From: Candidatus Nealsonbacteria bacterium
GTDB lineage: Bacteria > Patescibacteriota > Minisyncoccia > Minisyncoccales > CAZKCU01
Direction: 5' to 3'
NCBI GenBank assembly: GCA_047456305.1
Contig: CP179888.1
Span: 116,421-180,420, forward strand
Length of the DNA: 64,000 bases
In this document: in pieces, positions 1-64,000 of the stretch
Position numbering within the stretch: position 1 is the stretch's first letter
Layout: each line of letters opens with the position of its first letter
Notes under the pieces: generated by a model
Database searches by the model: none
Seen by the model: only the letters and a program-made list of their open reading frames with translations
Told to the model about the DNA's origin: nothing
Position numbers and translations under genes: made by a program

Positions 1-218
1 CCCAGCCCATAGGTTAATTCTTGACCAAATTGAAAAAGTCTGGCTCTTTTATCTAATTTTTTGAGGGCCTGGATATCAGTGTTGGCTACAACAAAACTCG
101 CCTTTTTAATCCTGGAGGCAATTTCTGAAACAATAAATCCACCTCCGCCGCCAATGCCAACTACCCTTATTTTCGTGGGAGGCACGAAATCAAGGTTCTG
201 CCGAGCGGAGCGAGGCAT
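1..218 (-). CDS. ftsZ: Cell division GTPase FtsZ, N-terminal part (gene continues beyond window start)
   Basis: Reverse-complement translation from ATG at 218: MPRSARQNLDFVPPTKIRVVGIGGGGGFIVSEIASRIKKASFVVANTDIQALKKL... Contains the tubulin/FtsZ GGGTG(S/N) glycine-rich nucleotide-binding signature (VVGIGGGGG). Open to window edge, not in ORF track because truncated. Confidence 0.8.
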   Translation of the reverse strand, partial: MPRSARQNLDFVPPTKIRVVGIGGGGGFIVSEIASRIKKASFVVANTDIQALKKLDKRARLFQFGQELTYGL

Positions 219-309
219 GGTTCTCATCTTGGTCTTATGGAGAGGCTCTTTGCTATAAACAGGAAGAGAACTGACTGACTTCTTTAATTTAATTTTTTTG
301 ACTGATGGC

Positions 310-452
310 GAAGAGTACTTCATCCGTCGAGTCGAAGACAAGACGAAAGAAGAAAAACTTTTCTTCGCACTCTTCTTCACCTTCCCGAGTCGCAACGAAG
401 GGCGGAGAAGAGATTTATCTCTTCGAGTCGCTTCCTTCGGAAGCTCGGTTTT
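310..452. repeat. Copy of modular palindromic repeat family (module cttcgcttccttcggaagctcggtt plus tccgtcgagtcg...cttcttcaccttc)
   Basis: Direct sequence matches to 23620-23755 (reverse orientation), 27531-27745, 26103-26262. The ORF-track ORF 298..546 is this repeat read as protein and is not a gene. Confidence 0.7.
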
Positions 453-717
453 TAAAGCCTTACTTTTTAATTTAATTCTTTTCCTCAATCGTCTCCCAAT
501 TTTACTTTTTTTAGATTGTTTTTTTCGAGCCATTAGTTTAGTTTAATCTGTTGAATATTTAAGGTCAATACCCTGTACTCATTGATATCCGACCTCAATT
601 AGAGATATATTAAACAATCAACTAACTTTCAGGGTAATTTAAAATTTCTCCCTTTTTTATTAGGTACAAATAACAATCCTATTCTTTAAATTAATTTTTA
701 GTTCTATCTGTTATTAT

Positions 718-1248
718 TTATTTGTATATAGTAACCCAAACTTTCTGCTGATGGGTTCCTTCCCCTTCCTCCAACCATATACTTACATTAATATCATCAT
801 ACTCTTTTCCTAAAACTTCCTTAGAAAAGTCATAACTATATTTATCAGCCCCGGCACTGGTAGAAGTTGTTTCATACCCTTTTTCTTCAAATAAATCTTT
901 TATTTTTCGAGCATCTTCTTCAGTAATTTTTCTTTTCACAATGTAACTAAGATCTTCCACCCACTTGTCTGAAGAGGCCTTTGTAAGTTTTACCCCTCCG
1001 AATGTCAAATCAAGAACTGCTTTAAAATCATTATGAAATGCAGCGTTAAGGTCTGAGGCAGGATTAACTTCTTTTGCAGAATTATATGGATTCTCCTCCT
1101 CTTCCTCTTCTTCTTCCTTCTCTTCTCCTACCGTCGGTGGGGGGGTCACTCCTTCTTCAACTCCTTTCTTGCCAGCCAGCCAAATCCAAATTCCAACCAC
1201 CAATATCAAAATCACTACTATAATAATTACTATGCTTTTTGTTTTCAT
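718..1248 (-). CDS. Hypothetical membrane-anchored protein (N-terminal TM helix, poly-Glu linker, extracytoplasmic domain)
   Basis: 176-aa ORF. Hydrophobic N-terminus IVIIIVVILILVVGIWIWLA followed by KKGVEEG and E-rich linker. N-terminal architecture paralogous to 1353..2024. Confidence 0.5.
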   Translation of the reverse strand: MKTKSIVIIIVVILILVVGIWIWLAGKKGVEEGVTPPPTVGEEKEEEEEEEENPYNSAKEVNPASDLNAAFHNDFKAVLDLTFGGVKLTKASSDKWVEDLSYIVKRKITEEDARKIKDLFEEKGYETTSTSAGADKYSYDFSKEVLGKEYDDINVSIWLEEGEGTHQQKVWVTIYK

Positions 1249-1352
1249 AGTATTATTTTTTTATTATTTTTTGCCCCGTAGTGAGCTTTTTACCCCGCAG
1301 TAAACTTTGTTCTACTAGCGGGGCGCTCTACTACTGGGGCTCGGCCTTTAAC

Positions 1353-2024
1353 TTATAGACCAAATGGCACTTCCATTATTTGAACACCGGCTGGCAATTC
1401 AAACATACTGTCGGAAATACTGCCAAAGTCTATATTCTTCAACTCTACTACCGATGTGCCTTTTTCCGTAGTCGTCTCCGTCCTTATGGGAAGACCATAT
1501 TTTGTCCATACCCACATCTTTACTTTTTCTGTTTCGGTGCTGTATTCAATAACCAAACAGCTCTTTCCGTCCAAAGTTTCGGTACCAAGGGTCACCGGGT
1601 TATATTTCGTAACGGACTCGGATTGTTCGCTCGGAGATTCTCCCGCTGTTTCCTGGGCTTCGCTTAAACCTATTTTCATAGCCGTGTTTTCTGACGGAAA
1701 ATACATATATGCCAGCTGTTCATCCGCATCTACTAAATAAATCATGCTCTTTCCCTCAAAAGCTCCTTCCATTCTCATCTTCCCTCCTTTCCGCCACATT
1801 TTTATTGTTTCTGCTGTCTCACCGGGAGCGGTTGCCACCATGTCGTACTTAAAAGAGCTTATACCTTTTGCCTTTCCTAAAATCTCAGTTAACGACAGCT
1901 CTTCTTCTGGAGTTACAGCTTCTTCGCCAGGTGGAACTTCAACTCCTTTCTTGACGTTCAGCAAAACCCAGACCCCAATTCCAATCAATGCTATTAGTAT
2001 TACAATTATTGCTATTTTTTTCAT
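1353..2024 (-). CDS. Hypothetical membrane-anchored protein, possibly LolA-like beta-sheet fold
   Basis: 223-aa ORF. N-terminal TM anchor (IAIIVILIALIGIGVWVLL) with the same KKGVEV..PEEE linker as the neighbouring gene. C-terminal beta-rich domain. Fold assignment is a guess from composition. Confidence 0.5.
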   Translation of the reverse strand: MKKIAIIVILIALIGIGVWVLLNVKKGVEVPPGEEAVTPEEELSLTEILGKAKGISSFKYDMVATAPGETAETIKMWRKGGKMRMEGAFEGKSMIYLVDADEQLAYMYFPSENTAMKIGLSEAQETAGESPSEQSESVTKYNPVTLGTETLDGKSCLVIEYSTETEKVKMWVWTKYGLPIRTETTTEKGTSVVELKNIDFGSISDSMFELPAGVQIMEVPFGL

Positions 2025-2058
2025 AGTATTAATTTATTATTATTTACTCGACCTTTTC

Positions 2059-2391
2059 TTAAAACTTAAATTTCTTGGCAAATTTCCCAATTATAGGAAG
2101 TGGAACTTGTTTACCACTCACAACATTTATTATCCCTATAATAGATAACACCAACCATATAATCCAGGCAATGAATCCAATAAACCATCCGATGATGGGA
2201 ATCCAGGCAATAAGAGAAGTAGCAATTTCAGCAATAAATAGAACTAAGCCCTGTTTTGCGTGAAACTGGGCAAAAGCATCATCCTTACAGGCAAGCAAGG
2301 GAATTAAAAAAAGAATTCCAATATAACTAAGAATTGCTATTAAATTTTTCTCCTTCTCTTTTTTTTCTTCTTTTTGAGTAACTTCTTCCAT
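2059..2391 (-). CDS. Small multi-TM membrane protein, DUF4870-like
   Basis: 110 aa. Motif LIAILSYIGILFLIPLL...DAFAQFHAKQGLVLFI resembles DUF4870-family small membrane proteins, recalled from memory. Confidence 0.45.
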   Translation of the reverse strand: MEEVTQKEEKKEKEKNLIAILSYIGILFLIPLLACKDDAFAQFHAKQGLVLFIAEIATSLIAWIPIIGWFIGFIAWIIWLVLSIIGIINVVSGKQVPLPIIGKFAKKFKF

Positions 2392-2707
2392 AAATTTAAA
2401 ATAAATGATTCGACAGGCTCACTATCCTGAGTCTATCGAAAGATTAATGTTAATTAAAAACCTCTCGACCTTTAATTTAATGATTAAAACTATTTTTTAA
2501 TTATAACTTATCTTCCGCAAAACAAAAGTCCGACAACAACTCTCGGGCGAAAAAGCGTCGTTCCGAGGGTGAGACGCAATCAGAACTTGGTCTTAGAAGA
2601 GATTGCCGAGTTTTGAATCAATTAAATTAGCAATTTTAAATTTAGAAAATAAGTAAAAGAGTTTACCAACAGCCTTTTCTCTCGGCTAGCTAATAAATAT
2701 TAAACGA

Positions 2708-3088
2708 TTAGTCTATTACCCCCATACATCTCCAGTTTATTGATGCCTCTTTTGTTTCCACGTTAATGACACAGGCAGGATTACAACCTTCTTTCTCGAT
2801 GTCTAAATCAATCCACCAAGTGCCAGTATCTTCGTTGCACATGTAATTTTCTTTGAGCCTATCACCACATTCACTATTTATAGCAATTTGTTCAGCTTCT
2901 ATTAAACTTAACTTCTCACCTGTTTCTGTTTTAATACAAAATTCTTCTGCAGTTTCTTCCTTAGGTATTAATATTGATTGATAAATCCAATAACCTACTA
3001 CTGCAACAATTATTATAATAATGATTGCAATTATTGTTTTGGACACATTATTTTTTTTATTAAAATTATGTTTATTATGACCTTTCAC
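2708..3088 (-). CDS. Small membrane-anchored Cys-containing protein; C-terminal module paralogous to 8662..9522
   Basis: 126 aa with TM anchor. C-terminal ~65 aa (SLIEAEQIAINSECGD...TGTWWIDLDIEKEGCNPACVINVETKEASINWRCMGVID) about 85 percent identical at the DNA level to the 3' end of 8662..9522, including ~100 bp of 3' flank. Confidence 0.55.
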   Translation of the reverse strand: MKGHNKHNFNKKNNVSKTIIAIIIIIIVAVVGYWIYQSILIPKEETAEEFCIKTETGEKLSLIEAEQIAINSECGDRLKENYMCNEDTGTWWIDLDIEKEGCNPACVINVETKEASINWRCMGVID

Positions 3089-3162
3089 AAAATTATAGCA
3101 TAAGCCAAAACCTGAGACTACACCCCCCCCGCCTATGCAACAATATTAGAATTTGGTTTAGC

Positions 3163-3384
3163 TTAAAGTTCTTCTTTTTGAAATTTCTCTTCCTGGATTT
3201 CATCTAATTTTCTGATAATCCTTGTCAGCTCGGCAAAATGTTCTTTTTCGTCATCTCTAATATGACCTAAAATCTTTTTAACTTCTTCATTATCAGTTTC
3301 ATCTATATGTTCCTGGTATTGATTGATAGCTCCCAGTTCTCCTATTAAATCTTCTCTTAAATTCTTTAAAGTTTTGTTATCCAT
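3163..3384 (-). CDS. Small ferritin-like/four-helix-bundle protein (tentative)
   Basis: 73 aa, E/H-rich helical sequence (QYQEHIDETDNEEVKKILGHIRDDEKEHFAEL). Resemblance to ferritin-like diiron motifs is weak. Confidence 0.35.
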   Translation of the reverse strand: MDNKTLKNLREDLIGELGAINQYQEHIDETDNEEVKKILGHIRDDEKEHFAELTRIIRKLDEIQEEKFQKEEL

Positions 3385-3539
3385 ATTTTCAAAATATTAT
3401 TTACTTATGTTTGACCTTGATGCATTTATTCTACCAAAAAACCGTCTCCTTGGCGAGGCGGCGACAAAAAATCGTCATTCCCGAATCTGAAATCAAAAAA
3501 AACGGCCAAGATTAAAATTAAGGGCAAATTTTGTCAAAA

Positions 3540-3827
3540 TTAAGTTTTCCCAAATAATTTTCGCAGTTCAACTTTCGTCTGTTCCAAAATTTGCTTTCTT
3601 TTGGGTCTTAAATTTTTGCCAGCGCGATTGATGTAAAAATCAAGCATTGACATTGCCGATTGAAACGGCATTCCTTTCCGGCGTGAACTTTCCTCGGCTG
3701 ATTTTTTAAGCGACCTGGCGATTTTCCGCGGGTCGTCCCAGGTAAAAACGCCTTCTTCCAAATCCAAGGCAAAACTATGTTTGGTTACGTAATCTGACCA
3801 ATATTTATTTTTAGATTTTTTAAACAT
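3540..3827 (-). CDS. DUF3175-like hypothetical protein
   Basis: 95 aa. Motif WDDPRKIARSLKKSAEESSRRKGMPFQSAMSMLDFYINRAGKNL matches my recollection of the DUF3175 family. Confidence 0.45.
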   Translation of the reverse strand: MFKKSKNKYWSDYVTKHSFALDLEEGVFTWDDPRKIARSLKKSAEESSRRKGMPFQSAMSMLDFYINRAGKNLRPKRKQILEQTKVELRKLFGKT

Positions 3828-3892
3828 CGGGTGAAAAAGTCAATATATGGGGCTTGAAGTGGCTCGCTTTGGCGGACAGTTTTAGAACCTAT

Positions 3893-4513
3893 CTACAGTA
3901 GACCTAGTTTAGTTAAATCTTCTCTTAATTGTTCCGGACTCTGAAAATGAATTCCGTACATTCCTAACTCCTTTGCTGTTTCAATATTGACAAGTTTATC
4001 ATCTACAAAAACACAGGCTTTGGCTGGAAGATCTAGTTTCTTAAGCATAACCTCATAAATTTTGGGGTCAGGTTTCCTAAGACCTTCTTTACAAGACCAA
4101 ACAAAAACCTCAAATCCTATATCTCTAAGTCTTTTAAATCTTCCCATCTCTTTATTAGCTAAAACATGAACATCAATTATGTTTGATAAAAGAGCTAAAC
4201 GAACTCCTTTCGCTTTTAATTCGCTAAGAATTTCCCACGATTCTTTTATGTCTTTAGACCATTTCTTATAGGTCTTGGACCAAAAATCTTTGGTAAACTC
4301 TTCAGATAACTTTACCCTGGCTTCGACTTCAAATTTTCTCCAAAAGCCCTCCTCATCAATTTTACTTGCAGACCATTTTCTATAAAGAGGATCTACAGTG
4401 TTTTTTACTTTCTCTTTAGTAATTTTTAATTCGTTAGCAATTTTTGCATATATCAAAGGCCATTCATTTGTGGCTAACACTGAACCTAAATCAAAAATTA
4501 CTGCTTTAATCAT
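3893..4513 (-). CDS. HAD-superfamily hydrolase
   Basis: 206 aa. N-terminal DxD-type motif IKAVIFDLGSVL and C-terminal VFVDD motif typical of haloacid dehalogenase-like phosphatases. Confidence 0.75.
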   Translation of the reverse strand: MIKAVIFDLGSVLATNEWPLIYAKIANELKITKEKVKNTVDPLYRKWSASKIDEEGFWRKFEVEARVKLSEEFTKDFWSKTYKKWSKDIKESWEILSELKAKGVRLALLSNIIDVHVLANKEMGRFKRLRDIGFEVFVWSCKEGLRKPDPKIYEVMLKKLDLPAKACVFVDDKLVNIETAKELGMYGIHFQSPEQLREDLTKLGLL

Positions 4514-4579
4514 ATTAATTTATTTTACATAAAAACCGCCATCTTGGCGAGAAATTATTTGTAACGTTTTTAATTAGGA

Positions 4580-4618
4580 TAAAAATTATCCAGCCCCGCA
4601 CCGTACGGTGCGGGGCCA
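4580..4618 (-). terminator. GC-rich perfect hairpin (ccccgcaccg-ta-cggtgcgggg) followed by T-run on minus strand, 3' of the AbiE-like pair
   Basis: Seen directly at 4595-4616. On the minus strand it is followed by aTTTTTat. Lies ~35 nt past the stop of 4656..5291. Confidence 0.55.
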
Positions 4619-4655
4619 GAGCGATGGGCGTTTTGGTTTTTATTTCTCTGTAAGA

Positions 4656-5291
4656 TTACAATATCTCTTTTTTATACTTCTCTATTTCTTTTGCTAAAAA
4701 TTTTTGGATTTCTTTTGAAGAATGTTTTTTCTCAATAAACTCTATCGTAAAATCCTTTAGGTCTCCATAATAGATAAGTTGGGACAAAAATAGTTTTTCA
4801 GAAAAAGAATCGCCGAACTTCTTTTGGGCTCCTTTAATAATGTTTTCCAGAGGAAAACCATTTTTTATTGCGAAGTAAAGATCAACGTAATCTCGCCACT
4901 CCCCTCTCCTTCCAATGGTGTGAGATTTGTCTAAAGCAATGTCTTTCCAAGAAAAAAATCTCAAATAAGGGGTGGGAATTGTTTTGTAAAGAGGAGAAAA
5001 TGGATAATAAATAAAACTTATTTTCACGCCGTGGGGGGCGGAAACAAAACTAAACTCATCCCCAGTATCTACTATGATTTCAATTCGTTCAAAATATTGT
5101 TTTACTTTGTAGAGAAATTTTTTAGAAACCAATTTGGGTAAAAATATATCCAAATCGTATGAGTATCTGTGAGAAAACTGCAGCATTAAAGCTGTTCCGC
5201 CTCCTATGCTTCCATATTTTGAAAAATTCTTTAAAATTTCAAGAACCTCTATCTGTTCTTTATTTAAAAGCTCGTAATGGAGTTTTAACAT
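4656..5291 (-). CDS. AbiEii-like nucleotidyltransferase (type IV toxin-antitoxin toxin family, DUF1814-like)
   Basis: 211 aa. Motif GSIGGGTALMLQFSHRYSYDLDIF matches the GGTAL..hR.S.D.D nucleotidyltransferase core of AbiEii/AbiGii toxins. Confidence 0.55.
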   Translation of the reverse strand: MLKLHYELLNKEQIEVLEILKNFSKYGSIGGGTALMLQFSHRYSYDLDIFLPKLVSKKFLYKVKQYFERIEIIVDTGDEFSFVSAPHGVKISFIYYPFSPLYKTIPTPYLRFFSWKDIALDKSHTIGRRGEWRDYVDLYFAIKNGFPLENIIKGAQKKFGDSFSEKLFLSQLIYYGDLKDFTIEFIEKKHSSKEIQKFLAKEIEKYKKEIL

Positions 5292-5685
5292 AATTTTCTG
5301 GAGATAATTTTTTGTTTTTGAGACCTAATATGAAATTTTTAATAAAATAAAATACTGGAGCACTATAAATCCTTTTGGGATATTTCAGAAATACTTCTTT
5401 AATTTCTTTTAGTCCATAAACTTTAAACAGCCATTTTATTTGTCTGAGATTTCCGTAACTTAAAATCTGATGGACGATATAAACTTTATCTTTTTCTAAT
5501 GTCAACTTTTTAATATTTTTGGACCATAAAATCCCCTGAAGAGAACTAAAAGTTTTCATTCTCGCCTTAGAAGATGTTTTATTCATGTACTTTAATTTTA
5601 GCACAAAAAACCTTTTATTTCCAATAAAAATTTGCCCTCTGATGGGCTTTTTATGTTTGATACGAATAAAAATAAAAAGGGACAA
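5260..5685 (-). CDS. Small protein translationally coupled upstream of the AbiEii-like gene; putative cognate antitoxin/partner (start may be the internal ATG at 5586)
   Basis: Its stop overlaps the downstream start by 32 nt. No recognisable HTH, so the partner role is inferred from context only. Confidence 0.35.
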   Translation of the reverse strand: MSLFIFIRIKHKKPIRGQIFIGNKRFFVLKLKYMNKTSSKARMKTFSSLQGILWSKNIKKLTLEKDKVYIVHQILSYGNLRQIKWLFKVYGLKEIKEVFLKYPKRIYSAPVFYFIKNFILGLKNKKLSPENYVKTPLRAFK

Positions 5686-5918
5686 TTAAAAATAAAAAAT
5701 CCCTACGCCAAAAATTAATTGAATGAGAATGAAAAATAATAACAAAGCGTATTTTTAACAAAATTTCCAGTCAAGGAAGAAGAAAAAAAATTAAAAGAAA
5801 AATTATGGAGGCTGTTAATTTGCCCCAAGTGGGTTTTAAAAACTCTGATATACTGATTTGTTTTTTAAGTAAGTTCATTTTTTATTTTTTAAAATTTCTC
5901 TCAACTTCGGGTTAAATT

Positions 5919-6245
5919 TTAACGAATTTTAGTTCTGGGCGGAATTTCTTTATCTGGCCTCAAAAGCACGGCCTCCCCATTAACATCTGCTGCTAAAAGC
6001 ATGCCCTGGCTTTCCAATCCCATTAGAGTCTTTGGCTCCAGGTTGGCAACAACAACTATCTCTCTTCCGATTAAATCTTTTGGCTGATAAAATTCACTAA
6101 CACCAGTAATAATTTGCCTTTTCTCCTTACCTAAATCTAGCTCTAATTTCAAAAGTTTCTCAGAACCTTTTATTTTCTCAGCAGAAATTACTTTTGCTAT
6201 TCTTAAATCAATTTTTTGAAATTCCTCAAAATTAATATTTTTCAT
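5919..6245 (-). CDS. tRNA-binding protein (CsaA/Trbp111/EMAP-like OB-fold domain)
   Basis: 108 aa. KIDLRIAKVISAEKIKGSEKLLKLELDLG...GREIVVVANLEPKTLMGLESQGMLLAA is the canonical MetRS C-terminal-like tRNA-binding domain. Confidence 0.8.
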   Translation of the reverse strand: MKNINFEEFQKIDLRIAKVISAEKIKGSEKLLKLELDLGKEKRQIITGVSEFYQPKDLIGREIVVVANLEPKTLMGLESQGMLLAADVNGEAVLLRPDKEIPPRTKIR

Positions 6246-6250
6246 ATATT

Positions 6251-6300
6251 CATTCTACCAAAAAACCGCCTTTATGGCGATTTTTAATGCGGCTCGGTCC
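6251..6300 (-). promoter_or_regulatory. Conserved gene-proximal upstream motif, one of four copies (minus-strand sense: tcgccaNNNNggcggTTTTTTGGTAGAAT ... ATG)
   Basis: Copies at 3426-3458, 4526-4552, 6251-6300 and 10573-10635, each immediately 5' of a minus-strand start codon. Contains a short GC hairpin + T-run + TANAAT box. Could be promoter, upstream terminator or both. Confidence 0.4.
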
Positions 6301-6436
6301 TCCTTCATTAAAATTACGGATGGATAAATCGGGACTGTTTTAAAACTATAACAACAGTCAAAAATATCTAAAATTAGCGGCGATAAATTTCAAGCAGAAA
6401 TGAAAAAATCCCCATAAGGGGATTTTTTCAACTTTC

Positions 6437-6757
6437 TTACCAGCGATCTCTTCGGTTTCCTCCGAACCCTCGATTTCCGCGATTAAATCCATCTCTTCGA
6501 GGACGAGACTCTAAAGGTTTAGCTTCGTTTACTGTAACGTTTTTCCCGTCAATCTCTTTACCATTGAACATCTCAATGGCTTTTTGAGCTTCTTCTTCAG
6601 AAGACATTTCAACAAAACCAAATCCCTTTGAACGGCCGGACATTCTATCGGTAATCACAGTTGCCGATTCAACAGTTCCAGCCTGAGAAAAAGTCTCTTT
6701 TAAAGTCGCTTCGGTGGTCTCGTAAGATAATCCACCGACAAACAATTTTTTTGCCAT
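6437..6757 (-). CDS. RRM-type RNA-binding protein with C-terminal RGG/Gly-Arg tail
   Basis: RNP-2 LFVGGL and RNP-1 KGFGFVEM motifs. C-terminal RRDGFNRGNRGFGGNRRDRW. Confidence 0.85.
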   Translation of the reverse strand: MAKKLFVGGLSYETTEATLKETFSQAGTVESATVITDRMSGRSKGFGFVEMSSEEEAQKAIEMFNGKEIDGKNVTVNEAKPLESRPRRDGFNRGNRGFGGNRRDRW

Positions 6758-6849
6758 AATGCGAGCGAAGTAAAAATTATCTCTAGAATTACAATTTGTA
6801 GTAAAAAAATATCCCTAGAGGTATAATCGTTCCTTACGCTATTTATAGG

Positions 6850-7030
6850 CGAAGAGGATAAAATCCTCTTCTTCATCTTCGCTTCCATAAATGGAAGCTC
6901 GATTAATGAGTAAGCCGACCACTGTTTTTATTCTCTTTCAAAGCTTACATAATTAATAGAATTGAAGAAGAGGATAAAATCCTCTTCTTCATCTTCGTCT
7001 TCATAAATGAAGACTCGATACGTAAGGAAA
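6850..7030. repeat. Two tandem ~65-bp double-hairpin palindromic elements
   Basis: Copy 1 at 6850-6912 and copy 2 at 6963-7030. Hairpin 1 is gaagaggat-aaaa-tcctcttc. Hairpin 2 is gcttccat-aaa-tggaagc in copy 1 and gtcttcat-aaa-tgaagac in copy 2, which is a compensatory change. Confidence 0.75.
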
Positions 7031-7115
7031 GGAAAATTAACAGAAACTTACCTTATTACAATAGCTTACTGTCGACAAAAAGTCAAGGGTTAATTCAAGA
7101 ATATATATTTATCCT

Positions 7116-7406
7116 TTAGCGAATCAAGGTTCTCGAGCGAAGCGAGAGGTTCTTACTTCTTCCCTTCTTAATTTTTTCTTTTTCTCCTGATGGTAAAGAA
7201 GTAAGCCATGAAATAAATGGCCTCCGGAGTTTATCTATAGACCAGTCATCATTTTTAAAGAGTGATGCCTTATCTATTCTAAAACGAGAAAGTAAAGCTA
7301 TTGTAGCTTGCAGATTTAAAGGAGATAATCTGTTATGTTCTGATAAAAATTGTTCTTTTGTAGTCATTTTAAAATAAAAAGCAACTCTTAATCGCATGAG
7401 TTGCAA
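7116..7406 (-). CDS. Hypothetical protein (likely start at internal Met14)
   Basis: ORF only, no recognisable motif. Confidence 0.3.
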   Translation of the reverse strand: MQLMRLRVAFYFKMTTKEQFLSEHNRLSPLNLQATIALLSRFRIDKASLFKNDDWSIDKLRRPFISWLTSLPSGEKEKIKKGRSKNLSLRSRTLIR

Positions 7407-7608
7407 ATAGCATTATTTATTATCCATCCGGAATAACGAATATACCTATTTGTGATCCAGGCTCTCAACTGGTTCTATCTTACATTAATTCTTTCAAAAA
7501 ATCAAGCTCTTGTCAAAAACCGTGTATTAGAACTAACAGCATTTCTTTTAAGTTTATTTTTTATTTTAATATTATGGTAGAATAAACATAATTAAAATAT
7601 ATTTAAAA

Positions 7609-8508
7609 ATGAAACACAAAATCTTTTTTATTTTATTTAATATATTACTTTTGGTTTTTTTATTCTCTGGAGTTAAAACGGTTGAAGCTTCTGACCAAAC
7701 AGAAATAGACAGATTGGTCCAACAAATTCAAATCCTTCAAAAAGAAATTCAACGTCTTAAAGCGCTGATTTCAAAATTTAAATTAGAAAAAGAAATCACC
7801 GCTGAATCGTATCTAGCAGTAAATCTTTCTGATAATTCAGTTGTTTTTGAAAAAAACGTTAATCGATTATATCCTATAGCTTCCATTACTAAATTAATGA
7901 CTGCCGTAGTTGCTTTTGAAAATATTGATATTAACCAAACAATAACTTTAACAGAAAAAATGCTTGAACCTTTAGGATATAGCCCATCTCTTTTTTGGGG
8001 TTTAAATGTCAGCGCAAAAAACCTTCTAAGGGCTAGCCTTATTCAATCAACTAATGATGCTGCTGAATCTTTAACTTATTTTTTAGAAAAGGGGAAATTT
8101 TTGGCTTTAATGAATCAAAAGGCAAAAGAACTTGATATGGTCAATACTTTTTTTTATGACTCCCATGGATTAAATCCCTCTAACCGTTCTACTGTTCCTG
8201 ACATCGCTAAACTTTTAACTTATATTTATGAAAATCATCCGGAAATTTTAAACATTACCAAAGATGATAATTTTTGGCTTCCTAATCAAAGGGGAAGATT
8301 GCTCAAATTTAAAAATGTCAATAATTTTTATCAAATTCCTGAATTTATTGGCGGAAAAACCGGTTATTTGCCAGAAGCTAAACAAACATTGGCCTCATTA
8401 TTTAATTTGAACGAAGAACCTATCACCATTATCTTGCTTTACTCCAAAAATCGCCAAACTGATATCTTAAAAATCCTTAACTGGTTCAAAAATAATTCTG
8501 TACTTTAA
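7609..8508 (+). CDS. dacA: D-alanyl-D-alanine carboxypeptidase (peptidase S11, PBP5/6-like), secreted
   Basis: Signal peptide. SxxK (ASITKLMT), SxN (QSTNDAA) and KTG (GGKTGY) active-site motifs in canonical order. N-terminal coiled-coil leader. Confidence 0.8.
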   Translation: MKHKIFFILFNILLLVFLFSGVKTVEASDQTEIDRLVQQIQILQKEIQRLKALISKFKLEKEITAESYLAVNLSDNSVVFEKNVNRLYPIASITKLMTAVVAFENIDINQTITLTEKMLEPLGYSPSLFWGLNVSAKNLLRASLIQSTNDAAESLTYFLEKGKFLALMNQKAKELDMVNTFFYDSHGLNPSNRSTVPDIAKLLTYIYENHPEILNITKDDNFWLPNQRGRLLKFKNVNNFYQIPEFIGGKTGYLPEAKQTLASLFNLNEEPITIILLYSKNRQTDILKILNWFKNNSVL

Positions 8509-8661
8509 TGAATAACTTTCAATAAATTAATAATGAATGCCTTTTTAAAAAAATCGCTGAAAAAGCGATTTTTATCATCCTATAATGCTCCGAGGGTGGG
8601 ACGTAATCAGAGCTTGGTTTTGGAAGAGATTTCCTAAATTAGAACCGATTAGGTTGAGTGA

Positions 8662-9522
8662 TTAGTCTATTACCCCCATGCATCTCCAGTTTATTTCTGC
8701 CTCTTTTGTTGCAATATTAACAACACAGGCAGGATTACAACCTTCTTTCTCGATATCTAGATCCATCCACCATGTCCCTGTATCTGCATTACACATAGAA
8801 AATTCTAAGTAGCCTTTTAACTGATCGCCACATTCACTTGTTATAGCGATTTGCATGGCTTCAAACAAACTCATACTTTCGCCAGTCGGCGCAACACAAT
8901 GTTCTTCTCCCTCTGTAAATGTTCTCCCATCTGGTGTTTTGCATTGGCGTGGATAACTTTCCAGTATTGGATAACCAGCTTTAATACAATCATTAAAGCT
9001 GTATACTTCTCGTACACACGTTTCACCGTTAAAACATTTACCTTTTCCACAATCACAAATTTTCACTTCATGGCTAGATGCTGGAGCACAACCACAAGCA
9101 CCAACCACACAAGTATCGGGAAAGTCACCTACTGAAAGACAGCATAGCCCCGTACTAACAGTGCCACCTGAATTTATGCAAGCCTGTTCTAATCCATCAA
9201 AAACTCCTTCACATAGACCCTCTACACACTTACAAGATGTCGGTACGAGACAAAAACATTCTCCACTTGATTCCCATTTATAGTCTTTATTGAAACAACC
9301 ACAATTACAATCTCTAGTTTTACCAAAAACAACACAATCGTCATCATTGACACAGTTTTTCCCATCTTTTTTTTCCTCTGGCTTCTCTGTCTCGGGTAAT
9401 TCAGTAGGAGGAACTTCCTGTTGTTTTATCCAACCCAAAATTCCGCTGCCAACTACCACAGCTAAAACCAATACAATAATAATATATTTCCAATTAGTTC
9501 GAGGGTCTTTGAGAAAATTCAT
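8662..9522 (-). CDS. Membrane-anchored, extremely cysteine-rich extracytoplasmic protein (~40 Cys) with the shared C-terminal module
   Basis: 286 aa. TM anchor IIIVLVLAVVVGSGILGW. Central region dense in CxC, CxxC and CC motifs. C-terminal 65 aa paralogous to 2708..3088. Confidence 0.6.
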   Translation of the reverse strand: MNFLKDPRTNWKYIIIVLVLAVVVGSGILGWIKQQEVPPTELPETEKPEEKKDGKNCVNDDDCVVFGKTRDCNCGCFNKDYKWESSGECFCLVPTSCKCVEGLCEGVFDGLEQACINSGGTVSTGLCCLSVGDFPDTCVVGACGCAPASSHEVKICDCGKGKCFNGETCVREVYSFNDCIKAGYPILESYPRQCKTPDGRTFTEGEEHCVAPTGESMSLFEAMQIAITSECGDQLKGYLEFSMCNADTGTWWMDLDIEKEGCNPACVVNIATKEAEINWRCMGVID

Positions 9523-9630
9523 ACTATCTAATTATAACCCGTAATGTTCCACAAAACAAAAACCCGAGAAAAACACTCAGGTATGGTAACTCCTCCTCTA
9601 CAGACCTTTCGAAGCTGTATACTAAAGGTA

Positions 9631-9666
9631 AAAAGCCAATAGAGAATTCCCTATTGGCTTTTGTTG
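9631..9666 (-). terminator. Bidirectional intrinsic terminator hairpin (agccaatag-agaattcc-ctattggct) with T-runs on both strands
   Basis: Perfect 9-bp stem seen at 9633-9660, flanked by ttttg on plus and tttttacc on minus. Lies 3' of 9733..10020. Confidence 0.55.
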
Positions 9667-9732
9667 TCCTATTTACTTACAAACAGAACTTTTAAACTTA
9701 AAAGGTATGTATCACAAAAGTCTAAAATTTTA

Positions 9733-10020
9733 TCAAATTGCTAAAGATTTCTCTTTCTCTAAAATCACAAAATTCTGAAAAGTCTCACAACGCGTGTTAA
9801 TCCATCGGTCAGGTTCTTCTTTGCCCATAGTGACATCTTTAACCTCTATTAGAGAAACCATATGCTCCTCTACTTTTGCTACCGTGCCCTCCAAATTCTT
9901 AAAAGGCCTCGTCCACATAACCCTTACTCTTTTTCCTATCAAGGATTTCATTTGAGCTTCCTCCATTTTTAAATTTTTAAATAGCATCTTTACTATAACA
10001 AACTTTATAATTTTTGTCAA
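9733..10020 (-). CDS. Small hypothetical protein (possibly Sm-like/beta-barrel; real start probably internal Met)
   Basis: ORF. KSLIGKRVRVMW...GTVAKVEEHMVSLIEV has an Sm/KOW-like flavour. This is weak. Confidence 0.3.
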   Translation of the reverse strand: MTKIIKFVIVKMLFKNLKMEEAQMKSLIGKRVRVMWTRPFKNLEGTVAKVEEHMVSLIEVKDVTMGKEEPDRWINTRCETFQNFVILEKEKSLAI

Positions 10021-10162
10021 CCCTCAAAATCGGACTTCTTTAAACCTATCAATTTATGAAAAACAACCTTCAAAACTATTGCTAAATCTAATTTATATAA
10101 TTCCCACAAAAAAAATCAAGCCCTAATGGCTTGAAAATCGCTGCGCCGTGGGTTGAACAATG

Positions 10163-10564
10163 TCAGAACCTGTTTTGTTTTTTAATAAATAACACAATGC
10201 TTCCTATTGCTCCTACTAAAAACCCCATTGGACAGACAACAATTGCCAAAGTAAAAAAGAAAGACTCTTCTGCCTGAATTAAACCAGAAATGAAATTATG
10301 TAAGAGAGAACTGAGAAAAAATCCAGTAGCTGAAGCTCCGGTTAAGACTAAAAACTTCTTTAATTTTCCCCCTGTTTTTTCCTTAAGAATTAAAACTAAC
10401 AAGATTATACCTAGTAAACTAAAAAGGACTGAGGGTATCAGAAATATTTTAGAACCTCTAAATAAATCTCTAAAAACTGGAACGAAAAACTCACCCAACA
10501 AAACAAGAAAAACTCCCACTAATGTCCAGAATACTATCATTGTAGATTGTTTTATAGTTCCCAT
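10163..10564 (-). CDS. Hypothetical polytopic membrane protein (4 TM)
   Basis: 133 aa with four hydrophobic segments. Confidence 0.45.
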   Translation of the reverse strand: MGTIKQSTMIVFWTLVGVFLVLLGEFFVPVFRDLFRGSKIFLIPSVLFSLLGIILLVLILKEKTGGKLKKFLVLTGASATGFFLSSLLHNFISGLIQAEESFFFTLAIVVCPMGFLVGAIGSIVLFIKKQNRF

Positions 10565-10643
10565 AATTATTTTATTCTACCAAAAAACCGCCTGCTTGGC
10601 GATTTCTTAGGCGGCTCGGTCGCAAGAACCGAGCACTAGCCTG

Positions 10644-10715
10644 CTCCGGGGGCGCGATTCGAACGCGCAACAAACGCCTTAACAGGGCGCCGTTCTACCA
10701 TTGAACTACCCCGGA
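10644..10715 (-). tRNA. tRNA-Asn (anticodon GTT)
   Basis: Hand-folded cloverleaf: TCCGGGG|TA|GTTC-AATGGTA-GAAC|G|GCGCC-CTGTTAA-GGCGT|TTGTT|GCGCG-TTCGAAT-CGCGC|CCCCGGA|G. 72 nt, no encoded CCA. Confidence 0.85.
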
Positions 10716-10774
10716 ATGTCTTTTTAATTATAGTAAAATTTAAAAATTGAGTCAATCAGTAATTGGAAATTATC

Positions 10775-11953
10775 TTAATAGCCTTTCAATTTTTTTAGTT
10801 TCCGGTGTTCTCTTATTCTCTCAAGGGATTTGGCTTCAATCTGACGAATTCTTTCCCGAGTCACGCCAAATTCCTGACCTACTTCTTCTAAAGTATGAGT
10901 AATTCCATTTTCCAGGCCAAATCTCATTGCCAGTATCTTTTGTTCTCTTGGGGTCAAATCAACCAAAATTTCTTTTAACCTCTCTCTAAGAAGATTCCGA
11001 GCTGCCTCAAGCGAAGGCGGAATTACTTTTTCATCTTCAATAAATTCAACTAAAATACTATCTTTTTCATCTCCTATCGGAGTTTCCAAAGAGACTGTCT
11101 CCTGAGAAATCTTCATTATATGATGAACTTTGTCAACATTAATCCCCATTTCAGCTGCAATTTCCTCTGGTAGAGGTTCTCGGCCAAGGTCCTGTAAAAT
11201 CCTTCTTCTAGCCTTATTGTATTTTGACATAGTTTCCACCATATGAACCGGGATGCGAATGGTCCTCGCCTGATCGGCTAAAGCTCTGGTAATGGCCTGG
11301 CGAATCCACCAGGTAGCATAAGTAGAAAATTTATAACCTCTTCTCCAATCAAATTTTTCTACTGCCCGAAAAAGGCCAAGATTTCCTTCCTGAATTAAAT
11401 CGAGGAGAGTTAAATTTGGCGATCTGCCAATATATCTCTTGGCAATCGAAACTACCAATCTTAAATTAGCCCTGGCTAATTTTTTTCTGGCTTTCTCATC
11501 TCCTTTCTCAATCTTTTTGGCTAATCTTTTTTCTTCGTCGGCCGTCAAAAAGGATACTTTACCAATTTCTTTTAAATACATCTGAATGGGATCGAGTCTT
11601 AATTTTAAAGACCTTTTTTTTAAAGCCTTCTCTGGAACTTCTTCCAACTCTAAAAATTCTTTAGCCTCTTTTACTTCAATCCCCTCTTTTTCCAGGTTCT
11701 CATAAAGATTCTCTAATCCTTGAATATCTTTTTCTATTTCTGGGAAAAAATGTAAAATTTCTGAAATAGTAACAAAACCTCGCTGTTTTCCTTTTTCGAT
11801 TAAATCTTGAAGTTTTTCTGATAAAAGAACTTTTTTCTTTCTCATCCTCTTTCTAACTATTTTCTTTTTTCTCTTTATTTTCCGGCGTCCTTTCTTTACT
11901 TTTCTTTTTTTGGGAATTAAGGTCTTCTTTTTTATTTTTTTCTTTTTTTTCAT
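10775..11953 (-). CDS. rpoD: RNA polymerase sigma-70 factor RpoD (N-terminal poly-Lys region, true start uncertain)
   Basis: Region 2 motifs [40 protein letters not shown]. Region 4 [15 protein letters not shown]...[20 protein letters not shown]. Confidence 0.9.
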
Positions 11954-12042
11954 TTACCGAGCCCCGCCCTGCTCCGCAGAGCGGGGCGAAGGTGGAGATA
12001 AAACTTTAGTTTCATCGACTTATCGATTATTAATTATCACGA

Positions 12043-13875
12043 TTATGAGGTCTCCAAATCGCGGAGCGATTTGGAACAAGAATTAAATTCTCCCAAAAGT
12101 TTTTTAATCTTTTGGGAATCTTTTTCTTCTTCGGCTTTTTTAATATCTTGAGAAAATTTATCTAATTTATTTTTAATTTCTAAGATTTTGATTTCCCTGA
12201 GGCAGTTTTTAAATTCTTCTTTTGCATCCTCCAAATCTAATTCCTCAACTTCTGCTTTTAAGGAAAGATAATTTATCAAATCAATAAGTTCAAGAGGTAA
12301 ATTTTTCTTAAGGGCTTTGATTTGTTTTGGGTCGCCAGGGGATAAACCTGTAGTAGAAGAATCTTGAGTTTTTTTGAAATATCTTAAAATCTGAGAAATT
12401 TGAGGAGAAAAAAAAGAAATCTCTTTTTCAGTAATTAAATCAAGGTTTTCTGGAGATTTTAAAATGAAGGTCATTATCTGTTCTTCCAAGAGTTCCTGCC
12501 GGGATTTTTGCCTTGCTGCAGAAGAATTCTCTTTTCTCTCGCTGTCTTCTTCCAATCCAAAGTAAACAGGGGATAAATCTTTTGTTTTTTTTAATTCTTC
12601 TTCTATATTCTCCTCTTTTACCTCTAATTTTTTAGCAAGTTCTTGAATCCAAAAAGCCTGTTCAATTTTATTTGGGATTCTTTTTATGACTGGCAATAAA
12701 ATCTTTGAAATCTCTCTCTTTCCTTCAGGAGTCTTTGGGTCTAAGAGAGCAAAAGCAGTTTTAAAATAAAAATCAAGAATTGATTTTGCTTCCCCAACCA
12801 GTTTTTCCCAATCCTTTGGGTTTTTGGAAACAATATCTGCAGGATCTGAAGCCTGGGGCATAGTAATCACTTTTATATTAAAACCTCTGGCCTGGGCTAA
12901 ATCTATTCCACGCTTCGTAGCAGTATCACCGGCAACATCCATATCAAAAGCAGTCAGAAGATTTTCTGAATATCTTTTTAGAATTTTGAGTTGATAAGGA
13001 GTCAAAGCAGTTCCTGAGGTTGCCGCCACATTAGCATTGCCTGCCTGGGAAACCATAATCACATCAGTATATCCCTCAACCAGAATACAGAAATCTCGTT
13101 TCCTAATTTCTCCTTTTGCTTTATCTAAACCGTATAAAACTCGACTTTTATCATAAAGCAAAGTGTTAGGGGTATTAACATATTTGGCGATTTCTTTTTT
13201 GTCTTTTTCTTTAAAAACTCTGCCCCCAAAACCTACTACTTGGGAATTTAAATCAAAAACCGGAAAAATAATTCTCCCTCTAAATCTATCGTAAAAAGAA
13301 CCTTTTTCAGAAGATAGTCCTAATCCAGCTTTTTTAATTTCTTCTTGACCGTAACCTCGAGAAGTTAAAAAGTCGGCCAACCCCTGCCAAACATCGGGAG
13401 CATAACCTACTCGCCATTTTTTTATACTTTCTTCTTTTATTCCTCTATCTAAAAGATATTTTTTTGCTTCTTTGCCCGTTTTGCTTTCTTCAAGTTGTTT
13501 TCCAAAAAATCTTGTTGCCAAATCACAAACCTCATAAAGCCGGTTTCTTTCTGTTTGCCACTTTTTGTATTCCGGCGTTTGCCGTTTTAATTCAACTCCG
13601 GCTTTTTGGGCTAAAATTCTTAAGGCATCTCCAAACTCAACTCCTTCTATTTTCATTACAAATTTGAACATGTCGCCCCCTAAACTGCAACCGCCAAAAC
13701 AATGCCATATTTGACGAGCCGGACTAACAAAAAAAGAGGGCTTTTTTTCTGAATGAAAAGGGCAGAGAGCTCTATAGTTAGCTCCAACTTTTTTTAATTG
13801 AATATAACTTCCAATTACTTCGACAATGTCTAATCTCTCTTTAATTTCGTCAATTGGAGAATCTTGCATAAACAA
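12043..13875 (-). CDS. dnaG: DNA primase DnaG
   Basis: CHC2 zinc ribbon CPFHSEKKPSF...CFGGC. TOPRIM ILVEGYTDVIMV. Canonical dnaG-rpoD arrangement. Confidence 0.9.
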   Translation of the reverse strand: MFMQDSPIDEIKERLDIVEVIGSYIQLKKVGANYRALCPFHSEKKPSFFVSPARQIWHCFGGCSLGGDMFKFVMKIEGVEFGDALRILAQKAGVELKRQTPEYKKWQTERNRLYEVCDLATRFFGKQLEESKTGKEAKKYLLDRGIKEESIKKWRVGYAPDVWQGLADFLTSRGYGQEEIKKAGLGLSSEKGSFYDRFRGRIIFPVFDLNSQVVGFGGRVFKEKDKKEIAKYVNTPNTLLYDKSRVLYGLDKAKGEIRKRDFCILVEGYTDVIMVSQAGNANVAATSGTALTPYQLKILKRYSENLLTAFDMDVAGDTATKRGIDLAQARGFNIKVITMPQASDPADIVSKNPKDWEKLVGEAKSILDFYFKTAFALLDPKTPEGKREISKILLPVIKRIPNKIEQAFWIQELAKKLEVKEENIEEELKKTKDLSPVYFGLEEDSERKENSSAARQKSRQELLEEQIMTFILKSPENLDLITEKEISFFSPQISQILRYFKKTQDSSTTGLSPGDPKQIKALKKNLPLELIDLINYLSLKAEVEELDLEDAKEEFKNCLREIKILEIKNKLDKFSQDIKKAEEEKDSQKIKKLLGEFNSCSKSLRDLETS

Positions 13876-13998
13876 CTATATTTATTTTAATACATTTTTT
13901 AAAAAAAACAACTTTTAAACCATTTGACATCATACCTTTAAGCGATACAATAAATGTATCCCGTTGATAAAATTAACGGGATTTAAAAATATTTTACT

Positions 13999-15333
13999 AT
14001 GGCTAAAAAGCCGAAAATAAATAAAGTTCTATTTCTGCAGTGTTTTCCTTTATGGGGATGTGGTTCTGGAACTTACACCAGAGAATTAGCCACCGAAATT
14101 AACAAAGCCAAAAAGATAAAAACAGCTATAGTCTGTCCAGAAAGTAAAGAAAAACATGCCGGAGTAAAAATTTATCCTTTAGAATTACCCTTTCCGGTTG
14201 CTTTTACCGGGCATCCTGATTGGCCTGTTTGTAGACTCTATAAAGATCTAAGTCCTAAGGAAATATCTCAGGTCTTTAATTTCTTTTTAAGAAGCGTAAT
14301 AAGAGCAGTCGATGATTTTCACCCAGACCTAATTCATGTTCAACACATTTCCCTTTTTTTATGGGTAGCAAATTTTATAAAAGCACTATACGGGATAAAT
14401 TTTATAGTTACTTCACATGGAACAGGGGTTTTAACTGCTTCCGAAAAGAAAATTTTTATTGCCTCCTCCCAGGATGCTTTAAGAAGAGTAAAAAAAATAG
14501 TAGCTGTAAGCGGTGACACAAAAAGTTGGCTGTTAAGGGTCTTTGGCAAAGAGTTTTCTCGTAAGACAAGAATTATTCCCGGCGGTATTTATCTTGAAAA
14601 TTTCCCACCAGAGAGAAAAATAAGAATTATTAATAAAAAATATAAACTGAAAGATAAGAAAGTTGTTCTTTTTTCAGGGAAGCTTACTCCTCAAAAAGGT
14701 GTTTTCTATCTTATAAACGCAGCCAAAGACATAAAAGGAGATATTTATATACTCGGAGATGGACCTGAAAAGAAAAACTTAGAGGATTTAACATATAAGT
14801 TGAAGTTGGAAAATGTTCACTTTCTCGGTTATATGGGAGACGAGAAAAAAGAGGAGTTAGAAGAATTTTACTACCGGGCCGATATCTTTGTTGCTCCTTC
14901 TGTTTGGGATGAACCTTTAGGGCTTGTAATTTTAGAAGCAATGGCTGGCAAGACCCCGGTAATTGCTACCAGAAAGGGAGGAATTCCTCTGGCAGTAAAG
15001 GATGGAATAAACGGATTTTTGGTTAGACCAAAGAACAGCCGGCAAATAACAGAAGCCTGTAATAAATTATTAGAAAACGATGAATTAAGAAAAAAACTGG
15101 GAGATGCAGCAAGACAGACGGTCGAGAAAAAATTCACCTGGAAGAAAACTGCTCAAAAATACATAAGGATTTATAAAAAAGCTTATACGAATGGGAATAA
15201 TAAGAAAAACGGCAAGAAAAAAGCTACGGTTAAACAAAAAAAGAGAAAGAAAAAATATCCTGCTCTCTTAAGATTATTTAGGATAAAAACACCAAAAATT
15301 AGAATAAAAAGACCAAAAAAAAGAGCTTCTTAA
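13999..15333 (+). CDS. GT4-family glycosyltransferase with Lys-rich C-terminal tail
   Basis: EPLGLVILEAMAGKTPVIATRKGGIPLAVKDGINGFLV is the GT4 C-terminal Rossmann EX7E region. Confidence 0.85.
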   Translation: MAKKPKINKVLFLQCFPLWGCGSGTYTRELATEINKAKKIKTAIVCPESKEKHAGVKIYPLELPFPVAFTGHPDWPVCRLYKDLSPKEISQVFNFFLRSVIRAVDDFHPDLIHVQHISLFLWVANFIKALYGINFIVTSHGTGVLTASEKKIFIASSQDALRRVKKIVAVSGDTKSWLLRVFGKEFSRKTRIIPGGIYLENFPPERKIRIINKKYKLKDKKVVLFSGKLTPQKGVFYLINAAKDIKGDIYILGDGPEKKNLEDLTYKLKLENVHFLGYMGDEKKEELEEFYYRADIFVAPSVWDEPLGLVILEAMAGKTPVIATRKGGIPLAVKDGINGFLVRPKNSRQITEACNKLLENDELRKKLGDAARQTVEKKFTWKKTAQKYIRIYKKAYTNGNNKKNGKKKATVKQKKRKKKYPALLRLFRIKTPKIRIKRPKKRAS

Positions 15334-15360
15334 TTGGACAGAGTAGTTTTACATAAATTA

Positions 15361-15390
15361 AAAAAGGGCTTTATTGAAAGCCCTTTTTAA
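15361..15390. terminator. Bidirectional terminator hairpin (aaagggcttt-attg-aaagcccttt) between convergent genes, overlapping the stop of 15371..15916
   Basis: Perfect 10-bp stem flanked by A/T runs on both strands. Confidence 0.5.
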
Positions 15391-15916
15391 GTGTATTAAG
15401 CGCTATTGGAATTTCTTTTTCCAAAAACTCTTTTAGTTTCACCATTTGTGGCATGGTGAACATCCTGCCTTTATATTTCTCTTCTATTATTTGTTCTTTG
15501 TAAGTCGCCAGATAAGCAGGATCTCCCCAGTGGGGGTCGGCAGGAAGTCGAGGATAAACATGAAGATGAACTTTCCTTTTCTCTTTTCCTTTTTTTACTT
15601 CTCGAAGACCGCCGTTTGGTTTTCTAAAGGACCAGTTAGCATTGCATTGGATATTAGCATGAGGGGATATTCCTGTTTTCTCCACTGCTTTCTGAACCAC
15701 AGCCGCTATCACGCTTATTTTGGCGAAAAAGACATAATTCTGGTAAGGAACTTTTACTGCCCCTTCCTTGTGTTCCACTAAAATATGGCCTCCGTGGTCA
15801 GCAGGACGATTCGGGTTCTCGAGAGTTCTTACTCGAAATCCACCATCTTCCCAGAGCACCCAGTAAGGCAAATCTGCGTCTTTAATAAACTCAACACTTT
15901 CTATCTCAGCTTCCAT
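15371..15916 (-). CDS. HIT/GalT-like nucleotidyltransferase-fold protein (tentative), embedded in the GT cluster
   Basis: 181 aa. His-containing motif KVHLHVYPR and HGGHILVEH suggest a degenerate histidine-triad-like fold. Not a confident assignment. Confidence 0.35.
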   Translation of the reverse strand: MEAEIESVEFIKDADLPYWVLWEDGGFRVRTLENPNRPADHGGHILVEHKEGAVKVPYQNYVFFAKISVIAAVVQKAVEKTGISPHANIQCNANWSFRKPNGGLREVKKGKEKRKVHLHVYPRLPADPHWGDPAYLATYKEQIIEEKYKGRMFTMPQMVKLKEFLEKEIPIALNTLKKGFQ

Positions 15917-16070
15917 TTTTTTCTCCTTTTTCTGTATTTTTTCTTTTTTATATTTTCAATGAACATTTACATTATACACCTTTTTATCAGATTTGTCAAT
16001 AGTTATTCCTTTCCATCTCTGTTATGGTATTATAAATTATTAAAGATTAATTGCATTCTAATTAAAAAAC

Positions 16071-17132
16071 ATGAATAAAAAACTAAAAATCGCAATTATA
16101 GTTCCCCCTTTCACTACTGTTCCCCCGCCCGGGCAAGGAGGAACAGAAAGAATTGCCCAAGAAATGATAGAGGGTTTTGTAAAAAAGGGTTATAAAGTAA
16201 CTCTTTTTGGGGCAGGAAAATATAAAGGTTCAGCTAAATTTATTCAGATTTTCAAAAAGACAATAACTGAAAGAAAAATAGATACCACTTATATAGAATC
16301 TTCCCGTCCTCTACGGATTGAGAGTGCTTATATAGCTAGGGTAATGAGGGAAATTATAAAAAGAGAGGGAGAATTTGACGTTATTTTCAATCACGCCCGA
16401 GGCGGTTACCTCTTCTTACCCCTTTCTCTTTTTATTAAAACTCCGATAGTTAGTATTTTACACTTGCCAATCTTCAAGGAAATTGCCGATGTTCTTTCCT
16501 CTTATAAAAAACCAAATGTTATTACTATATCAAATAATCAAAGAAAGGGATTTACTAACATTAACTATTTGGGAACTGTCTATAATGGGATAAATCTTTC
16601 AGAGTTTGAATTCTGTCAAAAACCAAAAGATTATTTTCTCTATATGGGGGCTTTGGGAGAACATAAAAATCCCAAAGATGCTATTTTGGCAGCAAAAAGA
16701 GCTAAAGTTAAATTAATTTTAGCTGGAGGAAAAAAGAGGGAACCCTATTTTTCGAGAAAAATAAAACCTTTAATTGACGGTAAACAAATTAAATATATTG
16801 GAGAAGTTCGAGGTAAAAAACGAATTGATTTAGTGAAATACGCCAAAGCTTTTCTTTTTCCAATTAAATGGCCAGAGCCTTTTGGCTTGGTAATGGTAGA
16901 AGCGATGGCCTGCGGAGTTCCAGTAATCGCTTATCCTAATGGAGCGGTTCCCGAAGTTGTGAAAGATAAAAAAACTGGTTTTATTGTAAAAAATGTTAAT
17001 GAGATAACCAAAGCAATTAAAAATATAGACAAAATTAATAGAAGAACATGCCGAGAACGAGTTAAAAAATATTTTTCTATTGAGAAAATGGTTGATGATT
17101 ATGAAAAGATAATTAAAAAATTATTAAGATAA
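16071..17132 (+). CDS. GT4-family glycosyltransferase (paralog 1 of tandem triplet)
   Basis: N-terminal glycine loop PPPGQGGTERI. C-terminal EPFGLVMVEAMACGVPVIAYPNGAVPEVV...KTGFIV. Confidence 0.85.
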   Translation: MNKKLKIAIIVPPFTTVPPPGQGGTERIAQEMIEGFVKKGYKVTLFGAGKYKGSAKFIQIFKKTITERKIDTTYIESSRPLRIESAYIARVMREIIKREGEFDVIFNHARGGYLFLPLSLFIKTPIVSILHLPIFKEIADVLSSYKKPNVITISNNQRKGFTNINYLGTVYNGINLSEFEFCQKPKDYFLYMGALGEHKNPKDAILAAKRAKVKLILAGGKKREPYFSRKIKPLIDGKQIKYIGEVRGKKRIDLVKYAKAFLFPIKWPEPFGLVMVEAMACGVPVIAYPNGAVPEVVKDKKTGFIVKNVNEITKAIKNIDKINRRTCRERVKKYFSIEKMVDDYEKIIKKLLR

Positions 17133-17148
17133 AATAATTGTAATATAC

Positions 17149-18243
17149 ATGAAAATTCTCATTGTCTCACTGCTACTAAGAAAAGTTACTCCAAGAATTA
17201 CTGCTGCAAGGCCAAGAGTTATTTTTGATTTAGTTTCCACGCTTTTGGAAAAAGGACACAAAGTTTCAATTTTAGGAACTGGAAATAGTTTTGTTCCCGG
17301 GGCAAAAATCATTCAAGTAATTCCCAAATCTTTTATAGAAATGGGGGCTTTTGAAAATCCTTTTTATGCTCACACTGCTTTTTTGACTAAAATGGCAAAA
17401 ACCTTTGAAAAGATTGGAAACAACTTTGATATTATTCACAACCATTGTTATCCCGAATTTATTCCATTACTTATTAAAAAAAATATTAAAACTCCAATAA
17501 TTACCACCATCCACGCTCAAATGACCACAGAGCTTGACGAAACTCTTTCTCTTTTTAAAAAGAGTTATTTTATTTGTATTTCTAAAGCCGCCAAAAAATT
17601 AGCTAAAAAAACAAAAATTTACAAAGTAATTCATAATGGAGTAGATACCGAGTTGTATAAATTTTCTGCCAAAAAGGAGGATTATCTTTTATGGATTGGA
17701 AGGTTAAGCTGTGCCAAAGATAAAAAAGGGGTTTTTATGGATCCTAAAGGCATAAGATGGGCAATAAAATTAGCTAAAGAAACCAATTCAAAACTTTTGT
17801 TAGCTGGTAAGGTTGAAGCCCCTGGATTTTTTGAGAGAGATGTTAAACCTTATTTAAATAAAAAAATTAAATGGATAGGGCCGGTTTCTCCTGAGCAGTC
17901 ATTAACCAAAAAAGAGGTTGCAAAACTGATGCAAAAAGCAAAAGCATTCTTAATGACTGTTAACTGGCAAGAGCCCTTTGGTTTGGTAATGGCCGAAAGT
18001 ATGAGTTGTGGCACGCCGGTTATTGGCTTTAATCGTGGAGCCGTTTCAGAACTTGTAGCGGATGGAAAAACTGGCTTTGTAGTTAAGCCAAAGCGAGGGA
18101 TTAACGGGTTAAAAAAAGCTTTAAAAAATATAGATAAAATAAACCCTGAAGATTGTCGAGCCCATGTTGAAAAAAACTTCAGCTTAGAAAAAATGGTTGA
18201 GAATTATGAGAAAACTTATAGAGAAATTATGAAATTATGGTGA
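17149..18243 (+). CDS. GT4-family glycosyltransferase (paralog 2)
   Basis: EPFGLVMAESMSCGTPVIGFNRGAVSELV...KTGFVV. C-terminal KNIDKINPEDCRAHVEKNFSLEKMVENYEK matches the neighbours. Confidence 0.85.
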   Translation: MKILIVSLLLRKVTPRITAARPRVIFDLVSTLLEKGHKVSILGTGNSFVPGAKIIQVIPKSFIEMGAFENPFYAHTAFLTKMAKTFEKIGNNFDIIHNHCYPEFIPLLIKKNIKTPIITTIHAQMTTELDETLSLFKKSYFICISKAAKKLAKKTKIYKVIHNGVDTELYKFSAKKEDYLLWIGRLSCAKDKKGVFMDPKGIRWAIKLAKETNSKLLLAGKVEAPGFFERDVKPYLNKKIKWIGPVSPEQSLTKKEVAKLMQKAKAFLMTVNWQEPFGLVMAESMSCGTPVIGFNRGAVSELVADGKTGFVVKPKRGINGLKKALKNIDKINPEDCRAHVEKNFSLEKMVENYEKTYREIMKLW

Positions 18244-19331
18244 AAAAAAGAAAACTTAAAATTGCTCAACTTTCTACTCCTTTTGTTAATGTTCCCCCAA
18301 AAACTTATGGCGGAACGGAGTTAGTAGTTTATAATCTTACTGAAGAGCTGGTTAAAAGAGGCCACAAAGTAACTTTGTTTGCCACCAAAAATTCAAAAAC
18401 TTCAGCCAAATTAAAATATGCTTTTAAGAAAGCTTTGGGTCTGGGAATGACGGAAGGTTTACTTTCTGAGTTGGCAAAAAAACTTTCCTGGGCCCATGCC
18501 CTGCCCTCTTTTTATCATGCTATTTTGCCTTTTGAAAAAGCGAGTGATTTCGATATTATCCATAATCACTTTCATTATTACGGATTATTTTTTTCGTCTT
18601 TGATTAAAACTCCAACTTTAACCACCTATCACGGGGATTTATCTACAGCTGAAAAAAGCCCAATAGAAAAATTAATTTTAGAAAAATATAAAAAAAATCT
18701 CTGGACAGCTGTCTCTAAAAGTCAAAAAAAACATACTAAGACAAAATTAAATTTTTTAAAAGTCATTCATCATGGAATCCCAATAGAAAAATTTCCTTTT
18801 TCCCGAAAACATCAAAATTATTTAGCTTGGTTGGGAAGAATTACCGAAAAAAAAGGAATAGTAGAAGCAATCAAAGTAGTTAAAATAACAAAAAATAAAT
18901 TAATTATTGCCGGAACAATTAATCCTAGAGATAAAGAATTTTTTAAAAAAGAAGTAAAGCCGAAAATAGACAATAAACTAATATTTTATGTTGGGCCGGC
19001 AAACCATCAAAAGAAAGTAAAACTTCTAAAAAAAGCTAAAGCTTTACTCTATCCAATTTCCTGGGAAGAACCTTTTGGTTTGGTGATGATAGAGGCTCAA
19101 GCTTGTGGCTGTCCGGTAATCGCTTTTGATAAGGGGAGTGTCCCTGAAATAGTAAAAAATGGAAAAACGGGATTTATTGTTAAAAATGCTAATGAGATGG
19201 TGAAGGCAATAAAAAAAATCGATCAAATAGACCGAAGGGAATGTAGAAAGCATGTTGAAAAAAACTTCACTATTGAGAAAATGGTCGATGAGTATGAGAA
19301 AGTGTATTACAAAATTCTAAATAAAAAATAA
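18237..19331 (+). CDS. GT4-family glycosyltransferase (paralog 3)
   Basis: PPKTYGGTELV. EPFGLVMIEAQACGCPVIAFDKGSVPEIV...KTGFIV. Overlaps previous gene by 7 nt. Confidence 0.85.
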   Translation: MVKKRKLKIAQLSTPFVNVPPKTYGGTELVVYNLTEELVKRGHKVTLFATKNSKTSAKLKYAFKKALGLGMTEGLLSELAKKLSWAHALPSFYHAILPFEKASDFDIIHNHFHYYGLFFSSLIKTPTLTTYHGDLSTAEKSPIEKLILEKYKKNLWTAVSKSQKKHTKTKLNFLKVIHHGIPIEKFPFSRKHQNYLAWLGRITEKKGIVEAIKVVKITKNKLIIAGTINPRDKEFFKKEVKPKIDNKLIFYVGPANHQKKVKLLKKAKALLYPISWEEPFGLVMIEAQACGCPVIAFDKGSVPEIVKNGKTGFIVKNANEMVKAIKKIDQIDRRECRKHVEKNFTIEKMVDEYEKVYYKILNKK

Positions 19332-19416
19332 TTTATCACTACTAAAATAAATCTTTCCCAAAAAGCCGGTCAAATTGGTAGACCGGCTTTTAAAAATCCC
19401 GACTTGCGGTAGGGGC

Positions 19417-19503
19417 GAGATTCGAACTCGCGGTACCCTTTCGGATACACTTGCTCTCCAAGCAAGCACTTTAAACCACTCAGTCACCCTACCTTATTTT
19501 GGC
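19417..19503 (-). tRNA. tRNA-Ser (anticodon GGA), long variable arm
   Basis: GGTAGGG...CTTGC-TTGGAGA-GCAAG...long arm TGTATCCGAAAGGGTACC...GCGAG-TTCGAAT-CTCGC-CCCTACC-G. 87 nt. A hairpin/T-run terminator follows on the minus strand (19365-19400). Confidence 0.8.
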
Positions 19504-20024
19504 AGTTGGGAAATTATTTTTGTAATGGTTGGATATTGGGTTGCAAATTTATAATTTAAAAGCTTCAAAATTGTTAAGAAGTCTAAGATTTCTTCTCTTA
19601 AATTTTCAGGACCAATGAAAATTTCCCAAAATTCTTCAGTTAGATTTTTAGCGTAGCTTTCTAAAACTTCAAAATCCGCTTTCTTTTTCAAATATTCAAT
19701 TATTTTTTTAAATTCGCTCCGATCAAGCCAGATTCCCTGACACAAATTACAGATATCAACGATAATCTGAGAATCGCCATAATATACCTCATAAAGCGGT
19801 AGTCGGCAAAAAGGACAAAGTCTTATTCCAGGAGATATTTTAAATTTAGTCTTATCTTTCCATAAGTCAATATCTAACCATCTTAAACTTCTATCTCTTT
19901 GGTCTTTTGCTAGTCTTAATTCTTCTGCCTCAAACCAAAGACCAAGGCAGTTAGGACAAAAATTTACCTCAACACCGCATAAAATAGCTCTATCTAATGG
20001 TTTTTTACAAAGAGGACACGTCAT
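19494..20024 (-). CDS. Zinc-ribbon protein with two TFIIB-type (zf-TFIIB-like) CxxC...CxxC modules
   Basis: CPLCKKPL...CGVEVNFCPNCLGLWFEAEEL and CPFCRLPL...VDICNLCQGIWLDRSEF. Confidence 0.5.
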   Translation of the reverse strand: MTCPLCKKPLDRAILCGVEVNFCPNCLGLWFEAEELRLAKDQRDRSLRWLDIDLWKDKTKFKISPGIRLCPFCRLPLYEVYYGDSQIIVDICNLCQGIWLDRSEFKKIIEYLKKKADFEVLESYAKNLTEEFWEIFIGPENLREEILDFLTILKLLNYKFATQYPTITKIISQLPK

Positions 20025-20028
20025 AACT

Positions 20029-20925
20029 TTAAACTTGCATTCCCCTTAATGCTTTTATTCTTTTTTCAACTGGAGGATGAGTTAAAAATAGTTTCGTGAA
20101 CCAGCTTTTGGTTTGTTTTCCTCGAAAAGGTGAAGCGATAAAAAGATGGGCGGTGGAATTGGAGGCTATTCTCATTGGATTTGGATCATCTGAAATTTTT
20201 TCCAGAGCTTTAGCTAAACCTTCCGGGTACCTTGTTAAAAGAGCCCCCGAAGCATCGGCTAAAAATTCTCTTTTTCTGGAAATAGCGAGTTTAATTAAGG
20301 TAGCTGCAACCGGAGCTAAAATAGCAGCTGAAATTCCAAGAATCACAAAAATTACTCCGCCTGAATCTCGTGACCTTCTTCCTCCCCCAAAAAAACTAAT
20401 TCTTAGAAACCAGTTTGAAAGCATAGCTATAATCCCGACTAAAATTACCACCATTGTACCCAAAAGCATATCTTTGTTCCCAATATGAGAAAGTTCATGG
20501 GCTATTACTCCTTCTAATTCTGTTCTTTCTAATTTTTCCAAAAGCCCCCGAGTAACAGCAACAACGGCATGATTTTGGTCTCTACCGGTAGCAAAGGCAT
20601 TTGGCTGTTGCTCTTCTATGATACAAATTTTTGGCAGAGGAAGGCCGGCAGCAATACAAAGATTTTCTACGATTCTATAAAGCTCTGGGTTGTCTTTTTT
20701 CTCTATTGGCTTGGCTCTAGTCATTGCCAAAACAATTTTATCTGAATACCAATAGGCAAAAAAACTTTGCAAAAAAGCAATAATTACAGCCAAAATCAGA
20801 AAAATATAATTATCCAATAAATAACTGAAAACCCAACCCAAAGCGATAATAAAAATCAAAAAGGCAACAAATAATAACCAAGTTTTACGGATATTTGATT
20901 CAGCCTGAGTATATAGAGTAGCCAT
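20029..20925 (-). CDS. htpX: Membrane zinc metalloprotease HtpX (M48)
   Basis: HEXXH motif HELSHIGNKD, TM segments, GxxxE downstream. Confidence 0.85.
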   Translation of the reverse strand: MATLYTQAESNIRKTWLLFVAFLIFIIALGWVFSYLLDNYIFLILAVIIAFLQSFFAYWYSDKIVLAMTRAKPIEKKDNPELYRIVENLCIAAGLPLPKICIIEEQQPNAFATGRDQNHAVVAVTRGLLEKLERTELEGVIAHELSHIGNKDMLLGTMVVILVGIIAMLSNWFLRISFFGGGRRSRDSGGVIFVILGISAAILAPVAATLIKLAISRKREFLADASGALLTRYPEGLAKALEKISDDPNPMRIASNSTAHLFIASPFRGKQTKSWFTKLFLTHPPVEKRIKALRGMQV

Positions 20926-20951
20926 TAATTTAAAATTAATAAGGGGTAGAT

Positions 20952-21521
20952 TTAAAACTGAACTTTCACTGGTTCTCTGGCTGTTGCCTCTTCTATCTCA
21001 AAGAAATCCATTTTTTTGAATCTGAAAAGATTGGCGACAATATTTGCTGGAAAACTTTCAATTTTGATGTTTAAATCCCTGACATTTCCATTATAAAAGC
21101 GTCTGGCAGCCTGAATTTTATTTTCAGTATCAGAAAGTTCTTTTTGCAATTCCAAAAAGTTTTCTGCAGCCTTTAACTGAGGATAATTTTCGGCTACCGC
21201 AAAAAGGGTTTTTAAGGTGCCTGCCAAGAAATTTTCAGCTTTACCAACTTTCTTTGGGTCGCCCGACTGTTCAGCTACCATTGCTGCCGTCCTGGCTTTA
21301 GTTACATTCTCAAAAACTGTTTTCTCATGAGCAGCATAGCCTTTAACCGTTTCAACTAAATTGGGAATTAAATTATATCTTCTCTTTAATTGAATGTCGA
21401 TATCTGCCCAGGCCTCTTTTGCCCGATTCAAAAGAGCAACCAAGCGGTTATAGGCAAAAATTACCCATAAAACAATAATGGCAACTATTATTAAAATAAT
21501 TCGAAAAGGGTTCATATACAC
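20952..21521 (-). CDS. lemA: LemA-family membrane protein
   Basis: N-terminal TM then AYNRLVALLNRAKEAWADIDIQLKRRYNLIPNLVETVKGYAAHEKTVFENVTKAR. Typical LemA, commonly paired with htpX. Confidence 0.85.
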   Translation of the reverse strand: MYMNPFRIILIIVAIIVLWVIFAYNRLVALLNRAKEAWADIDIQLKRRYNLIPNLVETVKGYAAHEKTVFENVTKARTAAMVAEQSGDPKKVGKAENFLAGTLKTLFAVAENYPQLKAAENFLELQKELSDTENKIQAARRFYNGNVRDLNIKIESFPANIVANLFRFKKMDFFEIEEATAREPVKVQF

Positions 21522-21671
21522 TTTTTTTAAATTAAATTTCTAACGACCTTTATGTTTGCAAAAGGCGCCTCCGGGAAGTCATCCCGGAACCCCATACCTA
21601 TTTTAGTATAACCAAAAACTCTTCCTAAGACAATAGGAAAAGTTTTTGATAGATAAAAGCTATTCTGTTTT

Positions 21672-23593
<1,922 letters not shown>

Positions 23594-23619
23594 AAATCGA
23601 GTTTTTACGCAGTAAAAAC

Positions 23620-23755
23620 GAAGATGGAGATGAAAAATTTTTTTTCATCGACACCGAGCTTCCGAAGGAAGCGACTCGAAGAGATAAATCTCTTCTCTAC
23701 CCTTCGCTGCGACTCGGGTAGGTGAAAAAGAGGACGAAGTCCTCTTCGCCTACCA
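23620..23755. repeat. Palindromic repeat family copy (reverse orientation relative to 310-452) in the groES leader
   Basis: accgagcttccgaaggaagcgactcgaagagataaatctcttctc...ttcgctgcgactcgggtaggtgaa matches the reverse complement of 395-450 and of 361-390. Confidence 0.7.
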
Positions 23756-23772
23756 ATTTATTTTATTAGTGG

Positions 23773-23799
23773 TTAGCAAACACGACCTTTGAGTGCTAA
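23773..23799. promoter_or_regulatory. CIRCE-like inverted repeat (TTAGCAAAC-N9-GAGTGCTAA), candidate HrcA operator upstream of groES-groEL
   Basis: Right half-site is a perfect GAGTGCTAA. Left half is 7/9 to TTAGCACTC. Spacer is 9 nt. ~180 nt upstream of the groES start. No hrcA in window. Confidence 0.45.
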
Positions 23800-23878
23800 T
23801 ATTCTATTTTAGAAATTAATAAAAATCTGTCAAGCCCTAACAAAGGAAGGCTAACGAAAAATCGTCAATTCGTTAGCC

Positions 23879-24343
23879 TTACTTATAGCTTTTTACTAAA
23901 AGCTTATCTTTAAAAAGCTTCCTCATTTCTTCGCTTAATTCATCAATACTTATCCCTGGACTAACAACTATTGACGGAACATCAGGATATTTTTCCAGAT
24001 GTTTTTGAGCAGCTTGAAGAGAGCTTTTTATTTGGAAATCAACTTGCTCTCCCTCTAAAGATAAAAACCAACCATCTTGATGCAAAATATAATCATGATA
24101 TCTCCATCCTGGATATTTTCCAAAACACCAAATCCATTCTTGTTTTTGCCAGAGTTCCAAAACTTGAAAAACTTTTTGAGCGCTGGCTTTGCCCTTTTTT
24201 AAACCTATTTGATAAAAAAGATATTTAATTCTCCCTGCTTTTCTTTTACTTCTCAAAAGAGATCTTTTTATGCTGTTGAATCTTTTTCTTCTACTGGGTT
24301 TCACTCTACCCATCTCCTTTCCTAGAAATATTTTATTATTCAA
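23879..24343 (-). CDS. Hypothetical protein with basic (R/K-rich) N-terminus, immediately downstream of uvrA
   Basis: 154-aa ORF, 10 nt after uvrA stop, co-oriented. No recognisable motif. Confidence 0.4.
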   Translation of the reverse strand: MNNKIFLGKEMGRVKPSRRKRFNSIKRSLLRSKRKAGRIKYLFYQIGLKKGKASAQKVFQVLELWQKQEWIWCFGKYPGWRYHDYILHQDGWFLSLEGEQVDFQIKSSLQAAQKHLEKYPDVPSIVVSPGISIDELSEEMRKLFKDKLLVKSYK

Positions 24344-24352
24344 GAACCAATT

Positions 24353-27300
24353 TTATTTTAGCATTTTCTTTAAATATTGTCCAGTATAACTTTTTTTGTT
24401 TTTGGTAATTTCAAATGGCGTTCCTTCAGTCACAATATAACCTCCCCTATCTCCTCCCTCAAGCCCTAAATCTATGACCCAATCTACGTTACGAATAATA
24501 TCGATATTGTGTTCAGACACAAGTACTGTATTTCCTTTTTCCACTAATCTTTTTAAAACCAAAACCAGTTTTTTAATATCGTAAGGATGTAAGCCAGTTG
24601 TCGGCTCATCTAAAATATAAAGAGTTCTGGCACTGGTTTTTTTAGAAAGTTCAGTAGATAGTTTTACTCTCTGGGCTTCTCCGCCAGATAAAGAAGGGGC
24701 TGGCTGACCCAATTGAACATAGCCTAAACCAACATCGTTTAAAGTTTTTAGTTTATAATATAGACCAGGAATATTTTTGAAAAATTCCAGCGCTCCCTCA
24801 ACTGTCATCTCTAAAATTTCAGCAATATTTTTCCCCTTGTATTCAATCCCTAATGTTTCCTTATCAAATCTTTTACCTTTACACTCCTGGCATTCAACGT
24901 AAACATCCGGTAAAAAATACATCTCAATCTTTATCTCTCCCTGACCCTCACAGGCCTCGCATCTTCCTCCCTTGACATTAAAACTAAAGCGACCCGGCTG
25001 ATAACCTCTGATTCTGGCTTCGCGGGTTTTAGAGAAAAGATCTCTAATATAAGAAAAGGCTCCGGTATAAGTTGCCGGGTTTGATCTCGGAGTTCTGCCA
25101 ATTGGAGATTGATCAACCAAAGCCACTTTATTTAAATTCTCAGTTCCTAAAATTTCTCGATGTTCTCCCGGCTCCTCTTTTGATTTATAAAATTTTCTCA
25201 TCAAAGCCCGGGCCAAAATGTCGTTCATCAAAGAACTTTTCCCAGAACCAGAAACGCCAGTAATACAGACAAACTTTCCTAAAGGAACCCTAACATCAAT
25301 ATCTTTCAAATTATGCTCCTTTGCCCCCTTAATCATTAAGCACTGTTGAGGCCTGGTTTCAACAGATTTTGGTTTCAATTTGATTTCTACTTTCTTTCGA
25401 CCGGCCAAATAATCTCCAGTAAGTGTATGAGCTTTAAGTAATTCTTTCGGTGTCCCCTCAAAAATAACTTTACCACCGTGTTCCCCTGCTCCAGGTCCAA
25501 TATCAATTACCCAATCAGATTTTTTAATAGTTTGTACATCATGTTCGGTTAAGACCACTGAGTTCCCCAAATCTCTAAGTTTTTTTAAAGTTTCAATCAA
25601 TCTTCCCTGGTCCCTGGCATGAAGACCAATAGATGGTTCGTCTAAAATATATAAAACTCCGGTTAATCTTGAACCAATTTGGGTAGCCAATCTTATTCTC
25701 TGTTCCTCACCCCCAGCCAAGGTTTTAGTTTTTCTATCCAAAGTCAGATAATCCAAGCCAACATCAATCAGAAATTGCAAGCGATTGATAATTTCTTTAA
25801 TAATTGGTTGGGCAATCTTGAATTCATTTTCGCTTAAGGTTTTGCGTCTCTTCCTGGTATTTTGCCGCCTCGGTTTCGCGATTTCTTCAAAAAATTCTTT
25901 TATTTTATCAATGCTCATTCCGACAATCTGATCAATCGATTTCCCTGTTATTGTTACTGCTAAGGCTTCTGGTTTTAATCTTTTCCCCTGGCACTTCTCA
26001 CATCTTCTCTCAATCATATATTTCTCAATTTCCTGACGAGCCGCTTCAGAGTCAGTTTGATAGTATCTTCTTTCCAGATTAGGAATTACTCCCTCAAAGA
26101 TCGAGCCTGCCCTCGCAGGCGAAGGTGAAGATGAAGCTTTAGCTTCATCGCCAATCGAGCTTTCGCTCGGCGAATCAAAGGACATTCTGTTCTTTTCTAC
26201 CCTTCGCTGCGCTTGGGTAAGCGAAGATGAAGAAGAAGGAATCTTCTTCGACGTGTTCGATCCATAAAGAATAATATCTAAAATTTTTTTTGATAGATTT
26301 TTAATGGGTGTATCTAATGAAAAATTACATTTTTCAGCTAAATCGGAAAGTTGCCACCAAAAATAACCCTGTCTTCCTATTTTGTGGGAAGCATGAGCCC
26401 AGGGAAAAATTGCTCCTTCTGAAAGAGATAAATTGGGATTAGGGATAACCAATGAGGGCTCAACTTCTAATTTCTCTCCCAATCCCTGACAGGCTGGGCA
26501 AGCTCCATAAGGACTATTGAAAGAAAAAAATCTTGGCTCTAATTCTGGCAGAGAAATTCCGCACTCCTCGCAGGCAAATTGTTCTGAAAAGACTTCGTCT
26601 TTTGATTTTTGACGGGCGAAGAGAACTTTGTTCTCTTCTTCCCCCTCGCTCTCCACCAAATCTTGGTGGAGAGCTCGGTTTTTAACATTTGGTATTTGAC
26701 TTACAATTAGGATGCCTTTTCCTAATTTTAAAGCCATTTCTAGAGAATCGACTAACCTTGACTTGTCTAAATCTTTATCAAGAATCAGTCTATCCACCAC
26801 CACCTCAATGTTGTGTTTTTTGTAGTGAGAAAGTTTTAATCCTGAGGCTTCCTCTATCGCCGAGCTCCGCAATGCGGAGCGAGGTGGAAGATGAGGTAAA
26901 ACCTCATCGATCCGATAAATTATTCCATCAATCCTCACCCTAACAAATCCTCCTCTCTGAATTTCTTCTAAAATCCCCCGGTGTTCTCCTTTTTTTCCTC
27001 GGATTACGGGCCCCAAAATGATAATTTCTTTCCCTTTGGGCAACTTCAAAATCTGTTCCGTAATCTGATCTATGGTCTGGCGAGTAATTAGTTTGCCACA
27101 TTTGGGACAATGAGGTTTTCCAACTCTGGCAAACAAAAGCCTAAGATAATCATAAATTTCAGTAATGGTGCCTACGGTCGAACGAGGATTATGGGCTGCT
27201 TTTCTTTGGTCAATTGAAATTGCAGGAGAAATTCCCTCGATTTTATCAACATTAGGTTTTTTCATTACCCCCAAAAATTGCCTGGCATAGGCAGATAGTG

Positions 27301-27472
27301 ATTCAACGTATCTCCTTTGGCCTTCAGCATATAAAGTATCAAAGGCTAAAGAAGACTTTCCAGAACCAGAAATACCGGTAATCACCACCATTTTATTTTT
27401 GGGAATATCAACGTTTATGTTCTTTAGATTATGCACTCTGGCGCCTCGAATTTTAATAAAATCGCCTTTCAT
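24353..27472 (-). CDS. uvrA: Excinuclease ABC subunit A (UvrA), ~90 aa longer than typical owing to in-frame repeat-derived insertions
   Basis: Two ABC ATPase modules: Walker [11 protein letters not shown] twice, signatures LSGGE, Zn-finger CxxC modules. 1039 aa. 26103-26262 encodes [47 protein letters not shown] from the repeat family. Confidence 0.95.
26103..26262. repeat. Intragenic copy of palindromic repeat family, in frame within uvrA
   Basis: tctacccttcgctgcgcttgggtaagcgaagatgaagaagaagg matches 23696-23740. Also contains palindromes gcctgccctcgcaggc and gaagctttagcttc. The uvrA reading frame is uninterrupted. Confidence 0.7.
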
Positions 27473-27530
27473 AGAAGTTATCCATTATACTCTAAATTTC
27501 CGAATCTTTCAAGAAGGGGTAAAATAAAAG

Positions 27531-27745
27531 TGGCAAAGAGAACTTTGTTCTCTTCTTCACCTTCGCTTCCTTCGGAAGCTCGGTTGGCAAAGAGAACTTC
27601 GTCCGTCGAGTCGCTACGAGACGAAAGAAGAAATACTTTTCTTCGTACTCTTCTTCACCTTCGCTTAGCGAGATTTTGCGAAGCAAAAGCGAAGATGGAA
27701 AAGAGGCTTGCCTCTTTGACCCATAAATGAAAGCTCGGTTAATGA
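27531..27745. repeat. Composite palindromic-repeat copy between uvrA and capA; overlaps annotated capA start
   Basis: Contains cttcgcttccttcggaagctcggtt, tccgtcgagtcgctacgagacgaaagaagaaatacttttcttcgtactcttcttcaccttcgct, aaagaggcttgcctctttgac and cataaatgaaagctcggttaatg, which match modules at 310-452, 6880-6905 and 63281-63331. Confidence 0.7.
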
Positions 27746-28797
27746 AAAAGATTTTTCCTTGGTTAATTTTAATTAGCTTTATCATTGCCTTAGGTTTATT
27801 TCTTTTAATTGAAATCTATCGATTTCCGAAATCAATAGATTATTCCGAACCGAGAGTAGATGAATTGATTGAGGAAAAAACAATCACTCTAATTTTGGTT
27901 GGCGATATAATGCTTGACCGTGGAGTGGAATATATGGTTGAAAAACAAGGAGGTGGAGATTTCAGGTTCCCATTCTTGAAAATCAGCGATGAACTAAAAG
28001 GAGCAAATCTCCTTTTTGGAAATTTGGAAGGGGTAATTTCTGATAAAGGAATTAAGGTCGGCAGTATTTATTCTTTTAGAGCCGATCCAAAAGCAATTGA
28101 AGGATTAAAATTTGCCGGCTTTAATCTTTTATCTTTGTCTAATAATCACGCCTTTGACTACGCAAGAGAAGCCTTAGAAGATTGCCTATTTAAGCTAAGC
28201 AAAGGAGGAATTGGTTATGTTGGAGCTGGTTTTACAGAAAAAGAGGCTTATTCTCCTTTTGTCAAAGACTACAACCCGCCCACCACATCCTCCCATTCCT
28301 CGCTTCACTCGGAACAGGCCCCTATCGAGGGTACTAAAATTGCTTTTTTGGCTTATACTAATTTAGGACCTGAAGCCTGGAAAGCTGGCGAGAAAAATTC
28401 TGGGATTGCTTGGATTTCAGAAAAAGATTTTGAAAAAATTAAAAAAGATATTGAAAATGCTAAATCTCAAGCTGATATTTTAATTGTTTCTTTACATGCC
28501 GGAGAGGAATATCAAAAAACGCCTACTCAATTTCAAATTGAATTTTCTAAAATGGCAATTGAGGCTGGAGCAGATTTAATAGTTGGCCATCACTCTCACG
28601 TAATTCAACCGAATGAAAAATATGGGAATGGCTATATTTTTTACAGTTTAGGAAATTTCATTTTTGACCAAGGCTTTTCCGAAGAGACAATGAGAGGACA
28701 AATTATTGAAGTTTTGATAGAAAACAAACAAATAAAAGAAGTTATTACAAAAGAAATTAAAATAAACAATTTTTTCCAACCAGAGATTTTAGAGTAA
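27727..28797 (+). CDS. capA: CapA/PgsA-like metallophosphatase-fold protein (poly-gamma-glutamate/capsule biosynthesis family), membrane-anchored
   Basis: LILVGDIMLDRG, FGNLEG, LSNNHAFDY, HAGEEY, GADLIVGHHSHVIQP motifs. First ATG lies inside a repeat, so the second ATG (MKKIF) may be the true start. Confidence 0.8.
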   Translation: MKARLMKKIFPWLILISFIIALGLFLLIEIYRFPKSIDYSEPRVDELIEEKTITLILVGDIMLDRGVEYMVEKQGGGDFRFPFLKISDELKGANLLFGNLEGVISDKGIKVGSIYSFRADPKAIEGLKFAGFNLLSLSNNHAFDYAREALEDCLFKLSKGGIGYVGAGFTEKEAYSPFVKDYNPPTTSSHSSLHSEQAPIEGTKIAFLAYTNLGPEAWKAGEKNSGIAWISEKDFEKIKKDIENAKSQADILIVSLHAGEEYQKTPTQFQIEFSKMAIEAGADLIVGHHSHVIQPNEKYGNGYIFYSLGNFIFDQGFSEETMRGQIIEVLIENKQIKEVITKEIKINNFFQPEILE

Positions 28798-28913
28798 TAA
28801 ACATATATATTATGCTTGACAAAATTAAAGTAGGATGCTATAATACTGTTATAGAACTTTGTAAAATAAAAATAGAGAATCAAGAAATAAACTAAAGAAA
28901 GGAGGAATAAAGA

Positions 28914-29441
28914 ATGGGAAAAAGAAAAAGAATGGACAAAAGAATAGAAAAAAGAATGGAAAAGATAATTGTGTCAGGTCTCGGTATTGCACTGGTGGTA
29001 TGCATGATTATGGGGATAATATCGCTAGTGAGATCATATACCCGAGAGGAAGCAATAGTTGAAGAAGCAACAGTTGAGGAATTTCAAGCTCAGGTTGCTG
29101 ACTTAAAACAGCAATTAGCCGAATTACAGGCCCAGCTGCAAACCCAACAACCTCTTACCCTTCTTTCTCCCAATAGCGGAGAAAAGTGGGTAATTGGAAA
29201 AACTTATCAAATTAAATGGCAATCAATTGGAGTAAATAAGGTAACGATTGAACTCCTCAGTGCCGATGTCAGAAAAACTATCACCAGCTTTCCTAACAAC
29301 CCGGGGTTCTATAATTGGACTATTTCTTCTGATATAGTTCCGAATGATAAATATAAAATTAGAGTAATTTCTTATGAACTCTCCCCAGCTATAAGTGATT
29401 TAAGTGATGATTATTTCAGTATTGTTGAGAGGGATAAGTAA
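28914..29441 (+). CDS. Membrane-anchored protein with coiled coil and C-terminal beta-sandwich (Kre9/KNH-like, tentative)
   Basis: TM IIVSGLGIALVVCMIMGII, coiled coil QAQVADLKQQLAELQAQLQ, then GEKWVIGKTYQIKWQS...VTIEL. Confidence 0.45.
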   Translation: MGKRKRMDKRIEKRMEKIIVSGLGIALVVCMIMGIISLVRSYTREEAIVEEATVEEFQAQVADLKQQLAELQAQLQTQQPLTLLSPNSGEKWVIGKTYQIKWQSIGVNKVTIELLSADVRKTITSFPNNPGFYNWTISSDIVPNDKYKIRVISYELSPAISDLSDDYFSIVERDK

Positions 29442-29473
29442 ACCTTCTTGATTCTCTATCTATTTTAAAGTTT

Positions 29474-29508
29474 AAAGCCCTAGACATGTCTAGGGCTTCC
29501 TGTTTTTT
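29474..29508 (+). terminator. Intrinsic terminator (aaagccctagac-at-gtctagggctt + cctgTTTTTT)
   Basis: 12-bp near-perfect stem followed by T6, 30 nt after the stop of 28914..29441. Confidence 0.6.
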
Positions 29509-29555
29509 ACGATAAAAGATTGAAAAATGAAAAATTTTAAGTTAAAATTTGTTAT

Positions 29556-30983
29556 ATGGAGAAATTCAAGTTTTTACCAAAGGATAAAATTTCTCAGCTT
29601 CCCAAAGTTCCTGGAGTCTATGCATTTAAAAAAGGTGCTAAGCTCCTTTATATTGGCAAGGCGGCGAATCTCAAGGAAAGAATAAAACAACATGAAGATT
29701 TGCTTAGCTTAACTAAACAAATCGGCTATATTAAAACCAATTCGGAAATTGAGGCTTTGATTTTGGAGGCAAATTTAATAAAGAAATATAAACCAAAGTA
29801 TAATGTAACGTGGCGAGATGATAAAAATTATTTCTTTGTCGGAATCACCAAAGAGGACTTCCCCCAAGTTTTTATCACCCACCAACCCACCAAAATTTTT
29901 GCTTCGCAAAAACTTAGGCGGGCGAGCCAAAAATTAAAAAGTAATTATATTGGTCCTTTTGTAGACGGTACTGCCTTAAAAGCAACTTTAAAAATTTTGA
30001 GAAAGATTTTCCCTTACCGAACTTGTAAAAATCTGCTAAAAAAACCTTGCCCTCCCAAATTTTTAGATCAATCAGTAAAACCAACTAAACTTACAGAACC
30101 CCAAAAACTTGGGAGGGCTTGTCTCTGGTATCAACTTGGCAGATGCCCCGCCCCTTGTTTGTTAAAGTCTAAGTTGGGAGAACAAATTCCCGGTCTGGAA
30201 ACTAAAATAAAGAAAGAGTGTCAAAAAAATATAAAAAATATAATGAAAATTTTACAAGGAAAGAAAATTCGAGTGCTAATTGATTTAAAAAGGGAAATGA
30301 AAAAAGCCTCTTTAATCCAAGATTTTGAAAAGGCAGCAAAAATTAGAGATAAAATAAGGGCTTTAGAAAAAGTTTTGGCTCATGCTAAAATTTTTGAGCT
30401 CCAACTTTCTCAAGCGGTAAACTGGAACCAAATTCAAAAAACTTTACAAAAAATTTTAAAAACAGAAGATAGAATTTCTCGCATTGAGGCCTATGATATT
30501 TCAAATATCCAGGGCCAGGAAGCTACCGGTTCCATGATTACTTTTATAAAAGGCCTACCTGATAAAAAATTCTATCGAAAATTTAAGATTAAAACAGTTG
30601 GAAAACCAAATGACGTGGCTATGCTCAAAGAAATATTGCATAGGAGAATTAACCATCCTGAATGGGGCTGGCCAGATTTAATTTTAATTGATGGAGGAAA
30701 AGCCCAACTAAATGCGGCTCTTCAATGTTTAAAGTATAAGTTTAAAGAAATGAGAGTTATGGCTTTAGCTAAAAAGAAAAATGAATTATTTATTAAAGGA
30801 AGAAAAGAGCCGATTTTGCTCAAAAAATTGCCGAGGGCGAAGAAAATAGATTTTCTTCTTGATCCTTCGCTAACGCTCGGGAGAGAAATTTTCAATTTAA
30901 TCTTGCAGCTTCGTGATGAAGCTCACCGATTTGCCATTTCTTACCATAAAAAATTAAGAAAAAAGAAATTAATAGAAGGTTGA
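29556..30983 (+). CDS. uvrC: Excinuclease ABC subunit C (UvrC), apparently lacking the C-terminal (HhH)2 domain
   Basis: N-terminal GIY-YIG (GVYAFKKGAKLLYIGKAANLKERIKQH). UVR motif (LIQDFEKAAKIRDKIRALEK). RNase H-like endonuclease region (AYDISNIQGQEATGSMITF). 475 aa versus ~600 aa typical. Confidence 0.75.
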   Translation: MEKFKFLPKDKISQLPKVPGVYAFKKGAKLLYIGKAANLKERIKQHEDLLSLTKQIGYIKTNSEIEALILEANLIKKYKPKYNVTWRDDKNYFFVGITKEDFPQVFITHQPTKIFASQKLRRASQKLKSNYIGPFVDGTALKATLKILRKIFPYRTCKNLLKKPCPPKFLDQSVKPTKLTEPQKLGRACLWYQLGRCPAPCLLKSKLGEQIPGLETKIKKECQKNIKNIMKILQGKKIRVLIDLKREMKKASLIQDFEKAAKIRDKIRALEKVLAHAKIFELQLSQAVNWNQIQKTLQKILKTEDRISRIEAYDISNIQGQEATGSMITFIKGLPDKKFYRKFKIKTVGKPNDVAMLKEILHRRINHPEWGWPDLILIDGGKAQLNAALQCLKYKFKEMRVMALAKKKNELFIKGRKEPILLKKLPRAKKIDFLLDPSLTLGREIFNLILQLRDEAHRFAISYHKKLRKKKLIEG

Positions 30984-31077
30984 CCTTTAATTAAATATTT
31001 GCTACCCTTTATATACCTGAGCGAAGCAAAAGGTGAAGATGAAGGCAAACTCCGAAGGAGGTAAACTTCATTGACTT

Positions 31078-31485
31078 ATGAGGCGTCTATTATTACAAAT
31101 TATTGCTGGGATTTTAGGTTTCTGGCTGGCTATAAAATTTGTTCCCGGGGTAGAATTTAGAGGTCCTACATTTGTTATCCCAGGACCAGGGGTAGAATTT
31201 GGCCAGCTCTGGGGAACTTTAGTTTTTGTGGGAGCCTTTTTGGGATTTCTTAATTTTTTTATAAAACCAATTTTAAATAAACTTACCCTACCTCTAAGAA
31301 TTATTACTTTTAATCTTTTCAGCCTGGCTATTTCCATGGGATTAATCTGGACGGTTGATATTTTCTTTAAGGAGTTAATTATTCAAGGTCTTTTACCTCT
31401 TTTTTGGATAGCTGTAATCCTTTGGGGGCTAAACTTAGCCCTCTCTCAATTTATTACTAAAAGGTCTTACTTTAAGAAAACATGA
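31078..31485 (+). CDS. Four-TM membrane protein of the phage-holin-4/PF04020-like family
   Basis: LAIKFVPGVEF...FLNFFIKPILNKLTLPLRIITFNLFSLAI pattern typical of this family. Function unknown. Confidence 0.5.
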   Translation: MRRLLLQIIAGILGFWLAIKFVPGVEFRGPTFVIPGPGVEFGQLWGTLVFVGAFLGFLNFFIKPILNKLTLPLRIITFNLFSLAISMGLIWTVDIFFKELIIQGLLPLFWIAVILWGLNLALSQFITKRSYFKKT

Positions 31486-31697
31486 AAGGATATTTACCCT
31501 TCCTCCAAATTATAGTTGCCCTCTTTTTAGTTATCTTCATTCTCTTACAACAAAGGGGAACTGCCCTTGGTTCTGCCTTCGGGCAATCGGGGGGATTTTA
31601 TGCTACCCGGCGGGGTATTCAAAAAAAAATCTTCTGGGGAACAATAGTGCTTGGAGCTCTTTTTGTAGTCTTGGCTCTTTTAAATTTGGTTTTCTAA
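31482..31697 (+). CDS. secG: Preprotein translocase subunit SecG
   Basis: 71 aa, two TM. LLQQRGTALGSAFGQSGGFYATRRGIQKKIF matches the SecG core. Start overlaps previous stop. Confidence 0.6.
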   Translation: MKGYLPFLQIIVALFLVIFILLQQRGTALGSAFGQSGGFYATRRGIQKKIFWGTIVLGALFVVLALLNLVF

Positions 31698-33727
31698 TGT
31701 CTTTTTTTTGCAAAACAAAGAGAATTTACGAAAATCTTAAAAGGAAATTGTTCCCTAAAGCCTTTCCTTCTTTTGCAAAATGGAAACAAATTCTCCCTAT
31801 TTTAACAAAAAAAGAGAAGGTAGTGTTGGCTATTTTTTTGATTTTATTTTTTGGCTCTTCTCTCTTCCTCGGTCTCAATTTTTATTTTAGGAATACTGAA
31901 ATAAAGCCTGCCATTGGCGGAACTTATAAAGAGGGTATAATTGGTTATCCCAGATTTATTAATCCAATCTATGGAGAGAATTCTGATACGGATCGGGATT
32001 TGGTTCAGCTCATTTTTTCAGGTTTAATGAAATACAATCAGAAAGGAGAAATTGTTCCCGACCTTGCCAAAGAATATAAAATTTTAGAGAATGGAAAAGT
32101 TTTTGAATTTTCTTTAAAAGAAAATCTTTTTTGGCAAGACAATGAGAAATTAACTACTGATGATATAATTTTTACCATAAAAACTGTCCAAAATCCTGAT
32201 TATAAAAGTTCTTTAAGAGCAAATTGGTTAGGGGTGGAAATTGAGAAAATTTCCAACTCAAGTATTCGCTTCAAATTAAAAAACCCTTATCCTGCCTTTT
32301 TAGAAAATCTGACTTTAAAAATTTTACCGAGCCACATCTGGCAGGATATTCCTCCCCAAAATTTTCCCTTGTCAATTTATAATCTTCAACCCATTGGATC
32401 AGGACCTTATCAGTTAAAAAGCCTAAAACAAGATAAATTAGGATATATCAAATCTTTAACTTTAGGTGCCAATCCTAAATATTTTGGAGAAAAGCCAAAG
32501 ATTAGAGAAATTTCTTTTCATTTTTTTGATACCGAAGAAGAACTAATTAAATCTGCCCAAAGAAAAGAAATTCAAGGGCTTTCAATTTTTGACCCAAAAA
32601 AATATCAACTCTTTAAAGATACTGAATTTAAAGATTATCACTTTTCTTTACCAAGATACTTTGCTGTATTTTTTAATCCAGAGAAATCAGAAATTTTGGC
32701 TGAAAAAACAATAAGAGAGGCTTTAAATTATGGCACTAACAAAGAGGATATTATTAAGCTTTCCCTTCTGGGACAAGGGAAAGTCGTCGATTCTCCGATC
32801 TTGCCAGAAATTTACGGATTTTCCTCCCCCACCACTTACTATGAGTTTAATCCAGAGAAAGCTAAAGAAATCTTACAAGAAGCCGGATTTGTTGAAGATG
32901 AAACCGGAATCAGGAAAAAGATTGTCAAAAAAGAAACAATTTTTCAATTTAAAAGCGACCTTAAATTAGGTTCTCGAGGGGAAGAAGTAAAAGAACTTCA
33001 AAAATGCCTATCAAAATATCCTGAAGTTTATCCTCAAGCTAAAATTACCGGATTTTTTGGCTCAGAAACCAAAGAGGCAGTCATCCGTTTTCAGGAAAAA
33101 TATGCCAAAGAAATTTTAGAACCCTGGGGATTCACAAAGGGAACAGGTGTCGTCAGTAAAACTACCCGCAGCAAATTAAATGAAGTTTGCCAAAAAGTTC
33201 CGGTAGAAGGTTTAGAACTCTCCTTAGTTTTAGTTACGGTCGACCAACCCCTTTTAGTTGAGACAGCCCTTCTTTTGAAAGAACAATGGAAATCCTTGGG
33301 AGTAGAAATCGAAATTAAAACATTTGACATCCAAACTCTTGAGAGAGATATTATTAAGCCAAGAAATTATTCAGCTTTACTATTTGGTGAAGTTTTAGGG
33401 GCCATCCCTGACCCTTTCCCCTTCTGGCACTCTTTGCAAAAGAGAGATCCCGGTTTAAACCTATCTTTCTATGAAAATAAAAAAGCTGATAAATTATTAG
33501 AGAAAGCTCGTCAGAGTCAAGAGCCTGAAATTAGAGCTCAAAATCTGGAAGAATTTCAAAATATTTTAATTAATGAAGCTCCAGTGGTATTTTTGTACAG
33601 CCCAGATTATATTTATTTGGTTTCAGAAGAAATTAAGGGAATAAATGCGGAGATAATTATTAACCCTTCAAAAAGGTTCTCAGAAATAGAAAATTGGTAT
33701 ATTAAAACTAAAAGAATGTGGAAGTAA
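31697..33727 (+). CDS. ABC transporter substrate-binding protein family 5 (peptide/nickel type) with N-terminal TM anchor and an inserted peptidoglycan-binding (PG_binding_1-like) module
   Basis: SBP_bac_5-like N-terminal signature GGTYKEGIIGYPRFINP. Insert LKLGSRGEEVKELQKCLSKYPEVYPQAKITGFFGSETKEAVIRFQEKY is the classic PG-binding helical repeat. Confidence 0.7.
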   Translation: MSFFCKTKRIYENLKRKLFPKAFPSFAKWKQILPILTKKEKVVLAIFLILFFGSSLFLGLNFYFRNTEIKPAIGGTYKEGIIGYPRFINPIYGENSDTDRDLVQLIFSGLMKYNQKGEIVPDLAKEYKILENGKVFEFSLKENLFWQDNEKLTTDDIIFTIKTVQNPDYKSSLRANWLGVEIEKISNSSIRFKLKNPYPAFLENLTLKILPSHIWQDIPPQNFPLSIYNLQPIGSGPYQLKSLKQDKLGYIKSLTLGANPKYFGEKPKIREISFHFFDTEEELIKSAQRKEIQGLSIFDPKKYQLFKDTEFKDYHFSLPRYFAVFFNPEKSEILAEKTIREALNYGTNKEDIIKLSLLGQGKVVDSPILPEIYGFSSPTTYYEFNPEKAKEILQEAGFVEDETGIRKKIVKKETIFQFKSDLKLGSRGEEVKELQKCLSKYPEVYPQAKITGFFGSETKEAVIRFQEKYAKEILEPWGFTKGTGVVSKTTRSKLNEVCQKVPVEGLELSLVLVTVDQPLLVETALLLKEQWKSLGVEIEIKTFDIQTLERDIIKPRNYSALLFGEVLGAIPDPFPFWHSLQKRDPGLNLSFYENKKADKLLEKARQSQEPEIRAQNLEEFQNILINEAPVVFLYSPDYIYLVSEEIKGINAEIIINPSKRFSEIENWYIKTKRMWK

Positions 33728-33744
33728 AACATCGTTGATGATAA

Positions 33745-33829
33745 GCCGAAGTGGCGAAATTTGGTAAACGCGACGGCCCCAGGAGCCGTTGGGCGAAAGC
33801 CCTTGTGGGTTCAAATCCCACCTTCGGCA
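33745..33829 (+). tRNA. tRNA-Leu (anticodon CAG read from loop CCCAGGA; C at position 33 is unusual)
   Basis: GCCGAAG acceptor. Long variable arm TGGGCGAAAGCCCT. T-arm GTGGG-TTCAAAT-CCCAC. 85 nt. The ORF-track ORF 33751..35532 spuriously starts inside this tRNA. Confidence 0.7.
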
Positions 33830-33831
33830 CT

Positions 33832-35532
33832 ATGAAAAAATCTCAAAAAAATCTCAGGATTATCCCTCTTGGTGGATTAGGCGAGGTTGGCCGTAATATG
33901 ATGCTCCTTGAATGGCAAGAACGCCACCCTTCCTCAAGAGGGTCCCCTATTTTAATTATTGATATGGGTCTTGGTTTCCCGGGAGAAAATATGCCAGGTA
34001 TTGACTGTATTATTCCAAATATTTCCTATCTTAGAGGAAAAGAAAAGAACATCTTGGGAGCGGTTCTGACTCACGGCCATTACGACCATATTGGTGCTAT
34101 CCCCTATATTATCCCCCGACTTGGGTTAATACCAATGTACGCTTCTCAATTAACTAAGGGGATTATCTTAAAAAGACGGGAAGATTTTCCTAATCAACCA
34201 AAACTTAACATAGAAAACATAAAAGATGGCTCTAAAATTCAATTGGGACCCTTCCAAGTAGAATTTTTCAAACAGAATCATAATATCCCTGATAACCTTG
34301 GATTATTTATTAAGACCCCTCTCGGAAATATTGTCCATACTTCTGATTTTAAATTTGATGAATCTCCGGTCAATGAAAGCCCTACTGATTTTGAGAAATT
34401 AAAAAACATTGGCAAAAGAGGGATTTTGCTTTTGATGTCTGAATCAACCGGAGCTGAAGAAGAAGGTCATTCTCTTTCAGAAAAAACAATTTTTGAAAAT
34501 TTAGACAAGATTTTTAAAAAAGCAGAGGGAAGAATTATTGCTGCCTCCTTTGCTTCCCTGATTAACAGAATTCAACAATTAATTATCCTTTCAGAAAAAT
34601 ATGGAAGAAAGGTAACAATTGAAGGACATAGCATGAAAATTAATGTTGAGATTGCTCAAACTTTAAAAAAGATTGAAGCTAAAAAGGGAACTTTTATAAG
34701 AACAAAAGATATTGGCAAATTTCCTGACTCAAAAATAACAGTTATCTGCACTGGTGCTCAGGGAGAAGAAGAGGCAGTTTTTATGAGAATTGCCAATCGA
34801 GAACATAAATTTATCCGGCTCAAGAAAGAAGATACAATTATTTTTTCTTCTTCGGTCATCCCTGGAAATGAAAGAAGTATTCAGTTCTTAAAAGACCAAT
34901 TTCACCGTCAAGGAGCTAAGGTTTTCCACTACAAAATGATGGATATTCATGCTTCCGGCCATGCCAGAGAAGAAGAGTTAAAAGAAATGCTCAGAATTAT
35001 GAAGCCAAAATTCTTTCTGCCTATTTATGGCCAATACTCAATGCTTGTCAGGCACGCCCAGTTAGCTGAAGAAGTAGGTTTATTAAAACAAAACATAATG
35101 GTGGCTGAAAATGGAGAGGTTATAAACCTAAGCTCAAAAAGAATTTTCATTGAAAAGAAAAGAGTTCCCTCAAATTATGTAATGGTTGATGGCTTGGGAA
35201 TTGGCGATGTAGGAGAAGTAGTCTTGCGAGACCGCCAAACCTTGGCAAAAGATGGGATGTTTGTGATTGTGGCCGTTGTGGATAGACAGGCTGGTAGAGT
35301 CAAGGGTTCTCCTGATATAATATCAAGAGGATTTGTTTATCTTAAAGAATCAAAGGAATTACTCAAAGAAACGAGAAAAAAGGTAACAGATATTGTCAAT
35401 AGAGCAGCAGGTTCTGGTGGAGCGGTTAATTGGAGCTATGTCAAAAATGAAATAAGAAACAAAATCGGCCAATTTCTTTTTTCCAAAACTCAGAGAAGGC
35501 CAATGATTTTACCTGTGGTCATAGAAGTGTAA
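33832..35532 (+). CDS. rnj: Ribonuclease J (beta-CASP metallo-beta-lactamase RNase)
   Basis: Start reassigned to ATG at 33832 (MKKSQKNLRIIPLGG). HxHxDH motif THGHYDHIG. Beta-CASP motifs. C-terminal domain. Confidence 0.85.
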   Translation: MKKSQKNLRIIPLGGLGEVGRNMMLLEWQERHPSSRGSPILIIDMGLGFPGENMPGIDCIIPNISYLRGKEKNILGAVLTHGHYDHIGAIPYIIPRLGLIPMYASQLTKGIILKRREDFPNQPKLNIENIKDGSKIQLGPFQVEFFKQNHNIPDNLGLFIKTPLGNIVHTSDFKFDESPVNESPTDFEKLKNIGKRGILLLMSESTGAEEEGHSLSEKTIFENLDKIFKKAEGRIIAASFASLINRIQQLIILSEKYGRKVTIEGHSMKINVEIAQTLKKIEAKKGTFIRTKDIGKFPDSKITVICTGAQGEEEAVFMRIANREHKFIRLKKEDTIIFSSSVIPGNERSIQFLKDQFHRQGAKVFHYKMMDIHASGHAREEELKEMLRIMKPKFFLPIYGQYSMLVRHAQLAEEVGLLKQNIMVAENGEVINLSSKRIFIEKKRVPSNYVMVDGLGIGDVGEVVLRDRQTLAKDGMFVIVAVVDRQAGRVKGSPDIISRGFVYLKESKELLKETRKKVTDIVNRAAGSGGAVNWSYVKNEIRNKIGQFLFSKTQRRPMILPVVIEV

Positions 35533-35540
35533 TAAAAAAT

Positions 35541-36518
35541 ATGAGAATTTTTAGCGGCGTTAGGCCAACTGGAGAACTACATATTGGAAATTATTTGGGA
35601 GCTATCAAACAATGGCTCGAACTTCAAGAAAAAAATGAGTGTGTTTTTTGTATTGTTGATTTACATGGAATCACTACGCCTTACAATCCCAAAGAGCTTC
35701 AAAAAAATATCCTTGATGTAGCTATTATCTATTTATCTGCTGGTCTCAGCCCGGAAAAATGTATTTTTTTCGTTCAGTCCCAAGTCAGAGAACATACGGA
35801 GCTAACCTGGCTTTTAGGAACAATTACCCCTTTGGGGGAACTCCAAAGAATGACCCAGTTTAAAGAAAAGGCCAAAAAACACAAAGAATATATCAATGCC
35901 GGCCTTTTGAATTACCCAGTTTTAATGGCTGCTGATATTTTGCTTTATCAAACCGATTTAGTTCCAGTAGGAAAAGACCAAGAACAACATGTTGAATTAG
36001 CCAGAACCATTGCCAGAAAATTTAACCAGATCTTTGGCCAAACTCTCAAGGAACCAAAAGTTTTACTTCCTAAAATCGGAGCAAAAATAATGAGTTTACA
36101 AAATCCTAAGAAAAAAATGTCAAAAACCGATGATCCTCGGGGTTGTATTGGATTATTTGACGAACCGGAAGAAATTCAAAAGAAGATAATGTCAGCTGTC
36201 ACTGACACTGGAAAGGTGATTAAATACGACCAGAAAAAGAAACCAGGGATATCTAATCTCTTAACTATTTATTCTCTGTTTTCGGAAAAAACAATTAAAG
36301 AAATTGAGAAAAAAATTAAAGGAAAGGGTTATGCTGATTTTAAGAAATCTTTGGCTAAGCTTTTAATAAATTCTTTAGAACCATTTCGCCGAAAAAGAAA
36401 AGAACTTCTCTCAAGAGAAGTTTATGTCAGAGACATCTTAAATAAAGGAAATAGGAGAGCCCAGATTATTGCTCGATCTACTATGGCTGAGGTCCGAAAA
36501 AAAATGGGCCTAGTTTAG
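35541..36518 (+). CDS. trpS: Tryptophan--tRNA ligase
   Basis: HIGH-class motif GELHIGNYLG. KMSKS variant KMSKT. GxDQ motif VPVGKDQEQH. Confidence 0.9.
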   Translation: MRIFSGVRPTGELHIGNYLGAIKQWLELQEKNECVFCIVDLHGITTPYNPKELQKNILDVAIIYLSAGLSPEKCIFFVQSQVREHTELTWLLGTITPLGELQRMTQFKEKAKKHKEYINAGLLNYPVLMAADILLYQTDLVPVGKDQEQHVELARTIARKFNQIFGQTLKEPKVLLPKIGAKIMSLQNPKKKMSKTDDPRGCIGLFDEPEEIQKKIMSAVTDTGKVIKYDQKKKPGISNLLTIYSLFSEKTIKEIEKKIKGKGYADFKKSLAKLLINSLEPFRRKRKELLSREVYVRDILNKGNRRAQIIARSTMAEVRKKMGLV

Positions 36519-36544
36519 TTTAAACTAAACTCAATTTTGCAGTT

Positions 36545-36576
36545 TTATCTTCACACTTCTGAAGATTTATTTTTCA
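36545..36576 (+). terminator. Terminator hairpin (atcttca-cacttc-tgaagat + ttaTTTTT) after trpS, overlapping the stop of the convergent gene
   Basis: 7-bp perfect stem followed by a T-run on the plus strand. Confidence 0.45.
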
Positions 36577-37997
36577 AGCGCCTCGATGTTTAAATTTATG
36601 TCAGAATTCCAGTCTATCTCCTGGTAATTATGAAGTAATCTATCAATGTAGTTCCTTAAATAACTATATCTCTCCTCTGTTTTTGCCTCAAATTTAACCG
36701 TAAGATAAGGGGCATTTTGTGAATAGCGGATGACAAACATCCCATCGGATATATCAACCCTAACTCCATCGCCGGCTCGTTCATCATCAATAATTTTGGC
36801 GTCTGGAAAATCTTTTTTAAGCACCGGGCTAATTTTTTTAATTAGCTCGACTTTTTTTTCATCAGCACAATATATTTTTATTTCAGGACTCGATATATAC
36901 TTAGGAAGTAAATCTTTGGCAGCCGATAGTGACTGATTAGTTTTTGCCAGATAACTTAACAAACGCAAAGTTGAATAAAGCCCGTCATCATGATTGTAAA
37001 AATCAGCCGAAAAGAAGAAATGTCCTGATAACTCTCCGATAAAGGCTGCTTTAACTTCCTGATTTTTTTTCTTTAAAAATGAATGGCCAGTCCGCCACAT
37101 AAAGGGCTTACCACCATATTTTATAATCGTTTCTTCAACAACTTTTGAGCAAAGGGTATTGTACATAATCGTTGCTCCCGGATACTCTTTCAAAACATCA
37201 ATAGTAAATAGCGCCACCAACACATCATTCCAAATAATATTTCCTTTATCGTCAATAATTCCAATTCGGTCACCATCTGTATCATATGAAAAACCGATGT
37301 CTGCTTTTTCCTGTAATACCCGCTCTCTTAGACGTTGAGCAACAGTAATTCCGGTTGGGTCTGGCGTGCCCAAAGGAAAAGAAGAATCTAGCTGACAATT
37401 ACTCTCAATAACTTTACACCCCGCCCTTTTCAATAAATCTGGGGCAATTACCCCGGCTGTTGAACAACTGGGGTCCACCACTGCCTTGAATTCTTTGCCA
37501 ATTGGTAATCTTTTTAGCAAATCAGTAAAATATGCCTCGCGAATATCCTGCTTTTCAATTTTCCCTACTGTATCACCTTCCTCGTAATCTTCCTTTTCAA
37601 CCATTCGCCTTAACTCCTGAATGCTGTCACTGACCAAGGTTTCAGAAAAATCAATAGCAAATTTAAAACCATTGTATTCAACCGGATTGTGCGATCCAGT
37701 GATATAAACCCCACCTTTGCAATTTAAATAGTATTGCGACCAATAAAAAGTTCCGACAAGATCCATACCAATATTAATTATATTAATACCAGCCCAGCTT
37801 AAACCTTTAATCACGGTTTCGCTATATTGAGGGCTTGTCGCTCTTGAATCATAACTCACTACCGCTTTTTTAATGCCGCGTCTCTTCAAAAAGGTACCAT
37901 AAGCTTTTCCAATGTGCTCCACTATTTCCGGATCTAAATCTTTATCAACTATCCCCCGCACATCATAGCCGCGAAATATATAGGGGTTGATTTTCAT
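36567..37997 (-). CDS. Phosphoglucomutase/phosphomannomutase family protein
   Basis: Active-site TGSHNP, metal-binding DTDGDR, sugar-binding GELSGH motifs. Confidence 0.85.
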   Translation of the reverse strand: MKINPYIFRGYDVRGIVDKDLDPEIVEHIGKAYGTFLKRRGIKKAVVSYDSRATSPQYSETVIKGLSWAGINIINIGMDLVGTFYWSQYYLNCKGGVYITGSHNPVEYNGFKFAIDFSETLVSDSIQELRRMVEKEDYEEGDTVGKIEKQDIREAYFTDLLKRLPIGKEFKAVVDPSCSTAGVIAPDLLKRAGCKVIESNCQLDSSFPLGTPDPTGITVAQRLRERVLQEKADIGFSYDTDGDRIGIIDDKGNIIWNDVLVALFTIDVLKEYPGATIMYNTLCSKVVEETIIKYGGKPFMWRTGHSFLKKKNQEVKAAFIGELSGHFFFSADFYNHDDGLYSTLRLLSYLAKTNQSLSAAKDLLPKYISSPEIKIYCADEKKVELIKKISPVLKKDFPDAKIIDDERAGDGVRVDISDGMFVIRYSQNAPYLTVKFEAKTEERYSYLRNYIDRLLHNYQEIDWNSDINLNIEALEK

Positions 37998-38074
37998 AAT
38001 GCTTTATTATATCATAAATATCATAAATATGTTGTGACCTCCAAAATTTCGCCAGAAATTTTGGAGTAGTATAT

Positions 38075-39115
38075 ATGAGTTTTTCAATAGGCATTGTTGG
38101 TTTACCCAATGTTGGAAAATCAACGTTATTTAAAGCTTTAACCAAAAAAAAGGTTGATATCGCTGCCTATCCTTTTACAACCTTGCATCCGAATTATGGA
38201 ACAGTTTCTGTCCCTGATAAAAGATTAGAAAAGATTGCTCAAATTATTAAACCGGAAAAAGTTACCCCTACTATCATTGAGTTTGTAGACATTGCAGGCC
38301 TTGTCAAAGGAGCTCACAAAGGTGAAGGATTAGGAAATCAGTTTTTGGCTCACATTAGAAACTGTGATGCCATTTTAGAAGTAATCAGGGTTTTTGAAAA
38401 TCCAAATGTTGAGAATGTTTTAGGAGAAATTAATCCAGAAAAAGAAATTGGGATTGTTAAATTAGAGCTTTTGATGAAAGACCTGGAAACTTTAGAAAAT
38501 TTAATTTCAAAAGTCCAGAAAGATACAAAGAGAGATAAAAAAATTCTTAAAAAATTAGAGTTTTTGGAAAAAATAAAAACAGCTGTATCTCAGGGAAAAC
38601 TGATTTCTGAGATTGATTTAACCGAGGAAGAGAAATTAGAAATCAAAGAATATCAGTTTTTAACTCAAAAACCCATTTTCTATATTTTAAATATCAATAA
38701 TGTAACACGGCTGAACCTCGTTAGATTGAAGGATAAGTTTTTAGTGATGAATCTAAAAGAAGAAGAAGAAATTTCAGAATTGTCAGAGTCAGAAATAGAA
38801 GAACTCAAACTAAAATCTCAGCTTGACCAGTTAATTTTGGGTTGTTACAATGCCCTTAGCTTAATTACTTTCTTTACCATAGCTGGAGGAAAAGAAACTC
38901 GCGCCTGGACCATAAAACGCCAGACCCCAACTCCTCAGGCAGGAGCAAAGGTTCATTCTGATTTTGATAAAAAGTTTATCAAAGCTGAGGTTATCCCCTG
39001 GCAAAAACTGGTTGAAGCTAAATCTTGGGTCAAAGCCCGGGAGTTGGGTTGGTTAAGAACAGTTGGAAAAGATTATTTGGTTGCAGACGGCGACACAATA
39101 GAATTTAAAATATGA
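38075..39115 (+). CDS. ychF: Ribosome-binding ATPase YchF (Obg-like)
   Basis: G1 GLPNVGKST. YPFTTL. G3 DIAGL. C-terminal TGS domain. Confidence 0.9.
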   Translation: MSFSIGIVGLPNVGKSTLFKALTKKKVDIAAYPFTTLHPNYGTVSVPDKRLEKIAQIIKPEKVTPTIIEFVDIAGLVKGAHKGEGLGNQFLAHIRNCDAILEVIRVFENPNVENVLGEINPEKEIGIVKLELLMKDLETLENLISKVQKDTKRDKKILKKLEFLEKIKTAVSQGKLISEIDLTEEEKLEIKEYQFLTQKPIFYILNINNVTRLNLVRLKDKFLVMNLKEEEEISELSESEIEELKLKSQLDQLILGCYNALSLITFFTIAGGKETRAWTIKRQTPTPQAGAKVHSDFDKKFIKAEVIPWQKLVEAKSWVKARELGWLRTVGKDYLVADGDTIEFKI

Positions 39116-39552
39116 AGTACTACGAGCTCACTTATCTTCTTACTCCCGAACTCTCTGAAGAGGAAAGAGAGGCCTTTCAGAAGAAAATACAATCTCTTAT
39201 TCAGGGAGAAGACGGAATTGTTAACGAAACCAGAAATCCTCTTAAAAGAAAATTGGGATATCCAATAAAAAATAAAGGGGAAGCTTTTTTAATTACCTTA
39301 AATTTTAATCTGGCTCCTGAAAAATTAGGAAGTTTGGAAAAAAAACTCAGGTCAGAAAATCAGATTCTCCGTTATATAATTTTAACTAAACCAGAAGCTA
39401 AAGTCTCTCTGGCAGGAGGTAAAAAAATACCTTTGCTCTCTAAAATTTTGCCTTCCAAAACTTACAAGGATAAAAAAATTGTCAAACCAAAAGAAAAAAA
39501 GGTCGAATTAAAAGAAATAGATAAAAAATTGGAAGAAATTTTAGGCGAGTAA
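39112..39552 (+). CDS. rpsF: 30S ribosomal protein S6 with C-terminal Lys-rich extension
   Basis: MKYYELTYLLTPELSEEE...RNPLKRKLGYPIKNKGEAFLI is the S6 fold signature. rpsF-ssb-rpsR gene order. Confidence 0.8.
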   Translation: MKYYELTYLLTPELSEEEREAFQKKIQSLIQGEDGIVNETRNPLKRKLGYPIKNKGEAFLITLNFNLAPEKLGSLEKKLRSENQILRYIILTKPEAKVSLAGGKKIPLLSKILPSKTYKDKKIVKPKEKKVELKEIDKKLEEILGE

Positions 39553-39987
<435 letters not shown>

Positions 39988-39991
39988 GTGC

Positions 39992-40062
39992 CGTAGAGCT
40001 GACGCAGAACTTTTCCGCCTAGCTCCACGTAAAAGCGAGGGGGGAGCCGAGCGGTTCTGCAT
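39992..40062 (+). ncRNA. Structured GC-rich RNA element between ssb and rpsR (nested helices GCAGAAC/GUUCUGC, CCGC/GCGG, GCUCC/GGAGC)
   Basis: Hand-folded from sequence. Sits in an otherwise AT-rich 90-nt spacer directly upstream of the rpsR start. Function unknown (attenuator, terminator or r-protein autoregulatory site). Confidence 0.35.
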
Positions 40063-40078
40063 CTGTTCCGGGTTATTT

Positions 40079-40276
40079 ATGGAATGTTATTTTTGTCAGA
40101 GAAATATAAAAGAAATTGATTTTAGAGAAACAGAGATTCTTCGGAGATTTATTTCTGGCCTGGGAAAAATCAGGCCGAAAAAAAGAACCGGAGTTTGTTC
40201 TAGCCACCAAAGAAAACTTGCAAGAGCTATAAAAAGAGCAAGGCATTTGGGATTATTACCATATACAACAAAATAG
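40079..40276 (+). CDS. rpsR: 30S ribosomal protein S18
   Basis: CYFCQ...IDF..TEILRRFIS..GKI.PKKRTG.C..HQRKLARAIKRARHLGLLPY. Confidence 0.85.
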   Translation: MECYFCQRNIKEIDFRETEILRRFISGLGKIRPKKRTGVCSSHQRKLARAIKRARHLGLLPYTTK

Positions 40277-40283
40277 CTTAAAC

Positions 40284-40320
40284 AAAAAACGACCCATTGC
40301 TTAAAGTCGTTTTTGTTTTG
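40284..40320 (+). terminator. Intrinsic terminator after rpsR (aaaacgac-ccattgcttaaa-gtcgtttt + tgTTTTgg)
   Basis: 8-bp stem plus T-rich tail 10 nt after rpsR stop. Confidence 0.5.
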
Positions 40321-40368
40321 GTTTACCAAGCACATAATTTTGTTATGTGCTACGGTTTATTAGACCAT

Positions 40369-41385
40369 CTATACCGATTTCCTATTTTCTGTTATCGCTT
40401 TTTTAATTCCTTCAACTATCTTTTTAGTTATTTCCGGGTTTTCCTTTAAAAAAGTTCTGCTCTCTTCTATCCCCTGGCCTAATTTTGTATTCTCAAATTG
40501 AAACCAAGAACCGGCTTTTTTGACAATTTCATATTTTACTCCAGTATTTAAAATATCTGCAAATTTGGAAATTCCTTCATTGTAATAAATATCAAATTCG
40601 GTAGTTTTAAAAGGAGCGGCCACCTTATTTTTAACTATTTTTGCCTTAATCCTGCTGCCAATAATTTCATCCTTGTATTTTATCTGAGCTATTCTTCTTA
40701 AATTAATTCTTACTGAAGCGTAAAATTTTAAAGCTAATCCCCCAGGGGTTGTTTCTGGATTCCCCCACGTCTGACCAATTTTCATTCTGGTTTGATTTAA
40801 AAATATAACAGCTGTTTTTGTCTTAGCAACAATCCCGGAAAGTTTCCGACAGGCCTGACTCATCATTCTCGCTTGAAGTCCTATCTGAAATTCTCCCATC
40901 TCACCGGCAATTTCTGCTTTAGGAGTTAAGGCAGCCACTGAATCAATAACAATGACATCTACCTCCCCTGACCTAACTAAAGTTTCAACGATTTGGAGAG
41001 CCTGCTCCCCAGAGTCTGGTTGGGAAATTAAAAGGTCATCAACATTTACTCCGATTTTTCTGGCATAATCTGGGTCTAAGGCATGCTCAACATCAATAAA
41101 AGCAGCCACACCGCCTTTTTTTTGGGCCTCAGAACAAACATGCAAAGCTAAAGTACTTTTTCCAGTCGATTCAATCCCATAAATTTCAACCACTCTCCCT
41201 CTGGGGATTCCGCCTACTCCTAAAGCTAAATCTAAAGAAATTGCCCCGGTAGGAATAACATTAACATCAACAGGTCTTACCTCTTTTAGCTTCATAATCG
41301 CTCCTTCACCAAACCGCTGTTTGATTTCCTCCACCGCCTCTGCCAAATCCTTTTTCTCAGTATCTTGTTTTTTTTGTTTTGCCAT
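40369..41385 (-). CDS. recA: Recombinase RecA
   Basis: Walker [11 protein letters not shown]1/L2 loop regions. GNPETTPGG. Confidence 0.95.
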
Positions 41386-41405
41386 AATTTTAGATTATCA
41401 CAACT

Positions 41406-43595
41406 TTAAAGTTTCTTCCAGTCATCTGACTCTTCCTCTTCTTCAGTCTTTATATAAACCTGGCGGGCTTTAGCCCCTTCTCCTGGTCCAACCACTCCCC
41501 TCGCTTCAAGTATATCAATAAGTCTTGCCGCCCTGGCATAACCAATCCGGAGATATCTTTGAAGTAAAGAAGCTGAGGCCTTTCTTGAACGAATCACTAA
41601 TTTTTTGGCCTCTTCATAAAGAGGATCTTCTCCCTTAAAAAAGGTTTCAGCCATTTCTCCGGTTTCATCCATTTCTCTTTTTTCTAACTCCGTTTTCAAA
41701 TTTTCTTCAAGTTCATTTTTAAAAATAGGAGGCATACCTTTTTTCTTGAAAAATTCCATTACCCTTTTTACCTCTCTCTCTGAAACATAAGCTCCCTGCA
41801 TTCTTCTTGGTTTAGCCGATTCAGCCGAAAGATACAAAAGGTCTCCTAATCCCAAAAGTTTTTCTGCTCCGGCCATATCTAAAATTGTCCTTGAATCAAC
41901 TTGAGAAGCGACCTGGAAGGCAATCCTTGAGGTTATGTTAGCTTTAATTAAGCCGGTAATTACTTCAACCGAGGGCCGCTGAGTAGCAACTACCAGATGG
42001 ATGCCAACCGCTCTAGCCATCTGAGCCAATCTAACAATTCCAGCTTCAACTTCTTTACCTCTGGCAGCCATTAAATCAGCTAACTCGTCAATAATTAAAA
42101 TAATATAAGGCATTAAACGGTCGCCCTTTTTTAAAACTGCTTCATTATAAAGAGTGATATCTCGAGTTTTCGTCTCGGCCAAAATTTCAAACCTTCTTTC
42201 CATCTCTAAGGTTAACCATTTTAATACATTTATCGTTTTTTGGGCATTATAAATTACCGGGGTTAAAAGGTGGGGGAAATCTTGATAGACTGGAAATTCC
42301 ACTCTTTTGGGGTCAATTAAAATAAATCTTAAAATCTCCGGTCCATTTCGATAAAGGAGACTCAAAATTAAAGAGTTTAAATAAATTGTCTTTCCAGTAC
42401 CCGTCGCGCCTGCAACTAAAAGATGGGGCATCCTTCCTAAATCTGTAAAAACAGCCTTCCCGGTTACATCTTTCCCTAAGGTAATGGCTAAATTCGAAGG
42501 ATGATTTTGAAATTCAGGAAGAGAAAAAAGATTTTTCAGTCTTACCCTCGTTCGGATTTTGTTTGGAACCTCAATTCCCACTAAGGGTTTGCCAGGAATA
42601 GGAGCTTCAATTCTAATAGGATGAGCGGCCAGGGCTAAGGAAAGATCATTACTTAAAGCGGTAATTTTTGATAATTTTACTCCTTCAGCTGGCTTTAAGG
42701 TATATTGAGCAACAGTGGGGCCAATGTTTACTTCGGACATCTCTACTGGAATATCAAAATTTTGTAAAGTTTTTTTAATGATTGCCGAATTTACTTTGAT
42801 ATCACCACTGGAAGGTTCCCCGCTATCTGACTCAAGTAAATCCAGAGGCGGAGACTGATAGCCTGCCAGACTAGAAATTACAGAAGGTTCCAAAGCTTTA
42901 GTTTTTAACTCCGGAAAGACGGGCTGAGGTTCAGCTTTTTCCGTCTCTTTGGGAGCAAAGGGCGGGATTTCTTTTACCTTAAATTTTGGCCTAAAAATTC
43001 TTTTAATAAAAGAAGGTCTAGAAGGTTCTTTTTCCAGAACTTTTTCTTCGGTTTTTGAAGGGATAGGTTGTTTTAAAAATTGCCAGAAAATTAAGCCCCC
43101 GATAATAATTAGAACTCCAGATATAATTTGAGTTACCCAAAAACCAAATAATTTAATCAAGGATAAGCTAAAAATATAACCTATCCACCCCCCTTCCCCC
43201 TGTCCTATTCCAGGCTTAACTGGGGCGAGTTTTTGGTCCGAATTTAGGCTCCCCAAAATTCCAGAAATTCCCAAAACCAAAAGTAAAATTGCTAAAATTA
43301 CCGGCAATAAAAATTTTTTGTATTTGGTGGTTAAAAATACCCCACCGGCTATTAGAAAAATCAAAGGAATTATAAAAACTGTCTTTCCTATTAAAAAAGT
43401 AAGTCCTTTTATTAGAGCTTTCCCGGCTATCCCGGCTTTATCCGCAAAAGAAAATATCAGAATTATTGCTACTAACAAAAGTAAAATTCCCAAAATCCAT
43501 CTTTTGGTTCTCCCGGACAAAGCGGAGAGGTAGCCTGGATTCCTTGTTCTTCTAAAGGTTTTTCTATTCTTTTTTTGATTTTTCTTTTTAGCCAT
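41406..43595 (-). CDS. ftsK: DNA translocase FtsK/SpoIIIE
   Basis: N-terminal TM helices. Walker A LLVAGATGTGKT. C-terminal winged-helix gamma domain LLQRYLRIGYARAARLIDILEARGVV. Confidence 0.9.
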   Translation of the reverse strand: MAKKKNQKKNRKTFRRTRNPGYLSALSGRTKRWILGILLLLVAIILIFSFADKAGIAGKALIKGLTFLIGKTVFIIPLIFLIAGGVFLTTKYKKFLLPVILAILLLVLGISGILGSLNSDQKLAPVKPGIGQGEGGWIGYIFSLSLIKLFGFWVTQIISGVLIIIGGLIFWQFLKQPIPSKTEEKVLEKEPSRPSFIKRIFRPKFKVKEIPPFAPKETEKAEPQPVFPELKTKALEPSVISSLAGYQSPPLDLLESDSGEPSSGDIKVNSAIIKKTLQNFDIPVEMSEVNIGPTVAQYTLKPAEGVKLSKITALSNDLSLALAAHPIRIEAPIPGKPLVGIEVPNKIRTRVRLKNLFSLPEFQNHPSNLAITLGKDVTGKAVFTDLGRMPHLLVAGATGTGKTIYLNSLILSLLYRNGPEILRFILIDPKRVEFPVYQDFPHLLTPVIYNAQKTINVLKWLTLEMERRFEILAETKTRDITLYNEAVLKKGDRLMPYIILIIDELADLMAARGKEVEAGIVRLAQMARAVGIHLVVATQRPSVEVITGLIKANITSRIAFQVASQVDSRTILDMAGAEKLLGLGDLLYLSAESAKPRRMQGAYVSEREVKRVMEFFKKKGMPPIFKNELEENLKTELEKREMDETGEMAETFFKGEDPLYEEAKKLVIRSRKASASLLQRYLRIGYARAARLIDILEARGVVGPGEGAKARQVYIKTEEEEESDDWKKL

Positions 43596-43619
43596 CTTCT
43601 TTTATTATATCATTTCTGA

Positions 43620-46600
43620 CTATTTCTTAAATTTCTTAAAACCCGTTCCAGCTGGTATAAGCTTACCAATAATAACATTTTCTTTTAACCCACGGAGTTT
43701 ATCTTCTTTTCCTTCGATTGCAGCTCTAATCAAAACTCTTGAAGTTTCCTGAAAGGAGGCAGCCGATAAAAAGGAATCGGTAGTTAAAGCTACCCTCGAA
43801 ATTCCAAGCAAAATGGGGGTAGCTGTCGCCGGTTTTTTTCTTTCTTTTTTCAAAGCAGAATTTATTTCTAAAAATTTCGCCCTCTCAATAATCTCGCCAA
43901 GAGTAAAAAAACTTTGACCAACATCTTTAATTTTTAACCTCGAGAACATCTGCCGAACTATTACCTCAATATGTTTATCATGAATGATTGCTCCCTGAGA
44001 AACATAAATTTTTTGAATCTCATTAATAATATAATGTTGGGTTTCTTTAGTCCCGCCTATTTTAAATAACTCTTTTAAATCTAAACTTCCTTCACAAAGT
44101 TGCTGACCCGCTTTGATATCCTGGCCAGGTTTCACCCAGATAGCCATTTTCGGCGGTATTTGATATTCAACAATTTCAGCTTTTTTAGTAGCTCCCCCCG
44201 GATTATTACTTTTGATTTTTATAACTCTCTCTGGGGTTATCTTTAATACTTTTCCTCCAATCTGGGAAATTTGGGCCCTTCCTCCAGGTTCCCTGGCTTC
44301 AAAAATCTCCTGAACTCTAGGAAGACCAAAAGTTATATCTCCCCCACCTGCTACTCCTCCAGTATGAAAAGTTCTCATGGTCAACTGGGTACCTGGTTCT
44401 CCAATGGCCTGGGCAGCCACAATTCCCACCGCTTCCCCTAATTTAACCAATTGATTTATGCCAAGATCCCAACCATAACATTTTTGACAAATCCCCCTGA
44501 CGGATTTACAGCTTATTGGAGAACGTAATCTGACTTTCTCAACCCCGGCTGCTACTATTTGTTCAGCCTTCTTCCAATCAATAATCTCTCCTTTTTTAAC
44601 AATGGTCTTAAAGGTTGCCCTTTTCCCTGTAGGGACCTCCAGCTTAAATCTTACATTTTCTAATGATATTCTTCCCAAAATCTTAAAAAGAAAATTTTGA
44701 CCAATATCTTCAGCATCTTGTCTAAATATTTCAATTCCTGCCAGGTCCCGGCAATCTTCCTCTCTAATCACCATTTCATGAGAGACATCGACAAGGCGCC
44801 TGGTTAGGTAACCTGCAGTGGAAGTTCTTAAAGCAGTATCTGCTGTCCCTTTTCTTGCCCCATGGGTAGAAATAAAGTATTCCAAGACATCAAATCCTTC
44901 TTTAAAAGAACTTTTCACCGGAAGCTTAATAGTTTGTCCGGCTGGGTTAGTAACTAAACCTTTCATTCCTGCCATCTGAATTGGTTGAACCCAAGAACCT
45001 CGGGCCCCGGAATCTACGATTTGGAAGACCGGACCTGTTTCTGGTAAAGTTTGAGGTACCAATTTTTCAATTTCTGATTTTGCCTTCAGCCAAACCTCAA
45101 TAACTTTATTGGTTTCTTCTTCTTTAGAAAAAAGACCAGTTTTGTAATAGTTATTAATCTGCTCTACCTCTTTTTCAGCTGTTTCAATAATTTTTTTCTT
45201 TAAGGGAGGAATAATTAAATCGTCCATCCCCCAGGATATTCCAGAAATAGTAGCTCCCTCAAATCCTAAATCTTTAATTTTATCCAAAGTTTTCCAAGGT
45301 ATCTCCTGCCCATATTTTTCAATAATTTCCCTTAAGAGCGTCTCTAATTTTTTAGAATTCATAACTTTGTTTTGAAAAGGAAAATTTTCCGGTAAAGTTT
45401 CATTGAATAAAATTCTTCCTACAGACGTCTCTATAAACTTTGCCAGATGATGCGGCCCTCTACTGACTTCCTCTGCTATTCTGACTTTTATCTTGGCTTT
45501 TATATTGATTTGGCCAAACTCATAGGCGAGTTCTGCCTCCTCTGGAGAACCAAAAATCTTCCCTTCGCCTTTTAATCCCTCAACAATTTTTGTTAGCCAA
45601 TAGCAGCCTAAAATAATATCCTGGGTAGGAGTGACAATTGGAACACCAGTAGCTGGTTTCAATAGATTGAGAGTAGATAACATTATTTGTTTCGCTTCCT
45701 GCTGAGCCTCTTCTGATAAAGGAAGATGAACTGCCATCTGATCTCCGTCAAAATCGGCATTAAAGGCCTCACAGACCATTGGATGAATTTTAATTGATTC
45801 TCCCTCGATTAAAACTGGCCTGAAGGCCTGAATTCCTAATCTGTGCAAAGTCGGAGCCCGATTTAATAATACAAATTTATTTTTGACTACCTCTTCTAAA
45901 GCCGCCCAGACTTCATCTGTTTCTGTCTCAATTAATCTTGTAGCTCCCCTAACATTATAGGCAAGTTCTCTATCCAAAATTTTCTTAATAATAAAGGGTT
46001 TAAAGAGCTCCAGGGCCATCTTTTTGGGAAGTCCGCACTGGTCGAGCTTCAACTCAGGGCCAACGACAATTACCGACCTTCCAGAATAATCAACTCTCTT
46101 TCCTAAAAGATTCTGTCTAAACCTACCCTGCTTTCCCTTAAGCATATCAGACAAAGATTTCAAAAGCCTTCTGCCGCCGGTAGTGGCCTGGGTTACTGTT
46201 CCTTTTCTCATTCCATTGTCAATTAAAGCATCCACTGCTTCCTGAAGCATTCTTTTTTCATTTCTAACAATAACTTCCGGGGCATCAATTTCCAAAAGAT
46301 AGCGGAGCCGATTATTTCGATTAATTACCCTCCGGTAAAGATCATTTAAGTCAGAGGAGGCGTATCTTCCGCCATCAAGTTGAACCATTGGTCTTAAATC
46401 CGGGGGCAATACCGGTAAAACAGTCAGAAACATCCATTCTGGTCGGAGGCCGGTCCTTTCCATTCCTTGAAAAATTTTTAATCTTCTTAAAACTTTTCTT
46501 TTAGTTGGGGAACTAGTTTTCTTTAATTCGTCTTTCAATAAATTTATCTCTTTTTTAAGGTCAACTTTCTCAAAAATTTTCCTCAGGGTCTCTGCCCCTG

Positions 46601-47276
46601 TACCAGCTTCAAAACACTCCCCATATTTAAAAGAAAATTTATGAAATTCAATTTCAGATAAGATTTTCAAAGGCTTGAAAGAAAGCACTTCTTCTCTTGC
46701 TCTATCTCTTGCCGCCTTTAATTCAGTCATAGAAGCCTTAGTAGTCCCAAAACCTTTTACAGCTTTAGGGCTCTTCTGGCTCTTCTGGCTTTTAAGGCTC
46801 TTAACTTTCATCTTGTATTCTGCCTCAATTTTTTTCAGAACTTTTTTCTTAGCTTCCTCTGAAACACTGGTTATAATGTAGGCGGCGAAATAAATTACCC
46901 CTTCTAATTGATGAGCTGGGATATCCAAAATCATTCCCATTCGGGAGGGCACCCCTCTTAAAAACCAGATATGAGAACAAGGAGTTGCCAATTTAATATG
47001 GCCCATCCATTCTCGTCTGACTGAAGATTTCGTTACTTCCACTCCGCATCGGTCACAAATTACTCCTTTATAACGAATTTTTCGGTATTTTCCGCAATAA
47101 CATTCGTAATCTTTTTCCGGCCCAAAAATTTTTTGACAAAAAAGGCCGTCCTTCTCTGACTTTTGAGTCCGGTAGTTAATGGTTTCAGGTTTGGTAACTT
47201 CACCATGGGACCAGCCCAAAATCTCCTCTGGCGAGGCTAATTTTATTCGAATTGATTCTAAATCTGCTACACGCAT
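43620..47276 (-). CDS. rpoC: DNA-directed RNA polymerase subunit beta prime
   Basis: Zn finger CxxC...C...C near N-terminus. Catalytic NADFDGDQM. Bridge helix/trigger loop regions. 1218 aa. Confidence 0.95.
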
Positions 47277-47290
47277 AAAATTAATAGATG

Positions 47291-50200
47291 TTATTTTGTT
47301 TCTTCTTTTTTCTTTTCTTTTACTTCTATGCTTAATCCTATTGCTTTTAATTCACTAATCAATAAATTAAACGAGGCCGGGACATTAGGATTTCTGATTG
47401 GTTCTCCTTTTAATATTGCCTCGTAGGTAGCTGCTCTCCCCATAACATCATCAGATTTTATAGTCAGCATTTCCTGAAGAGTATGAGCTGCGCCATAACC
47501 TTCCAATGCCCAGGCTTCCATTTCGCCAAATCGCTGACCGCCAAATTGGGCTTTTCCTCCTAAGGGCTGTTGGGTAATCAGAGAATAAGGACCAATCGAG
47601 CGCATATGGATTTTATCTTTAACCATATGGATTAATTTCATCATATAGATATAACCTATGGTAATTTTTTCAGGAAAAGGAAGGCCTGTTCTTCCGTCAA
47701 ATAATCTAACCTTTCCATCTTCGGGAAGACCGGCCATCTTGAGTTCTTCTTTTATGTCTTTTTCATTAGCCCCTGCCAAAGCCGGGGAAATGGCAATATA
47801 GCCCATTTTTTTGGCTGCAAAAGACAGATGAGTCTCTAAAATTTGGCCGATATTCATTCTCGAAACAACACCTAAGGGATTTAAAATTATATCAATCGGA
47901 GTTCCATCTTCCATAAATGGCATTTCCTCAATTGGTAGAACTTTAGAAACTACCCCTTTGTTCCCATGGCGACCGGCTAACTTATCACCTGATTGAATTT
48001 TCCGAATCTCGGCCACCTCCACCTCAATTCTTTTTATAACCCCGGGCTCCAACTTATAACCAAGGTCTCTGGAAAAAACCTTTATCCCTACTACTCTTCC
48101 CCTCTTTCCATGTTCCATACTTAATGAGGTATCCTTTACCTCCCTGGCTTTTTCTCCAAAAATTGCCCTTAATAACCTTTCTTCAGCAGTTAAATCTGCC
48201 TCTCCTTTTGGTGAAATTTTCCCCACTAAAATAGCATTGGGGCCAACTTCTGCTCCAATCCTGACAATTCCCTCCTCGTCTAAATCTTTTAATTTCTCTT
48301 CTGAAACATTAGGAATATCAGAGGTAGTGATTTCTGGCCCCAATTTTGTCTCTCTAACATCGCAGCTAAAGCTCTCAATATGAATTGAGGTATAGGCATC
48401 ATCTTTTACCAATCTCTCTGAAATTAAAATCGCATCTTCAAAATTCCCTCCCCGCCAGGAAAGAAAGGCCACTAAAATATTTTCCCCTAAAGCCAGGTAT
48501 CCCTGAGACATTGCTCCTCCGTCAGCCAAAAGATCTCCCTTTTTAATCTTTTGACCCTTTTTCACTACTGGTTTTTGGTGAAAACAAGTATATTGGTTAG
48601 TTCTAATAAAAGTTCTCAAAGGATAACTTTTGCTTGCCCCGTAGGGTCGCCCGATGGCGACTCCTTTGGGGACTTTGGACCTTTGACCTTTGACTTCAAT
48701 ATGGTTGGCGTCTACTTCAATTACTACTCCGTCTTCTTTGGCAATCACTCCCTGGCCAGAGTCCCTGGCTATTCTTTCTTCCACTCCAGCACAAACTAAA
48801 GGGGGTTCTGGTTTTATTAAGGGAACTGACTGTCTCTGCATATTTGATCCCATCAATGCCCGGTTGGCATCATTGTTTTGTAGAAAAGGAATGCAAGATG
48901 CCCCAATTGAAATAGATTGCTCAGAAGAAACGTCAATAAAGTCAATTTTCTCTCTATCTGCCAGCCCTGGCTCACTTTTTATTCTTGCCTCAACTTTTTG
49001 AGGCAAGATATTACCTTTTTCATCTATTGGCACAGCTCCCGAGGCAATATTATATTTCTCTTCTTCATAGGCATTAAGATAATAAATTTCTGAGGTCACC
49101 TTTCCTGCTTTTACTTTAAAATAAGGAGTCTCGATAAAACCGTAGGGATTAATCCTGGCGAAAGAAGCCAAATGACCGACCAATCCGATATTTGGTCCTT
49201 CTGGAGTTTGGATAGGGCAGATTCTTCCATAATGAGAGGGCTGAACATCCCTTACCTCAAATCCAGCTCTTTCTCGGGTCAGACCTCCCGGCCCGGTTGC
49301 CGACAACCTTCTTTTATGTTCTAACTCAGCCAGAGGATTTTCATTATCCATAAATTGGGACATCTGGGAGGAGGTGAAAAATTCCTTGATGACAGCCATA
49401 ACCGGACGGGGGTTAATGAGTTGAACCGGAGTTAAGGTATAAATATCTAAAGTTGACATTCGGTCTTTAATATTCCTTTCCATGCGCATTAACCCTACTC
49501 TTATCCTGTTTTGCAAGAGCTCATCTAAAGTTCTTACCCTTCTATTCCCTAAATGGTCAATCTGATCTGGCTTTCCATTTGGGTCATTGTTAAGACGGAT
49601 TATCTCTCGAATAACCGCCACCACATCCTCTGGTTTCAGAACTCTATCTTGCACCCTAATTTTCTCCTCGCCGCGGAGTGCCGGTAATTTCTGTCTCATT
49701 CGCCACCTTCCCACTTTTGACAAATCATATCTTCCAAAGTTAAAAAACATGTTCTCAATCAACTCACGAGCTGTATCAGGGGTAACCACATCGCCAGGCC
49801 TTAATCTTTGATAAACTTCAACCAAGGCCTCAGCTTGATTATGAGTTAAATCTTTCTTTAAAGTTTCCTCAATATATTTAACCTCTCCAGTGTCTACGTC
49901 TCGGAACAATTCTTTTATCGCTTCATTTTTATCTTTATCCTTGTCAAAAGCTCTTAATAAGGTGGTAGCTGGGGCCTTTCTTTTTCTATCAATTTTTACT
50001 CCAATAAAACCAGAAGGGTCTGACTCAAATTCCAGCCAGGACCCTCGATTGGGAATAATTTTCGCTCCAAAGTAATCTTTACCCTGCAGAGACTGGCTAC
50101 TAAAAAAGACTCCGGGGGAACGAATAAGTTGGGAAATTACCACCCTTTCCACTCCATTAACAACAAAAGTTCCCCTTTCAGTCATTAAGGGGAAATCAGT

Positions 50201-50521
50201 TAAAAAAACCTCTTGCTCTTTAATTTCTCCGGTCTTAAGATTGACTAATTTCACTACCACCCTCAAGGCAGCTTCATAGGAATCATTGTTCTGTTTTGCC
50301 TCAAAATCAGTTTTATATTTAGGCGTATCTAATTTATAATCTAAAAACCAAAGCTCTAACTCTTTTTTGGTATAGTCCCTGATTGGAGAAATTTCAGAAA
50401 AAAGCTCTTTTAAACCTTCAGTCCAAAACCTTTCCCAGCTTTCTTTTTGGAGAGTAAATAAAAAAGGTAAATCTAAGGAAACCTTTGATTTTGAGAAACT
50501 TTTTGTTTTTATTTCCGCCAT
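47291..50521 (-). CDS. rpoB: DNA-directed RNA polymerase subunit beta
   Basis: Rif-region-like SQLSQFMDQNNPL variant ([13 protein letters not shown]). C-terminal conserved [19 protein letters not shown]. 1076 aa. rpoB-rpoC order. Confidence 0.95.
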
Positions 50522-50686
50522 AAAATTTAAAAATACCCTAAGCTCCTGTTTTTTAGGGTCATATCTTTTATTTAATTTTTTAAGCGAAAAAAATCAAAGT
50601 GAGGAAAATTAAAATACTAAAAATTGTGATTTTTAAAATCGCTTTTAATTTTATCCCCCTTTCAGAAAAAAGTCAAGCTCCGCTCA

Positions 50687-50713
50687 ATCTATTGATTTCG
50701 TAAATCAATAGAG
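50687..50713. promoter_or_regulatory. Near-perfect AT-rich palindrome tctattgattt-cgt-aaatcaataga ~170 nt upstream of rpoB start; candidate operator
   Basis: Seen directly. 11-bp arms, no GC, so unlikely to be a terminator. Confidence 0.3.
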
Positions 50714-50730
50714 TAAAAATAGGATAAAAA

Positions 50731-60382
<9,652 letters not shown>

Positions 60383-60605
60383 TTACACTTAAAACACTGA
60401 ATTTTTGGCTGATTTCACGGAGCCTTCTTTTTTTTATTTGTACAGGAATTTAAAGGAACCCTTCGCTTCGCTTACTGTAATTTGCTTCGCAAATTAAACA
60501 AGAATATCCTCTCGCTTGTCCACATAGATTACTCTATTTTCTTATATCCAGGAAAGCCTGTCAAGACCTAAGCTGTGGATAAACTATCGGCTACCAAATA
60601 TACAG

Positions 60606-61694
60606 CTACTGGCTTTTAATACTCTGCAATATACCTAAACCAACAAAAGTCATAATCAAAGAAGAACCCCCATAACTTACTAAAGGAAGAGGAATTCCTA
60701 TTATCGGTAAAATTCCAAGGTTCATGCCGATATTGATAAAAACTTGAGAGATTAAAATAATAGCAAGGCCGGTACCAAAAAGTCGAGGAAAATTACTAGT
60801 TGCCGATAGGGTAATTTTTATTATCCGCCAGATTAGAAGAGAAAATAAAAAGAATAAAATTCCTACTCCAATCAGACCAAATTCTTCAGCAATAGCTGCA
60901 AAAATAAAATCGGTCTGGGGTTCGGGTAAAAAACCATATTGAGTCTGAGAACCTTGTCCTAAACCTTGGCCAAAAATTCCACCAGAACCTATGGCAATTT
61001 TTGCTTGAGTCTGCGACCAGGCCCCTCCTAAGGGTTCAATTTGGGGCATAATAAAATTTATAATTCTTGCTTTCTGATAATCTTTTAAAAAAGCTGACCA
61101 GCCTAAAATTAGAACTAAGACACCACAGAGGCAAAGGATTAAAAAATGGCGGATTTTTATCCCAGATATAAGTAAAATTCCTATCCATAGAACGATTAAA
61201 ATTAAAATTGAGCCCAGGTCTGGTTGAAAAAAAATTAAAAGAGTTGGTATTAAAACATAGAATCCAGAAAGAAGAATGTGCCTTATCCGATACATCTCAA
61301 TATGTCTCCCTGAAAAATATTTGGCTAATAAAATTATTAAAACAATTTTAGTAAACTCTATTGGATCAATCGAAATCGGGCCAACTTTGTACCAGGACCT
61401 TGTTCCTCTAATTTCTGGCGCGAAAAAAAATAAGCCAGCTAGGGAAACCAAACAGACAAAATAGAGAATTAAAATTAGGTAAGAATCTTCTCTTAAAGTT
61501 CTCCAATCAAGAAAACTCAGGCCCATCATTAAAAAAAATCCTCCTCCAAAAAAAATAATCTGCTTTTTAAAATTCAAAAAATCTCCCTGACCAAGGGAAC
61601 TGCTATAGAGGGATAAAAGACCAATCCCCACCAGCAATAGTGTGGAAGTAATTAAAATCCAGTCTAATTTTTTAAGATGCCTGAATATTCCCAT
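60606..61694 (-). CDS. ftsW: SEDS-family peptidoglycan glycosyltransferase (FtsW/RodA)
   Basis: About 10 TM. Conserved periplasmic loop GGAWSQTQAKIAIGSGGIFGQGLGQGSQT and PEPQTDFIFAAIAEEFG. Confidence 0.85.
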   Translation of the reverse strand: MGIFRHLKKLDWILITSTLLLVGIGLLSLYSSSLGQGDFLNFKKQIIFFGGGFFLMMGLSFLDWRTLREDSYLILILYFVCLVSLAGLFFFAPEIRGTRSWYKVGPISIDPIEFTKIVLIILLAKYFSGRHIEMYRIRHILLSGFYVLIPTLLIFFQPDLGSILILIVLWIGILLISGIKIRHFLILCLCGVLVLILGWSAFLKDYQKARIINFIMPQIEPLGGAWSQTQAKIAIGSGGIFGQGLGQGSQTQYGFLPEPQTDFIFAAIAEEFGLIGVGILFFLFSLLIWRIIKITLSATSNFPRLFGTGLAIILISQVFINIGMNLGILPIIGIPLPLVSYGGSSLIMTFVGLGILQSIKSQ

Positions 61695-61714
61695 TTAACT
61701 TAAACTTTAATTAG

Positions 61715-63829
61715 TCAAAGAGAATAAATCCTCTTTTCCACCCTTCGCCTACGGCTCGGGTAGCAGATTAACTTTAGGAATTCTTTCTCTTCAATTGTTT
61801 TTACTCCCAGGTTTTTCGCTTTTTCAAATTTTGAGCCGGGTTCTTTGCCAACAACAAGGAAATCGGTTTTTTTTGAAACTGACTCAGAAATTTCCCCGCC
61901 CAAAAGCCGGATTTCTTCTTTTGACTCTTCTCTGCCCATTGTTTCCAAACTACCTGTAAGCACAAATACTTTCCCTTTTAACTTTAAATCTTTAGTTTTA
62001 ATCTTTGGATTTTCTATTCTTATTCCAACTTTTTTTAGTTTTTCCAAAAATTCCAAATTACTTTTTTGGGAAAACCAATCATAAATACTTTTAGCCACTA
62101 CTGGGCCAATATCCATAACTTTTTCAAGATCTCTGAGGTTTGCCTTTTTTAATTTTTCTACAGAACCAAAATAGTCTGCCAAATCCATACTAGTTTCTTC
62201 TCCAACATTTCTAATTCCTAAAGCATAGATAAATTTTGACAATTGAATTTTTTTTCGAGACTGAATCGCCTCGATTAAATTTTTAACCGATTTTTCAGCA
62301 AACCTTTCAAGAGGTAATAAATCTCCTTCCTCAAGCACAAATAAATCGGATGGGTCAGAGACTAATCCTTCATCAATCATTCTGTCAACAATTTTAGGAC
62401 CAAGGCCTGAAATATCAAAAGCTCCTTTTGAAATAAAATGACGAAAATATTCTCTCAGCTGAGCTGAACATTTTGGATTTGGGCAACGCCAAACAACTTC
62501 TCCACTGGGTTTGATAATTTTTACTCCACAGGCCGGGCATTTTTTTGGCATTCTGAAAACCTTTTCTTTTCCGGTTCTTAGTTCTGGTAAAACTTTGATA
62601 ATATCAGGGATAACATCCCCTGCCCTGCCGACAATAACCGTATCACCAATTTTTACTCCTAATTTTTTTATTTCTTCTTCGTTATGAAGAGTGGCTCTTG
62701 AAATTGTGACTCCGCCAACCTCCGCAGGTTTCAAAATTGCTACCGGGGTTAAAGCTCCGGTTCTGCCTACCTGAACAATAATATCTTTAATAATGGTGGT
62801 GGCTTGTTTTAAAGGAAATTTATAAGCTATAGCTCCCCGGGGAGCCTTTCCCACAATCCCCAATTTCTCAAAAATTTTATTTGGATTAATAATAACCACA
62901 ATCCCATCAATTTCATAGGAGAGCTTTTCTCTTAATTTTTGGCTCGCTTTATGAAAATTAAAAACTTCTTTCAGATTCTTGCAATATTTATTATGGGGAT
63001 TAGTTTTAAAACCTAAGGCTTTTAAAATCTGGTGTTTTTCTTGATGAGTTTTTTGACCAAGGTCAGTAACTAAATCATAGATAATCGAATCGAGGCGGCG
63101 AGAAGCTGTTACTTTTGGGTCAAGCTGCCTGATAGACCCTGCTGCCACATTCCTTGGATTAGCATAAGGAGAAAGATTCTTTTTTATTTGTTCTTTATTT
63201 AATCTCTCGAATTCTTTTTTTGAGATAAAAACCTCTCCCCTCACGACAAGCCTTGAAGGAATTTCTAATTTTAAACAGTCAAAGAGGACTTTGCCCTCTT
63301 TGACACCTTCGCTTCCAAAGGAAGCTCGGTTTCTAATTTCTAATTTAAGTGGTATAGCTTCAATTGTTTTTAAATTTTGAGTAACATCTTCGCCAATTAT
63401 CCCATCGCCTCTGGTCGAACCGGTTTTAAAAATCCCCTGCTCATAAATCAGCTCAATAGCTAAACCATCAATTTTAAGCTCGCAGAAAAAATCTATCTCT
63501 GATTTTTCTTCAGTTGTTAACAGTTTTGAAATTCTCTCCAGCCAATCTTTCATATCATCTTCTGAAAAAGCATCATTAAAAGAAAACATCGGTTTAGGGT
63601 GTCTAATTTTCTCAAATTTTTCTAAGGGTTTGCCTCCTACTCTTTGGCTGGGAGAATCAGGAGTAAGAAGCACGGGAAATAATTTTTCTAAATCAAAAAG
63701 TTCTTTTTTCAAAGAATCAAGAGCAGCTTCAGAAATCTCTTGACGATCATGAACATGATATAAATAACGGTGATGGTTAATCACCTTTTTTAATTTTTCA
63801 ATCCTTTTTTTAGCTTCTTGTTTAATCAT
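61715..63829 (-). CDS. ligA: NAD-dependent DNA ligase LigA, carrying an in-frame repeat insertion (about 63258-63346)
   Basis: Adenylation motif KIDGLAI (KxDG). Zn finger CPACGVKIIKPSGEVVWRCPNPKC. HhH and BRCT regions. Insertion ...IPLKLEI[RNRASFGSEGVKEGKVLFDCLKLEI]PSRL flanked by duplicated AAATTAGAAATT. Confidence 0.9.
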   Translation of the reverse strand: MIKQEAKKRIEKLKKVINHHRYLYHVHDRQEISEAALDSLKKELFDLEKLFPVLLTPDSPSQRVGGKPLEKFEKIRHPKPMFSFNDAFSEDDMKDWLERISKLLTTEEKSEIDFFCELKIDGLAIELIYEQGIFKTGSTRGDGIIGEDVTQNLKTIEAIPLKLEIRNRASFGSEGVKEGKVLFDCLKLEIPSRLVVRGEVFISKKEFERLNKEQIKKNLSPYANPRNVAAGSIRQLDPKVTASRRLDSIIYDLVTDLGQKTHQEKHQILKALGFKTNPHNKYCKNLKEVFNFHKASQKLREKLSYEIDGIVVIINPNKIFEKLGIVGKAPRGAIAYKFPLKQATTIIKDIIVQVGRTGALTPVAILKPAEVGGVTISRATLHNEEEIKKLGVKIGDTVIVGRAGDVIPDIIKVLPELRTGKEKVFRMPKKCPACGVKIIKPSGEVVWRCPNPKCSAQLREYFRHFISKGAFDISGLGPKIVDRMIDEGLVSDPSDLFVLEEGDLLPLERFAEKSVKNLIEAIQSRKKIQLSKFIYALGIRNVGEETSMDLADYFGSVEKLKKANLRDLEKVMDIGPVVAKSIYDWFSQKSNLEFLEKLKKVGIRIENPKIKTKDLKLKGKVFVLTGSLETMGREESKEEIRLLGGEISESVSKKTDFLVVGKEPGSKFEKAKNLGVKTIEEKEFLKLICYPSRRRRVEKRIYSL
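63258..63346. mobile_element. MITE-like palindromic repeat inserted in frame in ligA with 12-bp target-site duplication (AAATTAGAAATT on coding strand)
   Basis: Insert aaagaggactttgccctctttgac + cttcgcttccaaaggaagctcggtt matches modules at 27700-27720 and 27555-27594. Flanked by the direct repeat ttctaatttt / ttctaatttctaattt on the plus strand. 75 bp total, so the frame is preserved. Confidence 0.65.
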
Positions 63830-63834
63830 AACCC

Positions 63835-63906
63835 TACGAATTACGAATATTTACGAATCTACGAATTTGCGTTTGTTGGACATCGCATGTCCAATAAATG
63901 TCCAAG
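63835..63906. promoter_or_regulatory. ligA 5' region: four direct TACGAAT repeats beginning 6 nt upstream of the start, plus palindrome TTGGACAT-cgc-ATGTCCAA and a third ATGTCCAAG half-site
   Basis: Seen directly at 63835-63866 (direct repeats) and 63876-63906 (palindrome plus extra half-site). Confidence 0.35.
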
Positions 63907-64000
63907 AAACAAGGTCATCTCTCGATTTCGATTGCCCTTTTTGTTTCCTTAAAACTTCCTTTTGATATGATGCAGTAGTTAGTAGCTGTACAATCTGGTC

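Follow-up and report, generated by a model that had tools for sequence, protein, structure and literature searches.

Short hairpin-forming, probably mobile repeats in the intergenic DNA and housekeeping genes of Candidatus Nealsonbacteria

The window analysed here, the whole 64-kb stretch of a 639,534-bp Candidatus Nealsonbacteria contig, carries ftsZ, a sigma-70 (RpoD-like) gene (identified at 11953 by Pfam assignment), groES, uvrA, a PGA_cap gene, uvrC, a holin-like gene and ligA. Between and within these genes lie 12 repeat loci with about 20 units, which a covariance model and an HMM place at ~1.9% of the 64 kb (Table 1). The covariance model, R1, was run with filters off, and all matches at E<0.01 were taken as loci; outside the 12 loci it found none in the window at that threshold, and its top units score 78–44 bits (E 1e-23 to 2e-12). 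A separate repeat search returned an 87-nt inverted pair, 92% complementary, joining the 305..452 copy (363-449) to 23653-23739, plus the direct families D9 and D17. An nhmmer profile of the unit gave 63 matches (E<0.01) in 287 kb of window and CPR loci, of which the window supplied 14, and 0 in each of five composition-preserving block shuffles, so the repeats are not a chance product of composition. The first-pass annotation had proposed such a family with at least eight copies in 64 kb. The family is real, R1 raises the count to 12 loci, and every coordinate given earlier holds a copy, although the one listed at 61735-61780 was offset from its unit (61712-61762), and the list omitted 11955-12021 and uvrA site 1 (26858-26913). 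About nine units in the window lie on the plus strand and about eight on the minus strand, and the GC skew is uniformly negative throughout.

Table 1. Repeat loci of the window and the units or composite copies assigned to them. Bits, E values and hits are those of covariance model R1.
Locus	Position	Strand	Feature	R1 match	Setting and remarks
305-452	305..452	+	Composite copy: outer unit with expanded hairpin 1, plus nested units	hits 305-391, 402-450, 383-429(-)	upstream of ftsZ (minus strand)
6846-7020	6846..6904	+	Canonical 57-nt unit	78 bits, E 1e-23	intergenic; two-hairpin DNA fold, z -4.9
6846-7020	6962..7020	+	Second canonical unit	67 bits	intergenic; 58 nt downstream of 6846..6904
11955-12021	11955..12021	-	Unit ending GCTCGGTA-A-ATG	51 bits	adjoins start (11953) of sigma-70 (RpoD-like) gene
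23595-23774	23595..23774	-	Three-unit composite	hits 23595-23654, 23655-23697, 23698-23752	fills groES 5′ region
26099-26260	26099..26260	-	Two tandem units, in frame (sense)	58 and 25 bits	uvrA site 3; adds ~51 aa
26613-26680	26613..26680	+	66-nt unit, in frame (antisense)	58 bits	uvrA site 2; encodes 22 residues
26858-26913	26858..26913	-	54-nt unit, in frame (sense)	44 bits	uvrA site 1; encodes 18 residues
27530-27739	27530..27585	+	Canonical 54-nt unit, first of tandem pair	71 bits	between uvrA and PGA_cap gene
27530-27739	27586..27739	+	Expanded unit, second of tandem pair	hit 27646-27740(+)	insert in hairpin 1 loop
27530-27739	27666..27722	-	Inverted unit	36 bits	nested in hairpin 2 of 27586..27739
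30834-30882	30834..30882	+	Short 51-nt unit, in frame (sense)	28 bits	uvrC
31014-31077	31014..31077	-	Degenerate unit	21 bits, E 4e-5	between uvrC and holin-like gene
61712-61762	61712..61762	+	Unit at gene 3′ end (antisense)	35 bits	ligA; replaces stop codon
63276-63331	63276..63331	+	54-nt unit, in frame (antisense)	62 bits	inside ligA; encodes NRASFGSEGVKEGKVLFD

The basic unit is built of two hairpins in the order G[G/T]CGA[A/T]GAG-hairpin 1-CTTCTTCAYCTTCGC-hairpin 2-GCTCGRTT; in detail, the core reads 5′-G[G/T]CGA[A/T]GAG-hairpin 1-CTTCTTC-AYC-TTC-GC-hairpin 2-GC-TC-GRT-T. Lengths of 54 and 57 nt are the most frequent, and 24 of 35 units are divisible by three. The stems are free to vary in sequence while their pairing is kept; sequence conservation falls on the linker, the 3′ tail and an asymmetric internal loop (TTC/TC). 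Compensatory changes back three helices: 95.5% of cells are paired, compared with 37–57% when the partner column is slid, and both sides have changed in 13 of 18 pairs. The closing A-Y-C/G-R-T helix also covaries (CG 27, UA 5), and a collection scan that left Y and R unconstrained found all 21 true matches concordant. G-U pairs are nearly absent (5/617 cells). Short units fold into two hairpins with z scores of -3.2 to -6.6 against dinucleotide shuffles, in keeping with the modular hairpin family described earlier. The "modules" of that description (gcttcc-N-ggaagc+tcgRtt, gaagaggat-aaaa-atcctcttc and cttcttcaccttcgc) are the hairpin 2 plus tail, the hairpin 1 and the linker of one unit, and R1 resolves the long copies into units in tandem or nested. 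Units would reach new sites, duplicate in tandem and nest in one another's hairpin loops, and the last two steps would give composite copies their modular appearance. Rfam 15 at gathering thresholds returned three tRNAs only and permissive scans of repeat-rich stretches gave only sub-threshold chance matches, and a known structured RNA family was accordingly rejected.

The first-pass annotation placed the family in intergenic regions and also mentioned intragenic copies. About half of the copies are intergenic; the other half, at six of the 12 window loci, lie in frame within uvrA (three sites), ligA (two sites) and uvrC. Intergenic copies often lie 0-1 nt upstream of start codons, and three in the window end there, before groES, the sigma-70 gene and the PGA_cap gene, as do 6 in other genomes and 20 of 119 metagenome units. 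The last groES unit reads CTCGATT-T-ATG, with the gene starting at 23593, and the composite has an RNA fold of z -5.7; the groES 5′ region measures ~177 nt in the window versus ~21 nt in the related loci L002, L003 and L004. Upstream of the PGA_cap gene, the 27530..27585 unit is part of a 208-nt block missing from L002 and L004, where the empty site reads AAAAGT^AATG, and the second unit of the pair ends GCTCGGTT-A-ATG (the PGA_cap start is given as 27727). Shine-Dalgarno sites are almost lacking in this genome, and its leaders appear to be very short. A promoter or Shine-Dalgarno signal at the 3′ end of the element was considered and rejected: the ATAAAT loop occurs in some units only, and since units adjoining an ATG have unrelated hairpin 2 sequences, there is no consistent 3′-end expression signal. 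The plus-strand ORF 298..546, already judged not to be a gene, is merely one open frame of the 305..452 copy. Because the minus-strand frame running into ftsZ stays open through 310-452, this stretch may belong to an N-terminal extension of the ftsZ product rather than to intergenic DNA.

The in-frame copies alter three proteins. In uvrA, site 3 is longer by a net 153 nt than in L004 and L003, in agreement with the protein alignment, the site 2 unit is not in L004, and L004 and L002, whose protein is 94% identical, lack precisely the site 1 unit. Among close relatives, UvrA orthologues are 926 to 1104 aa long and carry their inserts at a few hot spots, and the P0044 UvrA has four 18-aa units. 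None of the three window UvrA inserts has a counterpart in solved UvrA structures; an AlphaFold2 model of the protein, built on an 18-sequence alignment, has a mean pLDDT of 39, too low to place the inserts. An exact look-up of the window UvrA gave no match, and for GroEL the sole match was a 3.9-kb Logan contig. The uvrC unit is tandemly duplicated in L002, with two copies versus one in the window (from translation and overlapping BLAST segments). LigA repeats the UvrA pattern of insert variation. The unit at its 3′ end provides the tail CYPSRRRRVEKRIYSL plus a new stop; the tail is missing from all 19 other aligned LigA sequences, and L122 and L123 have an empty site with a single TA. The internal ligA unit is found in P0121, P0122 and P0124, and not in P0123, P0125, P0128 or L123.

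Intragenic copies use both orientations and 5–6 reading frames, which indicates that the element is defined by its DNA and not by the encoded peptide. The commonest units, with lengths that are multiples of three and free of stops in four or five of six frames, would be read through as 16–22 extra residues when inserted in variable surface linkers of proteins, and would therefore persist. The intact frames suggest that these residues are translated. All window inserts lie in uvrA, uvrC or ligA; relaxed selection peculiar to DNA-repair genes was nevertheless rejected as a general explanation, because metagenome copies occur in aminoacyl-tRNA synthetases, ribosomal proteins, GyrA, RpoB/C, TsaD and others.

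Comparison with relatives reveals how individual copies come and go. Orthologous loci 90–99.8% identical to the window lack individual copies at clean empty sites and hold private copies elsewhere. Window-specific copies at the PGA_cap 5′ region, the groES 5′ region and uvrA sites 1–3 are cleanly missing from 90–96% identical loci, and L002 has two private copies and one tandem duplication. Its counterpart of the degenerate 31014..31077 unit contains an extra 47-nt unit nested exactly in a TTCG hairpin loop. L122 is 96–99.8% identical around ligA, yet it is without the copy at the ligA 3′ end and carries one, 92% identical, at a different ligA site where the window has none. These empty sites and private copies indicate that the copies are independent recent insertions, not gene fragments, and bear out the original proposal of independent insertions over one duplicated gene. 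Units are also 85–95% identical between genomes whose genes are only ~75% identical, an excess that could reflect function and not mobility alone.

Beyond the window, the first pattern used on the genome collection was too loose, and ~95 of its 116 genome matches were chance matches in GC-rich genomes, recognised by their missing hairpins. The true units among the 116 are confined to low-GC Parcubacteria, Nealsonbacteria and Paceibacter MAGs. A stringent 25-base pattern then located the repeat on at least 120 metagenome contigs, with 63 of 119 units within long ORFs. The hosts include MetRS, ValRS, IleRS, LeuRS, AlaRS and PheRS-beta among the synthetases, as well as TsaD, L18, L25, GyrA, Mur ligase, MurB, PolX, DnaX, Pth, RpoB and RpoC, and amount to more than 20 other families. 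Phages were rejected as a vector, as all four viral-contig matches were chance matches in high-GC coding DNA. We found no publication describing this repeat, and it has apparently not yet been described in the group of Candidatus Nealsonbacteria.

The insertion junctions are heterogeneous. In two clean and very recent events, both in ligA, TA borders the copy at either end and the empty site holds one TA. A 3-nt GAT ambiguity marks one further event, and other clean events show 0-1 nt and no TA duplication. Across units, TA is enriched, at 11 of 43 left boundaries (background 6.5%) and 17 of 43 right boundaries (background 20%), and the left flank has only a loose TTTTGAnA / A(-1) preference. 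T-rich TTTTGAN heptads surround many intragenic metagenome copies, and a 7-bp TTTTGAN duplication is partly supported: perfect left/right matches number 11/76, against 4.3 in shuffled pairs, but an "empty" orthologue carries the heptads too. The unit has no terminal inverted repeats, as the opening 12 nt of the consensus agree with its reverse-complemented final 12 nt at only ~4 positions, and the ends GGCGAAGAGGA and AACCGAGCTTCC (3′ end reverse-complemented) have the CGA core alone in common. Among 30 window ORFs scanned against Pfam (64 kb of the contig), there was no transposase and no Y1_Tnp domain, and no parent IS was seen in the window.

Taken together, we read the family as mobile, non-autonomous DNA repeats, short and hairpin-forming, that are native to Parcubacteria (in this case Candidatus Nealsonbacteria) and similar in behaviour to Rickettsia palindromic elements (RPEs), with a probability of roughly 0.8. 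The family, its covarying structure, the presence or absence of copies at clean empty sites, the many frames and the broad host-gene and taxonomic range are direct observations, and we infer that most copies are selfish or neutral. The repeats could instead be primarily functional cis-elements: structured sites, in RNA or DNA, to which a conserved protein binds, such as a 5′-leader, processing or stability signal for groES, rpoD and PGA_cap, with the coding copies as by-products. The conserved linker, internal loop and tail between covarying stems fit this reading, as do the cross-genome identity above that of surrounding genes and the fixed 0-1 nt at which many units adjoin start codons in a genome largely without Shine-Dalgarno sites. 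We nonetheless hold it to be very unlikely: the groES and PGA_cap copies are missing in 90–96% identical relatives with the same genes and promoters, copies take either orientation and interrupt dozens of unrelated coding sequences, none matches Rfam, and the scarcity of G-U pairs is more in line with a DNA or double-strand palindrome than with an RNA under selection on a single strand. Recurring peptides (NRAS..GSEGEEE..VLFA and TELPFMEAKVKKRT.SSSP) would suit fragments of one duplicated gene, or a protein repeat module selected for its peptide, but they are simply the two stop-free antisense frames of one DNA that is read in 5–6 frames and both orientations. About half of the copies are intergenic and empty sites mark each as an independent insertion, so that we consider this origin refuted.

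Two further readings concern the manner of spread. Mobilisation by a TA-duplicating DDE transposase (IS630/Tc1-mariner type), which would make the units classical MITEs like Correia elements, is favoured by the TA-flanked ligA events with their single-TA empty sites, by the boundary TA counts and by the many transposases of some Nealsonbacteria genomes (bioRxiv 10.1101/2022.04.20.488981). It appears improbable in view of the unlike unit ends, the other clean events without TA duplication and the insertion in a TTCG hairpin loop. Spread without a dedicated enzyme, through replication slippage, hairpin-primed template switching, gene conversion and tandem duplication, would explain the variable tandem number (uvrC in L002, the P0044 UvrA), the nested and tandem arrays and the heterogeneous junctions. 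Near-identical units at unrelated loci and in many host genes, with no flanking homology, are harder to obtain in this way, and the strong conservation of unpaired motifs across a class-level radiation suggests protein recognition; we regard enzyme-free spread as unlikely.

Among described systems, the nearest analogue appears to be the RPE and not the REP, because six of the 12 loci interrupt uvrA, uvrC or ligA in frame. RPEs (Ogata et al. 2000, as summarised in PMC10969869) lie in frame in unrelated housekeeping genes and also in non-coding DNA, and, according to the same summary, have no transposase of their own and no established mechanism of movement (PMC10969869). The Nealsonbacteria repeat likewise consists of short palindromic repeats in a reduced genome, inserted in frame in housekeeping genes, where they would be read as extra peptide, and also in non-coding DNA. 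Its hairpins are stable (z -3.2 to -6.6, three covarying helices) and the ORFs remain intact around the inserts, in uvrA, uvrC, ligA and more than 20 metagenome host families. It differs from RPEs in its 54–57-nt core (~100–150 nt in RPEs), in forming one family across many genera of Patescibacteria/Parcubacteria where RPE families each occupy one genus, and in using several frames, both orientations and often the position directly before a start codon. As the host is Candidatus Nealsonbacteria and not one of the Rickettsiales, the repeat is at most an RPE analogue and not a member, likened by its behaviour.

The earlier label, REP/MITE-like, captures the palindromic, modular and mobile character of the units, but not their head and location, which are unlike those of REPs, or their ends, which lack the terminal repeats of MITEs. 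The REP/REPIN-RAYT system (PMC3116915) shares short imperfect palindromes, covarying stems, many copies and higher-order clusters. REPs, however, are extragenic and 20–40 nt long with a 5′ GTAG, whereas the consensus here, AGGCGAAGAGGAC..GCTCGGTT, has no GTAG head, the unit comprises two distinct hairpins and a closing helix, 6/12 window loci and 63/119 metagenome units are intragenic, and the window showed no RAYT gene. Correia and other bacterial MITEs (PMC10969869, PMC3184786) resemble the repeat as small, non-autonomous elements with TA flanks in some events, 5′-region insertion, hence presumably inclusion in the transcript, and occasional in-frame fusions. The units here are far shorter, without terminal inverted repeats and with inconsistent target duplication. 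BOX elements of pneumococcus and BIMEs of enterobacteria are mosaics of a few short hairpin modules and are essentially extragenic. They share the modular build with variable module number and orientation, but the modules here are copies of one unit, nested or tandem and also intragenic (BOX is mentioned in PMC10969869). PARCELs are likewise translated palindromic DNA with signs of horizontal spread among small-genome bacteria; they form 25-residue tandem domains in surface ORFs of function not known, in contrast to the single units within housekeeping enzymes or intergenic DNA described here. IS200/IS605-derived elements have subterminal hairpins and clean empty sites, lack terminal inverted repeats and duplicate little or none of their target. 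The Nealsonbacteria repeat resembles them in its hairpins, its ends and its clean empty sites and, in some events, in the scant target duplication. It differs in showing neither strand bias nor a TnpA gene in the window, and only a loose left-flank preference in place of a fixed target tetra- or pentanucleotide.

How the mobile repeats move can be proposed only tentatively. A trans-acting HUH/Y1-like enzyme recognising folded hairpins in single-stranded DNA is possible, though short of an even chance; the nested insertion exactly in a TTCG loop and the absence of terminal inverted repeats support such targeting, and the near-equal strand counts of the window speak against a strict IS200/IS605-type mechanism. 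On a bolder and, in our estimate, unlikely reading, the repeat would be a radiation-wide, still active invader of coding sequences, the linker, TTC/TC loop and GCTCGRTT tail forming the site of a dedicated enzyme that acts on transiently single-stranded DNA. Its substrates would be hairpin loops and the promoter open complexes of leaderless genes. If true, this would account for the nested insertions, the copies 0-1 nt before starts and the "designed" length, a multiple of three with few stops, and would make the repeat both a transposition system of a new kind and a major cause of variable protein length in the CPR.

For annotation, the repeat makes spurious ORFs (298..546, 27431..27730 and 27492..27785) and shifts where real proteins seem to start and end, and how long they seem to be. 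Individual copies distinguish strains 95–99.8% identical, and are useful as metagenome markers because their presence or absence separates near-identical strains. The copies between a -10 box and a start codon, in a genome with almost no Shine-Dalgarno sites, raise a question on translation initiation in these bacteria. As mobile DNA, this is a very short, probably active element in 0.6-Mb genomes with no inverted ends, consistent duplication or visible transposase, and the Parcubacteria repeat offers a tractable case for how RPE-like elements, those of Rickettsia included, move. Essential enzymes in minimal genomes tolerate repeated insertions of 16–50 residues, and the inserts thereby mark out, in nature, which loops are permissive and let protein length change rapidly in the Candidate Phyla Radiation.

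The window, at ~35% GC and with small, closely packed genes, comes from a host that its sequence places in the Parcubacteria, a part of the Candidate Phyla Radiation (CPR). A unit of the form G[G/T]CGA[A/T]GAG, hairpin, CTTCTTCAYCTTCGC, second hairpin, GCTCGRTT recurs at the sites where the first-pass annotation had reported a palindromic repeat family, and the stem of its second hairpin varies in sequence between copies. Independent repeat finding in the window returned an 87-nt pair that is 92% complementary and two families of direct repeats. An nhmmer profile of the unit gave 63 matches (E<0.01) in 287 kb of the window and related CPR loci and none in five composition-preserving block shuffles; the family stands well above the chance level. 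A covariance model (R1), built from 35 units and applied to the entire window with its search filters disabled, places all matches with E<0.01 in 12 loci, the best units scoring 44–78 bits. These loci total ~1.2 kb, or ~1.9% of the window, at about one per 5 kb. The family is real, and the copy list drawn up at first pass needs only small changes: two loci had been overlooked (11955-12021 and the copy at uvrA site 1), and the unit put at 61735-61780 is slightly displaced from its R1 position at the 3′ end of ligA.

Short units form two hairpins (folding z-scores -3.2 to -6.6), which bears out the palindromic modules described earlier. A third helix, a 3-bp closing stem pairing A-Y-C with G-R-T, encloses the asymmetric internal loop (TTC / TC) that surrounds hairpin 2 and is conserved. 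Across the three helices in an alignment of 35 units (A2), 95.5% of cells are paired and 13 of 18 pairs are changed on both sides, against 37–57% and at most 7, respectively, when partner columns are slid by 1–3 as a control. The Y and R positions of the closing stem covary (C-G 27, U-A 5) and are concordant in 21 of 21 true genome-collection matches, though both were free in the scan pattern. G-U pairs number just 5 among 617 cells in A2, which fits a palindrome kept at the DNA level or on both strands. Units of 54 and 57 nt are the most frequent, length is divisible by three in 24 of the 35 units, and inspection of the consensus by eye shows four or five frames out of six to be stop-free. 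The long copies, first taken for assemblies of interchangeable modules, are indeed composite, being arrays of tandem or nested copies of one single unit.

Repeat copies and other features of the window (window coordinates unless a locus is named)
Feature	Position	Orientation	Remarks
uvrA site 1	26858-26913	sense	in frame
uvrA site 2	26613-26680	antisense	in frame
uvrA site 2 heptads	26590-26612		TTTTGAN
uvrA site 3	26099-26260	sense	in frame; two consecutive units (R1)
uvrC	30834-30882	sense	in frame
ligA internal	63276-63331	antisense	in frame
ligA 3′ end	61712-61762	antisense	at very end of gene
Tandem pair	27530-27585, directly followed by 27586-27739
Second member of tandem pair	27586-27739		insertion in hairpin 1 loop; inverted unit 27666-27722 within hairpin 2 (R1)
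Array	23595-23774		three consecutive units (R1)
Older copy	31014-31077		TTCG hairpin loop
Complementary pair	363-449 / 23653-23739		87 nt
Direct repeat family	26603, 27520, 63266
Direct repeat family	428, 27563, 63309
CIRCE-like inverted repeat	23775-23800; L002 13550-13576		upstream of groES
ftsZ frame	3-542	minus
CTACCAAAAAACCGCCnnnnTGGCGA family	3417-3456, 4511-4550, 6241-6299, 10563-10621		3′ ends of minus-strand genes
AbiEii-type and DUF6922 genes	4656-5685	minus	adjoining
tRNA-Leu(CAG)	33745-33830
RNase J ORF	33751..35532		593 aa, GTG start
2337-aa ORF	53264-60277	minus

Half of the 12 loci are intragenic and in frame, within ORFs of 1039, 704 and 475 aa that encode UvrA, the NAD-dependent ligase LigA and UvrC; the intergenic setting first described holds for about half of the loci. 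The three UvrA insert segments are extra sequence when aligned with solved UvrA structures, and the unit at the 3′ end of ligA takes the place of the stop codon, with a tail of 15–16 residues gained. The intragenic copies use five or six different frames and both orientations, which rules out both a protein module and a duplicated gene fragment. The fragment scenario, raised at first pass, also fails on the independent insertions with empty sites.

Comparison with relatives shows that the copies are polymorphic, with clean empty sites (loci L002, L003, L004, L122 and L123). UvrA orthologues of 70–94% identity are between 926 and 1104 aa long, and their length differences cluster at a few hot spots. 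A 94%-identical orthologue (P0002) is without the site 1 insert, two others (P0003 and P0007) are without the inserts at sites 1 and 3, another (P0044) carries four tandem 18-aa units at site 3, and in other lineages these hot spots are occupied by palindromic inserts of unrelated sequence. Three syntenic loci were compared at the nucleotide level (L002, ~95% identity; L004, ~92%; L003, ~90%). A 208-nt block 5′ of the PGA_cap gene and the 54-nt unit at uvrA site 1 are exactly missing from L002 and L004, the empty PGA_cap site reading AAAAGT^AATG; the inserts at uvrA sites 2 and 3 are missing from L004 and/or L003; and the groES leader is ~177 nt in the window versus ~21 nt in relatives. Two insertions are private to L002, where the uvrC unit is also duplicated in tandem; one of these insertions is a 47-nt unit lying exactly in the TTCG hairpin loop of the older copy at 31014-31077. 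Locus L122, 96–99.8% identical around ligA, is without the copy at the ligA 3′ end and has another, 92% identical to it, within ligA at a position where the window and L123 have none. TA flanks both copies, and each empty site has a single TA; on sequence comparison they are independent, recent, transposition-like events and the clearest case of mobility.

Insert families unrelated to this one share its hot spots in relatives. L003 carries unrelated palindromic inserts (9790-9960 and 10720-10800), for example GGCCCCGTAG… in the uvrA/PGA_cap spacer and GGTCTGTCGGTATCTGATACCGACAGAC in uvrA. The unrelated insert peptide PSTRAKLGAG.VPHRNEVSGAG occurs at two different UvrA sites (relatives P0016/P0048), and LigA relatives P0178/P0192/P0214 contain unrelated in-frame inserts, YDPPTTRGA… and PAFAKASAGKL.

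A pattern scan of a genome collection, with one genome per species, matched 116 loci, ~95 of which lack hairpins and were rejected as chance matches to GC-rich coding DNA. True units number 21, and every one comes from a low-GC MAG of Parcubacteria type (Nealsonbacteria, 'Parcubacteria group', Candidatus Paceibacter normanii and Patescibacteria). Records titled 'uncultured Candidatus Saccharibacteria bacterium' (L003, L047; GCA_964431915.1, CAYSLI01; other 'binchicken' MAGs) are syntenic with the window and ~90% identical, so the label of CAYSLI01 looks unreliable and the Saccharibacteria name on such records appears wrong.

A stricter pattern with 25 specified bases matched at least 120 metagenome contigs. 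Among the matches listed, 63 of 119 usable units lie within long ORFs (54 antisense, 9 sense), corresponding to ~36 antisense versus ~4 sense distinct host genes once apparent orthologues are collapsed by eye. Hosts of the listed matches identified with Pfam include MetRS, ValRS, IleRS, LeuRS, AlaRS, PheRS-beta, TsaD, L18, L25, GyrA, Mur ligase, MurB (two sites), PolX, DnaX, M50 peptidase, Pth and GT2 glycosyltransferase, and BLASTP against window proteins adds UvrA, RpoB, RpoC and phosphoglucomutase. Two stop-free antisense frames yield hydrophilic peptides (NRAS..GSEGEEE..VLFA and TELPFMEAKVKKRT.SSSP), and the sense frames are hydrophobic or have a stop in the ATAAAT-loop variant. We interpret the antisense excess seen in pristine copies as the outcome of selective filtering, not of biased insertion; strand bias is absent in the window (~9 units plus, ~8 minus by R1).

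Three intergenic window copies end 0–1 nt before a real ATG, those of PGA_cap (27727), a sigma-70 gene (11953) and groES (23593). Other genomes provide six more start-codon-abutting copies; the ORFs that they precede measure at least 101 to 781 codons, two running off the locus end. An ATG lies within 0–2 nt of 20 of the 119 metagenome units among the matches listed (chance expectation ~6%, a rough estimate). Among the 48 long window ORFs (uvrA, start 27472; 8662..9522, 36567..37997, 41406..43595 and others), only ~4 have a Shine–Dalgarno-like motif in the 30 nt upstream, and many have a TATAAT-like box 7–12 nt before the ATG; upstream of uvrA the arrangement is TTGAAA-17-TATAAT-11-ATG. This suggests that mRNAs in this Nealsonbacteria genome are mostly leaderless or very short-leadered. 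At the empty PGA_cap site, TAAAAT stands 7 nt before the ATG, and the element is placed exactly between box and ATG. Such adjacency may reflect a target preference, for melted promoter DNA or for TA next to ATG, or may mark the sole tolerated position in 60-bp intergenic regions.

Upstream of groES, the window array is inserted between a CIRCE-like inverted repeat (TTAGCACTC-N9-…TTGCTAA) and the ATG. The ftsZ frame (…KIRVVGIGGGGG…) is open over a further ~100 codons ahead of the conventional Met and crosses the repeat at 310-452, so FtsZ may have at its N terminus an element-derived extension that starts at MARKKQSKK.

The element is shown to be a repeat at the DNA level: its empty sites are clean, its units nest in hairpin loops, and tandem duplication occurs. 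As the reading we favour, with a probability of roughly one in three, a trans-acting enzyme would recognise its folded hairpins in single-stranded DNA. Spread by enzyme-free slippage or conversion strikes us as unlikely. The junctions are heterogeneous: two events have TA/TA flanks, which speak for a TA-duplicating DDE enzyme, one shows a GAT ambiguity, and another two are without duplication. TA is enriched overall (11 of 43 left boundaries versus 6.5% background), the element has no terminal inverted repeats, and no transposase was found among 30 window ORFs scanned against Pfam; we consider the DDE enzyme quite improbable.

Many intragenic copies from metagenomes have T-rich TTTTGAN heptads on either side; a perfect match between the left and the right heptad occurs in 11 of 76 cases versus 4.3 in shuffled pairs. 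Antisense copies (pattern-matched loci L129, L130, L160, L204, L215 and others) usually have one or two heptads on each side, which on the coding strand form SK/QK-rich linkers such as KIQNSK; the heptads of uvrA site 2 also occur in an orthologue without the core unit. They could be target sequence, a duplication or a footprint.

Several further features of the window were observed. A second small repeat family (…CTACCAAAAAACCGCCnnnnTGGCGA…) forms, when read on the minus strand, a GC hairpin with a T-run after it and so looks like a shared intrinsic terminator. The 2337-aa ORF, locally GC-richer (41–46% GC), is packed with tandem repeats (periods 9, 21 and 156 nt) and also has a dispersed 37–58-nt motif, and probably encodes a large repetitive surface protein. 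A tRNA overlaps the start of the RNase J ORF, whose orthologues measure 560–568 aa; the gene therefore probably starts farther downstream. The AbiEii-type nucleotidyltransferase toxin gene and the DUF6922 gene look like a type IV toxin-antitoxin pair.

The REP/MITE-like label given at first pass needs refining: the element has no GTAG head and is not extragenic, unlike REP/REPIN sequences, and is without the terminal inverted repeats of classical MITEs. It shares hairpins and clean junctions with IS200/IS605-like elements but shows no strand bias in the window, and its mosaic build recalls BOX/BIME elements. PARCELs (PMC2996958) are also translated palindromes but form tandem surface-protein domains. 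Closest in behaviour are the Rickettsia palindromic elements (RPEs; PMC10969869), palindromic repeats lying in frame in unrelated housekeeping genes of a reduced genome, although the Nealsonbacteria element belongs to another phylum and its unit is less than half the RPE length; we liken it to RPEs without claiming membership. No description of the family was found in full-text literature on Patescibacteria, Parcubacteria, Nealsonbacteria or CPR, where coverage is incomplete and absence is not proof; the Nealsonbacteria DGGOD1a genome paper (bioRxiv 10.1101/2022.04.20.488981) mentions transposases but not such repeats. The observation stands and its first interpretation was essentially right, but 'REP-like intergenic repeats' undersells the element: it is an RPE-like coding-sequence invader, active among near-identical strains and shared by Parcubacteria.

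Follow-up and report, generated by a model that had tools for sequence, protein, structure and literature searches.

Short hairpin-bearing repeats are inserted in-frame at three sites in uvrA of a Candidatus Nealsonbacteria genome

Rickettsia palindromic elements are interspersed palindromes that occur in intergenic DNA and, in-frame, within unrelated housekeeping genes (PMC1779305; PMC10969869). Bacterial MITEs sometimes lie within genes and are then read through in-frame (PMC10969869; PMC2759123; PMC5896051), and PARCELs are dyad-symmetric coding repeats that are mobile both within a genome and between genomes (PMC2996958). A full-text literature search that returned work on these three groups and on REPs yielded nothing tying such elements to Patescibacteria, CPR or Nealsonbacteria. 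IS200/IS605-derived and REP/BIME elements are mobilised by Y1 HUH transposases and excise seamlessly; classical IS200/IS605 elements are expected to show a strand bias within a single replichore, and REPs are extragenic by definition, with one end marked by a GTAG or CGTC tag. Here we describe a family of short repeats in a 64-kb stretch of the genome of a tiny uncultured bacterium, Candidatus Nealsonbacteria (the window, 64,000 nucleotides in all), and its occurrence inside uvrA.

The uvrA CDS occupies 24353..27472 on the minus strand. It is intact, is 1039 aa long and encodes both ATPase modules, the zinc modules and the UvrB-binding and insertion domains. Pfam (UvrA_inter and UvrA_DNA-bind) and full-length alignment to solved UvrA structures identify its product as a complete class I UvrA, with aa 1-1038 aligned to 9gxk, 2r6f, 3pih and 3zqj in 2-3 stretches (phmmer, E = 0), and an NCBI entry for a Candidatus Nealsonbacteria UvrA matches the protein with 100% identity. 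Residues additional to the solved UvrAs lie at aa ~191-211, 261-290, 410-457 and 531-543. A preliminary description of this DNA, made from the sequence alone, had proposed that the 1039-aa frame contains extra in-frame segments; the intact frame, these structure alignments and the empty sites described below bear this out, and the peptides and small palindromes that it quoted lie where it placed them. UvrA length in the clade spans 926 to 1104 aa.

Four units of the repeat family are present in uvrA, at three sites (26858-26911; 26615-26680; 26099-26152 together with 26205-26252). Insert 3 (26858..26911, minus strand) is one 54-nt unit, sense to uvrA and inside the UvrB-binding domain. Insert 2 (26615..26680, plus strand) is a single unit of 66 nt that runs antisense to uvrA and falls where the UvrB-binding domain meets signature domain I. 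Insert 1 (26099..26260, minus strand) is composite: units 1a (26205-26252) and 1b (26099-26152) are separated by a spacer (26153-26204) that contains another hairpin. The insert is sense to uvrA and, flanked by ILYG and FEGV in the insertion (DNA-binding) domain, contributes 162 nt at a position that has 9 in relatives. The preliminary figure of about 25 residues for other UvrAs at this position does not hold, as solved structures have ~16 and the closest relatives 3.

The relatives and negative controls included 23 loci from contigs of species-representative genomes, which do not include the source genome. Empty uvrA sites were found in genomes that are 91-96% DNA-identical in uvrA (L001, L002, L004 and L007, varying by insert). 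An exact 54-nt gap corresponds to insert 3 in all four. Insert 2 is missing from L002, with unrelated inserts at its site or adjacent to it in L004 and L007, and insert 1 is missing from L002, L004 and L007. Three genomes at ~96% identity disagree at every uvrA insertion site, and filled/empty pairs were also found at five loci besides uvrA. The segments at the three sites in uvrA are insertions, and their turnover is recent. A check for conservation across unrelated lineages, which the preliminary description had raised, found that neither unrelated UvrAs nor the nearest relatives have the segments. Across 119 UvrA homologues, insert 3 is present in 17 and unit 1b in 11, requiring at least 14 and at least 7 changes, respectively, on a neighbour-joining tree that is star-like, so that these gain and loss counts are rough.

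Judged by sequence and architecture, the uvrA units and the intergenic copies in the window are one family. Each unit is laid out as 5'-GKCGAWGA, hairpin 1, TTCAYCTTCG, hairpin 2, CTCGGTW-3', and units occur singly or in nested, tandem or mixed arrays. Modal unit lengths are 54 and 57 nt, with longer units where hairpin 2 is long, and the uvrA units measure ~54-66 nt. By blastn, 26120-26246 aligns with 23619-23747 (71% over 131 nt, E 2.5e-10) and 26615-26667 with 27532-27584 (79% over 53 nt, E 3e-9). We seeded a covariance model with 8 non-uvrA units, making it independent of uvrA sequence; seeds outside uvrA were chosen because MAFFT alignments with the uvrA units misaligned hairpin 2. This model matches 4/4 uvrA units, with scores of 55.4 bits for insert 2 (E 1.5e-15), 50.2 for unit 1b, 35.0 for insert 3 (E 5e-9) and 30.1 for unit 1a (E values from 1.5e-15 to 2e-7 overall). 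With an architecture scanner, the window yielded 10 full units, whereas shuffles predict 0.03. The similarity to intergenic copies thus survives both shuffled and independent-model controls, and the earlier assignment of two smaller uvrA segments (~26860-26900 and 26600-26680) to the family stands, at 35 and 55 bits. The 45-nt match to 23696-23740 that had first suggested the relationship fares less evenly: the gapped and architectural similarity is significant, but exact identity is confined to a 16-nt seed followed by divergence, and the ungapped 45-mer agrees at 28/45, a level that shuffles also reach. The fourth extra segment of UvrA (25838..25880, minus strand), 33 nt of which are absent in L002, was rejected as a family member, with no model match and no fold (z = +0.4).

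L002 and the more distant loci L010-L027 (~325 kb) gave no covariance-model match at E <= 0.001. Viral contigs matching the DNA pattern (125 kb, 15 pattern matches) gave one weak 23-bit model match only, which shows that the DNA pattern lacks specificity on its own; there is no sign of phage carriage in these contigs.

Both stems vary through compensatory Watson-Crick changes, which preserve the hairpins. In two independent samples, 96% and 94% of hairpin stem cells are paired, and double-sided stem changes number 221 and 232 compared with 75 and 65 in shuffles (0/500). DNA folds of units reach z = -2.9 to -8.4, the two-hairpin fold of insert 3 standing at z = -5.8 and insert 2 at z = -8.4. 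The loop of hairpin 2 in insert 2 is inverted in the window genome (WIN) relative to L001.

Further copies are found throughout the window. An intergenic array of about three units (23595..23760, minus strand; model matches at 23595-23652, 23653-23697 and 23707-23750) is flanked by a CIRCE-like operator on one side and the start codon of groES on the other, and is missing from L002 and L004. A second array, with units in both orientations (27532..27740; model matches at 27532-27585 (+) and 27666-27720 (-)), separates uvrA from a divergent PGA_cap gene and ends 1 nt before the start codon of the latter; 208 nt of it are missing from L001 and L002. Upstream of rpoD, a unit at 11955..12019 (minus strand, 43 bits) likewise ends 1 nt before the start codon and has a clean empty site in L004. 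Two intergenic units on the plus strand (6848-6904 and 6964-7020, within 6848..7020; 82 and 77 bits) served as covariance-model seeds, and another intergenic plus-strand unit (404..450) is part of a longer mosaic array (~300-460). Within genes, a probable unit (30836..30882, plus strand; 25.7 bits, E 5e-6) lies close to the C-terminal end of uvrC (29556-30983, plus strand). The unit that the preliminary description had placed in ligA is indeed present, at 63278..63331 on the plus strand, antisense to the Pfam-assigned gene (61715-63829, minus strand). It is itself a model seed (63 bits) and is read as NRASFGSEGVKEGKVLFD in the adenylation domain, where the stretch from aa 165 to aa 189 exceeds its counterpart in E. 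coli LigA (2owo) by ~23 residues. A 54-nt insert in the PGA_cap gene (28269-28326) was considered as a family member and rejected, with no model match and no fold. One-off palindromic inserts unrelated to the family were also observed, one in L004 at the site of insert 2 and another at 38022-38072.

Some Nealsonbacteria lineages carry the family at a density of about one unit per 3.5 kb, and others lack it: it is present in WIN, L001, L009 and L029, with zero units in 22.8 kb of L002. Around uvrA-centred loci, 32/61 units lie in long open frames, and 34/91 lie inside genes on metagenome contigs selected by DNA pattern alone. About a third of units on such pattern-picked contigs being inside varied genes, the earlier proposal of a genome-wide process is supported. 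Metagenome host genes include TsaD, a class I (Leu-type) tRNA synthetase, MetRS, NusA, MurB (twice), a radical-SAM/UPF0004 (MiaB-type) protein, IF-2, a Mur ligase and PBP2. With hosts such as tRNA synthetases, NusA, MurB, IF-2 and PBP2, the link of the units to DNA-repair genes is coincidental. Intragenic units use at least 5 of the six reading frames, and their length is divisible by three in 46/57 cases, compared with 37/69 intergenic units (p = 0.002).

Unit termini are conserved. No terminal inverted repeats were found, the 5' GKCGAWGA being unrelated to the reverse-complemented 3' end (WACCGAG). Neither was a target-site duplication: the best 8-mer direct repeat across junctions scored 6.0 against 5.85 in the control, and eight filled/empty pairs contained 0 duplications. 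Units instead sit directly 5' of WWTGA, a motif already present in empty sites, with a 3' flank composition of T65, G52/A39 and A85 at positions +3 to +5. Because of this target, units are often placed next to start codons, and 24/152 end exactly 1 nt ahead of a long ORF's ATG. In these start-adjacent units, the 3' arm of hairpin 2, which is G-rich with the consensus GGAAG, is positioned 8-9 nt upstream of the start codon. Strand usage in the window (8 plus, 9 minus) shows no bias, in a small sample and a window of uniformly negative GC skew.

The family resembles Rickettsia palindromic elements but is of a different, apparently undescribed type. As with those elements, peptides are added without loss of the protein, proliferation is lineage-specific and there is no known transposase (PMC1779305; PMC10969869). 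The Rickettsia elements, which fall into the sequence families RPE-1 to RPE-10, differ in being 100-150 bp long and found in Rickettsiales, whereas the units described here are 54-66 nt and found in a CPR/Patescibacteria lineage; a sequence relationship between the two is not expected. The units are also modular, with two variable hairpins around a conserved 10-nt linker, form arrays and have a defined WWTGA target. With IS200/IS605-type and REP elements they share subterminal hairpins, the absence of terminal inverted repeats and duplications, a one-sided short target, seamless presence/absence and arrays of alternating unit orientation. Unlike those elements, they show no strand bias in the window, and their hairpin sequences vary widely, which is unusual for a sequence-specific hairpin-binding transposase; no TnpA or RAYT gene was found among the window ORFs. 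Unlike REPs, they have GKCGAWGA/CTCGGTW termini with no GTAG/CGTC tag, and about a third to half of them are intragenic. Like MITEs (Correia, ERIC, RUP, Coxiella QMITE and Anabaena MITEs), the units are small, non-autonomous and of high copy number, but MITEs have terminal inverted repeats and target-site duplications and the units show neither. PARCELs, in contrast, are 25-residue tandem domains in dedicated ORFs of unknown function, often membrane proteins, whereas the units are dispersed single insertions in conserved housekeeping enzymes and intergenic DNA.

We conclude that four units of a mobile repeat family, whose members are short, non-autonomous and hairpin-bearing, have very probably invaded uvrA at three sites. 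The inserts would be transcribed, and their translation would yield low-complexity loops lying between elements of secondary structure. They coincide with length-variable blocks across the 119 UvrA homologues and with stretches of pLDDT < 50 between predicted secondary-structure elements in an AlphaFold2 model that is poor (85 close homologues, mean pLDDT 62, pTM 0.34) and in which other conserved regions are low too. Presumably the inserts are tolerated rather than useful, as selfish DNA in the manner of Rickettsia palindromic elements. Codon changes between WIN and L001 have a non-synonymous:synonymous ratio of 6:3 in the inserts and 39:70 in the remaining uvrA, which looks like relaxed constraint on the inserted codons (p = 0.08), and we found no evidence for the earlier suggestion that inserts usefully modulate protein surfaces. 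Movement may proceed via single-stranded or hairpin DNA with a site-specific cut-and-join enzyme acting in trans. Pfam revealed no transposase or nuclease among the window ORFs, and an IS608 TnpA probe, a weak test, gave no tblastn match in 1.4 Mb. Cut-and-join movement with seamless excision would lead to permissive, motif-bearing sites being repeatedly hit and vacated in different lineages.

A possible though doubtful account of the recurrence is that same-site copies derive from one or a few old insertions that were spread or erased by allele recombination, or were held near-identical by selection. Unit 1b is 94-100% identical between lineages in which the flanking uvrA DNA is 68-77% identical, and its exact hairpin pair was seen at the uvrA site only, as expected under either allele transfer or selection. 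L009 and L032 moreover share raised flank identity, and the modular variants of insert 1 (SKK + 1a, SKK + 1b, SKK + 1a + 1b, and four tandem 1b) resemble rearrangements of one ancestral composite. However, the flanks of insert 3 in WIN contain no imported tract, identity to L001 being normal up to the junction, and recombination at 70% identity is inefficient. Since the family is dispersed to many different loci, allele transfer could account for the recurrence of inserts but not for their origin.

That the units are instead selected functional structures, such as 5'-UTR or mRNA hairpins controlling translation or stability, is improbable. The strong covariation would fit such a role, as would the 24/152 units that precede start codons in sense orientation with GGAAG at a set distance, but the near-absence of G-U pairs from stems (just 2-3%) points to DNA rather than RNA pairing, and the start-codon position follows from the WWTGA target. 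Units inside genes occur in both orientations (31 sense, 35 antisense), L002 lacks them across its 22.8 kb and their presence varies among ~96% identical genomes. Rfam 15 at its gathering score returned three tRNAs only from the window, the repeats matching no family beyond one chance-level miRNA match.

Local formation of the inserts without element movement, with palindromes arising from template switching, slippage or tandem duplication, is very unlikely. Four tandem 54-nt copies in L032, the loop inversion between WIN and L001 and the unrelated one-off palindromic inserts noted above would fit such an origin. Local processes account for amplification and perfect stems but not for a dispersed family, in which more than 150 units at unrelated loci have non-palindromic termini and a linker in common.

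We regard it as extremely unlikely that the uvrA segments are ancestral, lineage-specific Nealsonbacteria loops that resemble intergenic repeats through composition alone. The same insert peptide does occur at the same position in UvrAs merely 72-78% identical, and insert 3 units diverge roughly alongside the gene (78-94%). Against this stand exact empty sites in genomes that are 95.6-96.4% identical, the E values of 1e-7 to 1e-15 from the independent covariance model, a highly scattered distribution on the tree and the identical unit type in many unrelated genes and in intergenic DNA. Ancestral loops could be retained if all empty sites were seamless deletions, but seamless deletion would imply a mobile element anyway. 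Finally, excision of the inserts before protein function (as tiny intron- or intein-like elements) or their origin as metagenome assembly artefacts has a next to negligible probability, as intragenic units are stop-free and enriched for lengths divisible by three, which would be unneeded if they were removed, 18-22 aa is far too short for an intein, and identical inserts are seen in independent NCBI, JGI and ENA assemblies.

Beyond invasion of uvrA by a mobile repeat family, a more specific and rather unlikely proposal is that the family represents an undescribed class of target-specific CPR hairpin element that would insert and excise seamlessly through single-stranded DNA with a trans enzyme and be "coding-neutral" by design, colonising essential genes. 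On this proposal, modal lengths of 54/57 nt and openness in five of six frames could allow an element to colonise the essential genes of very streamlined genomes. As its WATGA target coincides with start codons, the element would also rewrite the last ~55 nt of many 5' UTRs, and GGAAG within a hairpin 8-9 nt upstream of ATG means that it may affect translation initiation besides protein loops. If true, gain and loss at the same sites in ~96% identical genomes would be among the fastest-evolving features there.

CPR/Patescibacteria have tiny genomes that are considered poor in mobile DNA. The family described here is hosted by essential genes, including those for UvrA, LigA, tRNA synthetases, NusA, IF-2 and Mur enzymes, and it provides a natural system, independent of Rickettsia, for the spread of in-frame selfish DNA and for protein tolerance or recruitment of new loops. 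It accounts for much of the variation in length among conserved proteins of the clade, causes annotation errors in which start codons are extended into repeats and degrades structure prediction. Because ~96% identical genomes differ at every site in one gene, the elements are sensitive strain markers, and their defined termini and target offer a concrete handle for finding the mobilising enzyme.

The source of this DNA is a metagenome-assembled genome of Candidatus Nealsonbacteria (CPR/Patescibacteria), whose uvrA ORF (24353-27472, minus strand) encodes a 1039-aa protein; an NCBI entry encoded on a 639-kb contig matches it at 100% identity. Solved UvrA structures can be aligned to it end to end and the UvrB-binding and DNA-binding (insertion) domains are present, with residues beyond those structures at aa ~191-211, 261-290, 410-457, and 531-543. 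A preliminary description had ascribed extra UvrA segments to in-frame insertions of a palindromic repeat, and the peptides and small palindromes it quoted are found as stated. We fetched syntenic contigs from close relatives and aligned their uvrA DNA to that of the window genome (L001, 95.6% identical; L007, 95.7%; L002, 91.4%; L004, 90.1%). Filled and empty sites are clean in these alignments. Insert 3 adds exactly 54 nt and, of the five genomes compared (the window genome, L001, L002, L004, and L007), is confined to the window genome. Insert 2 (66 nt) is carried by the window genome and L001 and is missing from L002, with unrelated inserts at or beside its site in L004 and L007. Insert 1 measures 162 nt versus 9 nt in L002, L004, and L007. 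UvrA homologues (119 proteins, ≥69% identical) span 926-1104 aa; their alignment has a core of 908 columns, with ~19 blocks of variable length. Because of these filled and empty sites and this length variation, the extra segments are lineage-specific insertions rather than ancestral loops, as the preliminary description had proposed and had suggested checking by ortholog alignment.

Within the window, gapped blastn matches insert 1 to intergenic DNA at 23619-23747 (E 2.5e-10) and insert 2 to 27532-27584 (E 3e-9). The claimed DNA match to an intergenic copy thus stands in gapped alignment but not as the 45-mer originally cited, which shares only a 16-nt exact seed and aligns ungapped at 28/45, a score that shuffles reach. 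By eye and with a purpose-written scanner, we found an architecture common to all copies: 5'-GKCGAWGA, hairpin 1, TTCAYCTTCG, hairpin 2, CTCGGTW-3'. The shuffled-sequence control suggested earlier favors a real family, with 10 full units (~54-66-nt two-hairpin copies) in the window versus 0.03 expected in shuffles, and the scanner returned 0 units in ~330 kb of more distant Patescibacteria and other bacteria. Kinship of the uvrA segments with the intergenic repeats was confirmed by an independent covariance model, trained on eight units all outside uvrA and searched with filters off, which matches insert 2 (26615-26680, plus strand; 55.4 bits, E 1.5e-15), insert 3 (26858-26911, minus; 35.0 bits, E 5.3e-9), and the two spacer-separated units of insert 1, 1b (26099-26152, minus; 50.2 bits, E 6.9e-14) and 1a (26205-26252, minus; 30.1 bits, E 2e-7). 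Each of these four units contains two DNA hairpins (fold z = -2.9 to -8.4). A fourth extra uvrA segment (25838-25880) was rejected as a family member, having neither model match nor fold.

Nealsonbacteria-clade DNA (228 kb) gave 66 model matches, and metagenome contigs chosen by DNA pattern alone gave a further 92. Both stems are kept by compensatory changes, with paired cells at 95.9% and 94.0% in two samples (somewhat inflated, as the alignments were fitted to the covariance model) and double-sided changes numbering 221 and 232, whereas shuffles give 75 and 65 (0/500) and slid controls fall well below the observed values. Few pairs are G-U (2-3% of cells). In hairpin 2 of insert 2 (26648-26674), the 3-nt loop (GAT versus ATC) is inverted between the window genome and L001, which is a hallmark of template switching at a hairpin or cruciform. 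The scarce G-U pairs and the inverted loop both point to pairing as DNA rather than RNA.

Unit termini are conserved, with no terminal inverted repeats at the ends and no target duplication (direct-repeat test across junctions, 6.0 versus 5.85 in the control). On the 3' side, units are flanked by a strong WWTGA motif (positions +3 to +5: T 65%, G 52%/A 39%, and A 85%), which was already there in the empty sites examined. This target accounts for units ending 1 nt before an ATG: 24/152 stop exactly 1 nt short of a long-ORF start, against a background of ~6% for a 24-nt window. Start-adjacent units in the window precede groES, rpoD, and PGA_cap.

The covariance model places ~17 units in the window, including two arrays that relatives lack, one upstream of groES (23595-23760) and one in the uvrA-PGA_cap intergenic region (27532-27740). 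Four lie in uvrA, one in ligA, where the repeat noted previously adds ~23 aa compared with E. coli LigA, and probably one in uvrC. Long open frames hold 32/61 units at uvrA-centred loci and 34/91 in the pattern-selected metagenome sample, although a few of the latter are in fact start-adjacent 5'-UTR copies. Host genes in the metagenome sample include those for TsaD, a class I (Leu-type) tRNA synthetase, NusA, MurB (two sites), MetRS, a radical-SAM/UPF0004 (MiaB-type) protein, IF-2, a Mur ligase, and PBP2. The proposed genome-wide process thus holds insofar as units occur in many genes, but its link with DNA repair is coincidental, because host genes are of many other kinds. Units in genes lie in both orientations (31 sense, 35 antisense) and use at least 5 reading frames, encoding peptides that are Ser/Pro-rich, Glu/Gly-rich, Lys/Arg-rich, or, in fewer cases, hydrophobic. 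Lengths divisible by three are in excess among intragenic units (46/57 versus 37/69 intergenic, p = 0.002), which argues that these copies may be translated rather than removed. When the window genome is compared with L001, 6 changes in the inserted codons are non-synonymous and 3 synonymous, whereas the remainder of uvrA has 39 and 70, a difference that suggests relaxed constraint (p = 0.08).

Other inserts accompany the family. The PGA_cap gene (27742-28797, plus strand) carries a 54-nt insert at 28269-28326, reading DYNPPTTSSHSSLHSEQAP, that L001, L002, and L004 lack; it has no hairpins and was rejected as a family member, with no model match and no fold. This second insert type also occurs at the insert 2 site of L007, and the UvrAs of relatives (P0016, P0022, P0034, L007) have peptides like it elsewhere in the protein (NPPTT..., NYIPPHHPP...). 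An unrelated one-off palindromic insertion with a 14-bp stem occupies the insert 2 site in L004 (about L004:10780-10830), and the PGM-ychF spacer (38022-38072) has a one-off 12-bp-stem hairpin, CTCCAAAATTTC GCCA GAAATTTTGGAG, missing from L002 and likewise unrelated to the family. A dispersed motif just past gene ends (3417-3456, 4511-4550, 6241-6299, 10563-10621), TTCTACCAAAAAACCGCC-loop-GGCGA, looks like a shared terminator-type hairpin distinct from the two-hairpin family.

Repeats also create start-codon artefacts. The PGA_cap ORF is called too far upstream, into the array (27727-27741; MKARL + MKKIF...), and the P0034 UvrA has a ~80-aa false N-terminal extension built of repeat units. The called start of the RNase J ORF (33751-35532) overlaps a tRNA gene (33745-33829). 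Upstream of groES lies a CIRCE-like heat-shock operator (23773-23799, minus strand), TTAGCACTC-N9-GTTTGCTAA; the repeat array sits between it and the start codon, replacing the native 5' UTR of relatives. The uvrA-groES spacer holds an unannotated 154-aa ORF (23879-24343) and a different gene in every relative, among them a 402-aa ORF with faint HTH and LAGLIDADG matches (L029:13267-14475). Elsewhere, an AbiEii-type nucleotidyltransferase toxin ORF (4656-5685) and an overlapping upstream DUF6922 ORF are probably a toxin-antitoxin pair. A giant ORF (53264-60277, minus strand, 2337 aa), probably encoding a repetitive surface protein, has repeats at 53242-53647, 55670-55837, and 55880-56647: a 9-nt tandem repeat that encodes collagen-like Gly-Asp-Thr triplets (~45 copies), a repeat of 21 nt, and one of 156 nt that occurs four times.

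The model search found no member of the family in L002 (22.8 kb) or in the loci from Wildermuthbacteria, other Parcubacteria, WWE3, and Dojkabacteria. Every uvrA insertion site differs among three ~96% identical genomes. On a neighbor-joining tree of 119 UvrAs, star-like so that counts are rough, insert 3 (in 17/119) requires at least 14 changes and unit 1b (in 11/119) at least 7. Insertions are nested inside insert 3 in L009, L029, and L031, and unit 1b forms a four-fold tandem array in L032. Unit 1b is 94-100% identical between lineages, its flanking uvrA DNA only 68-77%, and its exact hairpin pair was seen at no site other than uvrA insert 1; this sharing may reflect recurrent insertion, allele transfer, or selection for unit 1b.

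In the protein, insert 1 falls between the ILYG and FEGV motifs of the insertion domain, insert 2 at the junction of the UvrB-binding domain and signature domain I, and insert 3 within the UvrB-binding domain. AlphaFold2, run with 85 close homologues, gave a poor model (mean pLDDT 62). Its stretches below 50 include 197-212, 262-289, 407-457, and 536-544, all of which fall between predicted secondary-structure elements. Low-pLDDT insert positions are length-variable across homologues. Both observations fit inserts residing in permissive loops but do not prove surface exposure.

Rickettsia palindromic elements (RPEs), interspersed palindromic repeats of 100-150 bp that are abundant both between genes and within coding sequence (PMC1779305; PMC10969869), are the closest analogue, although our units are shorter, modular, target-specific, and in an unrelated phylum. 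Full-text literature searches turned up no such elements described for Patescibacteria/CPR, and there is no matching Rfam family. In their features the units are closer to IS200/IS605-derived or REP-type elements than to classical MITEs. Against such a mechanism, no transposase was found (window ORFs by Pfam; an IS608 TnpA probe over 1.4 Mb, a weak test), units in the window have no strand bias, and hairpin sequences vary widely between copies. The uvrA segments are insertions of a family that is dispersed, has conserved ends and Watson-Crick hairpins of variable sequence, and uses a one-sided target without duplicating it; read-through of the inserts is compatible with an intact uvrA. We propose that the units are selfish, non-autonomous DNA that would move via hairpin or single-stranded DNA with an enzyme supplied in trans.

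Follow-up and report, generated by a model that had tools for sequence, protein, structure and literature searches.

The window analyzed here, a 64-kb stretch of DNA, carries within its ligA gene a segment that we assign, with a probability of about 80%, to a family of small, non-coding and non-autonomous hairpin repeats that are mobile in Candidatus Nealsonbacteria and in other Patescibacteria. The host gene (61715..63829, minus strand) encodes an NAD-dependent DNA ligase of 704 aa and contains two copies of the element. Our verdict is that the ligA element resembles Rickettsia palindromic elements (RPEs) as well as REP and PATE hairpin elements, and is not a classical MITE.

Structure of the repeat unit and distribution of its copies

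The unit in ligA is 54 nt long (63278..63331, plus strand, antisense to ligA) and was recognized by its fold and by a covariance model (61.3 bits, E 3e-13). The plus strand between two direct repeats reads TAAACA (63272-63277), GTCAAAGAGG...GGAAGCTCGGTT (63278-63331) and TCT (63332-63334). The 6-nt linker, which separates the first repeat copy from the unit (TGTTTA, encoding CL in ligA), and the 3-nt linker on the other side are the same in the orthologous gene P0004. Hairpin A is formed by GTCAAAGAGG/CCTCTTTGAC and hairpin B by GCTTCC-AAA-GGAAGC with the closing pairs ACC/GGT, while ACACCTTC joins the two. Folding returned two hairpins with energies of -25 to -31 kcal/mol (z = -4.6 to -6.0 versus shuffled sequences). 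The palindromy is internal to each hairpin; when terminal inverted repeats were sought, the ends of the unit, GTCAAAGAGG... and ...GCTCGGTT, proved not to be inverse complements of each other. In the ligA frame the unit encodes NRASFGSEGVKEGKVLFD.

An exact and near-exact search of the window with the whole 51-nt unit gave only the self match. Members of the family can be recognized only by their conserved feet and linker, so a covariance model of the two-hairpin unit was scanned over the window (E < 0.01). This revealed 15 distinct copies, eight in one orientation and seven in the other. Seven of the 15 lie inside ORFs; the in-frame copies are distributed among ligA (two), uvrA (four) and uvrC (one). 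The first-pass annotation had described a stop-free, in-frame member of a dispersed palindromic repeat in ligA, which agrees with the intact 704-aa ORF and with this number of copies, and the RPEs that it named as a precedent are apt in view of the in-frame copies in the three genes. The second copy in ligA, at its 3′ end, and the five in uvrA and uvrC are additions to that description. Among the intergenic copies are a composite with extra nested hairpin modules (307..451, plus strand), a pair (6843-6905 and 6959-7021, within 6843..7021, plus strand) and a copy placed immediately 5′ of the rpoD start codon (11954..12024, minus strand). Copies can be nested within the loops of other copies and also form tandem arrays.

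The consensus of the family, a unit of approximately 54 nt, is G[G/T]CGA[A/T]GAG-stem/loop-CTC[T/A]TC followed by TTCA[C/T]CTTCGC-stem/loop-GCTCG[G/A]T. A scan of genome contigs yielded 89 matches, of which 66 are located in Patescibacteria MAGs and have the full two-hairpin context; the other matches (approximately 23 of the 89), from unrelated phyla and devoid of hairpin A and the linker, were taken as chance. In these other MAGs in-frame copies were found in eight further genes, the hosts including those encoding the CCA-adding enzyme, NusA, MetRS, UvrC, DnaX, RpoA and TrmD. The same DNA unit is read in three frames in other genes, giving unrelated peptides. Both hairpins are maintained by compensatory changes: 73 cells are altered on both sides of a stem, compared with 28.8 +/- 5.1 in shuffles, none of 500 of which scored as high. 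At the closing pair, for example, 34 copies have CG and 14 have UA, and the hairpin A stems comprise 427 Watson-Crick pairs, 6 G.T and 6 A.C. Rfam searches, run at the gathering threshold for the whole window and at an E-value threshold for two element regions, returned three tRNAs and noise, with no family match. Integron attC sites and CRISPRs, judged from sequence, were also rejected (the GTTRRRY core is absent and the spacing is irregular).

Mobility, target sites and reading frames

A region of 17 kb was aligned to two relatives, L006 (91.9% identity) and L007 (90.5%). Six segments made of hairpin elements are present only in the window and three only in L006, while further segments are common to the window and L006 and missing from L007. 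Copies are therefore gained or lost between genomes that are approximately 92% identical. The uvrA gene contains a 66-nt copy in the orientation and frame of the one in ligA (26610..26681, plus strand; absent from L007), a 54-nt copy (26857..26917, minus strand; absent from both relatives) and a 153-nt composite of two to three modules (26098..26260, minus strand; absent from L007), and uvrC contains a 48-nt module (30831..30883, plus strand) that is tandemly duplicated in L006 and absent from L007; all four are in frame. Two larger intergenic insertions are absent from both L006 and L007. One is a 209-nt array of nested and tandem modules (27527..27740, plus strand; 75.8 bits), inserted 1 nt 5′ of the ATG of a PGA_cap-family gene. 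The recurrence of modules in intergenic DNA, noted at first pass, is found here at 27533-27585 and 27700-27717, as well as in many more places. The other, upstream of groES, is made of composite copies of 123 and 33 nt (23594..23771, minus strand), with an 87-nt core 92% identical to 363-449.

In six clean pairs of filled and empty sites the ambiguity of the junctions is 0-3 nt, and no target duplication exceeds 3 nt; the family inserts without target duplication. The sequence past GCTCG follows the pattern [G/A]-T-A-W-W-T-[G/A]-A, with A at position 8 in 62 of 65 copies. A T-R-A trinucleotide, at positions +6 to +8 after GCTCG, pre-exists in the empty sites, and insertion occurs 5 nt upstream of it, a fixed spacing.

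Copies located in genes have only lengths that are multiples of three (coding inserts of 48, 54, 54, 66, 72 and 153 nt), whereas intergenic inserts measure 53, 209, 44 and 123 nt. On average 4.0 of the six frames of a copy are open, compared with 2.5 when 54-mers are drawn at random from the window, and the consensus has no stop in five of six frames. Survival within genes may be limited to copies with an open frame in a loop that tolerates them.

These observations bear on a different reading, in which the intergenic copies are functional RNA or regulatory hairpins (translation-initiation or stability elements, RNA thermometers or terminators) and the coding ones are incidental. Most intergenic copies do end 4-5 nt before an ATG or TTG, those at rpoD, groES and the PGA_cap gene being examples from the window, and the covariation of the hairpins would fit as well. 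However, the copies occur in both orientations, within ORFs, arrayed and nested, their presence varies between genomes 92% identical, and the T-R-A rule holds at intragenic sites too and precedes insertion. The lack of an Rfam match also weighs against this reading, and the equal rarity of G.T and A.C mismatches speaks against selection acting on a single RNA strand. We regard it as unlikely.

The insertion in ligA

Comparison with close orthologs confirmed that the 75-nt segment in ligA is an insertion. Besides the 54-nt unit, the extra DNA contains linkers totalling 9 nt and another copy of AATTTCTAATTT. The mobile unit of the family is 54 nt, and not the 63 nt plus 12 nt originally delimited. 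The ORF around the insert reads ...IPLKLEIRNRASFGSEGVKEGKVLFDCLKLEIPSRLVVRGEVF, as had been reported, and the corresponding stretch of the predicted protein is ...KLEIRNRASFGSEGVK.... In the orthologs P0005-P0008 (82% identity), from which the segment is absent, the protein reads IPLKLE[A/T]PSRLVVRGE and the DNA has a single AAATTAGAA; the empty site of some close orthologs is KLE-TPSRLVVRGE. P0003 keeps the direct repeat (period 21 nt) and lacks exactly 54 nt, i.e. the unit. Solved LigA adenylation domains align on either side of residues 165-185, with nothing between. An assembly artefact can be dismissed, because two independently assembled sequences, P0002 (94% identity) and P0004 (84%), have the same insert.

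The unit of P0004 differs from ours by 7 nt in four codons, with both hairpins kept; the hairpin A stem has shifted its register, with 10 bp in ours and 9 bp in P0004, outer pairs being lost and inner ones gained. In a ligA tree our gene groups with P0002, then with P0003 (support 0.99) and then with P0005 and P0008 (0.79), and P0004 is placed elsewhere. Immediately 3′ of the insert our sequence is 85-89% identical to P0004 and only 76-78% identical to P0003. The insert-bearing allele may have later spread between lineages via homologous recombination.

The exact 12-nt direct repeat AATTTCTAATTT is present at 63260..63271 (encoding KLEI, within a microsatellite-like array of the 7-nt unit AAATTAG) and at 63335..63346; these two occurrences, 75 nt apart, are the only ones in the window. 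The first-pass annotation took them for a 12-bp target-site duplication. The corresponding explanation, a classical MITE of 63 nt mobilized by a DDE transposase, would account for a repeat confined to the borders of the insert, and removal of the insert with one repeat does restore the empty-site sequence of P0005-P0008. In addition, two family copies in the relative L004 have an IS1595-family transposase gene approximately 200 nt away, and would be at most candidate ends of that IS. Terminal inverted repeats are absent from the unit, whose palindromes are two internal hairpins, and the direct repeats do not adjoin it, as 3 nt and 6 nt intervene. Moreover, the repeat occurs without the unit in P0003, an array (AAATTCC)x4 occupies the same site in P0095, and the six other filled and empty pairs never show a duplication of more than 3 nt. 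We consider the classical MITE very unlikely.

Under the hairpin-element reading, the flanking AAATTAGAAATT repeat most likely results from expansion of the 7-nt repeat and not from transposition. Our allele minus the 54 nt has five 7-nt units, and so has P0003. A 7-nt microsatellite, which occurs too in relatives without the element, would have expanded by three units, and the unit would then have entered a variable loop of the nucleotidyltransferase domain in which this 7-nt repeat had already grown by 21 nt. We also considered an excision footprint, with the 12 extra bases of P0003 derived from our allele by one 54-nt deletion; no register matches well (the best, 6/12), so a footprint is not favoured over a pre-existing 7-nt array. 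The ligA copy is the sole one with a long flanking direct repeat, so a duplication that is atypical of the family is still conceivable here.

The ligase has DNA_ligase_aden, OB, ZBD, HHH_2 and BRCT domains (Pfam), and its catalytic motifs are intact (invariant K119, D121, G122, R197, G198, E199, D308 and K328). In an AlphaFold2 model the pLDDT is below 50 at residues 168-186, compared with 87-90 in the flanking blocks. The model thus shows the insert as a disordered loop at the surface, immediately ahead of motif III (VRGEVF), in line with the loop position that the first-pass annotation had proposed to look for. The 18 extra residues would be translated as neutral passengers in this loop. That the 25 additional LigA residues are instead a selected functional extension, with the nucleotide repeat secondary, seems extremely improbable: they are retained in the three insert-bearing alleles sequenced (P0001, P0002 and P0004) and many Parcubacteria LigA proteins have other, longer inserts in the same loop, but each of the four codons distinguishing the P0004 unit from ours carries a non-synonymous change, with the two hairpins preserved. 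The insert is also missing from the closest relatives, the segment is modelled as disordered, and in other genes, where the DNA unit is read in three frames, the encoded peptides are unrelated.

The 3′-end copy (61709..61765, plus strand; covariance model 29.7 bits, E 2e-5) affects the other end of the protein. Comparison of ortholog C-termini revealed that it swaps the terminal R-stop of the relatives for the tail CYPSRRRRVEKRIYSL and provides a TGA stop. The pLDDT of this tail (residues 691-704) is also below 50.

Relation to known repeats and mobilization

As far as they are summarized in PMC10969869, the RPEs (Ogata et al. 2000) are elements of ~100-150 bp confined to Rickettsia, non-coding and with no known mobilizing enzyme, found in frame in unrelated, often essential genes. 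By that summary they share with our family several features: dispersed palindromes in frame in such genes, extra peptides compatible with the fold, no coding capacity of their own, no known mobilizing enzyme and a reduced host genome. Size, host and architecture set our elements apart, which are ~54 nt long, composed of two separate hairpins, modular, nested, tied to a fixed T-R-A and found in Patescibacteria.

REPs are extragenic and share a conserved GTAG at the 5′ end; the RAYT gene found together with them has REPs on either side (PMC3116915). Our family shares with REPs, BIMEs and REPINs the short imperfect palindromes, conserved feet, variable compensated stems, high copy number, tandem clusters and absence of target duplication (PMC3116915). 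In contrast to REPs, seven of its 15 window copies are intragenic, GTAG is absent and no RAYT homolog was found in 973 ORFs around copies. MITEs are small, non-autonomous, multi-copy elements with occasional in-frame fusions (PMC10969869). Our elements are likewise small, non-autonomous, multi-copy and in frame, but the terminal inverted repeats and target-site duplications that define MITEs are missing.

PATEs derived from IS200/IS605 elements have neither terminal inverted repeats nor target duplication, and carry hairpins with recognition features alongside a short specific target. Similarly, our family lacks both features and has hairpins at its ends and T-R-A near the insertion site. However, T-R-A lies at +6 to +8, whereas the target of known IS200/IS605 members directly abuts the element; our elements are much shorter than known PATEs, no Y1 TnpA/TnpB partner was found in the ORFs searched, and the 8 to 7 orientation in the window differs from the strand bias expected of the IS200/IS605 type. 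The small dispersed repeats of cyanobacteria (Elhai et al., 2008) are reportedly very small and nested in one another. Palindromic DNA also lies within reading frames in the PARCEL repeats of Mollicutes (PMC2996958), and coding palindromes are present in Nematomorpha mitochondria (PMC6649704). All three indicate that palindromes are tolerated in frames, but they differ in host, size and sequence architecture, and none was reported from CPR bacteria. Literature searches found reviews of RPEs, REPINs, PARCELs and MITEs and no report of elements like ours in CPR, as had been supposed.

A Pfam scan of 30 further ORFs of the window identified housekeeping genes but neither a transposase nor a RAYT or Y1 gene. 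A phmmer search with E. coli RayT against the 973 ORFs (576 kb around copies elsewhere), of limited sensitivity, gave nothing with E < 0.1, and HUH/Y regular expressions applied to ORFs around copies in other MAGs gave nothing convincing. GC skew in the window tracks the coding strand and so cannot serve as a test of replication-strand bias. The elements may be mobilized by a trans-acting enzyme that recognizes folded single-stranded DNA, with a logic like that of IS200/IS605 or REP/RAYT; alternatively, hairpin-driven template switching could be responsible. The fixed distance to T-R-A and the absent target duplication would be clues to the mobilization mechanism.

The genomes of CPR bacteria are tiny and subject to strong reduction. 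The family described here would be a fast-turnover selfish repeat tolerated in the DNA repair, replication, transcription and translation genes of this lineage, and would provide a second independent system, beside the RPEs of Rickettsia, for the absorption of random peptide inserts by proteins. Tentatively, these elements could form a new superfamily of modular, nestable hairpin elements of ~48-66 nt, without target duplication and with a fixed T-R-A distance, active across Patescibacteria and possibly on a DPANN archaeal contig through a mechanism acting on folded single-stranded DNA, and a major source of insertions in essential CPR proteins (LigA, UvrA, UvrC, NusA, RpoA, MetRS and DnaX). 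Many insertions in conserved proteins that are described as 'CPR-specific', and their patchy spread among close relatives, would be traceable to this family, with consequences for gene calling and alignment-based phylogeny in these genomes.

Insertion of a two-hairpin unit into ligA

The ligA gene (61715-63829, minus strand) of this Candidatus Nealsonbacteria genome is a 704-aa ORF whose product contains all LigA domains, retains the invariant catalytic residues and matches an NCBI protein entry at 100% identity. In the sense of the gene, the insert region reads AAATTAGAAATT AGA (AACCGAGCTTCCTTTGGAAGCGAAGGTGTCAAAGAGGGCAAAGTCCTCTTTGAC) TGTTTA AAATTAGAAATT, where the part in parentheses is a 54-nt unit (63278-63331) forming two hairpins, A and B (z = -4.6 and -6.0 versus shuffles). 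In an alignment of 120 LigA homologs, the corresponding segment was present in only three: the window protein (P0001), P0002 (94% identity) and P0004 (84%). Its identification as an insertion by the first-pass annotation was borne out by this alignment, since P0005-P0008 (82% identity) read IPLKLE[A/T]PSRLVVRGE without it, and the P0008 DNA contains a single AAATTAGAA followed immediately by ACTCCCTCA. Alignments with the solved LigA adenylation domains 1B04, 4LH6 and 1TAE reach ...PLKLE and restart at LKLEIPSRL, so that their LRLK is aligned twice and residues 165-185 of the window protein have no counterpart. A structural model, likewise suggested in that annotation, was built with AlphaFold2; in it, residues 168-186, directly preceding the strand that bears VRGEVF, have pLDDT < 50 between blocks of 87-90.

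The 12-mer AATTTCTAATTT was accurately described as occurring exactly twice in the 64-kb window (63260-63271 and 63335-63346), but its interpretation as a target-site duplication could not be upheld. The two copies do not abut the unit, and P0003 (89% identity) carries the repeat without the unit, its DNA (AAATTAGAA AACAGAGATTCG AAATTAGAAATC) forming a direct repeat with a 21-nt period. At the same LigA site P0095 (71% identity) has (AAATTCC)x4, and P0059 has the same 7-nt units plus a different 18-nt insert. Without the 54 nt, the window allele consists of five 7-nt units (AAATTAG AAATTAG A|TGTTTA AAATTAG AAATTCC), compared with two in P0008. As the three additional units (21 nt) constitute the smallest in-frame expansion, the repeat is probably the result of slippage in a 7-nt array older than the insertion, and not a transposition footprint. 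The P0003 allele is shorter than the window allele by exactly 54 nt. The 63-nt insert size proposed initially is incorrect.

A neighbour-joining tree of LigA (658 gap-free columns) grouped ((P0001,P0002),P0003) with support of 0.99, followed by (P0005,P0008) with 0.79, and placed P0004 with P0009 and P0025. Nevertheless, the window allele and P0004 have the unit in common, along with the two linkers and the two repeats. The 225 nt immediately 3′ of the insert are 85-89% identical between the window and P0004, but only 76-78% between the window and P0003. Homologous recombination is thus the most likely route by which the segment with the insert was shared, in preference to three separate losses. 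This mosaic segment (~63050-63260), closer to the distant P0004 than to the closest relatives, indicates recombination between lineages.

In other Parcubacteria, the same LigA loop (IPL..RGE) is filled with different hairpin inserts: GGGACAGTCCGGGGACAGTCCAGGGACTGTCCC (GQSGDSPGTVP) in locus L094 (P0031), and a ~90-nt GC-rich insert resembling the 28269-28323 family of the window in L095 (P0058). It is an insertion hot spot used by several element families.

Family copies, gain and loss, and target

A covariance model built on 52 copies matched 15 distinct window sites (E < 0.01), eight in one orientation and seven in the other. Intergenic copies lie at 396-451, 6843-6905, 6959-7021, 11954-12024 (immediately before the rpoD ATG), 23594-23657 and 23697-23755 (before groES), and 27527-27586 and 27665-27725 (within a 209-nt array). 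Besides the copy at 63273-63332, ligA carries one at its 3′ end (61709-61765, matched at 61709-61763), where the ...KLIR-stop of relatives is replaced by ...KLICYPSRRRRVEKRIYSL-stop; the protein is thereby extended by 16 residues, CYPSRRRRVEKRIYSL, and now ends at a TGA supplied by the copy, just ahead of the former TAA. Four copies are located in uvrA (24353-27472) at 26098-26157, 26197-26260, 26610-26681 and 26857-26917, the third of which shares orientation and frame with the ligA copy (a 23-residue peptide versus NRASFGSEGVKEGKVLFD). Owing to at least four in-frame copies at three sites, the window UvrA reaches 1039 aa, compared with 943 aa in a close relative. Among UvrA orthologs, which measure 926 to 1104 aa, family modules are distributed patchily and in varying combinations, and P0127/P0128 (943 aa) have none at any of the three sites. 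The uvrC gene (29556-30983) holds a 48-nt module, matched at 30831-30883.

Two syntenic loci, L006 (91.9% identical) and L007 (90.5%), were aligned to window positions 19400-37600. Present only in the window are 209 nt at 27531-27740, 54 nt at 26858-26912, and 123 and 33 nt upstream of groES, along with 72 nt at 30051-30123 and 54 nt at 28269-28323, the last two belonging to other hairpin families. L006 alone has a 53-nt unit, a 48-nt module nested inside the loop CTCCTT|CGGAG, and a second, tandem copy of the 48-nt module in uvrC, while inserts of 66, 153, 48 and 44 nt are common to the window and L006 and missing in L007. Over 87 nt, the groES-upstream copy, which neither relative has, matches the copy at 363-449 with 92% identity. 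Insert lengths were 48, 54, 54, 66, 72 and 153 nt in coding DNA and 53, 209, 44 and 123 nt in intergenic DNA. The 209-nt array of nested modules (27531-27742) lies between the upstream region and the ATG of a PGA_cap-family gene; in L006 and L007 the spacer to uvrA is only 60 nt. At 26648-26674, the 3-nt loop of a 12-bp stem in uvrA is reverse-complemented (GAT in the window, ATC in L006), the type of small inversion that cruciform or hairpin DNA produces.

In six clean filled/empty pairs, junction ambiguity was just 0-3 nt (GTAATA|AATTGA, AAAAGT|AATGAAAAAG, TTATCG|GATAGA, TTTTGAC|CTTTAAC, TTTCT|CTCGGC and CTCCTT|CGGAG); these insertions show no target-site duplication. In 65 copies taken from other genomes, the conserved GCTCG is followed by [G/A]-T-A-W-W-T-[G/A]-A, with A at position 8 in 62. 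T-R-A already exists in empty sites, which identifies it as a preferred target rather than a piece of the element. By inspection of the sequences, the rule holds for 11-12 of the 15 window copies, the ligA copy (GCTCG GTTTC TAA) among them. In this AT-rich host (36.9% GC), ATGA, TTGA and TAAATGA are usual gene-boundary strings, which probably accounts for the many intergenic copies 4-5 nt before start codons. The 5′ end of the unit, AG[G/T]CGA, itself resembles the target, with Y-R-A at equal distance, and such mimicry would explain the tandem arrays.

Constraint and distribution

Comparison of copies indicates that constraint on the unit acts on the nucleic acid and not on the peptide. Changes on both sides of a pair were found in 73 cells in the 52 copies, versus 28.8 +/- 5.1 in shuffles, none of 500 of which reached that number; 34 copies close hairpin B with C-G and 14 with U-A. 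In hairpin A stems that fold properly, 427 Watson-Crick pairs were counted alongside 6 G.T and 6 A.C, and the equality of the last two is more in keeping with a palindrome in DNA than with single-strand selection on an RNA. The window and P0004 units differ by 7 nt in four codons, all non-synonymous (F to E, V to E, K to E and V to A). Their hairpin B stems are identical, while hairpin A of P0004 has lost three outer pairs and gained two inner ones relative to the window (a stem of 9 bp, compared with 10 bp in the window). The consensus lacks stops in five of six frames, real copies have on average 4.0 open frames (2.5 for random window 54-mers), and at least three frames are in use in real genes (NRASEGSEGEEE..., TELPKEAKVKKR... 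and ...SSSSPSLPSEAR).

A search with CTTCGCTTCCNNNGGAAGCTCG in a database of one genome per species gave 89 matches, of which 66 fall in Patescibacteria MAGs and show the complete two-hairpin context. A single Nealsonbacteria MAG accounts for ~25; the remaining hosts include other Nealsonbacteria, Parcubacteria, Paceibacter, Berkelbacteria and MAGs labelled Saccharibacteria. The ~23 matches in unrelated phyla lack this context and look like chance. A true two-hairpin copy (L074, 4927-4986) lies on a 5.7-kb contig that binning assigned to Candidatus Woesearchaeota, a DPANN archaeon, and reflects either cross-domain spread or mis-binning. Other host genes encode CCA-adding enzyme, a CFA-synthase-like protein (twice), NusA, MetRS, UvrC, DnaX, RpoA and TrmD. 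The relative with the empty sites has only one or two copies in 45 kb. In the otherwise nearly family-free L004 (region 20674-21790), the sole two copies precede a gene for an IS1595-family transposase by ~200 nt, with no link seen.

Affinities and other repeats

Neither of the two defining features of a MITE, terminal inverted repeats and a target duplication, was found, and this classification was rejected. What stands of the first-pass interpretation is an in-frame selfish palindromic repeat comparable to Rickettsia palindromic elements (PMC10969869), which are likewise in frame, tolerated and selfish, but differ in size, architecture and host. A hairpin with a conserved foot, no duplication and a short specific target are features shared with REP/RAYT and IS200/IS605-derived elements. 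A search for transposases, Y1 enzymes included, found none, either in the window or near copies in other genomes. Mobilisation via folded single-stranded DNA is our best, though tentative, guess. No Rfam family matched, and the literature searched contains no report of such elements in CPR. The family is large and apparently undescribed, and it remodels essential CPR proteins, ligA being one visible tip.

Several other repeats were noted in the window. The 72-nt CCCTCCCAA...TTGGGAGGG element in frame in uvrC (30051-30123) belongs to another hairpin family, and a 15-bp-stem hairpin of the same kind lies at 53112-53144, near the start of a TPR-protein ORF. The 54-nt ...GGGAGGATGTGGTGGGCGGGTTGTAG element (28269-28323) keeps the frame of the PGA_cap gene, and L007 has a related copy of 50 nt at a different site. 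A 2337-aa ORF (53264-60277) contains long tandem repeats (53242-53647 and 55670-56647), comprising 9-nt units that span ~400 nt, units of 21 nt and four units of 156 nt. The motif TTCTACCAAAAAACCGCC...GGCGA, found downstream of several minus-strand genes (3417-3456, 4511-4550, 6241-6299 and 10563-10621), looks like a shared terminator-like hairpin. An ORF for an AbiEii-like nucleotidyltransferase toxin and an adjoining DUF6922 ORF (4656-5685) form a possible type IV toxin-antitoxin pair, near which lies a GC-rich 10-bp hairpin (4593-4616).
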